The translations under genes were made by a program, and so were the position numbers. DNA of 46,048 nt from assembly GCA_012798795.1 (NCBI GenBank), contig JAAZMN010000131.1, positions 1 through 46,048 of the forward strand, in the 5' to 3' direction. Below, piece by piece: positions 1 through 46,048 of this stretch. The notes below the pieces were generated by a model. It searched no databases, had not been told where the DNA came from, and saw nothing but the letters and a program-made list of their open reading frames with translations. Source of the stretch: Bacillota bacterium. Lineage in GTDB: Bacteria > Bacillota > Limnochordia > Darwinibacteriales > DTU012. Position 1 is the first letter of the stretch. The number at the start of each line of letters is the position of its first letter.

Positions 1-1041
1 GCAGAATTAACTCGATATATCGAAAGAATTGAACCCGACTATCAGGAATTTCTGCCGGAAATGAATTGGCAGGGTATTTTCAGACCAGGTAGGCTCAAGT
101 TCAGCTTCAGTGATTTACTCAAGAAGTTGTTACAATCATTGTTTAAAGAAGTACTGCTTAGTTCACACTTGATGCGTCAATTACTGGTAATCGCACTTCT
201 TTCGGCATTTTTTAATCGGCTGCAGTTATCATTGGAAAGTACAAGCATGATAAATGTAGCTTTTGCCGTCTGTTTCTTAATCGTTATTTTTGTCGGGCTG
301 CAAAGTTTTCATGCAGTTTGTACTATAGCTAGAAACAGCATTGACGAAATGGTTTCTTTTATGTATGCTTTACTACCTGTATTGTCAACACTGCTTGCTG
401 CAGTGGGAGGGGTTACCTCAGCAGCCATTTTTCATCCTGTTTTAATTATGGTTGTCAGTGGTGTGGCGTTTTTGATATCAACAGTATTGTTTCCAATGCT
501 GAATGTCAGTGCAATAATCGGATTGCTGAGCAATTTTGCTCAGGATTTTCCTTTATCCCGCCTTGACGGCCTAATTAAGCATCTATGTACTATGCTTTTA
601 TCGTTAGTATTTACAGTATTTATCGGTGTTGTAACGGTAAGAGGTGCACTAGCGCCTATTGCAGATGGAGTCGGGTTACGAGCGGCAAAGTTTCTTACCG
701 GCACTATTGTTCCTGTTATTGGGTCAATGTTTGCAAATGCTGTGGAAGTAGTGATTGGTGGTTCATTATTAATCAAGAATACCATCGGAGTTTTTGGCCT
801 GCTCATTATTTTCTTTTTTGCAGCATTACCTATTTTAAAAATTTGGGCAGTTGTATTGATCTATAAGGTCGTAGGTGCATTAATCGAACCGATTTGCGAT
901 AAACGCATCAGTGAAGCAATTTCAGGATTAGCAGGTTCGTTAACACTGATCATGGTGTCATTAGCTACAGTTGCACTTATGTTTTTCTTAGCCATTACAA
1001 TACTGGTAGGTTTCGGCAACCTTACAGCTGCAATGAGGTGA
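1..1041 (+). CDS. spoIIIAE: Stage III sporulation protein AE (SpoIIIAE), 5'-truncated by window edge
   Basis: The reading frame is open from nt 1, with no stop before the first ATG at 61. It is a polytopic membrane protein with the SpoIIIAE-type block GLRAAKFLTGTIVPVIGSMF...LLIKNTIGVFG. AF, AG and AH follow in canonical order. Confidence 0.85.
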   Translation, partial: AELTRYIERIEPDYQEFLPEMNWQGIFRPGRLKFSFSDLLKKLLQSLFKEVLLSSHLMRQLLVIALLSAFFNRLQLSLESTSMINVAFAVCFLIVIFVGLQSFHAVCTIARNSIDEMVSFMYALLPVLSTLLAAVGGVTSAAIFHPVLIMVVSGVAFLISTVLFPMLNVSAIIGLLSNFAQDFPLSRLDGLIKHLCTMLLSLVFTVFIGVVTVRGALAPIADGVGLRAAKFLTGTIVPVIGSMFANAVEVVIGGSLLIKNTIGVFGLLIIFFFAALPILKIWAVVLIYKVVGALIEPICDKRISEAISGLAGSLTLIMVSLATVALMFFLAITILVGFGNLTAAMR

Positions 1042-1045
1042 GAAA

Positions 1046-1573
1046 GTGATAGGATGGAGAAGTTGGCTTCGTATGCTGATTGGTTTAGTTTTAGTGATAG
1101 GTCTTTTTGATATGCTCTTACCTGAGACTGATCTAAAAAAACTTGTAAAACTTGTAATGGGTTTGGTAATAATGCTTGCTGTATTACAGCCGATTACAGC
1201 TCTTTTAAATGTAGGCTGGGATGGGTCCATTTCTATTGAAGCCACATTGTATGATGACGAAATTGATTGGGGTAAAGCCGGAGAAATGATTTATGATGCC
1301 GGCTCAAAACCAGTATTACAGTTCGTGACTAACCAGGCTGATCATCAAATGGAGGCACTGCTGATAGCCAATACAATGGTTGCAGATGCTAAAATTACAA
1401 CACACATATCTGAAGATGGCACTATTACAAAGGTAAATGCAGCTATAACACTTTGTTCAAGCAGAGAACACTTCCCTCAAGAAGAAATTGATGGACTTGA
1501 AGAACTGACTAGAAATATGATCGCTAGATATTTGCAGGTTTCACAAGCCATAATTTTGGTTGAATTTGCATAG
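1046..1573 (+). CDS. spoIIIAF: Stage III sporulation protein AF (SpoIIIAF)
   Basis: 175 aa with GTG start 4 nt after the spoIIIAE stop. The N-terminal two-TM region (LIGLVLVIGLFDMLLP...VKLVMGLVIMLAVLQPI) resembles SpoIIIAF, and the operon position fits. Confidence 0.75.
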   Translation: MIGWRSWLRMLIGLVLVIGLFDMLLPETDLKKLVKLVMGLVIMLAVLQPITALLNVGWDGSISIEATLYDDEIDWGKAGEMIYDAGSKPVLQFVTNQADHQMEALLIANTMVADAKITTHISEDGTITKVNAAITLCSSREHFPQEEIDGLEELTRNMIARYLQVSQAIILVEFA

Positions 1574-1590
1574 AGTTAGGAGGAAGGTGC

Positions 1591-2127
1591 ATGTTCAAAA
1601 AACTATCGACATCCCAGCGAAAGATGCTTAATTGGTTGGGTTTTGTAATTGTTGTTGGTATCGGATTTATGCTGATTCAACCTGCAAGACAGAATAAAAT
1701 TGATACAAATCTACCTTTAACCCAAACCACCCAGCTGTATGACAGGCAAATAAACGGGGCATATGATTATGAAGAAAGAACTCAATGCTGTTTAACTGAG
1801 ATATTAACACAAATCAAAGGAGTAGGTGAAGTAAAAGTATTTGTTACACTTGATCGTGGTTCCAGTGTAGTTTTAGCACAATCTGTTACAGAAGAAACAA
1901 AGAACAGCGGTGAATCGCGGATTTCAAAAGATCCGGTTATTTTACGGTCAGATGGGAATAAAGAAGCACCACTGATCATTGAAGAATACCAACCAGTAAT
2001 ACGGGGAGTTCTGGTGGTGGCTGCTGGAGCTGAGAATCCTGATATTCGCTATCAAATATTCAAAGCCGTTCAAGCAGCATTACATCTTCCTATGTATAGA
2101 ATTGAAGTATTACCAAAAGGAAATTAG
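1591..2127 (+). CDS. spoIIIAG: Stage III sporulation protein AG (SpoIIIAG)
   Basis: AGGAGG RBS upstream and an N-terminal TM. The C-terminal block VIRGVLVVAAGAENPDIRYQIFKAVQAALHLPMYRIEVLPKG is typical of SpoIIIAG. Confidence 0.8.
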   Translation: MFKKLSTSQRKMLNWLGFVIVVGIGFMLIQPARQNKIDTNLPLTQTTQLYDRQINGAYDYEERTQCCLTEILTQIKGVGEVKVFVTLDRGSSVVLAQSVTEETKNSGESRISKDPVILRSDGNKEAPLIIEEYQPVIRGVLVVAAGAENPDIRYQIFKAVQAALHLPMYRIEVLPKGN

Positions 2128-2142
2128 AAGAGGTGAGTATAA

Positions 2143-2748
2143 ATGTATTATGTGATTCACGGGCGTAGGACAGTGCTTTTGTTGGTTTTATTATTAGTAA
2201 TCGGGGTAACTTTTTGGTTCGGTTTTTGCTCAAATTCTGGAAATCCATCTGATGATTTAGAATTCGATACTGTTTATGGTGATGCAGATAACCTTGAGTT
2301 TGCGTCAGAACCGGTGGTGGAAGTATTGGCAGGTGGTGTCCAACGAACAGTCAGCGAGCTTGACCAAAATGTTATTGTATCAGTTGCATCTGTACCTACT
2401 AAGTTTGCTGAATACCGTATTGAAAGAGAAAAAGTAAGAAGCCGTCGCTTAGAGCTGTTAGAAAATACTATTAATGATGCATCATTATCCGAGCAGTACC
2501 GCCAAGAGCTGCAGGGAGAATTATTAAATCTCTTGGATAATGTGGCGAAAGAGACTGAAATTGAGAATCTATTAAAAGCCAATGGATACTTAGATGCGGT
2601 TATCTTGATGGAAAATGAGTCCGCTACAGTAGTAGTTCCAGTTTCGTTGACAAGGGAGGAGGCAATGGTTATCGGAGACCTAGTACATCGGATTACCGGA
2701 ATTCGCTTGGAACGAATAACAATAGTAGATGAATTGACTAGAAGCTGA
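2143..2748 (+). CDS. spoIIIAH: Stage III sporulation protein AH (SpoIIIAH)
   Basis: N-terminal TM, the FAEYRIEREKVRSR motif and a C-terminal YscJ/FliF-like domain (LLKANGYLDAVILMENESATVVV). It is the last gene of the spoIIIA operon. Confidence 0.75.
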   Translation: MYYVIHGRRTVLLLVLLLVIGVTFWFGFCSNSGNPSDDLEFDTVYGDADNLEFASEPVVEVLAGGVQRTVSELDQNVIVSVASVPTKFAEYRIEREKVRSRRLELLENTINDASLSEQYRQELQGELLNLLDNVAKETEIENLLKANGYLDAVILMENESATVVVPVSLTREEAMVIGDLVHRITGIRLERITIVDELTRS

Positions 2749-2749
2749 G

Positions 2750-2778
2750 GAAAGCCAAGGGTAATCCTTGGTTTTCTT
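2750..2778 (+). terminator. Hairpin after spoIIIAH (possible terminator or attenuator)
   Basis: GAAAGCCAAGG (2750-2760) pairs with CCTTGGTTTTC (2766-2776), 11 bp with one G-U and loop GTAAT. The T residues lie mostly inside the 3' arm, so termination strength is uncertain. Confidence 0.4.
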
Positions 2779-2889
2779 AACTGTTGGGCATGAAAAATGA
2801 TTAATGTGGAAAAGTATACCATTGAACAGGAGTATATTAGCTGTATGTCGAAAATAGACTCAGTTCCAGAAACATATGGGAGGGTTCAT

Positions 2890-3315
2890 ATGAATATAAA
2901 TGAGATAAAAGAGTTAATTAAATTATTTAATGAATACGACATAGCCGAACTCGAATTAGAAATGGAAGATATCAAGCTTAGACTTGTTAAAGATGACTTA
3001 GCCCAATCTAATCATATTTCTGTCGACTGTAATCAGCAGCTCAACACAGTAAAAGCGACAAAAGATGATAATGTTTTTGAGATGTGCTCACCTATGGTTG
3101 GAACTCTTTATCGTGCTCCGTCTCCTACAAGCGAACCCTTTGTCCATCAGGGATGTAGGATAAATGAAGGGCAGGTATTATGCATAATTGAAGCTATGAA
3201 GCTGATGAATGAAATTGAGTCGGAGGTTGAAGGTAAACTACTAAAAGTTTTAGTAGAAAACGGACAACCTGTAGAATACGGGCAGCCCCTATTTCTCATA
3301 GAGTTAGCTGATTAG
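2890..3315 (+). CDS. accB: Acetyl-CoA carboxylase biotin carboxyl carrier protein
   Basis: Biotinylation motif [10 protein letters not shown] is present. I chose ATG 2890, preceded by GGGAGG, rather than the 2797 ORF-track start because the extension has no RBS. Confidence 0.9.
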
Positions 3316-3329
3316 AGGGTGATTATACT

Positions 3330-4676
3330 GTGTTTGAAAAAGTATTAATTGCAAATCGCGGCGAAATTGCCCTAAGGGTAATTCGTGCGTGTCGCGAATT
3401 AGGAATAAAAACAGCAGCAATTTACTCAGAAGCCGATCAGGAATCACTGCACGTTAAATTTGCCGACCAAGCTATTTGTGTAGGGCCGGCACAATCCAGC
3501 AGTAGTTATCTGCATATCCCTAATATTATATCTGCAGCTGTACTAAGCGGAGCAGATGCAGTTCATCCCGGATATGGATATTTAAGCGAAAATTCCGACT
3601 TTGCAGAAATATGTGCAGCACATGGGTTAGTATTTATTGGGCCCACTGCGGCACAGATTGAAAGAATGGCGGATAAGGCTCAAGCTAAAGCTGAAATGAA
3701 AGCAGCTGGTGTTCCGGTTTTACCAGGCAGTGAGCGCTCAATAAATAATGAAGTGGAATTATTGAAGATCTGTAAAAAGATCGGTTATCCGGTTATGATT
3801 AAAGCTTCGGCAGGCGGTGGAGGCAGAGGAATGCGGTTGGCTGCCAACGAAAACGAGCTTATTAAGGCTTATCGATTAGCACGTTCTGAAGCTGGGGCGG
3901 TTTTTGGTAACGATAAGGTGTATATTGAAAAATACATTAAAAACCCTCGCCATATTGAGATTCAACTATTAGGTGACAGCCATGGCAACATTGTTCATTT
4001 TGGCGAGCGGGAATGTTCACTGCAGCGCAGACATCAAAAAGTCATAGAAGAATCCCCATCGCCTGTTGTCAGCAGCAGGCTGCGGAAAAAAATGGGTTTA
4101 GCTGCTGTGCGGGGAGCTAAAGCCGTAAATTACCTTAATGCAGGTACAGTAGAGTTTCTCTTAGATGAAAATGATGAGTTTTATTTCATGGAAATGAATA
4201 CTAGAATTCAAGTTGAACATACAGTTACCGAAATGGTCTACGGAGTTGATCTAGTCAAAGCTCAAATACAAATAGCTGCTGGAGCTGAAATAGCATATGA
4301 ACAAAGTGAGATTGTACCGACAGCTCATGCTCTAGAATGCCGCTTATTTGCTGAGGATCCGCTGCAAAGTTTTCTGCCTTCGCCAGGTATTATTACTAAG
4401 CTGCATATTCCCGGCGGCCATGGTGTGCGTTGGGATAGCCATATATATCAGGGATATGAAATTAGTCCTTATTATGATTCTATGTTTGGCAAACTGATAA
4501 CATGGGGAGAAGATCGGGATGAGGCAATAGAACGCATGTTAAGTGCATTATCGGAGATCCAGATTGAGGGTATCCAACATAATGTAGAGTTTCATAAATG
4601 GCTATTGCAGCATGAAAAATTTCGTCAGGGAGATTATTCCGCTGATTTTCTTGAGCGGGTGATGACTGAGTTTTAA
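3330..4676 (+). CDS. accC: Acetyl-CoA carboxylase biotin carboxylase subunit
   Basis: 448 aa with a GTG start. Hallmarks include KVLIANRGEIALRVIRA, the ATP-grasp loop KASAGGGGRGMR and EMNTRIQVEHTVTE. Confidence 0.95.
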   Translation: MFEKVLIANRGEIALRVIRACRELGIKTAAIYSEADQESLHVKFADQAICVGPAQSSSSYLHIPNIISAAVLSGADAVHPGYGYLSENSDFAEICAAHGLVFIGPTAAQIERMADKAQAKAEMKAAGVPVLPGSERSINNEVELLKICKKIGYPVMIKASAGGGGRGMRLAANENELIKAYRLARSEAGAVFGNDKVYIEKYIKNPRHIEIQLLGDSHGNIVHFGERECSLQRRHQKVIEESPSPVVSSRLRKKMGLAAVRGAKAVNYLNAGTVEFLLDENDEFYFMEMNTRIQVEHTVTEMVYGVDLVKAQIQIAAGAEIAYEQSEIVPTAHALECRLFAEDPLQSFLPSPGIITKLHIPGGHGVRWDSHIYQGYEISPYYDSMFGKLITWGEDRDEAIERMLSALSEIQIEGIQHNVEFHKWLLQHEKFRQGDYSADFLERVMTEF

Positions 4677-4731
4677 ATTGTAATAAGTTAGAGTGTTTGT
4701 TATAATACTACTATAAGGAGGTATGTGTACT

Positions 4732-5130
4732 ATGGCAGAAGAAGAGAGAATTAGTTTAGGAGAACTTAGGATCGCTAATGAAGTAGTAGGTATAATAGCA
4801 GGATTAGCAGCTACTGAAGTTGAAGGAGTTGCCGGGATGAGCGGCGGAATTGCCGGCGGTATTGCAGAGATGTTAGGCAGAAAAAATCTGGCTAAGGGTG
4901 TAAAAGTTGAAGTAGGCGAAGAGCAGGCTGCTCTCGATTTATATGTAATAGTCAATTATGGAGTGGCTATACAAGAGGTCGCCAAGAATATACAGCGTAA
5001 TGTGAAGCAAGCCATAGAAGGAATGACTGGTTTAGATGTGGTTGAAGTAAACATTCATGTTTTAGGAGTGCATTTCCCACAACAACAGGTTGAAGAACCG
5101 CAGGAAACGCCCCCTGTTCGGGTTAAGTAG
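4732..5130 (+). CDS. Asp23/Gls24-family alkaline shock protein
   Basis: IANEVVGIIAGLAATEVEGVAGM and the remaining sequence are typical of Asp23. The start was taken at ATG 4732, after an AAGGAGG RBS. Confidence 0.85.
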   Translation: MAEEERISLGELRIANEVVGIIAGLAATEVEGVAGMSGGIAGGIAEMLGRKNLAKGVKVEVGEEQAALDLYVIVNYGVAIQEVAKNIQRNVKQAIEGMTGLDVVEVNIHVLGVHFPQQQVEEPQETPPVRVK

Positions 5131-5658
5131 ATGGCTTTAGTTGATAGAATAATCATTGCTGTTGTTGCTGTCGTGTTAACTATTATTGGAGTATTTGCTG
5201 CTCTAACCACATGGGGCAGTAGTGTTTTGATAGATTGGCTGGTTTCACTGAAGTATGCAAAGCTTGATGGAATTCTGCTGATAATTATCTTACTGTTATT
5301 GGCAGCTTATTTGATTATGATGATCTTCAGCAGCTTTAAGTCTGAACGCCGTTCTATAGTTCGCAGTACGGAGTTGGGTGACATTCGTATCAATGCTCAG
5401 ACCATTATAGGTTTAGTAGATAAAGCAGTAAAAGAGATTGAAGGAATAAAGGATGTAGATGTTCGTTTGCATGAAGTAGAGCCTTTGAAAGTTGAAATTG
5501 GATTACAGTTGCTTCCGGACTATCATATTCCTCATTTAACAGAATCGATTCAACTTGAGATTAAGAATTATCTGCAGAATACAGTGGGCGTAGAAACTGA
5601 CGTGATTAATATATTGGTTAAAGGAGTTTTACCTGAACAGCGAATTCGAGTTCAGTAA
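5131..5658 (+). CDS. amaP: Alkaline shock response membrane anchor protein (AmaP-like)
   Basis: It starts immediately after the asp23 stop. Two N-terminal TM helices are followed by an Asp23-like soluble domain, which is the usual Asp23 partner architecture. Confidence 0.65.
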   Translation: MALVDRIIIAVVAVVLTIIGVFAALTTWGSSVLIDWLVSLKYAKLDGILLIIILLLLAAYLIMMIFSSFKSERRSIVRSTELGDIRINAQTIIGLVDKAVKEIEGIKDVDVRLHEVEPLKVEIGLQLLPDYHIPHLTESIQLEIKNYLQNTVGVETDVINILVKGVLPEQRIRVQ

Positions 5659-5660
5659 GC

Positions 5661-6101
5661 TTGATGTTTAGGGGTGAGGGGTATTTGAGTAGACGACTTG
5701 CTCGGCAAACAGCGTTAGAAATATTGTATCAAATAGATATTACCAAAAGTACTTTGGAATATGCAATTGAGAACACACCGGCCGAAACGCCTTTAGACTG
5801 CTCGGATCGGGAATTTGCTCACTCTTTAGTAACCGGAGTTATCGCTAGATTACCAGAGATTGACGGTATAATTGCTCAATTTGCGAAAGATTGGAAAGTC
5901 GAGCGGATGGCTTATATCGATCGTAATATTTTACGGTTAGCAACTTATGAATTAAAATACTTGGACGATGTGCCTATTAAAGTTAGTGTCAACGAAGCGG
6001 TTGAGTTAGCAAAAAAATTTAGTGATCAAAAAGCCGCAAAATTCATCAATGGAATATTAGGTACTGTGGTTGATTATGTTAGTGAGGGCGAAAATGAGTA
6101 A
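5661..6101 (+). CDS. nusB: Transcription antitermination factor NusB
   Basis: RLARQTALEILYQ..., ERMAYIDRNILRLATYEL and NEAVELAKKF...KFINGILG are NusB signatures. Confidence 0.9.
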   Translation: MMFRGEGYLSRRLARQTALEILYQIDITKSTLEYAIENTPAETPLDCSDREFAHSLVTGVIARLPEIDGIIAQFAKDWKVERMAYIDRNILRLATYELKYLDDVPIKVSVNEAVELAKKFSDQKAAKFINGILGTVVDYVSEGENE

Positions 6102-7074
6102 TGAGTATTTTTTGGGGGTTGATACTAGTAACTATACTACTTCGCTGGCTGTAGTGGACAAACAAGCGAAACTAACGGCGGAGAGTCGCAAGCTGCTGCC
6201 GGTAGAAAAGGGTAAAAGAGGGTTTCGTCAATCAGAAGCATTGTTTTGGCATGTGCAGAACCTACCTAATGCGGTTCAGGAGATTACCCAATTGCTCCCT
6301 GGTTTTCATCATCAGCTGAGAGCAGTTGCGGTATCAGTTAAACCGCGTCCTAGGGCGGATTCATACATGCCGGTTTTTTTGCCGGGCAAAGCATTAGCCC
6401 AGTCATTGGCAGCTCTGCTAGAAGTTCCATATTATGATCTGTCCCATCAAGAAAATCACATTTGGGCGGGATTGGTCGATGCTGGCGGGCCAAAATCAAA
6501 TCGGTTTATTGCCCTGCATTTGTCAGGTGGAACTAGTGAGATTTTAGACGTATATCTAAATAGAAAAGATTTTCATTTTAAGGTTGTTACTTTGGGTGGA
6601 ACTACCGATTTACATGCAGGACAATTCATTGATCGAGTGGGAGTTGCAATTGGTTTACCCTTTCCTGCCGGAACCCATTTAGAAAAACTTGCATTAGAAA
6701 GCAGAGCCGATCTGATTATTCCGTCTTTTCATCGAAATGGGGAGATTAGTTTTGCCGGTCCTGAGTCAGCGGCTATGCGTATGCTGGAAATTGAGAGTCA
6801 TGCTGATATTGCTCGTGCAGTTCTGTTGAACATTAGTCGTACAGTAACAAAATTAATTAATTGGGCTGCAGAGAAAACCGGTGTAAAACAAGTATTGCTA
6901 GTCGGTGGAGTCTGTGCAAACTTAATTATCAGACAAGAATTACAGCTGCGTTTACCAAATTTGGATTTATATTTTGCTGCACCCGGCCGCAGTGTAGATA
7001 ATGCATTTGGCGCAGCTTTATTTTGCGGATTATGCTATCGAGGGGAAAGCTTTTTTGGTAATTTTTTTGAGTAG
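6094..7074 (+). CDS. TsaD/Kae1-like (peptidase M22, ASKHA-fold) family protein, paralog type
   Basis: The N-terminus FLGVDTSNYTTSLAVV resembles the TsaD LGIETSCDET block. An H-x3-H pair (SHQENH) and the C-terminal VGGVCANLIIR block are present. ATG 6094 overlaps the nusB stop (6099-6101). Confidence 0.7.
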   Translation: MSNEYFLGVDTSNYTTSLAVVDKQAKLTAESRKLLPVEKGKRGFRQSEALFWHVQNLPNAVQEITQLLPGFHHQLRAVAVSVKPRPRADSYMPVFLPGKALAQSLAALLEVPYYDLSHQENHIWAGLVDAGGPKSNRFIALHLSGGTSEILDVYLNRKDFHFKVVTLGGTTDLHAGQFIDRVGVAIGLPFPAGTHLEKLALESRADLIIPSFHRNGEISFAGPESAAMRMLEIESHADIARAVLLNISRTVTKLINWAAEKTGVKQVLLVGGVCANLIIRQELQLRLPNLDLYFAAPGRSVDNAFGAALFCGLCYRGESFFGNFFE

Positions 7075-7109
7075 CCATGCATAAAGTGTAGCAAAAAGGA
7101 GGAGAAGTA

Positions 7110-7247
7110 ATGTGGGTTAAATTAGTTATCGGTGCGATAGCCGGTTTAATCATTGGGCATTGGGTTGCTCCTGGCTACGCGGTGTGGGCAATAATAGGAA
7201 TTATTTTAGGTGGTCTAGTAGAGTTAGTAGTGAGAATGCAAACTAAA
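7110..7247 (+). CDS. Small hydrophobic protein (45 aa), possibly frameshifted
   Basis: It is too short for the ORF track. A strong RBS, AAAGGAGGAG, ends 5 nt before ATG 7110. The translation is MWVKLVIGAIAGLIIGHWVAPGYAVWAIIGNYFRWSSRVSSENAN. The +1 frame from 7201 continues as a membrane helix; see findings. Confidence 0.35.
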
Positions 7248-7276
7248 AAATAAAGTGGAGGAAAATAATGTGATTC

Positions 7277-7300
7277 AGCCGGGTGAAACCGGCTTTTTTG
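7277..7300 (+). terminator. Rho-independent terminator
   Basis: AGCCGG (7277-7282), loop GTGAAA, then CCGGCT (7289-7294), followed by a T run through 7299. Confidence 0.6.
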
Positions 7301-7368
7301 GTTATGGTTACTCAGGCAGGGATCGACTGTTGTGGAAGCGAAAATAATCAAAGGAGGGGAAAATAATA

Positions 7369-8592
7369 ATGCACCAAATGCATATCATCACTGTCAGCCA
7401 ATTAACCAGACAGATAAAAACTGTATTGGAACAGCCTCTGTTTCAACAACTGAAAGTTGAAGGAGAGATTTCAAATTTTAAACATCACAGTTCAGGACAT
7501 ATGTATTTTACCTTAAAAGATGAGCACAGCCGTATTAGAGCGGTAATGTTCCGTGGAAGAAATATTAGATTGGGGTTTGAACCAAAGAATGGAGATACAG
7601 TAGTAGCCATAGGTTCTCTTGGCGTTTACGAGCCTAATGGTGAGTATCAAATCTATGTCGAACAGATGCTTCCACAAGGAGTGGGCTTACTTCATATTAG
7701 ATTTGAAGAATTGAAACAAAAATTGGAGCAGGAAGGATTATTTGATCCAGAAAGGAAGCGGCCGCTGCCGTTTTTGCCGCGCAAGGTTGCAGTTATTACT
7801 TCTCCTACTAGTGCAGCAGTGCGCGATGTAATAAGTGTTATTAAAAGAAGATTTCCCGCAATGGAGCTCTTAATTGTACCGGCAGTCGTCCAAGGAGAAG
7901 ATGGACCGCAAAGTGTAACAGCTGCATTTGAACAAGTGAATTCTCAAAATGATGTGGATTTGGTAATTGTAACACGGGGCGGAGGTTCTATTGAAGAACT
8001 ATGGACATTTAATGATGAAACTGTAGCTAGAGCTATCTATAATTGTTCTGTTCCGGTGATCAGCGGTATCGGTCATGAAACCGATTTTACAATTGCAGAT
8101 TTTGCAGCCGATCATCGTGCAGCAACTCCGTCGGCAGCAGCTGAATTAGCTGTTCCAGATTACTATCATTTATCTTTATCTGTTAATAGGCTGAGCAGCA
8201 GATTATTATCTACTGTCAATAAATTAATTAATGAAAAACGGACAATTTTAGGTTATTTAACGAAGCGCAGTGTTTTGCTGCGTCCTAAAGTAAGAATAAA
8301 TCAGGAGAGACAGCGAGTTGATGAATCGCTGTCAAGAATTTGTTTAGTAGTCAATCATCAGTTAAATTTATTAAATCAGCGTTTATTAACTGCCACCGGA
8401 AAACTAGATAGCCTCAGTCCTCTGTCTACCTTATCAAGGGGTTATGCAGTTTGTCAAAAGCCAGACAAAACCGTTGTGACCGATCCTAATCAAGTTAAAA
8501 TCGGTGAAGATGTTGTTGTGCGGGTGAAATCCGGCCGATTATGGTGTCAAGTAAAGAAAGGAGAACAGATCAAATATGAGCGACGATCTTAA
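7369..8592 (+). CDS. xseA: Exodeoxyribonuclease VII large subunit
   Basis: 407 aa with an N-terminal OB fold (VSQLTRQIKTVLE...GEISNFKHHSSGHMYFTLKD). The catalytic core contains RGGGSIEELWTFNDE and GIGHETDFTIADF. Confidence 0.9.
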   Translation: MHQMHIITVSQLTRQIKTVLEQPLFQQLKVEGEISNFKHHSSGHMYFTLKDEHSRIRAVMFRGRNIRLGFEPKNGDTVVAIGSLGVYEPNGEYQIYVEQMLPQGVGLLHIRFEELKQKLEQEGLFDPERKRPLPFLPRKVAVITSPTSAAVRDVISVIKRRFPAMELLIVPAVVQGEDGPQSVTAAFEQVNSQNDVDLVIVTRGGGSIEELWTFNDETVARAIYNCSVPVISGIGHETDFTIADFAADHRAATPSAAAELAVPDYYHLSLSVNRLSSRLLSTVNKLINEKRTILGYLTKRSVLLRPKVRINQERQRVDESLSRICLVVNHQLNLLNQRLLTATGKLDSLSPLSTLSRGYAVCQKPDKTVVTDPNQVKIGEDVVVRVKSGRLWCQVKKGEQIKYERRS

Positions 8593-8812
8593 ATTAAGTT
8601 TTGAAGAGGCTTTGACAAATTTAGAAGGGATCATTAAACAGCTGGAAGATGGGGAGATTACCTTAGAACAATCATTAAAGCTATTTGAACAAGGGGTAAA
8701 ACTAGCGCGGATATGTACAGCAAAACTCGATGATTATGAAGATAAAATTGAGATTCTGTTGGAAAAGGACGGAGAGTTTTTACGCGAACCTTTTAGCTGT
8801 GAAGGAGAATGA
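8576..8812 (+). CDS. xseB: Exodeoxyribonuclease VII small subunit
   Basis: 78 aa with the SFEEALTNLEGIIKQLEDGEITLEQSLKLFEQGVKL signature. It overlaps the xseA 3' end by 17 nt. Confidence 0.9.
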   Translation: MSDDLKLSFEEALTNLEGIIKQLEDGEITLEQSLKLFEQGVKLARICTAKLDDYEDKIEILLEKDGEFLREPFSCEGE

Positions 8813-8819
8813 AATTACT

Positions 8820-9704
8820 ATGAATCTAGAAAAGTATCTTAAAGAGAAGGCTGAGATTATCGAAAGAGCATTGGTAGATAGATTACCCAGTGAAAATACA
8901 GTTCCTCATGTGATTCATCAGGCCATGCGTTATTCCTGTTTGGGCGGGGGTAAACGCCTGCGTGCTATTTTAGCTTTAGAAGCCTGCAGCGCAGTGGGGG
9001 GGAATCCTGAAACTGTCCTGGATTTTGCTTGTGCAATCGAAATGATTCATGCATACTCGCTAATTCATGATGATCTTCCAGCCATGGATGATGACGATTA
9101 CCGCCGCGGTAAATTAACGAATCATAAAGTTTATGGAGAAGGGATTGCCGTATTAGCCGGCGATGCTTTATTAACTCATGCTTTTGAAATTTTAACTTAC
9201 ATGAGCAAGTATTTAGACGCTGAAATGGTAGTACAGATAATTAAAGAAGTAAGTGAAGCTTGTGGGTCTCAGGGTTTAATAGGGGGACAAGTAGTCGATC
9301 TAAAATCCGAAGGCGAAAATATTGATCTTAATACATTAGAATATATCTATCAAAATAAAACCGGGAAATTGATTTTGGTAGCTTTACGGGGAGGTGCTAT
9401 CATCGGCGGAGCAACTGCTCAGCAATTAGCAGCCGTTACTTTATATGGCGAGAACTTTGGATTAGCGTTTCAGATAACTGATGATATCCTCGATGTTGTC
9501 GGTGATACAAGTAAGTTAGGTAAAGAAGTCGGAGCTGATTTACGACGCCAAAAATCAACATACCCTAGTTTATTTGGTTTGACCAAAGCCAGAGAAATTG
9601 CTAAAAACTGTATCAGCCAATGTGAAAAAGCTTTAGTCGTTCTACCCAAACGGAATGATTATTTGCATGCATTAGCTAGGTTTGTGTTGGAACGGGAGTA
9701 TTAG
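8820..9704 (+). CDS. ispA: Farnesyl diphosphate synthase (polyprenyl synthetase)
   Basis: The first Asp-rich motif (LIHDDLPAMDDDDYRRG) and the second (ITDDILD) are both present. The start is ATG 8820, since the 8730 extension overlaps xseB and has no support. Confidence 0.9.
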   Translation: MNLEKYLKEKAEIIERALVDRLPSENTVPHVIHQAMRYSCLGGGKRLRAILALEACSAVGGNPETVLDFACAIEMIHAYSLIHDDLPAMDDDDYRRGKLTNHKVYGEGIAVLAGDALLTHAFEILTYMSKYLDAEMVVQIIKEVSEACGSQGLIGGQVVDLKSEGENIDLNTLEYIYQNKTGKLILVALRGGAIIGGATAQQLAAVTLYGENFGLAFQITDDILDVVGDTSKLGKEVGADLRRQKSTYPSLFGLTKAREIAKNCISQCEKALVVLPKRNDYLHALARFVLEREY

Positions 9705-9709
9705 ATTTA

Positions 9710-9738
9710 TTGCTGATTATTTATTGATATGATATAAT
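9710..9738 (+). promoter_or_regulatory. Putative sigma-A promoter with extended -10, directly after the ispA stop
   Basis: TTGCTG (9710-9715), a 17-nt spacer, then TGaTATAAT (TG 9730-9731, TATAAT 9733-9738). The predicted start lies about 10 nt upstream of the closing helix of the large RNA. Confidence 0.45.
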
Positions 9739-9752
9739 AAGTATTGCTTAAG

Positions 9753-10364
9753 GATGAATGACGCAGTATTCTAGTCATTGATTTCAGTTCAAAGACGGGC
9801 CTAAAAATCCGTTGAGGGCATAACGATGAAGTCCCTGGTGGTGGCCTTCTACGCCCAGTCGAGGGTTGCTAGTGGGGGTTAAGATGGTAGGGCGATCTAC
9901 AATGGCATGTAGGCGTTGACCCTTTCATCATGGAGACCTAAGTTTGTGGATGTGCGGGAGACTGTACATTTATGGCTTAGGAGAGAACCTGCACTCGGTA
10001 CGTAAACATAGTATTATTTGCACTAATGTGCGGGGTGCAGAGTAGCCTGCCTTGAGCGGTGTAGGAGGGATAGCTATTTTTCCATTAGGCTGCCAAAGGC
10101 CAAGGCACCTATTGCTTGAAACTTACACTGCAAAAGAGGCTAGAATTGAATAATCAATGTTGAGGAAAACTCCTAGACTGTTTCCTTTGCGAAAGTGGGC
10201 TGAGGATTACGGTGTGGACTAAGTGGTAATCTAGCCTTGCTGATGGTGACACAGCGAAAAGATCGGAAAAGGGAAACCGCCGACTACGGTGACGAGTTGG
10301 ATGATCTTTGGGAAAACCTGCTAGACCTAAGTCACAATCTTTACTCACTCCGCTGTCATTCATC
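9753..10364 (+). ncRNA. ole: OLE (ornate, large, extremophilic) RNA, about 612 nt
   Basis: The 685-nt gap has no credible plus-strand ORF. A 10-bp closing helix pairs GATGAATGAC (9753-9762) with GTCATTCATC (10355-10364). Several nested helices are listed in findings. The segment looks more G+C-rich than its flanks. The locus ispA-[RNA]-membrane protein-dxs matches the published OLE context. Confidence 0.8.
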
Positions 10365-10389
10365 TACATATTTATAGGGAAAGGGTCTT

Positions 10390-10974
10390 ATGAAAAACAT
10401 TAGGCACAGTCTATTTATAGGTTTAATTACATTTTTTATTTCGGTAATCATTAACCTTAGTAGTTCTGCAATTTTGGCCGTATCTCCCGTTACTGTCAGT
10501 TTTATACTGCTGTTTTTTATTGTGTTATTAGGGATAGTTTTTGACATTATCGGAACTGCAGCAGCAGCAGGTACTGAAGCACCCTTCCATGCTATGGCTT
10601 CGGATCGGATTGCCGGAGCCAAACAGAGTATCTGGTTAGTGCGTAATGCGGATAAGGTAGCTACATTTTCTAACGATGTTGTTGGAGATATTGCCGGTAC
10701 AATCAGCGGTGCCATCGGTGCATCCATCATTTTTCATTTCACCCTTGGAGGTCCAAGAATTAACGCAGATGTAATTAATACATTTTTAATTGGATTTATT
10801 GCGGCAGTAACAGTAGCGGGAAAAGCAATAGGGAAAAGTGCTGCAATTTCTCGTTCTACAGAGATACTGTATTTAGCTGGTAGAGTTCTTTATAATATAG
10901 AGAAATTAGGAATAGATATCACGGGAAATACAAAGGATAAACGGAAATTTAATAATGAAAAGAAAAGAAATTAA
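10390..10974 (+). CDS. oapA: OLE-associated protein A-like small membrane protein
   Basis: 194 aa with about four TM helices, a conserved-looking loop (APFHAMASDRIAGAKQS...FSNDVVGDIAGTISGA) and a Lys/Arg-rich C-terminal tail (KDKRKFNNEKKRN). It begins 25 nt after the RNA closing helix with no terminator between them, in the position of oapA between OLE and dxs. Confidence 0.75.
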   Translation: MKNIRHSLFIGLITFFISVIINLSSSAILAVSPVTVSFILLFFIVLLGIVFDIIGTAAAAGTEAPFHAMASDRIAGAKQSIWLVRNADKVATFSNDVVGDIAGTISGAIGASIIFHFTLGGPRINADVINTFLIGFIAAVTVAGKAIGKSAAISRSTEILYLAGRVLYNIEKLGIDITGNTKDKRKFNNEKKRN

Positions 10975-11011
10975 AAAAGAAACCATGATTCTAGAAAGGA
11001 GATTATAGCTG

Positions 11012-12871
11012 TTGCTTGAAAACATTCAATCTCCTCAGGAATTACATAAACTTAATTTGTTTGAGCTAACAGAGTTAGCTGAAGAAATACGCCAAAAAAT
11101 CATTTCTACAGTTGTTACTACGGGAGGGCATTTAGGAGCTAATTTAGGAGTTGTTGAGCTTACGTTAGCACTGCATTCTGTATTAAACAGTCCGGAAGAC
11201 AAGATAATTTGGGATGTTGGGCATCAGTGTTATCCGCATAAATTAATCACAGGACGCTACAATGATTTTGATTCTTTAAGGCAGAAGGGCGGTATATCAG
11301 GATTTCCCAATCCGGATGAGAGTCCTTACGATTGTTTTGGTGTAGGCCACAGTTCTACATCAATTTCTGCAGCTGCAGGTATGGCTATAGCACGCGATAT
11401 ACAAAACAAGGATTTTGTAGTGGCAGCTGTTATCGGAGATGGAGCGCTGACCGGTGGTTTAGCTTTTGAAGCCCTTAACCATGCGGGCCAATTAGATACC
11501 GATTTGGTTGTCGTGTTAAACGATAATGCTATGTCAATTGCTAATAATGTAGGAGCATTAAATAACTACTTAAATAAGCTGCGTCTAGATCCTAAGTTAT
11601 GGCGGGCTAGAACCGAACTTGAGAGTTTCATTAAGCGTATTCCGGCTGTCGGTGAAGTGATGAGTAAATTTGGATTAACACTTAAAGATACAATTAAGAG
11701 TTTACTTCCCGGTCAGCTTTTTGAAGAACTGGGTTTTAGTTATTTCGGCCCGTTTGATGGCCATAACATTAGGCAGCTGCAGAGAGCAATTAAAGATGGT
11801 ATAGCCCGCGGAGGTCCAGTTATTATTCATGCAGTAACTCAAAAAGGCAGGGGCTACGCTCCTGCTGAAGAGGAACCCAGCAAATATCACGGGCTTCGCC
11901 CAAGTAATCAAAGTACTTCTAGACAGTGTACTAGTGTATCCACCAGTTTCAGTTCGGTTTTTGGCGATAGTTTAGTTGAACTTGCCGACCAAGAACGAAG
12001 AATAGTTGCAGTAACAGCTGCGATGAAAGATGGTACAGGACTAACTAAATTTGCCGACAAATATCCCGAACGATTTTTTGATGTAGGTATTGCCGAGCAG
12101 CATGCACTTACATTTTCTGCTGGATTGGCAATTCAAGGTTTAAGACCTGTTGTAGCTGTATATTCTACTTTTTTACAGAGAGCTTATGATCAAATAGTAC
12201 ATGATATTTGTCTGCAAAATTTACCGGTGATTATTGCGATTGATCGAGGTGGTGTAGTTGGCGATGACGGACCCACTCATCACGGTATATTTGATCTTAG
12301 TTATTTAAGGCATATTCCCAATTTAACTTTATTAGCACCGAGAAACGGCGATGAGTTAAAGGCCATGCTTAAATGGGCACTTGCTCAGAATGGTCCAGTA
12401 GCCATTCGTTATGCGAAAGCAAATACGAGTATATCTCAAGAGATTACTTTTGCCGAGGAACACCAAATACCCAGTGAGGTTTTAACTTATGGCAGCAGCA
12501 CATGTGCCATTCTTGCTGTCGGTAATATGGTCGATGTGGCACTTGAGGCAGCTGTTATTTTAGAACCCGATATTAAATGCAGTGTAGTCAATGTCCGTTC
12601 TATTAAACCGCTGGACAAGTCTACGATTTTAGCAGTAGCAGGTCAAGCCGACCTGATCTGCACAGTTGAAGACAATGTTATTGCCGGGGGTTTCGGCAGT
12701 TGTATATTGGAATTGTTCAGAGAACAGGATGGGAAAAAAAGGATCATTAATTTTGGTTATCCTGATCAGTTTGTTCCGCAAGCAAGAATTGATGAATTAC
12801 ATAGAATGTATAATTTGACTTCCGAAGGTCTGGCAAAAGAAATTTATGCTTGTGCGGTTTTAAATCATTAG
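11012..12871 (+). CDS. dxs: 1-deoxy-D-xylulose-5-phosphate synthase
   Basis: 619 aa with a TTG start after AGGAG. Motifs include GGHLGANLGVVELT, the ThDP motif GDGALTGGLAFEALN...LNDN and AEQHALTF. Confidence 0.95.
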   Translation: MLENIQSPQELHKLNLFELTELAEEIRQKIISTVVTTGGHLGANLGVVELTLALHSVLNSPEDKIIWDVGHQCYPHKLITGRYNDFDSLRQKGGISGFPNPDESPYDCFGVGHSSTSISAAAGMAIARDIQNKDFVVAAVIGDGALTGGLAFEALNHAGQLDTDLVVVLNDNAMSIANNVGALNNYLNKLRLDPKLWRARTELESFIKRIPAVGEVMSKFGLTLKDTIKSLLPGQLFEELGFSYFGPFDGHNIRQLQRAIKDGIARGGPVIIHAVTQKGRGYAPAEEEPSKYHGLRPSNQSTSRQCTSVSTSFSSVFGDSLVELADQERRIVAVTAAMKDGTGLTKFADKYPERFFDVGIAEQHALTFSAGLAIQGLRPVVAVYSTFLQRAYDQIVHDICLQNLPVIIAIDRGGVVGDDGPTHHGIFDLSYLRHIPNLTLLAPRNGDELKAMLKWALAQNGPVAIRYAKANTSISQEITFAEEHQIPSEVLTYGSSTCAILAVGNMVDVALEAAVILEPDIKCSVVNVRSIKPLDKSTILAVAGQADLICTVEDNVIAGGFGSCILELFREQDGKKRIINFGYPDQFVPQARIDELHRMYNLTSEGLAKEIYACAVLNH

Positions 12872-12891
12872 CCTCGTTTAAGGAGATTTTC

Positions 12892-13701
12892 ATGGCTAAA
12901 CAGAAAACAAGAATTGATCGATTATTGGTTGAGAAAGGTTTTTTTGCATCGAGAGAACAGGCAAAACGTTCCATAATGGCCGGCCTAGTTTTTGTTGACG
13001 ATCAAAGGATTGATAAACCGGGCACTATTGTAGATGCAATGCTGCCAATTAGAATAAAAGGTAATCCCTGCCCATATGTCAGCCGCGGCGGACTAAAACT
13101 GGCCAAGGCATTGGCTGTTTTTGACATTAATGTACAAGATCTAACTGCTATTGATGTGGGGGCATCTACAGGAGGGTTTACTGATTGCTTACTCCAAAAT
13201 GGTGCGGCAAAGGTCTATGCCGTTGATGTTGGTTATGGTCAACTAGATTGGAGATTGCGCAATGATCCTAGAGTAGTAGTCATGGAGCGAACAAATATTC
13301 GTTATCTAGCAGGTGAACAGTTACAAGAATTAGTTCAGCTTGCTGTAATTGATGTGGCTTTCATATCATTGACAAAATTTTTTGAAAATCTTTTACAGTT
13401 GCTGTGCTCAGATGGGCAGATAATTGCTTTAGTTAAGCCTCAATTTGAAGCCGGCCGTGAATTTGTCGGTAAAAAAGGCGTTGTTCGTGATTTAAATGTA
13501 CATTGTACCCTTCTGCTGAGGTTATTATCTCAGTTACAGGAGTTTGGTGCTGGATTAGTGGCCCTTGATTACTCACCGATTCGCGGTCCGGCAGGTAATG
13601 TTGAATATTTAGCTTATTTTCGCAAAGATCGAATAAGAATTGATGTGAATGAATTGGTATGTCAAACGGTAGAATCAGCCAAAAAGTTCTTTAAGCTGTG
13701 A
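12892..13701 (+). CDS. tlyA: TlyA-family rRNA (cytidine-2'-O)-methyltransferase
   Basis: An S4 domain (RIDRLLVEKGFFASREQAKRSIMAG) plus an FtsJ-like methyltransferase domain (DVGASTGGFTDCLLQNGA). ATG 12892 follows AAGGAG. Confidence 0.9.
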   Translation: MAKQKTRIDRLLVEKGFFASREQAKRSIMAGLVFVDDQRIDKPGTIVDAMLPIRIKGNPCPYVSRGGLKLAKALAVFDINVQDLTAIDVGASTGGFTDCLLQNGAAKVYAVDVGYGQLDWRLRNDPRVVVMERTNIRYLAGEQLQELVQLAVIDVAFISLTKFFENLLQLLCSDGQIIALVKPQFEAGREFVGKKGVVRDLNVHCTLLLRLLSQLQEFGAGLVALDYSPIRGPAGNVEYLAYFRKDRIRIDVNELVCQTVESAKKFFKL

Positions 13702-13721
13702 TATATGTGGGGTGAGAAGCG

Positions 13722-14597
13722 ATGAAAATTGGAATTATGCCACATACGGGAAAGAAGCTGGCTTTGGAATTGACTAAAAAAACAGTCAATTATCTTGAAG
13801 CAAAATCGATTATTCCTTGGATTGACGGTGAATCTGCTGCTCTAATCCAGCGTAATGATTTGGCACAGACGGAAAGTGGGTTAAAAAATCTTGATGTTAT
13901 GGTTGTTTTAGGTGGAGATGGAACGCTTTTAAGAGCTGCCCGAACTATGTCTGACTACAATGTACCGATTCTAGGTGTCAATGTAGGACATTTAGGTTTT
14001 CTTACCGAATTAGAGGCAGATAAGATTGAAGCTGCACTAGATATGATTATTAGCAAGAATTACACTTTAGATGAGCGAATGTTTATTGAGTGTAAAGTCA
14101 TCCGCAATAAACGTCTGGCTGCCAGCTACCGAGCTTTAAATGATGTAGTAATTACTCGCGGAACTTTTGCCCGTATAATTCAGCTGAGTACTTATGTGGA
14201 TTCACAACATGTGGTAGATTACCAGGCAGACGGTATTATTATTGCTACTCCTACCGGTTCGACTGCCTATTCGTTGTCTGCAGGTGGGCCAATTGTAGAG
14301 CCTTCATTGGATTGTCTAATTATTACTCCAATCTGTCCTCATACATTGGCAGCACGATCTTTTGTTGTACGCCATGATTCGGTTGTTGAGGTAAAGGTAG
14401 AAGCAAATCATGAAGATATGATGTTAACGATTGACGGGCAAATTAGCTTTCCTCTGCAGAGTTATGACTTGATTGAAGTAGTTCAGTCTACTATCAAGGC
14501 TAAATTTGTGAAATTACATCAGCGTAGTTTTTTCACAATCTTGAATAATCGGATGAAGTCAATTCAAACGAGAAAGGAATACGAAAGTGAAGGTTAG
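13722..14597 (+). CDS. nadK: NAD kinase
   Basis: GGDGTLL motif, NVGHLGFLTE and ATPTGSTAYSLSAGGPIV. Confidence 0.9.
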   Translation: MKIGIMPHTGKKLALELTKKTVNYLEAKSIIPWIDGESAALIQRNDLAQTESGLKNLDVMVVLGGDGTLLRAARTMSDYNVPILGVNVGHLGFLTELEADKIEAALDMIISKNYTLDERMFIECKVIRNKRLAASYRALNDVVITRGTFARIIQLSTYVDSQHVVDYQADGIIIATPTGSTAYSLSAGGPIVEPSLDCLIITPICPHTLAARSFVVRHDSVVEVKVEANHEDMMLTIDGQISFPLQSYDLIEVVQSTIKAKFVKLHQRSFFTILNNRMKSIQTRKEYESEG

Positions 14598-15066
14598 ACG
14601 TCAAGCGTTTATTTTGAAAATAATAAAAGAGATAGATATTGATACTCAGGAAGAGTTAATGAGATACCTTCATCAAGGAGGATTCAATGTTACTCAAGCT
14701 ACAGTATCACGGGATATTAAGGAACTGCGGTTAGCTAAAGTACCAAATGGCAAAGGAGGGTATAAATATTCTCTGCCGCCTGGAATGACCAAAGGTGATC
14801 TAAATCGCCGTGCTCGTAGAGTTTTTCAAGACTATGTTCATCATATCGATTTTAGTGGTAATTTATTAGTAGTGAAAACCTATCCCGGCGGAGCACACGC
14901 TGTAGCGGCTGTATTAGATGAACTGGAATGGGAAGGCGTGGTGGCAACTTTGGCAGGAGATGATACTATAATTTTAATTGTTAGAAACGAAGAAGATATG
15001 CATTTAACGAGGCCTAGAGGTTTGGCAGGAGAATTATATGCTCAGCTAGAAGAATTGTTCCAGTGA
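14587..15066 (+). CDS. argR: Arginine repressor
   Basis: A winged-helix N-terminus (TQEELMRYLHQGGFNVTQATVSRDIKEL) and a C-terminal oligomerisation domain (GTLAGDDTIILI). The GTG start overlaps the nadK end. Confidence 0.9.
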   Translation: MKVRRQAFILKIIKEIDIDTQEELMRYLHQGGFNVTQATVSRDIKELRLAKVPNGKGGYKYSLPPGMTKGDLNRRARRVFQDYVHHIDFSGNLLVVKTYPGGAHAVAAVLDELEWEGVVATLAGDDTIILIVRNEEDMHLTRPRGLAGELYAQLEELFQ

Positions 15067-15083
15067 CAATGAGGTGATTCATT

Positions 15084-16757
15084 TTGCTGAAGGAACTACA
15101 GATAAGTGGGTTTGCTCTGATTGAAAAAGTAGAAATGTCATTCTATTCTGGCTTTAGTGTGTTAACTGGTGAGACCGGAGCAGGAAAATCCATTATTATT
15201 GATGCTCTTAGTTTATTGCTGGGAGCTCGAGCTTCTGTTGAAATGATCAGAACAGGCAGCGAAAGTGCTATAATTGAAGGATTATTTGAACCACCTGATG
15301 CTGTTTATCCTATTTTAGAACAATGGGGTTTTGATCTTGCAGATGAATTGATCATTACACGTGAAATCTATCGAAATGGAAGAAATAAATGCAGGATTAA
15401 TGGAAATCTAGTCACTGTCGGCCAATTAGTGCAAGTAGGACAGCATTTAGTCGATATTTTGGGGCAGCTGGATCATCAAAATATCTTAGATACTACTAAG
15501 CACATGGATATTTTGGACTCCTTTGCCGATCAAGAACATGAGCAATTAATCCAGCAGGTTTCAGCAGGTTTTCAAGAGTATCAGCGGGTCAAAAAAGCAA
15601 GAATGCACCTGCAAACACAAGAACGAGAAAGATTATCAAGAATTGATTTACTGCAATTTCAGATTCAAGAAATCGAACAAGCTGAGATATACGTTGGTGA
15701 GGAAGAAGAATTAACATCGAAACGCGATGTACTGGCTAATATTGAAAAAATTACTACTACAGCTGAAAGTGCTTATAGTAGACTGCAGGAGGAGACTCCC
15801 AATCAACCTGCAATATATGATATGCTGGCTCAGGTTGCTGACGAATTAGCGAGTTTGACAAGATATGATCAAAACATGATACCGATTATTGATATGTTTA
15901 AAGATGCATTAGTACAGCTTGATGAAGGTTCAACGGATTTACGCCGGTATATTGAAAGTTTCGATCGGGATCCTAAATCTTTGGAAATAATTGAGGAACG
16001 CTTGACTGTATTGCGAGCTTTAAAACGAAAATATGGTGATAGTGAACAAGATATTCTGGATTACTATCAAAAGAGTAAAATAGAGTTAGATGATCTTTTA
16101 GACAGCGAAAGTAGAATCGAACATCTTATTGAAGAAGAAAGCAGATTATTTAGTCAGCTAAATGACTTAACCGAAATGTTAACCCAAAAACGACGTGAAT
16201 GTGCTTTAAAGGTTGAGCGAAATATAGAGCTACAGTTAGCTGAAGTTAATATGGAACGTACTAGATTTATGGTGGAAATCAGTGCTGCAGAGCTAAATAA
16301 AAAAGGAAAAGATAGAGTAGAGTTTAAGATTTCTCCCAACATAGGTGAAGAGTTAAAACCGCTTGCAAAGATTGCCTCTGGCGGAGAAATGTCCCGTATT
16401 ATGCTGGCATTGAAAAACTGTTTGGCAGAAGCCGAGAAAATCCCTACTCTAATTTTTGACGAAGTCGATAGTGGAATTGGAGGAAGAACTGCCCAAAAAA
16501 TTGCAGTAAAATTACAAACATTAAGCAGTAAATTTCAAATATTTTCGGTAACACATCTGCCAATAGTGGCAAGCTATGCTAAGTATCATTATTATATTGA
16601 AAAACATGAAACTAATGGAAGAACAGTCGTGAAGGTTTCATTACTTGATCACCAAGGCCGAGTTGATGAATTAGTAAGGATGCTTGGTGGAAAAAGCAAT
16701 CAGAAAATTACTACCGCCCATGCCAAAGAACTTTTAAAACATGCAAATACCAGCTAG
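15084..16757 (+). CDS. recN: DNA repair protein RecN
   Basis: Walker A motif (LTGETGAGKSIIIDAL), a long coiled-coil, the SMC signature SGGEMSRIMLAL and Walker B (LIFDEVDSGIGG). Confidence 0.92.
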   Translation: MLKELQISGFALIEKVEMSFYSGFSVLTGETGAGKSIIIDALSLLLGARASVEMIRTGSESAIIEGLFEPPDAVYPILEQWGFDLADELIITREIYRNGRNKCRINGNLVTVGQLVQVGQHLVDILGQLDHQNILDTTKHMDILDSFADQEHEQLIQQVSAGFQEYQRVKKARMHLQTQERERLSRIDLLQFQIQEIEQAEIYVGEEEELTSKRDVLANIEKITTTAESAYSRLQEETPNQPAIYDMLAQVADELASLTRYDQNMIPIIDMFKDALVQLDEGSTDLRRYIESFDRDPKSLEIIEERLTVLRALKRKYGDSEQDILDYYQKSKIELDDLLDSESRIEHLIEEESRLFSQLNDLTEMLTQKRRECALKVERNIELQLAEVNMERTRFMVEISAAELNKKGKDRVEFKISPNIGEELKPLAKIASGGEMSRIMLALKNCLAEAEKIPTLIFDEVDSGIGGRTAQKIAVKLQTLSSKFQIFSVTHLPIVASYAKYHYYIEKHETNGRTVVKVSLLDHQGRVDELVRMLGGKSNQKITTAHAKELLKHANTS

Positions 16758-16828
16758 TTCCTGAAATATAACTATTTAAACCCGGGTAGGATACAACCAG
16801 ACACAGTTAGCTGAGGGGAGTATTTGGT

Positions 16829-18136
16829 GTGAAAAAGTGGCATTATTGGTTGTTAATTTTACCTGCGGTTTTAGTAATAATGTTAGCGGTCTCGCCTGTC
16901 TTGGCTTTATGGGCTGGAATTCCCGGAGAAATTCGGTTGTTTCCTGGAACAGAGTTTTCCCTGTCAATCCAATTGCCCTTTCGTTTGATTGACGGAAATG
17001 GATTGGATGTGACTGGTCCAAAAGGACAATTTTCTTTAATTCCTGAACAGATTGGCAAGCATCATTTTGAAGTTAAATTATTTGGCTTTATTCCTGTTCG
17101 TCAAATGATTGTCCATGTAGTACCAGAGATTAGAGTTTATCCGGGCGGTCAATCCATAGGGGTGATGGTAAATCCGATCGGATTAGTAATAAGCAGAATT
17201 GTTCCTGTGCGCGGATTGGATGGGCATGAATATTACCCGGCAAGGGATGCAGGTATACAACCTGGAGATTTAATTGTTTCCATCGGTAATCGGAAAGTCA
17301 CTCGTCCTGAGCAAGTTGGCCAGTTTGTTAATGAATTAGCCACAAAATCAAGTTGTATTGATATTGTGCTATACCGTAACGAACGATATATTCATACTTC
17401 TATTATTCCGATACTATCAATGCAAGATGATTTTAATGGCATTCAACGTCAAGTTTATTTGTTAGGGATTTTTTTGGAAGATCCTGCTTCAGGAGTAGGG
17501 ACATTGACTTTCTATGATATTTCAGGAAGATATGGTGCGTTAGGTCATACGGTTACTGACGGATTGGGCCGCAGTGTAGAAATAACAGATGGAAATATAG
17601 TTAATGCAAGTATAGATCGGATTAAACAGGGATTAAGGGGATTACCCGGTGAAAAACTTGGTGTATTCGAGATTGATCAAAGTATTGTCGGAACAATTGA
17701 TAAAAATACCAGGTTCGGTATTTTTGGAAACTTAATTCAGCAGTTGAGTAATGCTTATTTTCCCACTCCCATTCCAATTGCATTATCCCATGAAGTAGAA
17801 GTCGGGCCTGTAAAAATATACACTGTTGTTGAAGGAGAACAAATTAAGGAATTTGATGCTGAGATTACTAAGGTCGCACTACAGACACATCCGGACGATA
17901 AAGGTTTAGTTATTCGCATTACAGATCCGGTTTTACTGATGAAAACCGGTGGTATAATTCAAGGGATGAGTGGAAGTCCCATTGTTCAAAATGGTAAATT
18001 AGTCGGAGCGATAACACATGTATTCATTAATGATCCTCGTATGGGTTATGGAAGTTTCATTGAATGGATGATTTATGAAGCAGGTTTGCAGTATGACGAA
18101 AAAACCGGCAGTAGAGTATTAGCTCGTGCAAGTTAG
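16829..18136 (+). CDS. spoIVB: SpoIVB signalling serine peptidase (S55)
   Basis: GTG start after GAGGGGAG, an N-terminal TM and a PDZ region (GIQPGDLIVSIGNRKV). The S55 domain contains GTLTFYD...YGALGH and the catalytic GMSGSPI. Confidence 0.9.
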   Translation: MKKWHYWLLILPAVLVIMLAVSPVLALWAGIPGEIRLFPGTEFSLSIQLPFRLIDGNGLDVTGPKGQFSLIPEQIGKHHFEVKLFGFIPVRQMIVHVVPEIRVYPGGQSIGVMVNPIGLVISRIVPVRGLDGHEYYPARDAGIQPGDLIVSIGNRKVTRPEQVGQFVNELATKSSCIDIVLYRNERYIHTSIIPILSMQDDFNGIQRQVYLLGIFLEDPASGVGTLTFYDISGRYGALGHTVTDGLGRSVEITDGNIVNASIDRIKQGLRGLPGEKLGVFEIDQSIVGTIDKNTRFGIFGNLIQQLSNAYFPTPIPIALSHEVEVGPVKIYTVVEGEQIKEFDAEITKVALQTHPDDKGLVIRITDPVLLMKTGGIIQGMSGSPIVQNGKLVGAITHVFINDPRMGYGSFIEWMIYEAGLQYDEKTGSRVLARAS

Positions 18137-18169
18137 ATTTAGTCGGATTGTGCTTAGGAGGCGACTATA

Positions 18170-18919
18170 ATGATCAATATAATACTTGGCGATGATAATA
18201 TAACATATACCAGTGATATTGTAACAAATCTCAACAAACAGACAGATATTAATCTCAAAGGATTCGCTAATAATGTCGAGGATTTTATGGGAAAAGTAGA
18301 ACAAGATCCACCGGAAATAGCGGTATTGGACTTTATGGACCCAATTGAAAAAGGATTAAGACTTATAGACCGTATTCTCAGAGAATATCAGCTTAGCGTT
18401 ATTGTGATTTCAGATGTTGATGATGATAATTTCGTTGCTGCACTTCGGGATATTGGAGTAGCTTATTATCTTATGAAACCATTTAGTTGGGAAACTTTGG
18501 TGCAGCGGATAAAATATGTACATGAATATCATGAAAATATGTTTAATCTGTTCTATGTTCATGATCGACGGTTAATTCAGCAGTTTTTAATTGATTATTT
18601 CTCTGCATTAGGTATTCCTCCATATCTAAAGGGGCATCGATATTTGTTAGATGCTGTTATGTTGGTTAGTCAGGATAATTCGTGGTTAAACGGTATAACC
18701 AAAAGGCTGTATCCTGCAGTCGCACGATGTAATAGAACGTCAGCCAGTCATGTTGAACGTACGATACGTTATGCAATTGATACAGCTTGGTCAAAGGGAG
18801 ATTTTGCCCAATTACAGCAGCTGTTTCCTTATACCATTGATCCAGAAAAAGGCAAACCAACTAATTCAGCGTTTATTGCCAAAATGGCAGATATTATTAA
18901 TTTTCATTTTAAGTATTAA
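18170..18919 (+). CDS. spo0A: Sporulation master regulator Spo0A (divergent)
   Basis: The receiver domain has DD (8-9), a phospho-acceptor Asp in AVLDFMDP and Lys in YLMKPF. The Spo0A-specific C-terminal domain contains GIPPYLKGHRYLLDAV, ITKRLYPAVARCNRTSASHVERTIRYAIDTAW and KPTNSAFIAKMAD. Confidence 0.88.
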   Translation: MINIILGDDNITYTSDIVTNLNKQTDINLKGFANNVEDFMGKVEQDPPEIAVLDFMDPIEKGLRLIDRILREYQLSVIVISDVDDDNFVAALRDIGVAYYLMKPFSWETLVQRIKYVHEYHENMFNLFYVHDRRLIQQFLIDYFSALGIPPYLKGHRYLLDAVMLVSQDNSWLNGITKRLYPAVARCNRTSASHVERTIRYAIDTAWSKGDFAQLQQLFPYTIDPEKGKPTNSAFIAKMADIINFHFKY

Positions 18920-18953
18920 ATGATTAAATTTGCAGGTAAATATACATATTAGT

Positions 18954-18990
18954 AAGGACGAAGACAAAATGTTTTCGTCCTTTGTCATTG
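18954..18990 (+). terminator. Hairpin terminator after spo0A
   Basis: AAGGACGAA (18954-18962) pairs with TTCGTCCTT (18974-18982), 9 bp with an 11-nt loop. The trailing T tract is short (TTTGT). Confidence 0.5.
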
Positions 18991-19005
18991 TTAAGAGGTG
19001 TTATT

Positions 19006-20127
19006 ATGTATCAAGGGATAGTAAGACTAGGAACTAAAACTAAAGATTTAGCAAAGAGACTCAAACCCGGGGAAATTGCTTTAATCGATCATCAAGATCT
19101 AGATGCAATGGGAGCACTTGGATTAGCAGAAACCGGAATTGAGGTAGTACTGAATGCTGCAGATTCCATTACAGGTCGCTATCCAAATCTTGGTCCTAAA
19201 TTGTTACTAGAAAGAAAAATTAAGGTCATTGATCAGTTGGGGCAAGATGTTTTTGCTGAGGTTAAAGATGGCGAACAGCTGCGAATTGTCGAAAACAGCA
19301 TATACTTAAATGATAATTGTATAGCCGCAGGGCGACTGCTAGATCAAAATTTTGTTTTGACAGCTATGGAACAGGCTAAAGCAAACATTGATAATGAAAT
19401 TGATAAATTTGTGGATAATACCATAGAATACATGCAGAAAGAAAAGGATTTGTGGTTAACTGAATTTAGGATACCAAAAATTAAAACAGCTATAGCTGAC
19501 AGACATGTGGTAGTTGTTGTACGGGGAATAAACTATCAGGAGGATCTTAGTGTAATAGGTTCATATATTGAAGAAATGACCCCGGTATTAATTGGAGTGG
19601 ACGGAGGAGCAGATGCTCTAATAGAATTCAAACACAAACCTGATATCATTATCGGCGATATGGATAGTATAACAGATCAAGCACTAAAAGTTGGTGCAGA
19701 AATACTAGTCCATGCTTATCCCGACGGCCGCTGTCCCGGTGCCAAACGATTATCTGAACTAGGTGTTAGATATAAAATTTTTCCTGCTCCGGGTACAAGT
19801 GAAGATATTGCACTGCTTCTAGCTTATGAATTGGGAGCACAGCTAATTGTAGCAGTTGGACTTCATTCAAATCTTATAGACTTTCTGGAAAAAGGCAGGC
19901 CGGGAATGGCATCAACATTCTTGACTCGCATGAAAATAGGTTCAATTCTAGTTGATGCTAAAGGAGTAAGTCAGCTGTATACTGGGAAATCGGGGCTGCT
20001 GCACTTACCATTATTAATTGCTGCATTAATTCCAATTATTTTAATAATTATGCTGGCAGCGCCTTGGCGTGGTCTAATTAGGCTTTTATGGCTGCAGATT
20101 AGGCTGTTTATAGGAGGAATACTATAA
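19006..20127 (+). CDS. steA: SteA-family protein (putative cytokinetic-ring-associated, thiamine pyrophosphokinase-like domain)
   Basis: The N-terminus, VRLGTKTKDLAKRLKPGEIALIDHQDLD...NAADSITGRYPNLGP, matches the SteA family. There is a central TPK-like GDMDS motif and a C-terminal TM. ATG 19006 follows AGAGGTG. Confidence 0.75.
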   Translation: MYQGIVRLGTKTKDLAKRLKPGEIALIDHQDLDAMGALGLAETGIEVVLNAADSITGRYPNLGPKLLLERKIKVIDQLGQDVFAEVKDGEQLRIVENSIYLNDNCIAAGRLLDQNFVLTAMEQAKANIDNEIDKFVDNTIEYMQKEKDLWLTEFRIPKIKTAIADRHVVVVVRGINYQEDLSVIGSYIEEMTPVLIGVDGGADALIEFKHKPDIIIGDMDSITDQALKVGAEILVHAYPDGRCPGAKRLSELGVRYKIFPAPGTSEDIALLLAYELGAQLIVAVGLHSNLIDFLEKGRPGMASTFLTRMKIGSILVDAKGVSQLYTGKSGLLHLPLLIAALIPIILIIMLAAPWRGLIRLLWLQIRLFIGGIL

Positions 20128-20128
20128 T

Positions 20129-20845
20129 ATGCATATCGGATTTAGATACCATATTGCTTCATTGGTCGCTGTTTTTTTCAGCCTTTTTCTCGGAATTTTG
20201 GTAGGCAGCATTCTATTTCAGGATGATTTATTAATTCAAGAACAGGATATTATAATCGGTGAATTAGAAACTCGCTTTGAGGAATTGGAATTACTGATTT
20301 ATACAATGCAGGGTAATTTAAACAAAAAAAATGAAAAAGAACAGATGCTAACAATGGGTTGGGATCAAATTCGCAGTGTTTTTATTGCTGACAGGCTAAC
20401 CGAGCATGATGTAATTTTTTATAAAAGTAATGATTCATATAATATTAAAAGGCTCGTCACTTTAGTTGAAGAAGCGGGGGCTAGTGTTCTTGGGTGTTTT
20501 AACTGGCCGCAGGAATATGATCAATTAAAAGTACAGATCAGTAAATTAAGATTAAATGAAAAGCATGAACAGATTGTAATTATTTGGGCAGAGGATTCGT
20601 TGATTGATATCGCTTTACAAGGAATTGACTATTTTAAGGAACTTGGTTGGAAAATAAGTCTGCTTCAGCCATTTTTAAGCGGTGTTTCAATGCAGAACCT
20701 GGCTTCAGAAGCACTGATAGTCAATAATGCCGATACGTTTTTAGGAGAACTAGCGTTAATTCAAGGGCTTAGTGGAAATTTAAGTGGAATTTATGGTTAT
20801 AAAAACAATGCAGTTAATCTATTACCCGTATTGGATATGGAGTAG
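20129..20845 (+). CDS. MctB/DUF3186-like ('copper transporter' family) membrane-anchored protein
   Basis: The N-terminus FRYHIASLVAVFFSLFLGILVGS is the characteristic family signature. It starts 1 nt after the steA stop. Confidence 0.6.
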   Translation: MHIGFRYHIASLVAVFFSLFLGILVGSILFQDDLLIQEQDIIIGELETRFEELELLIYTMQGNLNKKNEKEQMLTMGWDQIRSVFIADRLTEHDVIFYKSNDSYNIKRLVTLVEEAGASVLGCFNWPQEYDQLKVQISKLRLNEKHEQIVIIWAEDSLIDIALQGIDYFKELGWKISLLQPFLSGVSMQNLASEALIVNNADTFLGELALIQGLSGNLSGIYGYKNNAVNLLPVLDME

Positions 20846-20854
20846 CTGAAAAAC

Positions 20855-21538
20855 ATGAAAATTACAGCATTAGTTCCAGCTTATAACGAAGCTGAAAATA
20901 TAGCAGACACTATTCTGGCTGTTACTGGAATTGACCAGATTAATCAAATAGTGGTTATTGATGACGGTTCAACAGATAATACTGCCAAAATCGCTGCCGA
21001 ATATCCGGTTGAATTAATTACTTTAGTAGAAAACCAAGGTAAAGGACAAGCCTTAAACGCAGGATGGCGCAGTTATTCTGCTGACATTTATTTGTTGATT
21101 GATGCGGATTTAAGAGCAAGTGCAATTTATGCTAAAGAGCTGCTGCCGCCGATTATCTCTGGTAAATACGATATGAGCATCGCCAATTTTTCTTCAGATC
21201 AAGCAGCTGAAAATCAGGGTAAAATGGGTTTCGGGATTGCAAAAACAACGGCAAAGTGGGGAATTAAACTATTGACGGGACACAGATCTAACAGCCCATT
21301 GTCAGGGCAGCGGGCAGTTGTCAGTGAAGTGCTTCAAAGCTGTGGTGGTTTTGCTGAAGATTTTGGCTGTGAGGTTGCATTAACCATTAAAGCACTGAAA
21401 CAGGGATATCGTTTAATCGAAGTGGATTTACCAATGACCCATCGAGCTACCGGAAGAGATCTAGCCGGATTTAAACACCGCGGCAGACAGTTTTTTATGG
21501 TCATTAAACAGTTATATAAGGCTTGGAGGAATTACTAG
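20855..21538 (+). CDS. Family 2 glycosyltransferase
   Basis: GT-A fold: ALVPAYNEAENI, VIDDGSTDNT and a DAD (DxD) motif at LIDADL. Confidence 0.8.
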   Translation: MKITALVPAYNEAENIADTILAVTGIDQINQIVVIDDGSTDNTAKIAAEYPVELITLVENQGKGQALNAGWRSYSADIYLLIDADLRASAIYAKELLPPIISGKYDMSIANFSSDQAAENQGKMGFGIAKTTAKWGIKLLTGHRSNSPLSGQRAVVSEVLQSCGGFAEDFGCEVALTIKALKQGYRLIEVDLPMTHRATGRDLAGFKHRGRQFFMVIKQLYKAWRNY

Positions 21539-21539
21539 A

Positions 21540-22346
21540 TTGTACCGGGTATTAGTGCTGACAGCGATTAACTTTTTATTAACCGTGTATTTAATGCCGA
21601 TGCTAACTGAGATGATCAGGCCGCGTCAAGCAGGTCTGAATTATCAGAACCAAGAGGTTCCTATAGGGCTTGGTCTGGTGTTTATATTGACCGTAGTGCC
21701 TATAACAGTACTAGCGATTTTTTTAAGAGCAGTACCTCTTAGCACAGGTGTTATATATATTATAACTATTTTGAGTTTTGGATTCTTGGGTATAATTGAT
21801 GATACCATCGGCAGTCGGGAAGCTCGTGGCTTTACAGGACATTTTCGTGCTTTATTCCAAGGTTTATTAACAACCGGTGCGATAAAAGCTCTATTCGGGG
21901 TAATTCTCGCTTTTTTAGTTGCTGTAATTAAAGCAGACGGAGTAATTAATACTATTTTAAATGTTTTCAGTATTACATTGTTTGCCAACCTGTTTAACTT
22001 ATTGGACGTTCGGCCAGGAAGGGCAGGCAAGTTTTATCTATTTTGGTTTTTACTCTCATATATTTTTGGCTATCCCTCGATAATAATGCTTTTTCTATTG
22101 GCTGCTGTAATCGGATATCTGCCTTGGGATTTGAAAGCCGAAGTGATGATGGGTGATGTAGGTTCAAATGTGCTAGGGGCTATAATCGGATTAAGTGTAA
22201 CGGAATTTTCAATTACAAATAAGGTAATTGTTGTAGTAGTATTAGCAATAATCCATTTATATGCTGAAAAAGCCTCCTTATCACAGTTGATTGAAAAAAT
22301 CCCCATTCTTAATTATATTGATAACATAGGGCGAAAAAAAGTCTAG
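21540..22346 (+). CDS. Polytopic membrane protein, MraY/WecA-like (GT4 polyprenyl-phosphate sugar-phosphate transferase family)
   Basis: About 8 TM helices with GIIDD and NLLDVRPGRAGK loops resembling the GT4 cytoplasmic loops. The TTG start is adjacent to the GT2 stop. Confidence 0.6.
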   Translation: MYRVLVLTAINFLLTVYLMPMLTEMIRPRQAGLNYQNQEVPIGLGLVFILTVVPITVLAIFLRAVPLSTGVIYIITILSFGFLGIIDDTIGSREARGFTGHFRALFQGLLTTGAIKALFGVILAFLVAVIKADGVINTILNVFSITLFANLFNLLDVRPGRAGKFYLFWFLLSYIFGYPSIIMLFLLAAVIGYLPWDLKAEVMMGDVGSNVLGAIIGLSVTEFSITNKVIVVVVLAIIHLYAEKASLSQLIEKIPILNYIDNIGRKKV

Positions 22347-22407
22347 AGGCAATAATTTGCAGGTAAAAAGTTTACGCCTGTAGAATTATAAAATCACCCC
22401 CACCTTA

Positions 22408-24486
22408 TTGGAGGCGATTTTTTTGAGTTATTTGAGCGATTTTTTTCAGCCAGATGGCCCCCTTGCTTCTCTAGAGGGTTACGAATATCGAGCGCAACAG
22501 CAAAAAATGGCTGATTTAGTTTATCAAATTTTAGAAAAAGGTCATATTGGAATTATTGAAGCAGGAACCGGTACAGGTAAATCTTTAGCTTATTTATATC
22601 CTGCTATTTGTTTTGCTTTGGATAAGGGAGAAAAGGTAGTTATTTCTACTAATACTATCAATCTTCAGGAACAGCTTTTAGAAAAAGATATTCCTGTGCT
22701 AAAGAAACTCGGCTGTAAGTTTAAAGCGGTTGTTGCTAAAGGCTGGAGTAATTACCCCTGTTGGGAGAAAGTATGTGATATGCTGGTTGGTTTAGAAGAT
22801 AACTTCGAAAGACAGTCGCTGTTAGAACTTGATCTGAGTTTAAGCCAGGATCAAAATGCTGCTCAGGAAGTATTTGCAAGTCTACCCTTGGACCTAAAAG
22901 CAGAAATTGAGGCAGAATCAGACCTATGCATTCGCAGTAAGTGTAGTTATTTTAATCAATGTCCGGTTTTTACCAATCGGCGCCTTGCTGAAGAAGCAGA
23001 TATAGTAATAGTTAATCATCATTTGCTTTTGGCTGATGTTTGTGTGCGACAGCAAGTCGGTTGGGATACGGCAGCAGTATTACCGGCTTATCAGCATATT
23101 ATTTTTGATGAAGCACATCATCTTGAAGATATTGCTACAGACTACTTTGGATTGCGAATATCATTAAACAGAACAAGAAGATTACTCGGTTGTTTTTATC
23201 GGAGTCAATCAAAAAATCGAGGTATTTTACAGCATTTAAGATTCAGTCTATCATTTAACAGCGATGAGCAGGATAATCAAGATGTATTGATGCTTATCGA
23301 CTGGAAGCTTCTTCCTCAGATCCGTATTGTAGATGAAGCAGCAGTAAGATTTTTTAAAGTTTTAGAAGAGCATCTTAATCAGGCGGATAATCAAAAACAT
23401 CTATTGATTTCCTATGGAGGACTAGAAACACCGCCCATTCTTGAAAATTATGATAGATTTTATACTGCTTTTTTAACTTTGGAGAGAGGCTTAAAAGAAC
23501 TTTCTTCAATGATAGATTCTGTTGAGGAGAAGGATAAGCTGCTTCCATTTATACGGCGTGTAGAGCTGTTTAGATCGGATCTGGAATTTCTCATGGAAGT
23601 TAAATCGAAGGATTATGTTTATTGGCTGAAATCATTACCAAAATACAGCGGTGTTGTTCTGCAGGCTGCTCCTATTCAGGTTGGCGGCGAGATACGAGAA
23701 CACTTACTTTATCAAGTTAGCACTGCAGTATTTACCAGCGCAACATTGTCAGTGAATAAAGAGTTCAATTATTTTCGCAGCAGTGTAGGAATAGATAATA
23801 ATGAGAATTGGGATCTTGCAGAAGAAATATTTCTTTCACCATTTGATTATCAGCAGCAGGTATATTTAGGAATAGCAAAAGATTTACCTTTTCCAGGTTC
23901 GCAAGATTTTGTAAAACTATTTACCCGTCAGTTGGAACAAATTTTAGATATTACTCAAGGCAGAGCATTTCTCTTGTTTACATCATACAGGATGATGAAT
24001 GAAGTAATAGATGAGACAAGAAAGTTGGGGCTTGATGAGAAGTATAATTTTTTGGTTCAAGGAGAAATGCCGCGAAATTTGATGGTGGATAGATTCAAGA
24101 CAGAATTGAAAACCGTACTTTTAGGAACAGACAGCTTTTGGGAAGGAGTAGATGTTGCAGGAGAGGCTTTATCTACTGTTATTATTACCAAACTGCCTTT
24201 TCGAGTGCCTACCGATCCAATTACTGCCATGCGAAGCGAATATATCAAGGCTGATGGCAGGAATCCATTTGTAGAATATTATCTACCACAGGCAGTGTTA
24301 AAATTCCGTCAAGGCTTTGGACGTTTAATACGGACTAAATCAGACAAAGGATTTATACTTATCTGTGATCGACGGATAAAAGAACGAAATTACGGAAAAC
24401 ATTTCTTAGATTCATTACCTAACTGTACCGTTAAGTATGAGAATTTAGCCCAGATTAGACAGGAGGTAAAATCATGGCTTTCATAA
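22408..24486 (+). CDS. dinG: XPD/DinG-type ATP-dependent DNA helicase with Fe-S cluster domain
   Basis: Walker A (EAGTGTGKSLAY), DEAH box (FDEAHHLED) and four Cys candidates (NYPC...C..., CSYFNQC) between motifs I and II. C-terminal helicase motifs include WEGVDV. An alternative TTG start at 22423 lies 8 nt after GGAGG (22410-22414). Confidence 0.85.
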   Translation: MEAIFLSYLSDFFQPDGPLASLEGYEYRAQQQKMADLVYQILEKGHIGIIEAGTGTGKSLAYLYPAICFALDKGEKVVISTNTINLQEQLLEKDIPVLKKLGCKFKAVVAKGWSNYPCWEKVCDMLVGLEDNFERQSLLELDLSLSQDQNAAQEVFASLPLDLKAEIEAESDLCIRSKCSYFNQCPVFTNRRLAEEADIVIVNHHLLLADVCVRQQVGWDTAAVLPAYQHIIFDEAHHLEDIATDYFGLRISLNRTRRLLGCFYRSQSKNRGILQHLRFSLSFNSDEQDNQDVLMLIDWKLLPQIRIVDEAAVRFFKVLEEHLNQADNQKHLLISYGGLETPPILENYDRFYTAFLTLERGLKELSSMIDSVEEKDKLLPFIRRVELFRSDLEFLMEVKSKDYVYWLKSLPKYSGVVLQAAPIQVGGEIREHLLYQVSTAVFTSATLSVNKEFNYFRSSVGIDNNENWDLAEEIFLSPFDYQQQVYLGIAKDLPFPGSQDFVKLFTRQLEQILDITQGRAFLLFTSYRMMNEVIDETRKLGLDEKYNFLVQGEMPRNLMVDRFKTELKTVLLGTDSFWEGVDVAGEALSTVIITKLPFRVPTDPITAMRSEYIKADGRNPFVEYYLPQAVLKFRQGFGRLIRTKSDKGFILICDRRIKERNYGKHFLDSLPNCTVKYENLAQIRQEVKSWLS

Positions 24487-25058
24487 TTACTGTATTGGTT
24501 TTCTTCTTATTATTGACAGCTAACGCTCAAGTAGTTGAGACAGTATATATTGTTCAGCCTGGAGATACAATATCGGAGATTGCATCAGAACACGGTTTAG
24601 ATTGGCAGTATTTAGCTGATTTTAATGGGATTGATAATCCGTTATTGATGCGTTCAGGAATGCAATTAAGGATTCCCACTAAGAAATATATAATTTGTTT
24701 CAGCTCTGAAGAACGAGAATTGCTGGCTAAATTGATTCATGCTGAGGCAAGAGGGGAAACTTTAGAGGGGCAGATTGCAGTGGGAGCAGTGGTTGTAAAT
24801 CGAGTTAAAAGCGATTTATTCCCCGACTCTATTAAGGAAGTGATTTACCAAACTGGACAGTTTACTCCAGTGGAAAAGGGAGGTCTACCGGTAATACCGC
24901 AAAGTAGTGCTGTTGAAGCGGCTGAAAGGGCATTAGCGGGAGAAGATCCTACTCAAGGAGCTTTATATTTCTATAATCCTGACATTGCGGCTTCTCCAAA
25001 GTTTTGGGAGAGCCGTCCGGTGATTAAGCAAATAGGCAATCACAACTTTACACTTTGA
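24474..25058 (+). CDS. LysM-domain cell wall hydrolase (SleB-type Hydrolase_2 domain)
   Basis: Signal peptide and a LysM domain (YIVQPGDTISEIASEHGLDWQYLADFNGI). The SleB-like catalytic domain contains LLAKLIHAEARGE...GQIAVGAVVVNRV...VIYQTGQFTPV. The ATG overlaps the helicase 3' end. Confidence 0.8.
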   Translation: MAFIITVLVFFLLLTANAQVVETVYIVQPGDTISEIASEHGLDWQYLADFNGIDNPLLMRSGMQLRIPTKKYIICFSSEERELLAKLIHAEARGETLEGQIAVGAVVVNRVKSDLFPDSIKEVIYQTGQFTPVEKGGLPVIPQSSAVEAAERALAGEDPTQGALYFYNPDIAASPKFWESRPVIKQIGNHNFTL

Positions 25059-25089
25059 GGCAAATACTTGTTATTTGTCTTTTTTTTTT
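25059..25089 (+). terminator. Rho-independent terminator
   Basis: GGCAAATA (25059-25066), loop CTTGT, then TATTTGTC (25072-25079), followed by a T9 run (25081-25089). Confidence 0.5.
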
Positions 25090-25119
25090 GAATATAAATA
25101 CATGAGGAGGGGATTTCAC

Positions 25120-25899
25120 ATGCGTATTTGGGTGGTTAAACTGAATCTGACTCATGTATTATGTTTAATAGTTATGGTACTTCTAGGAATCAGTATAATC
25201 TATGAAGGACTGCAGCCGATGTACTCACGTGTTATAAGCGTGATGACTAATAGACTACTGCCAATTTATTCTGTTAATACCAATAATAACAAGTTGGCAA
25301 TTTCTTTTGATGCTACTTGGGGAACGAATTTGACGGATGAGATACTGTCTATTCTTGATGAATATAATGTTAAGACTACGTTTTTCCTTGCCGGATATTG
25401 GGTAGATAAGCATCCGCAGTATGTGATTCGTATTGCTCAAGGAGGTCATGAAATTGGGAATCATAGTTATTCTCATCCACATATGAACTCACTAGCTTTT
25501 AATGAAATAGTTAAGGAATTGGAGAAAAATCATGCGATGATTTATGACCTTACACAGCAGGATTCATTCTTATTTAGGCCTCCATTTGGTGAGTATAACA
25601 ACACTGTAATAAAAGCTGCAGATTCGTTAGGCTATTATACAATTCAGTGGTCAGTTGATTCGCTTGATTGGAAAAATACTACGGTTGATCAAATTTATCA
25701 GCGAGTGATGCAGAATATCAAAGCCGGAGATATTGTGCTGTTTCACAATGCTGCACCGTCAACACCCGATGCACTGCGCCGGATCATTCCTCAATTATTA
25801 GCACGTGACTATGAGATTGTTCCTGTATCTGAATTAATTTATCGTGAAAACTACTATATTGATCACAATGGTACTCAACATCTAAGGAAGGGAGAGTAA
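25120..25899 (+). CDS. Polysaccharide deacetylase (NodB-type, PdaA/PdaB-like)
   Basis: NodB motifs are FDATWG, HEIGNHSYSHP, RPPFGEYN and LFHN. ATG 25120 follows GAGGAGGGG. There is an N-terminal TM. Confidence 0.85.
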   Translation: MRIWVVKLNLTHVLCLIVMVLLGISIIYEGLQPMYSRVISVMTNRLLPIYSVNTNNNKLAISFDATWGTNLTDEILSILDEYNVKTTFFLAGYWVDKHPQYVIRIAQGGHEIGNHSYSHPHMNSLAFNEIVKELEKNHAMIYDLTQQDSFLFRPPFGEYNNTVIKAADSLGYYTIQWSVDSLDWKNTTVDQIYQRVMQNIKAGDIVLFHNAAPSTPDALRRIIPQLLARDYEIVPVSELIYRENYYIDHNGTQHLRKGE

Positions 25900-25905
25900 G
25901 AAATA

Positions 25906-26898
25906 GTGTCAAATAGTAAATGGTTTTCGCTAGTTATTACCAGAAAGACATTGTTAATTGGAATAATCATTTTTTTAATAATTATTGCTGTTCTGACCCA
26001 TGCAGCGATCTACGAATATATTGAGAGACGAATGTATGGAGTAAAGCCAGGTGTAGTTATCTTAGGTCATGATTTAGGTGGTTTACTAGAGCATGAATTA
26101 TATGATGCTTTGATCAGTATTAGTGAAGGCGAAACTGTTGAAGTTCAAAACGCAAGTTATGATTGGCATAGTAACATAGTATATCCTGAGAGAATTGGAA
26201 AAGTAATAGATATTGGAGCAACTATTAATTCCATAATGCAGGCTCCGGCAAATTCACAAGTAGAATTTTCATTAATTTATGTCATTCCTTCCATTACTCA
26301 AGCTCATTTTAGTCCTTTTTATCATGGTGCGGTTGATGAACAAAAATTTAGTCTGATGATTAATGTTGATTGGGGGAATGAATATATCCCTTCAATGTTG
26401 GATACATTTAAACGCTATGATGTGTTGACTACATGGTTTCTTACAGGTAATTGGGTAGAACGGTTTCCCGAATTGGCTTTGAAAATTGCTGAGGCAGGTC
26501 ATGAGCTAGGTAATCACGGTGGCTGGCACGGAAAAGCAAGTGAGATGAATGCCGATCAGGTAAGGGACTTAATCTTGACAGGTGAGGAGAAGATTGTGGA
26601 TATTACTGGGCAGAAACCAATGCTGTTCGCCCCCCCTGGCGGTGATATGAACAAACAGACGGCAGCTGTGGCTGCTGAGTTAGGCTATAAGACAATTATG
26701 TGGACTATCGATACTGTTGATTGGCAGAGACCTGCTCCGACAGTGATTATTGATCGAGTTATTACTCGTATCCAAAACGGCGCATTTGTGTTGATGCACC
26801 CTACGGAGCCTACTGCTTATGCATTACCTTTAATAATTGAACAACTTAGAGAAAAAGGTTATGAGATTGTTCCTGTTTCCCAGCTGTTATATGAATAA
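25906..26898 (+). CDS. Polysaccharide deacetylase family protein with N-terminal extension
   Basis: An N-terminal TM and a domain of about 130 aa of unknown function. The NodB domain contains NVDWG, HELGNHGGWH, APPGGD and LMHP. The start is GTG. Confidence 0.8.
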   Translation: MSNSKWFSLVITRKTLLIGIIIFLIIIAVLTHAAIYEYIERRMYGVKPGVVILGHDLGGLLEHELYDALISISEGETVEVQNASYDWHSNIVYPERIGKVIDIGATINSIMQAPANSQVEFSLIYVIPSITQAHFSPFYHGAVDEQKFSLMINVDWGNEYIPSMLDTFKRYDVLTTWFLTGNWVERFPELALKIAEAGHELGNHGGWHGKASEMNADQVRDLILTGEEKIVDITGQKPMLFAPPGGDMNKQTAAVAAELGYKTIMWTIDTVDWQRPAPTVIIDRVITRIQNGAFVLMHPTEPTAYALPLIIEQLREKGYEIVPVSQLLYE

Positions 26899-26925
26899 AA
26901 AGAGTTCCTGAGCGGAACTCTTTAT
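26897..26925. terminator. Bidirectional terminator between convergent genes
   Basis: AAAGAGTTCC (26899-26908), loop TGAGC, then GGAACTCTTT (26914-26923). The T run is better on the minus-strand reading. Confidence 0.7.
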
Positions 26926-26929
26926 TAAG

Positions 26930-28228
26930 CTATTTAAGGGTATCATTTATAACCTGCCAAATCCCTGGATCTTCTTGTCCCAAACGCCAAAGTGCAATAC
27001 CGTTTAACTTATATTTGTTTACCAGCTCAAGTTTATATTTGATACTGTAACGATTTTCAAACCATACTTCGTGGCCGTTACCGTATTTAAAATAAGGAAC
27101 TTTGTCATTGCTCTGCCAGCGCACATTTGCTCCTTCAGATGCAGCTAGCTGCATGGTTTGATTATAAGTTAGGCCTTGAGCAGTACCACTTTTTGGCCAA
27201 TCGTAACCATAGTTGGGGATGCCTAAAACTATTTTATCTGCGGGAACTTGACTAAGAGTATATTGGATTACTGACTCAACCCACTGTACCGAAGCAATCG
27301 GTCCGGGAGTTCCTCCGCGATAGTGCTGGTCATAAGCCATAATAACCAGCTTGTCCACATACTTACTTAATTGAGCATAATCGTAAGCCCCGGTATAATC
27401 GCTATTTGCATTATCGCTGGTTTTAGCAGGCACTGCCATTGTTATTTCAAGTCCATCTGGCTGCAGCTTGCGGCTTAATTCAGCGACAAATTCGGTTAAT
27501 GCATCTTTGTCAGCTGCTGGGACATTTTCCAAATCTAGGTTAATACCGCTTAAACCCCAGTTAATCAAAGTCTGGTGAATTTGCTCAACGGCTTGTTTAG
27601 CGGCATATTTATTGTTGATAAAATTACTTATTACACGACTGTCAAAACTTCCGCTAAACATATTATGCACTAAGGCATAAGTTTTGAGCTGGCGATTACC
27701 TGCAAATTCAAGCACTTCGCCTAATGAAGCTGCATCAAAGTCGCCGGTTAAGTTACCATAACTGTCCAGGCTCCAACTCCATGGAGCAATGGAAGTAAGT
27801 GAATTGCTGTTTTGAATTAAACTATCAAAGGATTGAGATGCCAAGATGTAATATCCCATAACTGTCTTTCCATGCGCTTTCACTTCTTGGGAATCGGGCA
27901 AAGTTATATTGATGAGATAGCCTGCGACCCAACCGGTTCTCCCGTCTTGTATGCGAATTTGGTACCAACCGTCTTTTTGGTCGAGCAATATGACGTCCGT
28001 TCCAATATTGAGAGAAGTAATCGCATTATACTGTGTTCCCGGCCCAGTACGTACAGTTACTCTATCGGTAATGATTTGTCCTTGCCGTCCAATTACATTA
28101 GATTCCACAATGCTTGTCTCCTGGGAATGAGTAGGGGGAGAATCAGTAACAGGTCCATTACTGCCTCCAAGAATACTTGAGATATAAAATAATAATGTTA
28201 AAATTGGAATTAGATAATTTTGATTCAT
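26930..28228 (-). CDS. SH3-domain glycoside hydrolase family 18 (YdhD/YaaH-like spore peptidoglycan hydrolase)
   Basis: Signal or TM segment, a bacterial SH3 domain (VRTGPGTQYNAITSLNIGTDVILLDQKDGWYQIR) and a GH18 domain with GINLDLE (catalytic Glu) and MAYDQH. The start is ATG 28228, 6 nt after GGAGAGGAGG. Confidence 0.85.
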   Translation of the reverse strand: MNQNYLIPILTLLFYISSILGGSNGPVTDSPPTHSQETSIVESNVIGRQGQIITDRVTVRTGPGTQYNAITSLNIGTDVILLDQKDGWYQIRIQDGRTGWVAGYLINITLPDSQEVKAHGKTVMGYYILASQSFDSLIQNSNSLTSIAPWSWSLDSYGNLTGDFDAASLGEVLEFAGNRQLKTYALVHNMFSGSFDSRVISNFINNKYAAKQAVEQIHQTLINWGLSGINLDLENVPAADKDALTEFVAELSRKLQPDGLEITMAVPAKTSDNANSDYTGAYDYAQLSKYVDKLVIMAYDQHYRGGTPGPIASVQWVESVIQYTLSQVPADKIVLGIPNYGYDWPKSGTAQGLTYNQTMQLAASEGANVRWQSNDKVPYFKYGNGHEVWFENRYSIKYKLELVNKYKLNGIALWRLGQEDPGIWQVINDTLK

Positions 28229-28480
28229 AACTGTCCTCCTCTCCACCAATCAATAACAATTACTGATATCGTTATATCGCAATACCATGATATCATATTT
28301 TCCATCGCTGATTCAAAGGAAAAATAGTGTTATTGTTGAAGATTATTACACTTAGGTTAATAAAATCAGTCAAAGAAAATAAAAGTTAGTGTAAACTAAA
28401 GTCTTGTAATTTTTCCATAATAGTGATATTCTATAATTGACTCCGTGCTCAAGGGAGATGGTTATAAGGAGAGATCCGAT

Positions 28481-29812
28481 TTGACCATTCGCGGAGTCAT
28501 TTTTAATTGTTTTTTATGCGTTTTAATGCTGGTTTTAACAGCAGCTGTCACCGAAGCCTCCGGTAATGTTTATGGTATTATCAATTTTAAGCCATTCAGC
28601 CTGCAACATAGATTAACCTGGAATTTAGACTATGATTTAACCAAAGAACACAATTTATCAGGTAAAATTGTTATTAACAGCAGCAGTGAATCTGGCCTCA
28701 ATTTTGAATTCTGCAATTGGATATTCAACTATCAGCCGGATTCAATCAGACAACTAACACTTTCTTACAATCATCCGCTGATTACATCTGCGGATATTTT
28801 CAGAATCCTACATAAAGATTATTATGGAATGGATGGATTGTCTCTCGCTTATCAACAAGAGGATCCTGAATTTCTAGTTATAATCATCGAAAAAGCTTCT
28901 ATTAGCGGCGGATTAACAAGTCCTGCAGCTTATTTCCAGGTGTCTCAATTACTGCGGCAGTTAAGTTTAAAATTATCCGGATTGCGATATGATTCCGGTT
29001 ATGTTTGGACTCAAATTTCTGATACGAATAATTGGGATTTTTTGCGTAATTTGGGAGATATATTGGTAATAGAGGGTTGGGTTGATTTAACTCAGTCGCA
29101 TTCTGTGAATTTCGGTTATGGTTATCAGCACCGAGTTTATGAACAGCAGGGAGTTGCAGAGTCTTTTTGCAGCCAAGCGCTGGTAGTTAACGGCAAATTC
29201 AATCATGACTTTTTCTATTTTGAGCCTGGTTTTCGCTGTATTGGTAAAGATTTTGATTGGCCTTTAACAAAAACAAAATCCTATGCCCGTGATCGAATTG
29301 GATTTGTCAGTAAAACCGGATTTAACTTGAATCAGTGGAAAATCACGCTTAATTTCGATCAGCTGAGTAATATGGACAAAACCCGTCGGTATTTAAATTC
29401 AAATATGAGAATTGAGTATCGAAAAAATGGCCGAGTTGGTTATATGACGATAAATTGGCAGCCAAACCAAAGAATTACCTATGGATACCGCAGAGGAAAA
29501 TTGAACCTGGAATGGCGTATGGATTTACCGCAAGTCAAACTTCAATATGTACTAAAAAACCACGAAGTAAAGCTTGCCAGTTCATCTTTGAGTCAGCATC
29601 GCATAGAATATAGGTATAGTGGTGATGTGAATTTCCGGGTGATCTATAAACTGGATACCAAAACTCAGCGGGATTATTTCTATGCCTGCACTCGTTTTGA
29701 GAAAGAGGGGTGTCGGCTTGAGCTTAGTTATGGCGAAAGCGATAATGGGCAGTTAGCAGCAAAATTTGATCTTGAACCCAGTTTACAATTTTCTTGGGGT
29801 TGGAGTTGGTAA
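28481..29812 (+). CDS. Secreted beta-strand-rich protein of unknown function (beta-barrel-like)
   Basis: It is a long ORF. The favoured start is TTG 28481, 9 nt after AAGGAG (28466-28471), which gives the signal peptide MTIRGVIFNCFLCVLMLVLTAAVTEA/SG. The protein is rich in Y, W, N and Q in alternating patterns and ends ...LQFSWGWSW. I recognise no family. Confidence 0.7.
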   Translation: MTIRGVIFNCFLCVLMLVLTAAVTEASGNVYGIINFKPFSLQHRLTWNLDYDLTKEHNLSGKIVINSSSESGLNFEFCNWIFNYQPDSIRQLTLSYNHPLITSADIFRILHKDYYGMDGLSLAYQQEDPEFLVIIIEKASISGGLTSPAAYFQVSQLLRQLSLKLSGLRYDSGYVWTQISDTNNWDFLRNLGDILVIEGWVDLTQSHSVNFGYGYQHRVYEQQGVAESFCSQALVVNGKFNHDFFYFEPGFRCIGKDFDWPLTKTKSYARDRIGFVSKTGFNLNQWKITLNFDQLSNMDKTRRYLNSNMRIEYRKNGRVGYMTINWQPNQRITYGYRRGKLNLEWRMDLPQVKLQYVLKNHEVKLASSSLSQHRIEYRYSGDVNFRVIYKLDTKTQRDYFYACTRFEKEGCRLELSYGESDNGQLAAKFDLEPSLQFSWGWSW

Positions 29813-29813
29813 A

Positions 29814-30083
29814 ATGCGGTATTCCGATTTGGCTGGCAAAGAAATAGTATGTTTTGACGAAGGTATTCGCCTGGGCATTGTCAATGATACAGATTTAATT
29901 ATTAACACAAAGACCGGTGAGGTAGATTCGATTATAATCCCATATGGCAGAGGTTTTTTTAGAAAGAGAATGATTGTAATACCTTGGAAAGGCATTAAAA
30001 AAATCGGCCGCGATTTAATTATCGTAGATTTATCTACAGCTCAGGATTACGAAGATATCGTTCGCAGACTTGATCTCGAATAA
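29814..30083 (+). CDS. ymxH: YlmC/YmxH-family sporulation protein (PRC-barrel)
   Basis: The YmxH signature runs MRYSDLAGKEIVCFDEGIRLGIVNDTDLIIN...GEVDSIIIP...IPWKGIKKIGRDLIIVD. ATG 29814 lies 1 nt after the upstream stop. Confidence 0.85.
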   Translation: MRYSDLAGKEIVCFDEGIRLGIVNDTDLIINTKTGEVDSIIIPYGRGFFRKRMIVIPWKGIKKIGRDLIIVDLSTAQDYEDIVRRLDLE

Positions 30084-30142
30084 TTTTCCTAAATAAATGG
30101 GTACAATAAACTGTATCCATTATATGAAAGGGGGATTCTTGT

Positions 30143-30646
30143 TTGTCAACTGTTATAGGTGTATTTAAGCAAACTGATGCTGCAGAAAAAGCAGTAAAGG
30201 CTTTACGAGAAAAAGGATTCAGTGAAAACGAGATCTCAATAATTGCTAAAGAACAAGGAAAAACAGTTAAACGCGATATGGAGGTCGGCGGTGATTTAGG
30301 TGGTGGTGAAAATATCGCTGATGGTACTGCCTGGGGCGGTGCATTAGGCGGTATAGCCGGTCTGCTTGCTGGTGTTGGTGCCCTGGCTATCCCGGGAATT
30401 GGTCCAATTGTGGCTGCAGGCCCATTGGCAGGAGCTCTTTCTGGAGCAGTAACCGGAGGAGTAGCTGGAGGTTTAATTGATTTGGGCATTCCTGAAGAAC
30501 GAGGCCAGGAATATGAAAAACAATTAAAGGCCGGTGGTATATTAGCAGTAATTGAAACTAGCCCCGATAAGGTTAGTGAAGCCAGTGAGATTTTACGGCG
30601 CTATGGTGCTAAAGATGTAGAAAGCCACGGCGGAGCGACAAGATAG
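30143..30646 (+). CDS. General stress protein 17M/YflT-like protein with central glycine-zipper segment
   Basis: The N-terminal domain (VIGVFKQTDAAEKAVKALREKGFSENEISII) and the C-terminal repeat (IPEERGQEYEKQLKAGGILAVIE) flank a Gly/Ala-rich hydrophobic core. The start is TTG. Confidence 0.7.
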   Translation: MSTVIGVFKQTDAAEKAVKALREKGFSENEISIIAKEQGKTVKRDMEVGGDLGGGENIADGTAWGGALGGIAGLLAGVGALAIPGIGPIVAAGPLAGALSGAVTGGVAGGLIDLGIPEERGQEYEKQLKAGGILAVIETSPDKVSEASEILRRYGAKDVESHGGATR

Positions 30647-30656
30647 GAGTGTTTGA

Positions 30657-30688
30657 AAAGAGACTGTGGAAACAGTCTCTTTTTTGTT
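30657..30688 (+). terminator. Rho-independent terminator
   Basis: AAAGAGACTGT (30657-30667), loop GGAA, then ACAGTCTCTTT (30672-30682), followed by TTTTG. Confidence 0.75.
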
Positions 30689-30752
30689 CTAAGAAGGATA
30701 TAGTTAACAGATCAAGAAAAAGGATATATTTGGTAATAGTGGAGGAATTATT

Positions 30753-31517
30753 ATGATTAGAGTTTTAGTAAGTGGCGCTGCAGGCAAAATGGGTCGGGAA
30801 GTGATTCAAGCTGTAAATCAGCAAAGCGATATGCAGATTGTAGCCGGGGTTGATCCTGCGGCTGACACAGATATTCAAGGTGTAGAGTTGTTTGTAAATT
30901 TAGATGCGGCAATTGATGCGACGAAACCAGATGTTGTAGTGGATTTTACTCATCCTAATGCGGTGATAGAGAACATTAAGACCTGTTTAGCAAAGGAAAT
31001 AAGTATTGTAGTGGGTACCACTGGATTAAATGAAGCAGAATTAAAGCTGCTTGAAGTTGAAGCAAAGAATAAGGATTGGGCGGCTATAATCGTGCCTAAT
31101 TTTGCTATTGGAGCCGTATTGATGATGCGGTTTGCCAAAGAGGCAGCCCAGTATTTTTCAGATGTAGAAATTATTGAATATCACCATAATGAAAAAAAGG
31201 ATGCGCCCTCCGGTACAGCCATGAAGACTGCGGAAATAATCAATCAGCATCTTACAGCAAGAGAACCGGTTGTCGATGATAGTTTTGAAATAATTAAAGG
31301 GGCAGCAGGTGCGGTTAGCGGAAAAGTGCGGATTCACAGTGTGCGGTTACCCGGTTATGTAGCTCATCAAGAGGTAATCTTCAGTTCTTTGGGTCAAAAT
31401 TTAATTATTCGTCACGATTCTACTCACCGTAAAAGTTTTATGCCGGGAGTATTATTAGCTATTCGTAAGCTTCCTGCCCTTAAAGGTTTTGTATACGGAT
31501 TAGAGCAGATCTTATAG
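30753..31517 (+). CDS. dapB: 4-hydroxy-tetrahydrodipicolinate reductase
   Basis: SGAAGKMG dinucleotide fold and the EYHHNEKKDAPSGTA catalytic motif. Confidence 0.92.
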   Translation: MIRVLVSGAAGKMGREVIQAVNQQSDMQIVAGVDPAADTDIQGVELFVNLDAAIDATKPDVVVDFTHPNAVIENIKTCLAKEISIVVGTTGLNEAELKLLEVEAKNKDWAAIIVPNFAIGAVLMMRFAKEAAQYFSDVEIIEYHHNEKKDAPSGTAMKTAEIINQHLTAREPVVDDSFEIIKGAAGAVSGKVRIHSVRLPGYVAHQEVIFSSLGQNLIIRHDSTHRKSFMPGVLLAIRKLPALKGFVYGLEQIL

Positions 31518-31585
31518 GATTTTGTCACCAGCCTTCGCTCCAACTCATAATATAACGTGAGTGTATCGGGGAGGAGGTAATGAAA

Positions 31586-32488
31586 ATGGAAATTAACCTG
31601 ACAGATGTTTCCGTTGCTGTGCTTGGAGGTGATCTGCGCGAACTAGAATTAGCTAAAACTCTACTAAATTATAATATTGATCTTCGTTTAGTTGGTTTTC
31701 CCAGATGTCCTGAACTAGAAAACGCAATATATTTTTTCGACGCTTTTGAAGCTGTAAAAGGTGCTGAGTTTGTTATGGCTCCAATGGCTAATACTGATAT
31801 GGAGGGCAGAATATTTCTGCGTTTAGATAATGAAGAGCCGATAGATCTAAAAAAACTCATTCCTGTTTTTAGTGCGAATACAGTATTATTTATTGGCGTA
31901 GCCAAACCTGTTATTACTGAATTGGCCGATAAATATCAGATAAGAATAGTTGAAACAGCTGAGATCGATGAAGTAGCCATTCTTAATTCTATTCCCACCG
32001 CTGAGGGTGCTATCCAGCTGGCAATGGAAGAATTACCGATTACACTTCACGGTTCAAAATGTCTAATAGTTGGTTTTGGAAGATGCGGCATGACGTTGGC
32101 ACGCAATTTGAAGTCATTAGGCGCCAAGGTAAGCATAGCAACACGGAGAAAATCGCAATTAGCTCGTGCTATTGAGATGGGACTAATACCGTTACCACTA
32201 AAGGAGTTAATCAATCACACAGAATTTGATGTGATTTTTAATTTTGCTCCTGCTCTTATATTGACCAGATCTTATTTAGAGCGGTTAAGAAAGTCTACAT
32301 TAATTATTGATCTGGCAGCAGCACCGGGAGGAGTTGACTATGATGCTGCAGAATTGTTAGGAATCAAATCCATTTTAGCATTATCACTTCCGGGTAAAGT
32401 TGCCCCGGTTACGGCTGGAAAAATATTGTCTGATTGTATTCCTCGATTACTCCAAGAAATCATAGGAGGCGATGAGAATGCAATTTAA
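31586..32488 (+). CDS. dpaA: Dipicolinate synthase subunit A
   Basis: AVLGGDLRELELAKTL plus a Rossmann GFGRCG motif. ATG 31586 is 8 nt after GGAGGAGG; the in-frame ATG at 31580 is too close to the RBS. Confidence 0.85.
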   Translation: MEINLTDVSVAVLGGDLRELELAKTLLNYNIDLRLVGFPRCPELENAIYFFDAFEAVKGAEFVMAPMANTDMEGRIFLRLDNEEPIDLKKLIPVFSANTVLFIGVAKPVITELADKYQIRIVETAEIDEVAILNSIPTAEGAIQLAMEELPITLHGSKCLIVGFGRCGMTLARNLKSLGAKVSIATRRKSQLARAIEMGLIPLPLKELINHTEFDVIFNFAPALILTRSYLERLRKSTLIIDLAAAPGGVDYDAAELLGIKSILALSLPGKVAPVTAGKILSDCIPRLLQEIIGGDENAI

Positions 32489-33080
32489 AGGTGTCAAGCT
32501 TGGATTTGCATTAACTGGCAGCCACTGTACTTATGCGGATATTTGGTCACAAATTGAGTCATTAGTAAATTTAGGAGCTGATGTATATCCTATTGCAGCA
32601 CATTCCGCAGCATATACTGATACGCGATTCGGTAAAGGTAGAGAAATTATCGCTAAATTGGAGCAATCGACGGGTAAGGATGTTATAATAGATATTGTAG
32701 ATGCTGAACCTGTAGGACCTAAAAAGTTGTTTGATGTTTTAATTATAGCTCCGTGTACAGGCAATTCATTAGCCAAATTGGCTAATGGCATTATCGATAC
32801 CGGAGTTTTAATGGCGGCAAAAGCCCATTTGCGCAATGAAAAACCCTTAGTAATTGGGATTTCTACTAATGACGGTCTCAGCATGAATGCTAAAAATATA
32901 GGTATATTGCTTAATGTACGTAATGTGTTTTTTGTTCCTTTTGGTCAGGATAATCCACAGCAGAAACCTAACTCTTTGGTAGCAGATATGAGCTTAATTA
33001 TTCCGACAATAGAACAAGCTGTTAATTATCAGCAGATTCAACCCATTATTATTGAAAGAACTATGAGAAAGGTTAATTAA
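32478..33080 (+). CDS. dpaB: Dipicolinate synthase subunit B
   Basis: GFALTGSHCTY and PCTGNSLAKLANGI flavoprotein-like motifs. ATG 32478 is 8 nt after AGGAGG and overlaps the dpaA end. Confidence 0.88.
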   Translation: MQFKGVKLGFALTGSHCTYADIWSQIESLVNLGADVYPIAAHSAAYTDTRFGKGREIIAKLEQSTGKDVIIDIVDAEPVGPKKLFDVLIIAPCTGNSLAKLANGIIDTGVLMAAKAHLRNEKPLVIGISTNDGLSMNAKNIGILLNVRNVFFVPFGQDNPQQKPNSLVADMSLIIPTIEQAVNYQQIQPIIIERTMRKVN

Positions 33081-33092
33081 GGAGGAAACAGA

Positions 33093-34124
33093 TTGAGAGC
33101 GGTAAATGTAGCAGTTTTAGGTGCAACCGGCGCTGTAGGCCAGGAAATACTGGATATATTGGCAGAGAGGGAATTTCCGATTAAATCTTTGAAGCTATTA
33201 GCTTCACCTCGTTCTGCAGGAAAAACTCTCAAGTACAATGATGTAGAGCATGTAGTTGAAGCCTTAAGTCCGGATAAGTTTGACAATGTAGATATTGCAT
33301 TTTTTTCTGCAGGTTCCAGTGTAAGCAAACAGTGGGCGAAAGCAGCTGTTGAAGCTGGATGTATTGTAATTGACAATTCCAGTGCTTTTAGAATGGCTCC
33401 TGACGTTCCTTTGGTTGTTCCTGAAGTGAATAAAGATGCAATCAAGCAGCATAATGGTATTATTGCCAATCCTAATTGTTCTACTATTATTATGGCAGTA
33501 GCTATAAAGCCAATTTATGATGTGGTAGGAATAAAGAGAATTGTCACCAGCACTTATCAAGCAGTATCAGGAGCAGGTCACAGGGCTATTACCGAGTTGG
33601 AGGAACAGGTGCATGCTTATACTGATCAAAAACATATTCAAGCTGATGTTTTGCCTGTGGCCAGTTTGCCTAATCATTATCCGATTCTATTTAATGTAAT
33701 CCCGCAAATAGATATTCCGGGAGACGGAGGCTATACTAAAGAAGAATGGAAAATGGTTAATGAAACACAAAAAATATTTAATGATACAAGCATGAAAATC
33801 ACAGCAACTACTGTGCGAGTACCGGTAATCCGCTCTCATTCAGAGTCAATTAACATAGAGACACATGAGAAATTATCTGTGGAGGAGTGCAGAAAACTAA
33901 TAGCTCAAGCTCCAGGTTTAAAGTTAGTGGATGATCTTCAAGCCCAAATTTATCCCATGCCTATTGATACATCCAAACAAGATCTTGTGTGGGTAGGACG
34001 AATCAGAGAAGATATGTCAATTGAAAGAGGTCTAAATCTATGGGTAGTAGGAGATCAAATTCGCAAAGGAGCTGCATTAAATTCTGTTCAAATCGCTGAG
34101 CATGTTATTTCAAATCAGAGGTGA
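33093..34124 (+). CDS. asd: Aspartate-semialdehyde dehydrogenase
   Basis: VAVLGATGAVGQE, NPNCSTI (active-site Cys) and GDQIRKGAALN. Confidence 0.95.
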   Translation: MRAVNVAVLGATGAVGQEILDILAEREFPIKSLKLLASPRSAGKTLKYNDVEHVVEALSPDKFDNVDIAFFSAGSSVSKQWAKAAVEAGCIVIDNSSAFRMAPDVPLVVPEVNKDAIKQHNGIIANPNCSTIIMAVAIKPIYDVVGIKRIVTSTYQAVSGAGHRAITELEEQVHAYTDQKHIQADVLPVASLPNHYPILFNVIPQIDIPGDGGYTKEEWKMVNETQKIFNDTSMKITATTVRVPVIRSHSESINIETHEKLSVEECRKLIAQAPGLKLVDDLQAQIYPMPIDTSKQDLVWVGRIREDMSIERGLNLWVVGDQIRKGAALNSVQIAEHVISNQR

Positions 34125-34129
34125 CTGGT

Positions 34130-35365
34130 ATGAAAACTTGTGTGCAAAAATTTGGAGGTAGTTCATTAATATCAGTCAAGCAGCGAAAGCAGGTTGTTGA
34201 TAGAATTACAAGGACAATTAATGACGGGTATCAACCTGTAGTTGTTGTATCAGCAATGGGTAGAGCGAAAGATCCTTATGCAACAGATACATTAATAGAA
34301 TTAGTAAAAGAAATTAATAGTGATCCATGTTTGCGCAATATGGATATGCTGTTAAGCTGCGGCGAGATTATATCAGCAGTAGTTTTAGCAGAAACATTAA
34401 ATCAATTAGGTTATACAGCAGTTGCTTTGACAGGTTGGCAGTCAGGAATTATTACAGATGAGAATTTCGGTAATGCTAGAATCTTATCGGTTAATACCGA
34501 TTTAATCACTAAGTTATTAGAAGAAGGGAAAATTCCCATAGTAACCGGATTTCAAGGGTGTACTTTATCAGGGGAGGTAACTACATTAGGGCGTGGTGGA
34601 AGTGACACGACTGCTGTCGCTTTAGGGGCAGCACTTAGTTGTGATACAGTGGAAATATATACAGATGTTGACGGAGTTAAAACTGCTGATCCTCGCTTGA
34701 TTCCTGATGCTCCCACCATATCGTCTATCACGTATCAGGAGATCATGGAGTTAGCTCATCTAGGTACTAGAGTAATCCACCCTAGAGCGGTTGAAATTGC
34801 TATGGAAGCTGGAATTGAGTTAAAAATTCTCGGGCTCGACCAGCTGAGTTGTGGTACAATAATACGTAAAGGGTTAAGTGGCAGAATTGATCCAAAGCAG
34901 ATTTCTGATCGAGTTGTAACAGGTATTGCCCAGATAACCGGCTGTGCACATGTAAAAATCAGTGGAGTTGAAGATTTCAATAAATCACATTTGACCTTAA
35001 TAATATTTGATATTTTGGCCACAAAAGGTGTTAGCGTAGATTTGATTTATCTATCTCCAAAATTAATCGCTTTTATTATTGATGATAAAATGTCTGCATT
35101 AGTAAGGGAGGTTTTAGCCGATTTAGGATTGAATATAACAGTGGACCTAGGATATGCGAAAGTATCTGTAGTGGGAGCAGGTATGCACGGTGTTCCAGGG
35201 GTAATGGCAAGAGTTGTACGAAGTCTAGACCAGGCCAATGTCCCAATTTATCAAACAACAGATTCACATGCCAATATTTCTTGCTTAATTAAAGAAAAGA
35301 AATTAGCGGCAGCTGTCAGAGCTTTGTTTGATGAATTCGAGTTGTCTAAAGAGGGGGTTAATTAA
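34130..35365 (+). CDS. dapG: Aspartate kinase (DapG-type)
   Basis: VQKFGGSSL, GRGGSDTTA and C-terminal ACT domains. ATG 34130 is 6 nt after GAGGTG. An alternative GTG at 34121 overlaps the asd stop. Confidence 0.9.
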   Translation: MKTCVQKFGGSSLISVKQRKQVVDRITRTINDGYQPVVVVSAMGRAKDPYATDTLIELVKEINSDPCLRNMDMLLSCGEIISAVVLAETLNQLGYTAVALTGWQSGIITDENFGNARILSVNTDLITKLLEEGKIPIVTGFQGCTLSGEVTTLGRGGSDTTAVALGAALSCDTVEIYTDVDGVKTADPRLIPDAPTISSITYQEIMELAHLGTRVIHPRAVEIAMEAGIELKILGLDQLSCGTIIRKGLSGRIDPKQISDRVVTGIAQITGCAHVKISGVEDFNKSHLTLIIFDILATKGVSVDLIYLSPKLIAFIIDDKMSALVREVLADLGLNITVDLGYAKVSVVGAGMHGVPGVMARVVRSLDQANVPIYQTTDSHANISCLIKEKKLAAAVRALFDEFELSKEGVN

Positions 35366-35367
35366 AA

Positions 35368-36255
35368 GTGAGAGTAGGTCAAGTTTTAACTGCAATGATA
35401 ACACCGATGAAAGAAGACGGAACAGTTGATTATAATCAAGCAGTTAGGTTAGCAGAAATACTGGTTAATAACGGTTCGGATGGATTAGTACTCGGCGGAA
35501 CTACTGGAGAATCTCCTACACTTAGTTTTGATGAAAAGGTCCAATTATTTTCTGAGATTGTTAATGAGTTAGGTGGTAAAACTGAGGTAATTGCCGGAAC
35601 CGGTTCCTATGATACAGCACAGAGTATCGCTTTGACTAAAGCTGCTGAAAATACCGGTGTCGACGGAATTATGTTAGTGACGCCTTATTACAACAAACCA
35701 TCACAAGAAGGATTATATAAACATTTTAGAACCATTGCCGAAAATTCCAGCCTGCCGATTATGCTCTATAATATACCGGGACGGACGCAAGTAAATCTCA
35801 TGCCGGAAACAGTGGCAAGATTAGCTGAAATTCCAAATATTGTTGCTATAAAAGAAGCAAGTGGTGATCTAGAGCAAGTTAGTTATCTGCGTACAATTAC
35901 TAATCAAGATTTCTTGATTTATTCCGGAGATGATTCACTTACTCTGCCGATACTGTCGGTTGGCGGGTGTGGAGTTGTGAGTGTAGCTGCACATCTAGTC
36001 GGTAGGCGAATAAAGGCCATGGTTGATGCCTTTTTTGCCGGTAGGGTTCAAGAAGCAACAAGTATACATCTGGAATTGCTGAAGATTTTTAGGACGCTGT
36101 TTATTACTACCAATCCAGTTCCTGTCAAACGGAGTTTGGAATATTTGGGGATTCAAACCGGTCCCGTTCGGCTGCCGCTTGTAGACTTAACTCAAGAGGA
36201 AGCCGAGAAGATTAAAGAGACATTAAGGCAGTATGGCTTGTTGGAGCACCTTTAG
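35368..36255 (+). CDS. dapA: 4-hydroxy-tetrahydrodipicolinate synthase
   Basis: GTTGESPTLS, YYNKPSQEG, LYNIPGRT and IKEASGD (Schiff-base Lys). Confidence 0.93.
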   Translation: MRVGQVLTAMITPMKEDGTVDYNQAVRLAEILVNNGSDGLVLGGTTGESPTLSFDEKVQLFSEIVNELGGKTEVIAGTGSYDTAQSIALTKAAENTGVDGIMLVTPYYNKPSQEGLYKHFRTIAENSSLPIMLYNIPGRTQVNLMPETVARLAEIPNIVAIKEASGDLEQVSYLRTITNQDFLIYSGDDSLTLPILSVGGCGVVSVAAHLVGRRIKAMVDAFFAGRVQEATSIHLELLKIFRTLFITTNPVPVKRSLEYLGIQTGPVRLPLVDLTQEEAEKIKETLRQYGLLEHL

Positions 36256-36270
36256 AAAAGGTGCTTTTTA
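36245..36270 (+). terminator. Rho-independent terminator overlapping the dapA stop
   Basis: AGCACCTTT (36245-36253) pairs with AAAGGTGCT (36257-36265), followed by TTTTT. Confidence 0.65.
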
Positions 36271-36290
36271 CATTTGTTAAGCCTGTATAG

Positions 36291-36319
36291 TTGTAAAAGC
36301 TAGTCAGTTGGTTTATAAT
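36291..36319 (+). promoter_or_regulatory. Putative sigma-A promoter for RNase J
   Basis: TTGTAA (36291-36296), a 17-nt spacer, then TATAAT (36314-36319). This leaves a leader of about 120 nt containing two small hairpins. Confidence 0.4.
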
Positions 36320-36444
36320 AGGTTTAATGAGTTTGTTCGGAAAGCTATATTTTAATATTAATCTACTGAAATTTATGGGCGGCGTAGATTATTAAGGTAA
36401 GTTACATCGAACATTTCGATTCAAAAATGGAGGCTGTTATATTT

Positions 36445-38112
36445 ATGGCGAAAAAAAACAATAAAATACGAATGATTTCACTTGGAGGAATCGGTGAAAT
36501 CGGGAAAAACATGATGGTCATTGAGTCAGGTAAAGATTTAATCATAATTGATGCGGGAGTCATGTTTCCTGAGGATGATATGCTGGGAGTTGATTTAGTA
36601 ATTCCCGATACTACGTATCTGGTTGAAAATGCAGATAGAATTAGAGCAATCTTTTTAACCCATGGACACGAGGACCATATCGGGGGAGTGCCGTTTTTAC
36701 TTAAACAGGTAAATATTCCTGTATATGGAACAAAGCTTACCTTAGGATTACTAAAGTTAAAATTAGCAGAGCATAATCTAGAACGTTCTACAGAGTTGAA
36801 AGAAATTAAAGCCGGCGATTATATTAAAATCGGTACATTTGGTGTCGAGTTTATTCATGTTAATCACAGCATTCCTGATGTAGTAGCTTTAGCTATTCAT
36901 ACGCCCTTAGGAGTAATTGTATATTGCAGTGATTTTAAATTTGATCAAACTCCGATTGACGGAAAGGTAACAGATTTTTATAAGCTTGCTGAGTTAGGTC
37001 GAAAAGGAGTTCTATGTCTGCTTTCAGATTCAACCAATGCTGAGCGCCCAGGCTATACTGAATCGGAAAGAATGGTAGGCGAAACATTTGCTCGAGTTTT
37101 TGCTAGGGCAGAGGGAAGAATATTTATTGCAACATTTGCATCAAATGTTCATCGTCTGCAACAGATTGTTGATGCAGCGGTAGCTCAAGGAAGAAAAATT
37201 GGTGTAATCGGGCGCAGTATGGTCAATGTGGTATCTATTGCTCAAGAATTAGGTTATTTGAAAATACCGCAGGGAATTCTGCTTGATATTGAACAAATTG
37301 ATAAGCTGCCGGCAAATAGGGTTGTTATTATTACAACCGGTTCGCAAGGAGAACCTATGTCAGCTTTAACCCGCATAGCTATGGTAGAGCATCGCCAACT
37401 TGAAATAGCTAAAGGCGATACTGTTATCATTTCTGCTAATCCGATACCTGGTAATGAAAAAAGTGTAGGCAAAATAATTAATCATTTATTTAAAGAAGGA
37501 GCTACAGTTGTTTATGAACCTCATTTAGGGATTCATACTTCAGGCCACGCTAAACAAGAAGAATTGAAACTTTTGTTAAATTTAACTAAGCCTAAGTACT
37601 TTATTCCTATTCACGGAGAGCATAGAATGTTGATGAAACATGCTGAATTAGCAGAATCAACGGGAATTCCGAAAGAAAATATCTGCATTACCGAAATAGG
37701 TTTAGTATTGGAATTCGATAAATCAGGTTTACGTGTTACCGATAGGGTGACATCAGGGCAGGTATTCGTTGATGGACTAGGTGTGGGTGATGTCGGCAAT
37801 ATAGTATTAAGGGATAGGCGTCAGCTTTCCAGCGATGGAATAGTTGTAGTTGTCGTCACTATTAATGGCAAGAATGGAGAAGTTATTTCAGGTCCTGATA
37901 TTGTTACTCGAGGATTTGTTTATGTAAGAGAATCCGAGCAGTTAATTGAAGAAGCTCGAGGCAGAGTCCGGCAGGTGTTAATGGAGTGTGAAGAACAAGG
38001 AATTAAAGAATGGGGCGTTTTAAAGCAGAGTATGCGCGAAGTACTATTCCGTTATTTTTATGAAAAAACAAAAAGACGCCCAATGATTCTCCCGGTGATT
38101 ATGGAAGTATAA
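36445..38112 (+). CDS. rnj: Ribonuclease J
   Basis: The metallo-beta-lactamase motif THGHEDHIGG, a beta-CASP domain and the N-terminus LGGIGEIGKNM. The start was taken at ATG 36445 (MAKKNNKIR...). Confidence 0.93.
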   Translation: MAKKNNKIRMISLGGIGEIGKNMMVIESGKDLIIIDAGVMFPEDDMLGVDLVIPDTTYLVENADRIRAIFLTHGHEDHIGGVPFLLKQVNIPVYGTKLTLGLLKLKLAEHNLERSTELKEIKAGDYIKIGTFGVEFIHVNHSIPDVVALAIHTPLGVIVYCSDFKFDQTPIDGKVTDFYKLAELGRKGVLCLLSDSTNAERPGYTESERMVGETFARVFARAEGRIFIATFASNVHRLQQIVDAAVAQGRKIGVIGRSMVNVVSIAQELGYLKIPQGILLDIEQIDKLPANRVVIITTGSQGEPMSALTRIAMVEHRQLEIAKGDTVIISANPIPGNEKSVGKIINHLFKEGATVVYEPHLGIHTSGHAKQEELKLLLNLTKPKYFIPIHGEHRMLMKHAELAESTGIPKENICITEIGLVLEFDKSGLRVTDRVTSGQVFVDGLGVGDVGNIVLRDRRQLSSDGIVVVVVTINGKNGEVISGPDIVTRGFVYVRESEQLIEEARGRVRQVLMECEEQGIKEWGVLKQSMREVLFRYFYEKTKRRPMILPVIMEV

Positions 38113-38176
38113 GTAAATGATTATTTTCATGTTTTGATCCTCATACTATATTTACTATGAGGAAAGGACTGAAGTT

Positions 38177-38986
38177 ATGGAATTGTTCCAAGAAGGGCAT
38201 CGTAATAATGATAGTTTTAGTCAACTTAGCAGTCAAGGCAATCAGGATCTTGCCCGGCATTCTGCTTTGCAGAATATTCGAAATTTAGGTCAGATGAATT
38301 TACCGGACGGCTCATCTGCTTTTCATGTTTTACCTGTTATTGGACAAATTGAGGGGCATCTTGTGTTACCTCCGCGCAATAAAACTACTAAGTATGAGCA
38401 TGTGATTCCACAGCTGGTAGCTATAGAACAAAATCCCCGCATAAAAGGTCTGCTGATTATTCTTAATACGGTAGGTGGAGATATTGAGGCAGGATTAGCC
38501 ATTGCTGAAATGATTAAATCAATGTCGAAACCGGCTGTTTCATTGGTCCTCGGCGGCGGACATTCTATCGGCACTCCTATAGCTGTGGCAGCGGATTATT
38601 CGTTTATTGCTGAAACGGCTACTATGACTATTCATCCGATTAGACTTACCGGATTAGTGATCGGTGTCCCTCAGACCTATGATTATTTAGATAAAATGCA
38701 GAAGCGCATTATTAAATTCATAGTGGATAACTCTCGCGTGTCTGTACAGCAGTTACAGGAAATGATGTTTCGAACCGGTGAATTAGTCCGAGATGTAGGC
38801 ACAGTATTAATTGGTGAAGAGGCTGTTCATTGCGGTCTGATTGATGAAGTAGGCGGTTTAGGAGCAGCAATAAGTAAACTGAGGATACTTGCTGAGAATT
38901 TGGAAAATATTGATGCTCAGCGTCAATTTCAACCCTTTGCCTGCCAGTATTCACCTTTTGTATACACGGGTATAGGGAGGAATTGA
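38177..38986 (+). CDS. tepA: ClpP-family translocation-enhancing protein TepA-like
   Basis: ClpP/crotonase fold ([21 protein letters not shown]...[11 protein letters not shown]). The position downstream of RNase J and upstream of ylzJ matches Bacillus. Confidence 0.8.
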
Positions 38987-38987
38987 T

Positions 38988-39197
38988 ATGCTTTATTCCA
39001 TCATTCCTAATGAAGAGATTTGGGCAGAAACAGACGAAGTTGGCATCTATGAATTGTCTATAAATGGCTGTAGGATGCAGGTAGCTTCGGTAGATGGAAA
39101 TAGCGGTGTATTGATTCGTATTCTCAGTACTGATCCGCAGGACTACTTAAATCCGAAGTATCAACCAGGTACGTCAATACCTTTTATCCGGGATTAA
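38988..39197 (+). CDS. ylzJ: YlzJ-like family protein
   Basis: 69 aa beginning MLYSIIPNEEIW..., starting 1 nt after the tepA stop. The conserved tepA-ylzJ pairing supports the call. Confidence 0.7.
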   Translation: MLYSIIPNEEIWAETDEVGIYELSINGCRMQVASVDGNSGVLIRILSTDPQDYLNPKYQPGTSIPFIRD

Positions 39198-39237
39198 CAA
39201 GACGTATATTCATGTTAGCAGCTGCATATATTTTCCC

Positions 39238-40170
39238 ATGGGGATTTTAGCATTACTGTTAAAGCTTGGTTTTAGTTTGTTGATTTTCATGATAAGTTTG
39301 CGGTTAATCAGTTACAGTGTTCAAGCAGCTATTGGCCGACGGTTACGTCGATTTTTGAAGATATTGACTTATAATCCGCTCATTAGCGTAATATCCGGTG
39401 CCATTGTTACAGCAGTATTGCAGAGCAGCAGTATGGTTGCAGCATTGATGGTAGCTTTAGTAAATGCTGGAGAACTTAGTTTAAAACAAGCCTTTGGTGT
39501 CATTTTAGGTGCTAATATCGGGACGACGATTACAGCTCAGATTATTACCGTGAATGTATCTCAATTAGCAATACCTATTTTGATCTGCGGGCTTTTTTTG
39601 TTGCCTTGGAATAAGCAGTGTAGTTCTATCGGTGCAGTGTTGGTTGGATTCGGAGGTCTGTTTATTGGTCTTGAATCAATGAGGTTTAGCTTACTGCCCT
39701 TATTGGAACAGCCGATAATCAGGCAAGGCTTAATAGATTTAAGCTCCAATGTTTATTATGGTGTTTTAATAGGAATTGTCATTACTGCAGTTGTGCAGTC
39801 AAGCAGTGCTGTAACTAGTATGGTTATAGTACTGGCGAGAGTAAATGCAATATCTTTGTTGGGGGCAGTGGCCGTTGCACTTGGAAGTAATATTGGAACA
39901 GTAGCTACCACTATTATTGCCGGCATTGGCATGTCTAAGGAAGCCCGAGCCACAGCTTATGCTGATTTATTATTTAATGTCTTAGGCGTTATTATTGTTC
40001 TTCCTGTGATTTATCAATTTACATATTTAATTTCATTAACAGCAGCAAGTGTACCAAAACAAATTGCTAATGCGCACACCTTATTTAATGTTGTCACAGC
40101 TGTATTTGGACTTCCGCTGATAAATACTTTATCTAAGGTTACTCGTAGATGGGCAGGAATAACAGAGTAA
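39238..40170 (+). CDS. Na/Pi cotransporter family protein (short form)
   Basis: Two repeats of the Na_Pi_cotrans motif (AVLQSSSMVAALMVAL / GANIGTT and AVVQSSSAVTSMVIVL / GSNIGT). There is no C-terminal PhoU-like domain. Confidence 0.8.
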   Translation: MGILALLLKLGFSLLIFMISLRLISYSVQAAIGRRLRRFLKILTYNPLISVISGAIVTAVLQSSSMVAALMVALVNAGELSLKQAFGVILGANIGTTITAQIITVNVSQLAIPILICGLFLLPWNKQCSSIGAVLVGFGGLFIGLESMRFSLLPLLEQPIIRQGLIDLSSNVYYGVLIGIVITAVVQSSSAVTSMVIVLARVNAISLLGAVAVALGSNIGTVATTIIAGIGMSKEARATAYADLLFNVLGVIIVLPVIYQFTYLISLTAASVPKQIANAHTLFNVVTAVFGLPLINTLSKVTRRWAGITE

Positions 40171-40214
40171 AGCAAGAAATAGAAATAATAAAATATTTTA
40201 GGAGTTGTTTATAA

Positions 40215-41039
40215 ATGAATCTGCTGGAGGCTGTCTTTTTAGGATTGGTTCAGGGGTTAACTGAGTTTTTACCAGTGAGCTCATCTGGGCATTTAGTGCT
40301 GTTTGGTGCGTTATTAGGAATAGAAGAACCGACAATCGTATTTGAAATACTACTTCATTTTGGAACGCTGATTGCTGTCTTTGTTGTTTTTTGGTCTGAT
40401 ATAATTGATTTACTTAAGGCAGCTTATAAACTTATATCCCAGCCGAAACGGTATAAACAGTTGATGAATGAAGATGCTAATGTACGCATTGTCTTAGGAA
40501 TAATTCTCGGTACTATACCCGTTGTTATAGTTGGCTTTTTATTTAAAGATTTTATTTCTCAATTATTTAATGCTCCAGTAGTTGCTGGCTTAATGCTGAT
40601 TGTTACCGGAACAATACTCTACATTTCAGATAAAGCTTATACAGACGAAAAGCCAGCAAAGGCCATTGAGCCAAAAGACGGACTAATAATAGGATTAGGT
40701 CAAGCTGTTGCAGTGATTCCTGGAATTTCCCGTTCGGGTACTACAATAGCAGTAGGGCTATTAAGAGGAATTCAGCGAGAAAGTGCTGCGAAATTTTCAT
40801 TTCTTTTAAGTATTCCGGCAGTTTTAGGGTCCCAAATTTTGGCACTAAGTGAAGTATTTGCTGCCCAAACAGTTACCACTCCTTTTTGGGTAATGGCTGT
40901 AGGGACCTTAGTATCAGCAGTTACCGGATATTTTGCTATTAAACTGCTATTAAATATTTTACAAAAAAGAAAGCTGGTATTCTTTTCGTATTATACATGG
41001 TTTGTTGGCTTATTAGTGGTGTTTTTAAGTTTGAAATAA
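40215..41039 (+). CDS. uppP: Undecaprenyl-diphosphate phosphatase
   Basis: GLTEFLPVSSSGHL and PGISRSGTTI motifs. Confidence 0.93.
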   Translation: MNLLEAVFLGLVQGLTEFLPVSSSGHLVLFGALLGIEEPTIVFEILLHFGTLIAVFVVFWSDIIDLLKAAYKLISQPKRYKQLMNEDANVRIVLGIILGTIPVVIVGFLFKDFISQLFNAPVVAGLMLIVTGTILYISDKAYTDEKPAKAIEPKDGLIIGLGQAVAVIPGISRSGTTIAVGLLRGIQRESAAKFSFLLSIPAVLGSQILALSEVFAAQTVTTPFWVMAVGTLVSAVTGYFAIKLLLNILQKRKLVFFSYYTWFVGLLVVFLSLK

Positions 41040-41113
41040 GCAGGAAAGCATGGATTCTTTAGCGAACTTGTTGTTTATAGCTTAATCATTGAAAATTATA
41101 GGAGAGACAGAGA

Positions 41114-41788
41114 ATGGATTTATCTTTCAATCTGTCAACTGTTCGCACAAGAATTGCCCAAGCCTGTGCTCGTGTTGGGCGAGATCCCAAATCAGTTAAG
41201 TTACTTGCCGTAACGAAAGCGGTCAGTGATGATGTTGTAGCTGAATTATTGCGACTTGGAATAAGTTCTTTTGGAGAAAATCGTGTTCAGCAGGGCAGGA
41301 AGCGAGCTGAGTTGTTTCCGCAAGCAGATTGGCATTTAATAGGGAGTCTTCAAACGAATAAAGTTAAACACTGTCAAGATTTTTCATTGATTCACTCTCT
41401 TGATAGGTTGAAATTAGCTGAGGAATTAAACTCACGGGCTGTAAAATGGCAAAAATCAGTTGATGTTCTAATTCAAGTTAATATTTCTCGAGAAGCATCT
41501 AAGCATGGTTTACCAGTGGAAAAGGTATGTGAATTTGCAAAAAGAGTTACTCAAGAATTTGAGTATCTAAATTTATGCGGACTGATGGGAATGGCTCCAT
41601 TTACTGAACCGGAAAAGACCCGAAATTGTTTTCGGGAATTGGCTGATCTTCAACAGGAGTTAAAAGTGAAAGTGAAGCCGGATCTGGAAGTGTTATCTAT
41701 GGGAATGAGTAACGATTTTGAGGTAGCTGTTGAAGAAGGCTCAACGCTGGTGAGAATTGGTTCAGCCTTATTTAAAGGGGAGGTTTAA
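41114..41788 (+). CDS. ylmE: YggS/YlmE-family pyridoxal-phosphate homeostasis protein
   Basis: LLAVTKAV (PLP Lys), FGENRVQ, HLIGSLQTNK, SMGMSNDFE and VRIGSALFG-like motifs. Confidence 0.9.
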   Translation: MDLSFNLSTVRTRIAQACARVGRDPKSVKLLAVTKAVSDDVVAELLRLGISSFGENRVQQGRKRAELFPQADWHLIGSLQTNKVKHCQDFSLIHSLDRLKLAEELNSRAVKWQKSVDVLIQVNISREASKHGLPVEKVCEFAKRVTQEFEYLNLCGLMGMAPFTEPEKTRNCFRELADLQQELKVKVKPDLEVLSMGMSNDFEVAVEEGSTLVRIGSALFKGEV

Positions 41789-41791
41789 CAA

Positions 41792-42229
41792 ATGGCATCA
41801 GTATTTGATAAGGTGTTAATTTTATTAGGTGTACGCGATGAGGAAGGTGAAGACGAGAAAGTTGAAGAAAATTTGGAGTCTTTGCCAACACGAAAAAGAA
41901 ATGAGCCCAGAATACGCAAAAGCAATCTTGTTAGCCTTGAAGGCGGAGTTAAGCAGGTGCGTATGATGATTATTGAACCAAACGAATTTGAAGAAGTACG
42001 TACATATGTGGATCACCTTAAGAACAAACATCCTTTGATCATTAGATTAACTCATTTGAGTGTTGATGAAGCAAGGCGAATTGTAGATTTTATGAGTGGT
42101 GCCACTTATGCAGTTGATGGTAATATGCGTAAGTTAGGCGACATGATTTTTTTCTTTGCTCCACAATCAGTAGTGATCGAAGGAGAGTTAGAGGCCTCAA
42201 TATTTGACTTAAAGGAGTTTGAAGAATGA
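41792..42229 (+). CDS. sepF: Cell division protein SepF
   Basis: The C-terminal SepF domain runs EPNEFEEVRTYVDHLKNKHPLIIRL...RIVDFMSGATYAVDGNMRKLGDMIFFFAP. Confidence 0.88.
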   Translation: MASVFDKVLILLGVRDEEGEDEKVEENLESLPTRKRNEPRIRKSNLVSLEGGVKQVRMMIIEPNEFEEVRTYVDHLKNKHPLIIRLTHLSVDEARRIVDFMSGATYAVDGNMRKLGDMIFFFAPQSVVIEGELEASIFDLKEFEE

Positions 42230-43008
42230 AAATAGGGATTGTAGGTGTTGGGGCAATGGGCGGAGCGATTGTCTCAAGATTACTACAGCATACATGGAAA
42301 TCTCAGACCGATTTTCAGCTGGTAATCTGCGAACTGGATCTGCATAAGCGACAGCAGTTTGAAGATTATGACTGCGTCGTTGCCACCGATAAAATCAGCA
42401 ATTTAAATAACTGCGATATGGTAATTGTAGCTGTAAAGCCTAAAGCTGTTGCAGATGTTCTTACTCACATAGCTGGGCTTGATATTTCTATTGTTGTCTC
42501 AATTGCTGCTGGAATATCCATCGCTGAATTGACTAAAATTAGCAATAAACCAGTGGCTCGAGTTATGCCTAATACTCCCTGTAAGATCGGTGAAGGTATT
42601 TCTGCGGTTGCTTTTTCCGAGGATGTTCAAGCGGAAGAAAGAAACAAAGTTAAGCAGCTATTTGCGGTGTTAGGTGAGATAGTGGAGGTAGAAGAGAGAC
42701 TATTTCCTGTAGTAACAGCTTTAAGCGGATGTGGGCCAGCTTATGTTTATCTTATGATTGAAGCGTTAATTGATGCTGGCTGTGCTCACGGCTTAATGCG
42801 GGATACAGCTAAAAAATTGATTGTAACAACATTTATCGGTTCTGCCAAACTGCTGCAGGAATCTTCCTTACATCCTGCAGTGCTTAAAGATCAAGTTACA
42901 TCCCCACAAGGCGTTACCGTTCAAGCACTGCATGTACTAGAGCAGAAGGGCTTACGCGGTATTTTGTGGGATGCGGTTAATCAAGCCGTTAACAGCACTA
43001 AGGAGTAA
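42226..43008 (+). CDS. proC: Pyrroline-5-carboxylate reductase
   Basis: GIVGVGAMGGAI and VTSPQGVTVQALHVLEQKGLRG motifs. An ATGA overlap links it to the sepF stop. Confidence 0.9.
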   Translation: MKIGIVGVGAMGGAIVSRLLQHTWKSQTDFQLVICELDLHKRQQFEDYDCVVATDKISNLNNCDMVIVAVKPKAVADVLTHIAGLDISIVVSIAAGISIAELTKISNKPVARVMPNTPCKIGEGISAVAFSEDVQAEERNKVKQLFAVLGEIVEVEERLFPVVTALSGCGPAYVYLMIEALIDAGCAHGLMRDTAKKLIVTTFIGSAKLLQESSLHPAVLKDQVTSPQGVTVQALHVLEQKGLRGILWDAVNQAVNSTKE

Positions 43009-43029
43009 ATATAATATTTTAAAAGGATG

Positions 43030-43302
43030 ATGTTTTCAATGTTAATTGCATTGGTTAACAGTATTTTTAATGTCTATCACTTAATTCTATTGGCGCGGGT
43101 GTTTATGAGTTGGCTGCCTAATTTAGACCCGACTCATCCGGTTGTTATGTTTTTATATGGAGTAACAGAACCAGTACTGCGTCCGATTCGTAATTTACTG
43201 CCTACAGGAACAATGTTTGATTTTTCACCTATTGTTATATTTTTGCTTTTACCCATTGTTCAGAGGTTGGTGATACAGCTGCTGGCAGCGTTCTTATATT
43301 AA
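43030..43302 (+). CDS. ylmG: YggT/YlmG-family membrane protein
   Basis: ILLARVFMSWLP...P...EPVLRPIRNLLP...DFSPIV signature. Starts at 43027 and 43030 are both possible. Confidence 0.85.
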   Translation: MFSMLIALVNSIFNVYHLILLARVFMSWLPNLDPTHPVVMFLYGVTEPVLRPIRNLLPTGTMFDFSPIVIFLLLPIVQRLVIQLLAAFLY

Positions 43303-43349
43303 TTATAAATATATATTTAGAAGAAAGTCAGACAAGGAGTGTTTATTGA

Positions 43350-44135
43350 GTGGATAGGCAAAGACTGACTGCCCATCTTGTAGACGATCATGAAAAAAGC
43401 ATTGCCCTTGCAGTTATTGATGCTGCCGAGTTAGCGTGGAAAACCAATCATGTTCAGGTAACCTGTTTCTATGATCCCTATGAGCAAAAAGTAGCCAAGA
43501 GTGTGTTATCTCTTATTCCAGAAGTAAATGTACTAACATTTGGCGGATATCGTCGAGCTGAACGCAATCGATTAGCAATAACACCGCAGTTTTTTCTAAC
43601 TGAAGCTGTTAAATTGCCGATTAGAGTTATTGAGGTCAAAGGCAATTTTGATTTTGTAAAAATTTCACATAGGGATTTTCTTGGTTCGCTGTTGGGTTTA
43701 GGCATAAAAAGAAATAAAGTCGGGGATTTACTCTGCCAGGATGACGGATGTCAAGTAATAGTTGCCGATGAGATTGCTGACTATATTTTACTTAATTGGA
43801 AGAAGGTTCATCAAGTTCCAGTGCGGATTTCAGAGATCGATCCTCAGCAGTTGGTTGTCGAACCCGAGAGGGTTAAAGAGATTAAAACTACTGTTGCATC
43901 AATGCGGCTGGATGCTATTGCAGCCTCGGGTTTTGGTTTATCAAGAACAAAAATGGCACGTGAGATAAAGGGTGAGCGAGTCAAGGTTAATTGGAAAGTT
44001 ATAAGCAATCCTGCTTATGATATTAATGTGGGAGATGTGCTTTCAGTTCCAGGCCGCGGCCGAGTTGTTGTGAAGCGAATAACTGGAACAACTAAAAAAG
44101 GGAGGACGGGATTAATTTTGCAGCGATTAATTTAA
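43350..44135 (+). CDS. ylmH: YlmH-family RNA-binding (S4-domain) division-cluster protein
   Basis: FYDPYEQ, GGYRRAERNRLAI and HRDFLGSLLGLGIKRNKVGD motifs plus a C-terminal S4 domain (RLDAIAASGFGLSRTKMAREIKGERVKVNW). The start is GTG. Confidence 0.8.
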   Translation: MDRQRLTAHLVDDHEKSIALAVIDAAELAWKTNHVQVTCFYDPYEQKVAKSVLSLIPEVNVLTFGGYRRAERNRLAITPQFFLTEAVKLPIRVIEVKGNFDFVKISHRDFLGSLLGLGIKRNKVGDLLCQDDGCQVIVADEIADYILLNWKKVHQVPVRISEIDPQQLVVEPERVKEIKTTVASMRLDAIAASGFGLSRTKMAREIKGERVKVNWKVISNPAYDINVGDVLSVPGRGRVVVKRITGTTKKGRTGLILQRLI

Positions 44136-44182
44136 TGTGATTAACATAAGACTGCAAGACTAAAACATAGGAGGAAGGCTTA

Positions 44183-44755
44183 ATGTTAAAACCGATTGAT
44201 ATTCATAATGCGGAGTTTAAGCGTTCATTTAAAGGGTATAATGAAGAAGAAGTAGATAATTTTCTAGCGAAGATTCTCAGTAAATATGAGTCTATATATC
44301 AGGAAAACAAGGAATTATATGATCGGGTAAAAGAATTAGAAGAGGAAATCCGCAAATACCAAAGTAAAGAAGACGATATCTACGGTTTGATTACATTAAC
44401 ACGAGAAACCGTGACAGAGGCTAAACAAATTGCCGCTCAGCATGGTCAATCTGTTGTTGATGAAGCCACTGCTAAAGCTAAGGCAATTATTGAAGAGGCC
44501 AAAGGGCAGGCAGAGCAGATATTAAGAGACAGCGAAAGACAGTTAGAACAAAAGCAGAGGCGTATTAAGGAATTAGTTTCTAAAGAGCAGGAGTTCAAGA
44601 ATAAAATGCGGACGCTGATGGAAACATTTTGGGCTATGCTTGAAGATTTGGATGCATATTCATCATTAGTGGATGATGAAGTTGAAACAACAAAAGTATA
44701 TAAAGAATTAGCTACAGCAGATGCACATTTTGATGCTGAGGAAATTGATTGTTAA
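44183..44755 (+). CDS. divIVA: Cell division/polarity protein DivIVA
   Basis: LKPIDIHNAEFKRSFKGYNEEEVDNFL lipid-binding N-terminus followed by coiled-coil. Confidence 0.9.
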   Translation: MLKPIDIHNAEFKRSFKGYNEEEVDNFLAKILSKYESIYQENKELYDRVKELEEEIRKYQSKEDDIYGLITLTRETVTEAKQIAAQHGQSVVDEATAKAKAIIEEAKGQAEQILRDSERQLEQKQRRIKELVSKEQEFKNKMRTLMETFWAMLEDLDAYSSLVDDEVETTKVYKELATADAHFDAEEIDC

Positions 44756-44758
44756 CAC

Positions 44759-44788
44759 TTGACTTTGATTGTTAGTATCTAGTATAAT
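44759..44788 (+). promoter_or_regulatory. Putative sigma-A promoter of the ileS leader
   Basis: TTGACT (44759-44764), an 18-nt spacer, then TATAAT (44783-44788). Confidence 0.5.
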
Positions 44789-44794
44789 TAAGCA

Positions 44795-45024
44795 AAACGT
44801 TGAAGAGGAAAGTATAAGAAGTAAGAGGTTATAGCGAACCGGGGAGGGTGGAAGCTCGGCACCAATTCTTCTTTAGAAGATCACCTCGGAGTTGGCAGCC
44901 TGAAAGTTGCAGTAGGGCTGCTCGGTTGTTCCGTTACAGCTATTGAGTGAAGGCTTTTAGAGTCTTAACTAGGGTGGTACCGCGAGCTGCTCTCGTCCCT
45001 GAATTTTGGGGAAGAGAGTTTTTT
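44795..45024 (+). promoter_or_regulatory. T-box leader (tRNA-Ile specific) with terminator/antiterminator
   Basis: The conserved T-box sequence AACTAGGGTGGTACCGCG lies at 44966-44983. The candidate specifier AUC (44880-44882) is followed by A. The terminator pairs CTCTCGTCCC (44989-44998) with GGGGAAGAGAG (45007-45017) and is followed by T7. It sits directly upstream of ileS. Confidence 0.85.
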
Positions 45025-45040
45025 TATTTAGGAGGCGATT

Positions 45041-46048
45041 AATGTTGGAAAAAACAGACTATCAAAAAACGTTAAAATTACCAAGAACTGATTTTCCTAT
45101 GCGGGCAAAATTACCAAAACGCGAGCCGGAGATGCTAAAATTCTGGCAGGAAAATGATTTTTATAATCAGTTACAAGAGGAAGGAGAAAAACTCGGATTA
45201 CCAAAGTATATTTTACATGATGGGCCGCCCTATGCTAATGGACACATTCACATCGGAACCGCAATGAATAAGATTCTTAAAGATCTTGTTATTCGTTCTC
45301 GTTCCATGGATGGCTATCGTGTTCCATATGTTCCCGGATGGGATACTCATGGTTTACCTATTGAACTTCGGGTTATTAAGGATCTAGGAAAGGCTAGGGA
45401 AAAAACTTCAGTGTTAGAATTACGGCAGAGATGTCGAGAATATGCACTGAAATATTTAGATATTCAAAGAGAAGAGTTTAAACGTTTAGGTATTTGGGGA
45501 GATTGGGATAACCCCTATCTTACTCTCACACCAGAATATGAAGGAAAACAGATTGAGCTCTTCGGTGAAATGGCTGAAAAGGGTTTTATTAATAAAGCAC
45601 TTAAGCCTGTATATTGGTGTGCAGATTGTGCAACTGCATTGGCTGAGGCGGAGATCGAATATGAAGAGCGCCGCTCACCGAGTATCTATGTACGGTTTGC
45701 CATAAAAGACGGTAAAGGGGTTGTTGAGGAAGATGATACTTATTTTGTGATCTGGACAACAACGCCATGGACTATACCGGCAAATCTTGCGATTTGCTTA
45801 AATGCTAATTTGGATTATGTTGTTATTAATACCGAGAAGGGTAATTTAATTGTTGCCAAAGGTTTACTAGAGAACTTTGCTGAAGCTGTAGAGCTGGAAC
45901 ATTATGAAATTGTTCAAGAATTTAAAGGTTCTCGATTAGAAAACATAATCTGTCGTCATCCGTTATTTGACAGAGAATCACCGATAATTTTAGGAGATCA
46001 TGCAACATTAGAAGCCGGTACCGGTTGTGTTCATACTGCACCAGGACA
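45041..46048 (+). CDS. ileS: Isoleucine--tRNA ligase, 3'-truncated by window edge
   Basis: ATG 45041 lies 6 nt after AGGAGG. The sequence contains [20 protein letters not shown] (HIGH motif) and [10 protein letters not shown]. The frame is open to nt 46048, so the gene is absent from the ORF track because it has no stop in the window. Confidence 0.95.

Follow-up and report, generated by a model that had tools for sequence, protein, structure and literature searches.

A full-length OLE RNA gene upstream of oapA in an endospore-forming bacterium of the Bacillota

Positions 9742-10375 of the window (the whole analysed stretch of 46,048 nucleotides) hold, on the plus strand, a full-length OLE RNA gene, a typical representative of a family that is already well catalogued. 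The 194-aa protein encoded downstream is OapA. Taken as a whole, the best explanation is almost certainly the OLE gene of an uncultured endospore-forming member of the Bacillota, to which we add some putative structural parts and a proposed mechanism. The copy is of an already known kind, canonical in sequence, structure and context, and nothing counts against its identification.

The OLE RNA gene and its surroundings

The features of the gap and of the gene that follows it are:

9710-9738, plus strand: candidate promoter-like element, read from the sequence
9742-10375, plus strand: OLE RNA gene, full-length type (Rfam RF01071), from the covariance-model match, consensus pairs and folding energy
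10376-10389, plus strand: spacer AGGGAAAGGGUCUU with the oapA ribosome-binding site, read from the sequence
10390-10974, plus strand: oapA, encoding the 194-aa OapA, predicted membrane partner of OLE RNA, from synteny, motif and model

An earlier note on this DNA had proposed OLE RNA for the gap and had named a search with the Rfam OLE model as the way to check it. That model matches the plus strand from end to end (model positions 1-616 of 616) with 467.8 bits, far above the gathering score of 50, and an E-value of 2.6e-134; 18 other OLE loci, scored identically, reach 436-559 bits, a range that includes this value. When the consensus pairs are projected onto the window, 141 of 153 are canonical, and the minimum free energy of the segment is -222.3 kcal/mol (z = -6.5). 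The RNA measures 612 nt from P1 to P1, or 634 nt as the covariance-model match. The gap is exactly 685 nt long (9705-10389), as had been claimed, with ispA ending at 9704 and the next coding sequence starting at 10390. The RNA does fill it, but the gap lies between ispA and oapA, not between ispA and dxs as the title of the note had it. Independent metagenome gene calls leave the same gap empty in near-identical contigs. The impression that the segment is richer in G+C was also right: the OLE segment has 46.2% and the window 39.1% (with an sd of 2.2% among 634-nt windows), and no other stretch of that length is richer.

It is hardly conceivable that the gap is instead a small protein gene, a chance G+C-rich structured spacer or an RNA of a different family. 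Two open reading frames are listed in it, one of 46 aa with a TTG start on the plus strand (10237-10377) and one of 69 aa on the minus strand (10154-10363), and these are what favours a protein-coding reading. Each plus frame of the gap contains 12-14 stops, and no coding signal was found there. The minus-strand region is open in only 9 of 111 relatives. The plus-strand region is unconserved, changes length out of phase among relatives and has no Shine-Dalgarno motif upstream that could be seen on reading the sequence; in-phase opening of the small frames is not kept among relatives (segment length modulo 3, 48/43/20). Against both coding and a chance spacer, substitutions in the helices are compensatory; against another RNA family, OLE is the sole Rfam match in the gap at gathering thresholds. 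The protein-coding reading is rejected on the stops, the unconserved frames, the compensatory changes and the OLE match. The note's statement that the interval has no plus-strand frame with a ribosome-binding site agrees with this reading, but its statement that only minus-strand frames are listed there overlooks the 46-aa frame.

The gene order xseA-xseB-ispA-OLE-oapA-dxs-tlyA-nadK-argR-recN, as given in the note, was verified gene by gene with NCBIfam matches (xseA, xseB, FPP synthase, dxs, tlyA, nadK, argR and recN), and OLE is flanked by these genes in other species too. OLE and oapA are thereby part of a cluster with isoprenoid, DNA-repair and translation genes. Upstream, the window also has a gene of the Asp23/YqhY family; yqhY is among the OLE-linked genes (PMC12265935). 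Neither oapB nor oapC was identified among those window ORFs that were scanned. The window also encodes spoIIIAE-AH, spoIVB, spo0A, dpaAB and sleB/pdaB, and because of these sporulation genes we take the host to be an endospore-forming member of the Bacillota.

How might the RNA be transcribed? Upstream of it we read an extended -10 element, TGaTATAAT (9730-9738), and a weak -35 element, TTGCTG (9710-9715), with a 17-nt spacer, which would imply a transcription start near 9745, a few nt before P1. In 84 of 95 relatives, and in 22 of 95 shuffled controls, a TATAAT-like -10 element precedes the conserved CAGUAUUC by 15-40 nt. A consensus promoter scan upstream of OLE gave no plus-strand match, because the -35 element fits just three of six positions. 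The B. halodurans OLE is transcribed from a proximal promoter, with 5' ends that map close to where P1 begins (PMC3413148).

The arrangement at the other end might suggest that OLE is mainly a cis-acting leader, a giant 5' UTR by which oapA-dxs and the genes downstream would be controlled in their translation or stability. The terminator scan of the window found no terminator between OLE and oapA, the oapA start codon follows the end of the Rfam match by 14 nt with the ribosome-binding site immediately after OLE, and in H. halodurans the genes of the cluster are transcribed together (PMC12265935). Nevertheless we regard a leader function as very improbable. The B. halodurans RNA is a single, discrete and exceptionally stable species with levels near those of RNase P and SRP RNA, and in that organism the phenotypes are rescued when ole and oapA are supplied from a remote place in the chromosome (both PMC3413148). 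The proteins OapA, OapB, OapC and bS21 bind OLE, which also assembles into defined dimers (PMC12265935, PMC12286853). The ribosome-binding site of oapA is outside P1, and no expression platform that would sequester it was seen in the window.

The fold of the RNA

Labels for the stems are our assignments from text descriptions in PMC3413148 and PMC12265935. The elements, all on the plus strand, are:

9753-9762, plus strand: P1 5' strand GAUGAAUGAC, pairing with 10355-10364, extendable by G9752-U10365
9763-9776, plus strand: invariant 5' block GCAGUAUUCUAGUC, 92-100% identical in 111 sequences
9777-9790, plus strand: 5' strands of P3 (9777-9782) and P3.1 (9783-9790), in duplex with 10143-10158
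9794-9813, plus strand: P4 hairpin with A-rich loop CCUAAAAA (9800-9807), from model match and consensus pairs
9814-9831, plus strand: joining block GAGGGCAUAACGAUGAAG, P4a / J4a-5 region, mostly 92-99% conserved
9832-9878, plus strand: P5/P5.1, a long hairpin with loop GCCCA (9853-9857), 18 of 20 pairs canonical
9883-9929, plus strand: P6/P6.1 with hairpin CUACA/UGUAG (9897-9912) and loop AUGGCA, 5 of 5 pairs, covarying
9937-9981, plus strand: P7 hairpin, 16 of 17 pairs canonical, its base being the CCTAAG/CTTAGG of the earlier note
9989-10040, plus strand: P8 hairpin with a 22-nt lineage-specific insertion at its tip (about 10003-10024)
10049-10140, plus strand: P9 arm, shorter than consensus, with a poor model score
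10143-10158, plus strand: 3' strands of P3.1 (10143-10150) and P3 (10153-10158), with a UA bulge at 10151-10152
10162-10181, plus strand: invariant block GAGGAAAACUCCUAGACUGU, comprising the P10 hairpin GAG/CUC (10162-10172) and a putative P2 3' strand (10173-10181)
10194-10354, plus strand: domain 2 core, from model match, consensus pairs and covariation
10355-10364, plus strand: P1 3' strand GUCAUUCAUC, partner of 9753-9762, from covariation

For comparison we collected at least 120 other OLE loci from genome contigs, using the block GAGGAAAACUCCUAGACUGU as an anchor pattern; the nearest relative among the matches listed (120 species) has about 69% nucleotide identity. Covariation was read from 111 OLE sequences in a MAFFT alignment that is not structure-aware, as counts without R-scape statistics. 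In this set the consensus pairs are 87.1% paired against 40-45% in slid registers, and double changes occur at 128 pairs, so that the compensatory changes which the note expected in relatives are indeed present in the helices.

The outermost helix that had been picked out by eye, GATGAATGAC at 9753-9762 with GTCATTCATC at 10355-10364, enclosing 612 nt, is real and corresponds to the published P1 stem. A perfect 10-bp inverted repeat is not rare in about 700 nt (by our estimate chance would give about 0.2). Its coordinates proved correct and it covaries strongly: over the 111 sequences P1 is 85.6% paired, against 32-56% in slid registers and 67% in column shuffles (maximum 69.8%), and 9 of its 10 pairs have compensatory changes, for example 9757-10360 (GC60 AU35 GU6 UA5) and 9762-10355 (UA67 CG22 UG16).

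Inside P1, the 5' strand of P2 would be 9763-9767 plus the CUAG palindrome at 9771-9774, paired with 10173-10181; a second CUAG palindrome, at 10173-10176, falls within this putative 3' strand. The pairing was read by eye, since every base is invariant and covariation cannot reach it. A contact of OapA has been mapped to a palindrome in or near P2 (PMC12265935).

P3 and P3.1 form a 14-bp duplex that also appears in the minimum free energy fold. Across 104 OLE sequences, cognate P3/P3.1 duplexes average -14.45 kcal/mol and non-cognate partners -7.08 kcal/mol. About 14 bp are said to be needed for spanning a lipid bilayer, by a calculation of the discoverers, and the duplex of the window copy has just this length. 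The P3 stem has been proposed to cross the membrane (PMC12265935). Both P1 and P3/P3.1 clearly covary in the 111 sequences and both are absent from the Rfam consensus structure (for P1, there is no annotation in SS_cons); structure projections based on Rfam therefore under-report the fold.

The four published dimerisation elements are all present at sequence level. The A-rich loop of P4, CCUAAAAA, with 7 of 8 positions 100% conserved, forms dimer contact 1 in the structures solved by cryo-EM, and the loops L5.1 (GCCCA, 98-100% conserved) and L6.1 (AUGGCA, about 100%) are kissing-loop partners within the dimer (PMC12286853, PMC12265935). The fourth is a GGCC palindrome at 10098-10101 in the P9 terminal loop AAAGGCCAA, which serves as a symmetric kissing loop of the dimer (PMC12286853). 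The P9 loop was examined in the window copy only, because MAFFT misaligns this arm of variable length; by eye, the tip would re-pair as UAGG[C]UGCC / GGCACCUA. A second OapA site and a k-turn bound by OapC have been placed at the P4a / J4a-5 region (PMC12265935, PMC12286853).

About 25% of the positions of OLE RNAs are more than 97% conserved, in near-invariant blocks. The window copy keeps GCAGUAUUCUAGUC, CCUAAAAA, CGAUGAAG, GCCCA, AUGGCA, GAGGAAAACUCCUAGACUGU, GGGAAACC and GACCUAAG unchanged, and of these GCAGUAUUCUAGUC, GAGGAAAACUCCUAGACUGU, GGGAAACC and GACCUAAG are long invariant single-stranded blocks, 92-100% conserved. Such blocks would fit a catalytic core. OLE could then be a ribozyme, whose size, roughly 25% near-invariant nucleotides and ornate fold would serve catalysis while the OapA tether only holds the catalyst in place. 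Published suggestions include a c-di-AMP synthase activity. According to PMC12265935 and PMC11332333, catalysis was the original proposal of the discoverers. We consider it unlikely, though less so than a leader function: almost 20 years have gone by without any activity being found, several invariant loops are already explained as dimer contacts (PMC12286853), and the discoverers now argue that the role of a membrane-integral, dimeric, multi-protein scaffold could alone explain size and conservation (PMC12265935).

Domain 2 consists of nested long-range helices (10194-10204/10344-10354, 10213-10217/10332-10336 and 10230-10235/10320-10325) enclosing two hairpins, at 10237-10257 and at 10258-10309, the latter with a GUGA-tipped inner stem. 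Pairs 10232-10323 (CG73 UA14 UG12 AU10) and 10233-10322 (AU89 GC21) illustrate its covariation. The OapB site has been mapped to P12.2/P13 in this domain (PMC12265935).

Of the eight shorter helices that the note had paired by eye, four belong to the consensus: CTACA/TGTAG with 5 of 5 pairs, CTGCACTC/GGGTGCAG with 7 of 8, AAAGATC/GATCTTT with 7 of 7 and strong covariation, and CCTAAG/CTTAGG with 5 of 6, although the 5' arm of the last lies at 9937-9942 and not at 9927-9932. Three others were rejected as consensus features. AGGA/TCCT is out of register with the consensus GAG/CUC and also clashes with the putative P2; ACCG/CGGT is out of register with the consensus stem. The hairpin GGCT..GATTAC/GTAATC.AGCC is unsupported, its arms having distant covarying partners: AGCC (10233-10236) covaries with 10320-10323, and GGCU (10198-10201) is part of the helix to 10344-10354. 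The hairpin GCAC-TAAT-GTGC sits in the 22-nt insertion of P8, which is absent in most relatives.

A part of the rejected hairpin could still have another meaning. GGAUUA (10204-10209) and UAAUC (10227-10231) are near-invariant, lie in internal loops of domain 2 in the covariation-supported structure, and are complementary in about 95-100% of the 111 sequences at four core positions; domain 2 is also the part of OLE without resolution in any cryo-EM map. Pairing could occur in another conformation of the RNA, or from one RNA of a dimer to the other. We give this little credence. GAUUAC/GUAAUC shows no coupled change in the 111 sequences, and the two variable positions are uncoupled (10209 x 10227, AU51 AC29 GU18 GC13, matches independence).

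OapA and a proposed mechanism

Of 120 other OLE loci among the matches listed, 113 have an OapA homologue immediately after OLE, in the same orientation, and the window protein is about 42% identical to OapA of sampled OLE loci. It has the DxxxD motif distinctive of OapA (PMC11332333) as D96-V-V-G-D100, both aspartates being invariant in 64 homologues, as well as conserved lysines K145 and K149 and, from the translation, a Lys/Arg-rich C-terminal tail. An AF2 model (pLDDT 85.6) is all-helical with long helices at 2-31, 34-60, 87-120 and 126-154. The top six PDB matches of this model in Foldseek are all transmembrane domains of CNNM/CorB/CorC proteins (7M1T, 7M1U, 7CFG and 7CFF among them), with probabilities of 0.87-1.0, E-values of 0.014-1.7 and TM-scores of 0.46-0.62, so the predicted link to CNNM is weak in statistical terms for the window protein. 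Some OapA homologues are labelled PF01595 or 'CorB'; the window protein matched no Pfam or NCBIfam model, and a profile of the OapA alignment against PDB sequences gave only noise (E 0.24 or worse). A relationship of OapA to CNNM/MpfA has been described (PMC11332333, PMC12265935). Binding of OapA to OLE RNA in a 2:1 ratio and the need for it in membrane localisation were shown only in H. halodurans, and transporter activity is only proposed (PMC12265935).

A mechanism has been established for no OLE RNA, and what follows is a proposal drawn from work on other species. Most OLE RNA would start at its own extended -10 promoter, and some would come from a long xseA...recN transcript; the RNA would build up in a highly stable form of about 610-630 nt. 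Dimers would form through RNA-RNA contacts; cryo-EM structures of RNA-only OLE homodimers exist (PMC12286853, PMC12265935). OapA would bind the RNA near P2 and near P4a, at the CUAG palindromes, and so hold it at, possibly through, the cell membrane. Most likely, the OLE dimer would be a regulatory and scaffolding subunit of OapA, a CNNM-like divalent-cation transporter, replacing the cytoplasmic CBS and CorC domains of the all-protein relatives (MpfA/CorB). In this way it may couple Mg2+ handling and responses to stress (alcohols, cold, poor carbon sources) to OapB, OapC and bS21, its further partners (PMC12265935, PMC12286853). The OLE phenotypes, the membrane localisation and an anticorrelation with MpfA have been reported (PMC12265935, PMC11332333).

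The background given in the earlier note (an RNA of about 600 nt from anaerobic or extremophilic Bacillota, a membrane RNP, a link to alcohols, cold and Mg2+, an unknown activity) agrees with PMC12265935 and PMC3413148. The note made no mention of the cryo-EM dimers, the transmembrane model of P3, OapB, OapC and bS21, or the relation of OapA to CNNM/MpfA.

Comparison with known systems

What is gained for annotation is that a 685-nt gap left blank by protein gene callers is now filled and that the hypothetical protein downstream can be named OapA. With over 2,800 OLE RNAs already catalogued, a single further instance contributes little scientifically. Among bacterial RNAs whose biochemical mechanism is not known, the class remains one of the largest; the interest lies in the family and not in the window copy.

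With the OLE RNAs of Halalkalibacterium (Bacillus) halodurans and Clostridium acetobutylicum (the latter known from cryo-EM) the window copy shares the full-length model match and the invariant blocks. It also has P1, P3/P3.1, P4-P10 and the nested helices of domain 2 in common with known OLE RNAs, as well as the four dimerisation elements, the proximal -10 element and the flanking genes. The differences are lineage-level variation only. Compared with the consensus, there is the 22-nt insertion at the tip of P8, and the P9 arm is shorter, with six consensus pairs lost. P1 has 10-11 bp where the family mode is 7 bp, and P3 with P3.1 has 14 bp against a 'typical 12' (PMC12265935).

Like other OapA proteins, the window protein has about 190 aa, four long hydrophobic helices, the invariant DxxxD and a CNNM-like predicted fold. 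Among PDB chains, the transmembrane fold of its model fits best the CNNM (DUF21) domain of MpfA/CorB/CorC. Loss of either system, OLE/OapA or MpfA/CorB/CorC, is reported in the literature to cause Mg2+ sensitivity. OapA differs from CNNM/MpfA in having neither the CBS pair nor the CorC/HlyC domain and in working with a 600-nt RNA; it has four transmembrane helices instead of three, and the DxxxD motif that CNNM domains lack (PMC11332333). Because it has 194 aa, too few to accommodate CBS or CorC domains, and no Pfam match, we regard the window protein as a structural relative and not as a member of CNNM. Relative to MpfA/CorB/CorC, OapA is at most a functional analogue.

GOLLD, ROOL and the raiA motif are, like OLE, large non-coding RNAs with extensive structure and no known mechanism; none of them was found in the window at Rfam gathering thresholds, and OLE is unrelated to them in sequence and fold. 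GOLLD and ROOL are likewise RNA-only homo-oligomers, forming nanocages rather than membrane-associated dimers.

The RNA between ispA and oapA

The window holds a structurally intact, full-length gene for OLE RNA, a large structured bacterial RNA, with its dimerisation elements, a promoter-like element and a co-oriented oapA. An earlier note had proposed OLE for the gap between ispA and the next coding sequence, and a covariance-model search to check it. That search (Rfam release 15, gathering score for OLE 50) gave a full-length match to OLE (RF01071) at 9742-10375 on the plus strand, with 467.8 bits, E 2.6e-134 and model positions 1-616 of 616; OLE was the sole Rfam family matched in the gap. 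The re-identification was correct: the element lies in its canonical context and belongs to an RNA class already known from over 2,800 catalogued Bacillota genomes (PMC11332333).

The gap measures exactly 685 nt, from the end of ispA (farnesyl diphosphate synthase) at 9704 to the start of the next coding sequence at 10390, and is equally void of genes in the gene calls of four near-identical metagenome contigs. It was rightly read as non-coding, with 12-14 stops per plus-strand frame and small ORFs that are not phase-conserved in relatives. Minus-strand ORFs had been listed there and one does exist, but a plus-strand ORF of 46 aa (10237-10377) had been overlooked; in-phase conservation in relatives is absent both for it and for the 69-aa minus-strand ORF. 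The impression of high G+C also holds, at 46.2% for the RNA against 39.1% for the whole window (sd 2.2% in 634-nt windows), which makes this the G+C-richest 634-nt segment of the stretch. The folding energy of the RNA strand is -222.3 kcal/mol, against a shuffle mean of -187.4 (z = -6.5).

Relatives were gathered by searching for the invariant block GNGGAAANCNCCTAGACTGT in a single genome of each species, which gave at least 120 loci; among the 120 listed, 118 have a blastn match to the window RNA. All 18 sampled listed loci score 436-559 bits for OLE, and the score of the window copy is ordinary for the family. The nearest relative among the listed loci is only about 69% identical (blastn), and the exact OapA (OLE-associated protein A) occurs on metagenome contigs only, where the RNA is 99.7% identical to that of the window; hence the host is an uncultured Bacillota. 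Contigs labelled Actinomycetota, Varibaculum and Deltaproteobacteria (loci L073, L074, L099 and L102) bear full-length OLE as well (436-532 bits), consistent with a published remark that the few matches outside Bacillota probably reflect mis-binning or horizontal transfer.

Helices and dimer contacts

Structural elements of the window copy
9777-9782/10153-10158 and 9783-9790/10143-10150 (+), P3/P3.1, stem of 14 bp, UA bulge
9763-9767/10177-10181 (GCAGU with ACUGU) and 9771-9774/10173-10176 (CUAG with CUAG) (+), candidate P2, paired by eye
9800-9807 (+), A-rich P4 loop CCUAAAAA, dimer contact
9853-9857 (+), P5.1 loop GCCCA, dimer contact
P6.1 loop AUGGCA (+), dimer contact
10098-10101 (+), palindrome GGCC in the P9 terminal loop, dimer contact

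The long-range closing helix that had been spotted by eye, GATGAATGAC at 9753-9762 with GTCATTCATC at 10355-10364 (612 nt enclosed), is placed correctly. Helices were tested by pair counts on a MAFFT alignment of the window and 110 other OLE sequences. Pairing in the closing helix reaches 85.6% over these 111 sequences, whereas slid registers give 32-56% and shuffled columns 67% (at most 69.8%), and 9 of the 10 pairs of the helix show compensatory changes (for example 9757-10360, GC60/AU35/GU6/UA5, and 9762-10355, UA67/CG22/UG16). On this covariation the helix, which is the P1 stem of the literature, is clearly real, although the Rfam structure line marks its positions unpaired. The P3/P3.1 stem, for which Rfam has no annotation, is likewise conserved by covariation, because cognate strands pair better than non-cognate partners (mean -14.45 against -7.08 kcal/mol, 104 OLE sequences). 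Both stems covary clearly in the 111 sequences and are left unpaired in the RF01071 SS_cons line; structures projected from the Rfam model therefore lose about 24 base pairs. The covariation found despite this omission is the one mildly useful by-product of the analysis. Every base of candidate P2 is invariant, which puts it beyond the reach of covariation.

After projection of the Rfam consensus onto the window, 141 of 153 pairs are canonical; a deletion in the P9 arm costs six further consensus pairs. Ordinary lineage variation accounts for the insertion in P8, the shorter P9 and the slightly long P1 and P3. All four dimer-contact elements seen in cryo-EM structures (PMC12286853, PMC12265935) are kept. 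The OLE region differs from its metagenome copies (L121-L123) solely at 10082 and 10108, both within the P9 arm, where the window has C and the contigs A; by our own pairing of the P9 tip, the change at 10108 would disrupt a G-C pair, uncompensated.

Other helices paired by eye fared unevenly. CTACA/TGTAG (5 of 5 pairs), CTGCACTC/GGGTGCAG (7 of 8) and AAAGATC/GATCTTT (7 of 7, with as many as six types of pair at a position) are consensus helices. So is CCTAAG/CTTAGG (5 of 6), with its 5' arm at 9937-9942 rather than 9927-9932. AGGA/TCCT and ACCG/CGGT were not confirmed: for the first the consensus register is instead GAG/CUC (10162-10164/10170-10172), and in place of the second the consensus has a longer stem with a CG-GUGA-CG tip. 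GCAC-TAAT-GTGC sits within 22 inserted nt that are missing in most relatives. The hairpin GGCT..GATTAC/GTAATC.AGCC was not confirmed either, its arms being engaged elsewhere: AGCC 10233-10236 covaries with 10320-10323 (10233-10322, for instance, is AU89/GC21), and GGCU belongs to an 11-bp helix with 10344-10354. The GAUUAC/GUAAUC arms have a single informative position, without coupled change; they are complementary simply because both are nearly invariant.

Neighbouring genes and host

Genes and other features of the window
4723-5130 (+), Asp23/YqhY-family gene (PF03780, 132 bits), upstream of OLE and downstream of accB-accC
5131-5658 (+), 175-aa ORF without family match, after the Asp23/YqhY-family gene
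6070-7074 (+), 334-aa ORF between nusB and xseA
7369-8592, xseA (NCBIfam)
8820-9704, FPP synthase/ispA (NCBIfam)
44791-45003 (+), T-box leader (RF00230, 137.7 bits; gathering score 93)
about 45040 to the window end, ORF truncated by the edge, directly downstream of the T-box leader

The expected gene order is borne out by NCBIfam: xseA, xseB, ispA, OLE, a 194-aa protein, dxs, tlyA, nadK, argR and recN. Among the 120 loci listed, the same genes flank OLE in varying numbers (ispA 89, dxs 81, xseA 75, tlyA 73, xseB 65, argR 42, recN 40, nadK 35). Pfam and NCBIfam searches found no match for the 194-aa protein. In 113 of these loci the gene that follows OLE immediately, in the same orientation, encodes a homologue (about 42% identity); a DxxxD motif (D96, D100), invariant in 64 homologues, is of the kind described as distinctive of OapA (PMC11332333); and the AlphaFold2 model, with a pLDDT of 85.6, shows four long helices. 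On these grounds the protein is OapA. The gene yqhY is listed in the literature among those often linked to ole.

The genes spoIIIAE-AH, spoIVB, spo0A, dpaAB, sleB and pdaB mark the host as an endospore former. Sporulation genes crowd 61-3315 and 16829-36255 (spoIIIAE, AF, AG and AH, spoIVB, spo0A, a sleB-like gene, dpaA, dpaB and two pdaB/ylxY-like deacetylases), a density that fits the published correlation of ole with such genes. The window also has a dapB/asd/aspartate kinase/dapA cluster, steA, a DinG/YoaA-like helicase and RNase J1. The N-terminus of the ORF at about 45040 (…HDGPPYANG…) looks like isoleucyl-tRNA synthetase, and with the leader it forms an ordinary T-box/aaRS pair. The 334-aa ORF matches the TsaD/Kae1 family weakly (PF00814, 75 bits; NCBIfam TsaD, 110 bits, below the cutoff of 208) and could be a divergent Kae1-like or ASKHA-fold protein.

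Possible function and comparison with other species

In other species OLE RNA is abundant and very stable, forms RNA-only homodimers, is bound and taken to the membrane by OapA, and has OapB, OapC and bS21 as further partners; loss of the complex makes cells sensitive to cold, to short-chain alcohols, to raised Mg2+ and to poor carbon sources, and OLE is anticorrelated with MpfA-type Mg2+ transporters (PMC3413148, PMC12265935, PMC12286853, PMC11332333). The mechanism that we tentatively prefer, with not quite an even chance of being right, is that the RNA dimer would serve OapA, a CNNM-like cation transporter, as a regulatory and scaffolding module. It might take the place of the CBS/CorC domains found in all-protein relatives, and integrate stress signals. 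That OLE is instead a ribozyme seems unlikely to us. It has also been proposed that P3/P3.1 crosses the bilayer, for which the authors of that proposal calculate that about 14 bp are needed; in length the window's stem would be compatible with this, as 14 bp is the calculated requirement.

An extended -10 element (TGaTATAAT, 9730-9738, plus strand) stands about 14 nt upstream of P1, and 84 of 95 relatives have a TATAAT-like hexamer at the corresponding place, compared with 22 of 95 shuffled controls. No terminator-like site was found between OLE and oapA, whose ribosome-binding site starts immediately after the RNA. A purely cis-regulatory role for OLE is very improbable: in B. halodurans rescue works from a distant locus and the RNA is stable, and both findings contradict such a role. 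In that species a proximal promoter has been shown to drive OLE (PMC3413148), and the promoter-like -10 element of the window matches it.

Follow-up and report, generated by a model that had tools for sequence, protein, structure and literature searches.

A predicted large outer-membrane beta-barrel family encoded beside ymxH in Limnochordia

Introduction

The described outer-membrane proteins that most resemble the one reported here are large single-chain barrels: the fimbrial ushers FimD and PapC (24 strands), the TonB-dependent receptors BtuB, Cir, PfeA, and FepA (22 strands), and the LPS translocon LptD (26 strands), which is general in LPS bacteria. Among diderm Firmicutes, the relevant outer-membrane barrel is the tethering porin OmpM (OmpM1 of Veillonella parvula). 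The chromosomal setting also has a described counterpart, the mlpA-ymxH-spoVF region of Bacillus subtilis, which we take to represent the arrangement of monoderm Firmicutes, namely, an M16 peptidase gene followed by ymxH and dpaAB with no barrel gene.

We analyzed a 46,048-nucleotide stretch of DNA (referred to here as the window) containing an open reading frame (ORF) that had been singled out from the letters alone. The original prediction offered two readings of this ORF, a sporulation-linked outer-membrane protein of a diderm spore-former or a beta-rich spore-envelope protein of a monoderm.

Results

The gene and its upstream elements

The ORF lister placed the gene at 28445 to 29812, with a GTG start and a product of 455 aa. 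We favored the TTG at 28481, because AAGGAGAG lies approximately 7 to 9 nt upstream of it (28466 to 28473) and because homologues start at an equivalent M-x-I-R-G-V-F-F. The resulting product of 443 aa (28481 to 29812) agrees with the ORF first proposed. The "KGD/KGE" N-terminal extensions in database gene calls correspond to a conserved AAGGGAGA leader translated in frame; the ATG within this leader is in frame with the ORF in one homologous locus (L003) and out of frame in the window. The gene and the elements preceding it are as follows.

28404 to 28432, plus strand: promoter-like element by pattern match, of putative function (-35 TTGTAA at 28404 to 28409, 17-nt spacer, extended -10 TGATATTCT at 28424 to 28432)
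28441 to 28459, plus strand: leader element CTCCGTGCTCAAGGGAGAT, a predicted CUCC/GGAG hairpin with a conserved loop (conservation and predicted fold)
28466 to 28473, plus strand: Shine-Dalgarno sequence AAGGAGAG for the TTG start (sequence reading; AAGGAGG conserved in homologous loci)
28481 to 29812 including the stop codon, plus strand: coding sequence of the 443-aa precursor of the predicted outer-membrane beta-barrel (ORF, family, and AF2 model)

The pattern TTGnnn-17-TGnTAnnnT occurred exactly, and at the same relative position, in six loci (the window, L006, L007, L016, L017, and L018), with near-matches upstream of the homologous gene in L003, L005, L008, L015, and L001. In L016 and L018, the form TTGnnn-17-TGnTATAAT was perfect. 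The element was missing from the list of a generic sigma-70 scan because it scored 8/12, with the scan threshold being 9. As judged from these patterns, a sigma-A-like extended -10 promoter with a Bacillus-type consensus appears to be conserved in all 11 loci examined. The leader CTCCGTGCTCAAGGGAGAT was nearly invariant in 10 of the 11 loci, while the identity of the protein dropped to approximately 20%, and its predicted fold had a dG of -16.8 kcal/mol (z, -2.8). An Rfam search with the conserved leader returned matches at chance level (best E-values, 2.5 and 8.8), far under the gathering scores.

Family, distribution, and host

An HMM was run exhaustively against 1.84 billion representatives and recovered only 34 clusters (50% identity), 29 of which had E-values of <1e-10. 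A sequence search of 5.8 billion proteins gave 7 matches, and a profile search of a word-indexed database of 5.8 billion proteins added one further member only. Genome contigs were scanned with patterns of the close subfamily only, which yielded one species representative; this result holds for the close subfamily in GTDB. Campanaro 2020 places the MAG of this representative no more precisely than Firmicutes. Every named database entry in the family reads "hypothetical protein." Searches of Pfam, NCBIfam, and PDB sequences with the single protein and with a 28-member profile gave no credible match for any of the 28 members, bearing out the initial impression of an unrecognized family.

A Limnochordia origin (orders DTU012 and DTU010) was traced for four member lineages. 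Two members are encoded in genomes designated "Limnochordia bacterium CSBr16_202" (P0007 in SKHL01; c__Limnochordia, o__DTU012) and "Limnochordia bacterium CSSed165cm_473" (P0032 in SLOZ01; o__DTU010) (PMC6704655 supplement). The cluster of a third (P0030) includes one member named "[Limnochordia bacterium]," and the metagenome-assembled genome (MAG) of a fourth (P0016) has as its nearest reference genome Peptococcaceae bacterium 1109, which belongs to Limnochordia, DTU010, in GTDB. Genes neighboring the barrel gene in the window were 60 to 88% identical to those of Limnochordia loci and were arranged in the identical order; on this synteny and homology, the window too would belong to Limnochordia. 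Among the members traced, the family was restricted to Limnochordia, and it is fast-evolving and previously unannotated. The barrel gene was the fastest-evolving gene of its region, with 43% identity to the L003 protein versus 58 to 88% for its neighbors and 22% identity to the L016 protein versus 49 to 84% for the neighboring genes. These values are consistent with surface exposure of the barrel.

Three classes of Firmicutes are described as diderm, Limnochordia among them (PMC10665443, PMC11448272), and the presence of family members in c__Limnochordia MAGs supports the "Limnochordia-like" diderm spore-former that had been suggested as one possible host. On the basis of this class-level literature and of the barrel protein itself, DTU012 and DTU010 are presumably diderm. 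Outer-membrane biogenesis genes were sought beyond one end of the window, where only ileS, lspA, rluD, pyrR, Ku, and LigD were found. The spore-envelope protein of a monoderm, the other original suggestion, is effectively excluded.

Signal peptide and C-terminal motif

Both ends of the protein, together with three long loops, carry the following features.

28481 to 28558, plus strand: predicted signal peptide, residues 1 to 26, with a putative SPase I cleavage site TEA/SG (n-, h-, and c-regions; site placed from the sequence)
28769 to 28837, plus strand: long conserved loop L3, residues 97 to 119 (NHPLITSADIFRILHKDYYGMDG), between strands 5 and 6 (non-strand in the model)
29243 to 29293, plus strand: long conserved loop L7, residues 255 to 271 (GKDFDWPLTKTKSYARD) (model and alignment)
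29732 to 29782, plus strand: long conserved loop L13, residues 418 to 434 (GESDNGQLAAKFDLEPS) (model and alignment)
29783 to 29809, plus strand: last beta-strand and beta-signal-like motif LQFSWGWSW (strand at residues 435 to 442 in the model; family conservation)

In the N terminus (MTIRGVIFNCFLCVLMLVLTAAVTEA/SG), a charged n-region is followed by an h-region, and T-E-A precedes the putative cleavage site. This segment is the sole hydrophobic stretch of the protein on the Kyte-Doolittle scale and the sole helix in the AF2 model, and all full-length family members have an equivalent N terminus. Both the sequence reading and the model are thus those of a Sec signal peptide, the classic type that had been claimed. 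The three peptides quoted as examples of alternating stretches (RIEYRYSGDVNFRVIYKLD, CRLELSYGES, and LAAKFDLEPSLQF) were all found in the translation.

The C terminus, LQFSWGWSW, places W at positions -1, -3, and -5, F at -7, and L at -9. This pattern (F/W at -1, aromatic residues at -3 and -5, and hydrophobic residues at -7 and -9) was kept in 27 of 28 members and is therefore not due to chance; within the window, it occurred in 1 ORF only among 63 ORFs of ≥100 aa. The hydrophobic face of the last strand was 99% hydrophobic across the family. The outer-membrane-type alternation that had drawn attention to the ORF is thus a conserved, beta-signal-like property of the family.

Predicted structure

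With the 28-sequence alignment, AF2 gave a model with a pLDDT of 92.5 and a pTM of 0.78, and the five models agreed (pLDDT, 91.4 to 92.5). With 8 sequences, the pLDDT was only 49, and the Foldseek TM-scores of that model were approximately 0.2. Apart from the one N-terminal helix, the confident model consists only of hairpin-connected strands in an all-beta meander. Secondary-structure assignment yielded 27 strand elements, which we parsed as 26 strands by treating 161-171 and 175-180 as one kinked strand. The strand number is thus predicted to be about 26 (range, 24 to 26), as parsed from the secondary structure.

A Foldseek search of the PDB gave 244 matches at E < 1e-3. The best 50 of the 244 were all transmembrane outer-membrane barrels (ushers, TonB receptors, and LptD), with no beta-solenoid, beta-taco, sandwich, or propeller among them. 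The best TM-scores, normalized by query length, were 0.44 to 0.50 (maximum, only 0.50), obtained with FimD (24 strands) and BtuB/Cir (22 strands); 26-stranded LptD scored 0.38 to 0.41 and 16-strand porins only 0.22 to 0.28. The confident model thus predicts an outer-membrane-type barrel and not a soluble sandwich or propeller, the outcome that would have counted against the original prediction.

The 26-strand parsing places turns of 2 to 5 residues after the even-numbered strands, all on one side, and three long loops (23, 17, and 17 residues) after odd-numbered strands on the opposite side. Both termini fall on the short-turn side, so that the predicted topology has short periplasmic turns, long extracellular loops, and two periplasmic termini. 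In the 28 aligned sequences, one face of the 26 strands was 69% hydrophobic and 9% charged, and the opposite face was 27% hydrophobic and 33% charged, i.e., the dyad repeat of a lipid-facing and a polar lumen face.

The long loops contain conserved motifs. Loop L3 (pLDDT, 83 to 94) has the family motif NxPHxTSxDxFRxLH, with R108 conserved in at least 90% of sequences. The motif of L7 is FxSPLAKTNxYTPNRxG, and R272 and G274, which open the next strand, are likewise conserved in at least 90%. In L13, G418 and D421 are invariant in the 28 sequences, and G423 is conserved in at least 90%. The approximately 57 residues of these loops would seem too few to close the lumen of a 26-strand barrel; a partner plug, a flattened barrel, or a lower strand count could each account for such scant filling.

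Comparison with described outer-membrane barrels

Structurally, the FimD/PapC ushers matched best (E, 1e-7 to 8e-7; FimD TM-score, 0.46 to 0.50 by query length), and they share with our protein a large single-chain outer-membrane barrel and a C-terminal aromatic residue. They show no sequence similarity to it, however, and none of the 28 members matched PF00577. The protein also lacks a plug and N- or C-terminal periplasmic domains (longest non-strand insert, 23 residues), has approximately 417 mature residues versus approximately 800 in the ushers, and has no chaperone or pilin genes nearby. It is therefore distinct from fimbrial ushers.

LptD (E, 2e-6 to 6e-6) has a strand number similar to the approximately 26 predicted here. 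Unlike LptD, the protein is much smaller, has no LptD/OstA Pfam match, and lacks the N-terminal beta-jellyroll, with strands beginning at residue 25; no LptE-like partner was seen, and the family is confined to Limnochordia among the members traced. The TonB-dependent receptors gave many matches (E, approximately 1e-7 to 1e-6; TM-score, 0.40 to 0.47) and are similar in barrel size, but the plug domain (PF07715), the TonB box, and any Pfam match are absent from our protein, whose first strand directly follows the signal peptide. OmpM was matched only weakly, by the first low-confidence model (pLDDT, 49), and fell outside the top 50 of the good model; the barrel described here is much larger, and Pfam detected no SLH domain in it. 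The protein thus belongs to none of these three classes either.

Neighborhood and coupling to ymxH

The gene immediately downstream is as follows.

29814 to 30083, plus strand: ymxH, encoding a YlmC/YmxH PRC-barrel protein of 89 aa (TIGR02888, PF05239)

Its product matched TIGR02888 with 73.3 bits (cutoff, 44.2) and PF05239 with 44.2 bits (cutoff, 21.2; E, 1.9e-11). The stop codon of the barrel gene (TAA, 29810 to 29812) is separated by 1 nt from the ATG of ymxH at 29814, exactly the spacing originally noted, and the Shine-Dalgarno GGAG of ymxH sits within the last codons of the barrel gene. The gap was 2 to 3 nt in L001, L003, L005, and L007 and 38 to 40 nt in three more distant members (L006, L016, and L018); tight coupling (1 to 3 nt) is thus confined to the closer subfamily. 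Downstream of ymxH in the window are YflT, dapB, dpaA, dpaB, asd, dapG, and dapA, so the dipicolinate block read from the sequence is indeed present. A search between the barrel gene and dapB/dpaA revealed no terminator-like site.

Where it is conserved, the gene order is M16 peptidase/dUTPase, barrel, ymxH, and dapB; the window and L007 have no M16 peptidase gene. Three DTU010-type loci (L008, L015, and L017) retain the barrel gene without ymxH and dpaAB, and L008 does so also without spoIVB, pda, GH18, and tepA. Given that monoderm Firmicutes presumably carry the M16-peptidase-ymxH-dpaAB arrangement without a barrel gene, the neighborhood would be ancestral and the barrel gene an insertion into it.

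Two functional links to neighboring genes were considered and rejected. One would join the barrel to the M16 peptidase, as in import systems in which a protease is associated with a TonB receptor. It was dismissed on two grounds: neither the window nor L007 has the M16 gene, and this gene is of a type resembling cytoplasmic MlpA, the neighbor of ymxH in monoderm Firmicutes. YmxH or YflT was discounted as a periplasmic plug of the barrel, since neither has a signal peptide.

Discussion

Taken together, the barrel model, the conserved C terminus, and the membership in Limnochordia support the reading of an outer-membrane barrel in a diderm host. We consider it highly probable that the ORF encodes a lineage-specific, unannotated outer-membrane barrel of diderm Limnochordia, which probably serves as a general vegetative envelope channel rather than in sporulation only.

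It would be very surprising if the barrel were a modeling artifact, with the true product being a secreted beta-rich protein (beta-solenoid, amyloid-like, spore-envelope, or S-layer-associated) of a cell that lacks a true outer membrane. The dependence of the confident model on 28 sequences, given the low pLDDT obtained with 8, points in that direction, as do TM-scores of at most 0.50, a closed barrel deduced from the secondary structure of the model, and the fact that several Gram-negative-staining Bacillota are actually monoderm (PMC11448272). Against this stand five independent models with a pLDDT of 91 to 92 and a pTM of 0.78, the membrane barrels that make up all of the best 50 structural matches, the alternation of hydrophobic and charged faces through 26 strands, and an asymmetry of short turns and long loops that fits an outer-membrane protein. 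The conserved terminal F/W signal and the origin of the members in a class documented as diderm argue in the same direction.

A role tied to sporulation, as originally suggested, deserves more weight but still appears unlikely. On this view, the mother cell would produce the barrel along with YmxH and dipicolinate synthase, and the barrel would enter the outer forespore membrane from the intermembrane space. After germination, that membrane is the cell's outer membrane, where the barrel would act as a channel (e.g., for dipicolinate or nutrients) or as a seed of outer-membrane identity. The barrel gene lies next to ymxH in each of seven sporulation-competent loci (gap, 1 to 3 nt in five), no terminator-like site separates the barrel gene from dapB/dpaA, and spore-cortex and dipicolinate genes (sleB-like, pda, GH18, dpaAB, tepA, and ylzJ) surround it. 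Diderm sporulators, moreover, are reportedly thought to regenerate their outer membrane from the outer spore membrane, a view said to go back to Tocheva et al. in 2011. We likewise regard as doubtful the extension of this proposal, in which the barrel is a dedicated component of outer-membrane rebirth, coexpressed with YmxH and the dipicolinate genes and inserted in the outer forespore membrane. There, it could be a channel or the first BAM-independent or BAM-seeding barrel that converts the forespore membrane to the future outer membrane, and the conserved CUCC/GGGAG leader could be a translational switch timing the insertion step. However, the conserved TTGnnn-17-TGnTATAAT-type promoter matches none of the Bacillus sigma-E, -F, -G, and -K consensus sequences, the barrel gene persists in DTU010-type loci from which ymxH and dpaAB (and, in L008, further sporulation genes) are missing, and the same arrangement presumably exists without a barrel in B. 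subtilis. Its own promoter, its retention without ymxH/dpaAB, and the 38- to 40-nt gaps indicate that the adjacency, although real and conserved, amounts to synteny and gives no evidence for a role in sporulation; as it was originally worded, the sporulation link is unsupported.

For the preferred vegetative channel, we envisage the following course. Transcription would start from the gene's own sigma-A-like extended -10 promoter, whose consensus is of the Bacillus type, and proceed through the conserved leader. In sporulating members, it may continue into ymxH, possibly yflT, dapB, and dpaAB, which lie in the same direction with no terminator between them, and in the window, ymxH would be translationally coupled to the barrel gene. 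Sec would export the precursor, whose 26-residue signal peptide would be removed; the motif and the host class suggest that BAM then inserts the mature chain of approximately 417 residues by means of the C-terminal aromatic beta-signal. This chain is predicted to form a single large antiparallel barrel of approximately 26 strands (24 to 26) with periplasmic turns of 2 to 5 residues, its hydrophobic strand face toward the lipid and its charged face toward a water-filled lumen. Opposite the periplasmic turns, the confidently modeled loops L3, L7, and L13, which bear the most conserved residues of the family, probably constrict or gate the lumen by folding into it or across it. In the vegetative outer membrane, the protein may thus act as a gated channel or translocon. 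Its gene would have been inserted into the ancestral Firmicutes junction between the M16 peptidase gene and ymxH, with the dipicolinate neighborhood being conserved synteny.

To our knowledge, Limnochordia has received the least study among the three diderm Firmicutes lineages, and its outer-membrane proteome is almost unknown. These lineages are central in the debate over the origin or loss of the outer membrane. A barrel of approximately 26 strands in approximately 417 residues, with no plug domain, would, if true, surpass all described giant outer-membrane barrels in compactness. The family is class-specific among the members traced, predicted to be large and plugless, and without a Pfam model, and its gene occupies a fixed place on the chromosome behind a conserved promoter and leader of its own. 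It may be usable as a simple sequence marker of an outer membrane in uncultured Limnochordia genomes, and it is a candidate major channel or translocon of that membrane. Should it prove to be an ordinary vegetative porin-like channel, its value would lie mainly in annotation. Since the barrel gene abuts ymxH and dpaAB, it also offers a concrete gene for testing whether outer-membrane proteins are installed in the outer membrane of the spore.

Start codon and precursor

The barrel gene was called by the ORF lister from a GTG codon (28445..29812, + strand). On sequence grounds, the TTG codon at 28481 is the better start because AAGGAGAG sits at 28466-28473, because homologues start at an equivalent M-x-I-R-G-V-F-F, and because the "KGD/KGE" N-terminal extensions of database gene calls correspond to the conserved leader AAGGGAGA read in frame. 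The ATG within this leader is in frame with the barrel ORF in the homologous locus L003 but not in the window. Public gene calls for five family members (P0001, P0007, P0008, P0017, and P0023) are placed too far upstream (i.e., at GTG 28445 or at the ATG within GGGAGATG); the 9 to 12 spurious residues thus added would hide the signal peptide from automated predictors.

With the TTG start, the product is the 443-aa protein of the original prediction. Its sole hydrophobic stretch comprises residues 1 to 26 (MTIRGVIFNCFLCVLMLVLTAAVTEA), and it ends in LQFSWGWSW, a C-terminal pattern found in this ORF alone among the 63 window ORFs of at least 100 aa. The amphipathic peptides quoted earlier were likewise all present in the translation. 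One base separates the stop codon (29810-29812) from the downstream ATG of ymxH, which encodes a YlmC/YmxH PRC-barrel protein of 89 aa (TIGR02888, 73.3 bits), confirming the proposed 1-nt spacing.

Family and conservation

No Pfam or NCBIfam model matched the barrel protein, none of 28 family members matched Pfam, and a PDB sequence search with the family profile returned no match, in agreement with the earlier failure to recognize the family. A word-indexed search of 5.8 billion proteins yielded 7 relatives (98 to 33% identity). When 1.84 billion cluster representatives were searched exhaustively with a profile HMM, 34 were recovered (29 at E<1e-10), including full-length proteins of 404 to 434 aa at 16 to 24% identity. 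Every named entry is a "hypothetical protein." All full-length members have a signal-like N terminus, and the C-terminal aromatic motif is kept in 27 of the 28 members (F or W at -1, aromatic residues at -3 and -5, and hydrophobic residues at -7 and -9). Residue conservation is highest in three non-strand segments:

Conserved non-strand segments of the barrel family
residues 97-119, NxPHxTSxDxFRxLH
residues 255-274, FxSPLAKTNxYTPNRxG
residues 418-429, GEYDRGNLxAGF

P328, R374, G418, and D421 are invariant across the family. The barrel gene is the fastest-evolving gene of the region (43% identity versus 58 to 88% for its neighbors in L003; 22% versus 49 to 84% in L016), which fits surface exposure.

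Predicted structure

AF2 gave a pLDDT of 49 on an 8-sequence alignment and of 92.5 (pTM, 0.78; five models, 91.4 to 92.5) on a 28-sequence alignment. Apart from an N-terminal helix, which is the signal peptide, the latter model consists entirely of hairpin-joined strands. Foldseek returned 244 PDB matches at E<1e-3, of which the best 50 were all transmembrane outer-membrane barrels, with no beta-solenoid, beta-taco, sandwich, or propeller among them; the predicted structure thus supports the beta-barrel originally proposed.

Foldseek comparisons of the barrel model (TM-scores normalized by query length)
FimD usher, 24 strands, TM-score 0.46-0.50
BtuB and Cir, 22 strands, TM-score 0.44-0.47
LptD, 26 strands, TM-score 0.38-0.41
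16-strand porins, 16 strands, TM-score 0.22-0.28

When residues 161-171 and 175-180 are taken as one kinked strand, 26 strands are counted. In this parsing, the connections after even-numbered strands are all 2 to 5 residues, and the three long loops (23, 17, and 17 residues; pLDDT, 83 to 98) all follow odd-numbered strands. The modeled topology is that of a classical outer-membrane protein, with the termini and short turns predicted to be periplasmic and the long loops outside. Family-wide, hydrophobic residues make up 69% and charged residues 9% of one strand face, against 27% and 33%, respectively, of the other; in a barrel of such size, the hydrophobic side must point toward lipid. Barrel closure, the exact strand number (24 to 26), and the placement of the loops are inferred. 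Blocking a 26-strand lumen would seem to need more than the approximately 57 residues of the loops, which may point to a flattened barrel or to a partner.

Ushers, TonB-dependent receptors, and LptD are the closest structures, but the protein carries no family signature and none of the tested membership features of these groups: no usher signature or plug, LptD jellyroll, or TonB box was found, nor was an OmpM SLH domain. Among outer-membrane beta-barrels, a known class, it represents a new family without annotation; its taxonomic range is narrow, and the model suggests a giant barrel of unusual compactness.

Host lineage

P0007 lies on SKHL01000323 (GCA_007116995.1), from "Limnochordia bacterium CSBr16_202" (GTDB c__Limnochordia; o__DTU012), and P0032 on SLOZ01, from "Limnochordia bacterium CSSed165cm_473" (o__DTU010) (PMC6704655 supplement). 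At NCBI, one protein of the P0030 cluster carries the name "[Limnochordia bacterium]." P0016 is in a soda-lake MAG (PWHI01) for which Peptococcaceae bacterium 1109, placed by GTDB in Limnochordia, DTU010 (PMC8225771), is the nearest reference genome. The window neighbor genes share their order with the closer loci L003, L005, and L007 and are 54 to 88% identical to their counterparts there, which suggests a shared clade; YmxH is 80 to 88% identical between the window and the loci having ymxH, L001 included. Limnochordia is one of three diderm Firmicutes lineages (PMC10665443, PMC7924749, PMC11448272), consistent with the Limnochordia-like diderm host first envisaged. The window species occurs in 51 collection blocks and on ENA contigs as long as 265 kb, indicating a widespread uncultured organism.

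Gene neighborhood and putative promoter

Besides the window, we compared eleven distinct loci (L001, L003/L004, L005-L008, L015-L018, and the window's own species [L009-L012]), and the barrel gene occupies the same chromosomal place in all of them. Upstream are an M16 peptidase gene and/or dUTPase_2, or a divergent GH18 gene where M16 is missing; downstream are ymxH, yflT, dapB, dpaAB (dipicolinate synthase genes), asd, dapG, and dapA, the window order after ymxH being YflT, dapB, dpaA, dpaB, asd, dapG, dapA. The gap to ymxH is 1 to 3 nt in the closer subfamily and 38 to 40 nt in three more distant members. The M16 peptidase gene of B. subtilis, mlpA, lies directly next to ymxH-spoVF; the barrel gene therefore seems to have been inserted, in this lineage specifically, into an ancestral M16-ymxH junction. 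The M16 (MlpA/YmxG-like) gene precedes the barrel gene in most relatives (L001, L003, L008, and L016-L018 compared with window 28250-28480), and dUTPase_2 is present in L016 and L018; the window and L007 have neither, with ~170 to 230 nt between the GH18 and barrel genes.

In the ~55% GC loci L008, L015, and L017, ymxH and dpaAB are missing and the barrel gene adjoins dapB. L017 belongs to DTU010, as does the nearest reference of the L015 MAG. All three contigs are collinear with the window. From L008, spoIVB, both pda (pdaA-like) genes, GH18, yflT, tepA, and steA-mctB are missing as well, and spo0A, a sleB-like gene, and M16 are kept; these three loci look like a lineage part-way through sporulation loss.

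The same series of elements stands directly upstream of the barrel gene in each of the 11 loci, irrespective of the gene before it: a promoter-like element, a leader, and then a Shine-Dalgarno sequence ahead of the start codon.

Elements upstream of the barrel gene in the window
28404-28432, + strand, promoter-like TTGnnn, 17-nt spacer, and TGnTAnnnT; kept in 11 loci
28441-28459, + strand, nearly invariant leader element CTCCGYGCCCARGGGAGAT, ~8 to 14 nt past the promoter-like element

The promoter-like element reads TGATATAAT in L016 and TGGTATAAT in L018. Judged by Bacillus consensus sequences, it looks more like an extended -10 promoter of the housekeeping type than like one for sigma-E, -F, -G, or -K. 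No terminator-like sites were found at 28000-31700 of the window, so read-through from the barrel gene into ymxH and beyond is possible.

The 19-nt leader (window, L001, L003, L005, L006, L008, and L015-L018) is more conserved than the protein behind it and holds an anti-SD-like CUCC and an SD-like GGGAG upstream of the true Shine-Dalgarno sequence. A CUCC/GGAG hairpin is predicted (dG, -16.8 kcal/mol; z, -2.8), and Rfam holds no counterpart of the element. The hairpin could serve translational control or stabilize the mRNA.

Other features in the window

Feature coordinates in the window
9742-10375, + strand, full-length OLE (Ornate Large Extremophilic) RNA (RF01071, 467.8 bits, E 2.6e-134), flanked by ispA (8730-9704) and dxs (11012-12871)
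10390-10974, 194-aa membrane-protein ORF directly after the OLE RNA, probably OapA
18982-22346, steA-like, mctB, GT2, and GT4 (MraY-like) block downstream of spo0A
44791-45003, + strand, T-box leader downstream of divIVA (RF00230, 137.7 bits)

The first two features together look like an OLE RNA locus carried by a genome of Limnochordia type. In a longer contig of the same species, the T-box is followed by a gene that fits ileS, its product being a class I tRNA synthetase of 918 aa. Actinobacteria have a recN-steA-mctB arrangement, which the steA-mctB block with its upstream tlyA-nadK-argR-recN recalls; the block is kept in DTU012-type loci and missing from L008.

Function and significance

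The gene probably encodes a Limnochordia-specific, BAM-type outer-membrane barrel that forms a large gated channel or translocon. Sec would export the precursor, BAM-type insertion would place it in the outer membrane, expression from its own housekeeping-like promoter would be vegetative, and the three conserved outer loops may be the functional site. The barrel fold and host class are supported by tool results; we infer BAM dependence, channel function, and vegetative expression.

That the protein is instead sporulation specific, equipping the outer forespore membrane, seems unlikely. The synteny with ymxH/dpaAB that suggested a sporulation link was recovered and, with the coupling, makes up the case for such a role; the role itself is opposed by the housekeeping-like promoter type and by retention of the gene in L008, L015, and L017, which argues against a sporulation-restricted function. 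A modeling artifact or a non-membrane beta-rich envelope protein of a monoderm, the latter raised in the original prediction as a spore-envelope component, is very improbable given the AF2 confidence, the fold matches to outer-membrane barrels, the hydrophobic/charged dyad pattern across the family, the conserved beta-signal, and the Limnochordia taxonomy of the members.

The family is useful as an outer-membrane marker and as a candidate channel in a diderm Firmicutes class that has been little studied. It also offers a concrete handle on outer-membrane inheritance via sporulation. The sporulation reading is the most exciting but the less likely.
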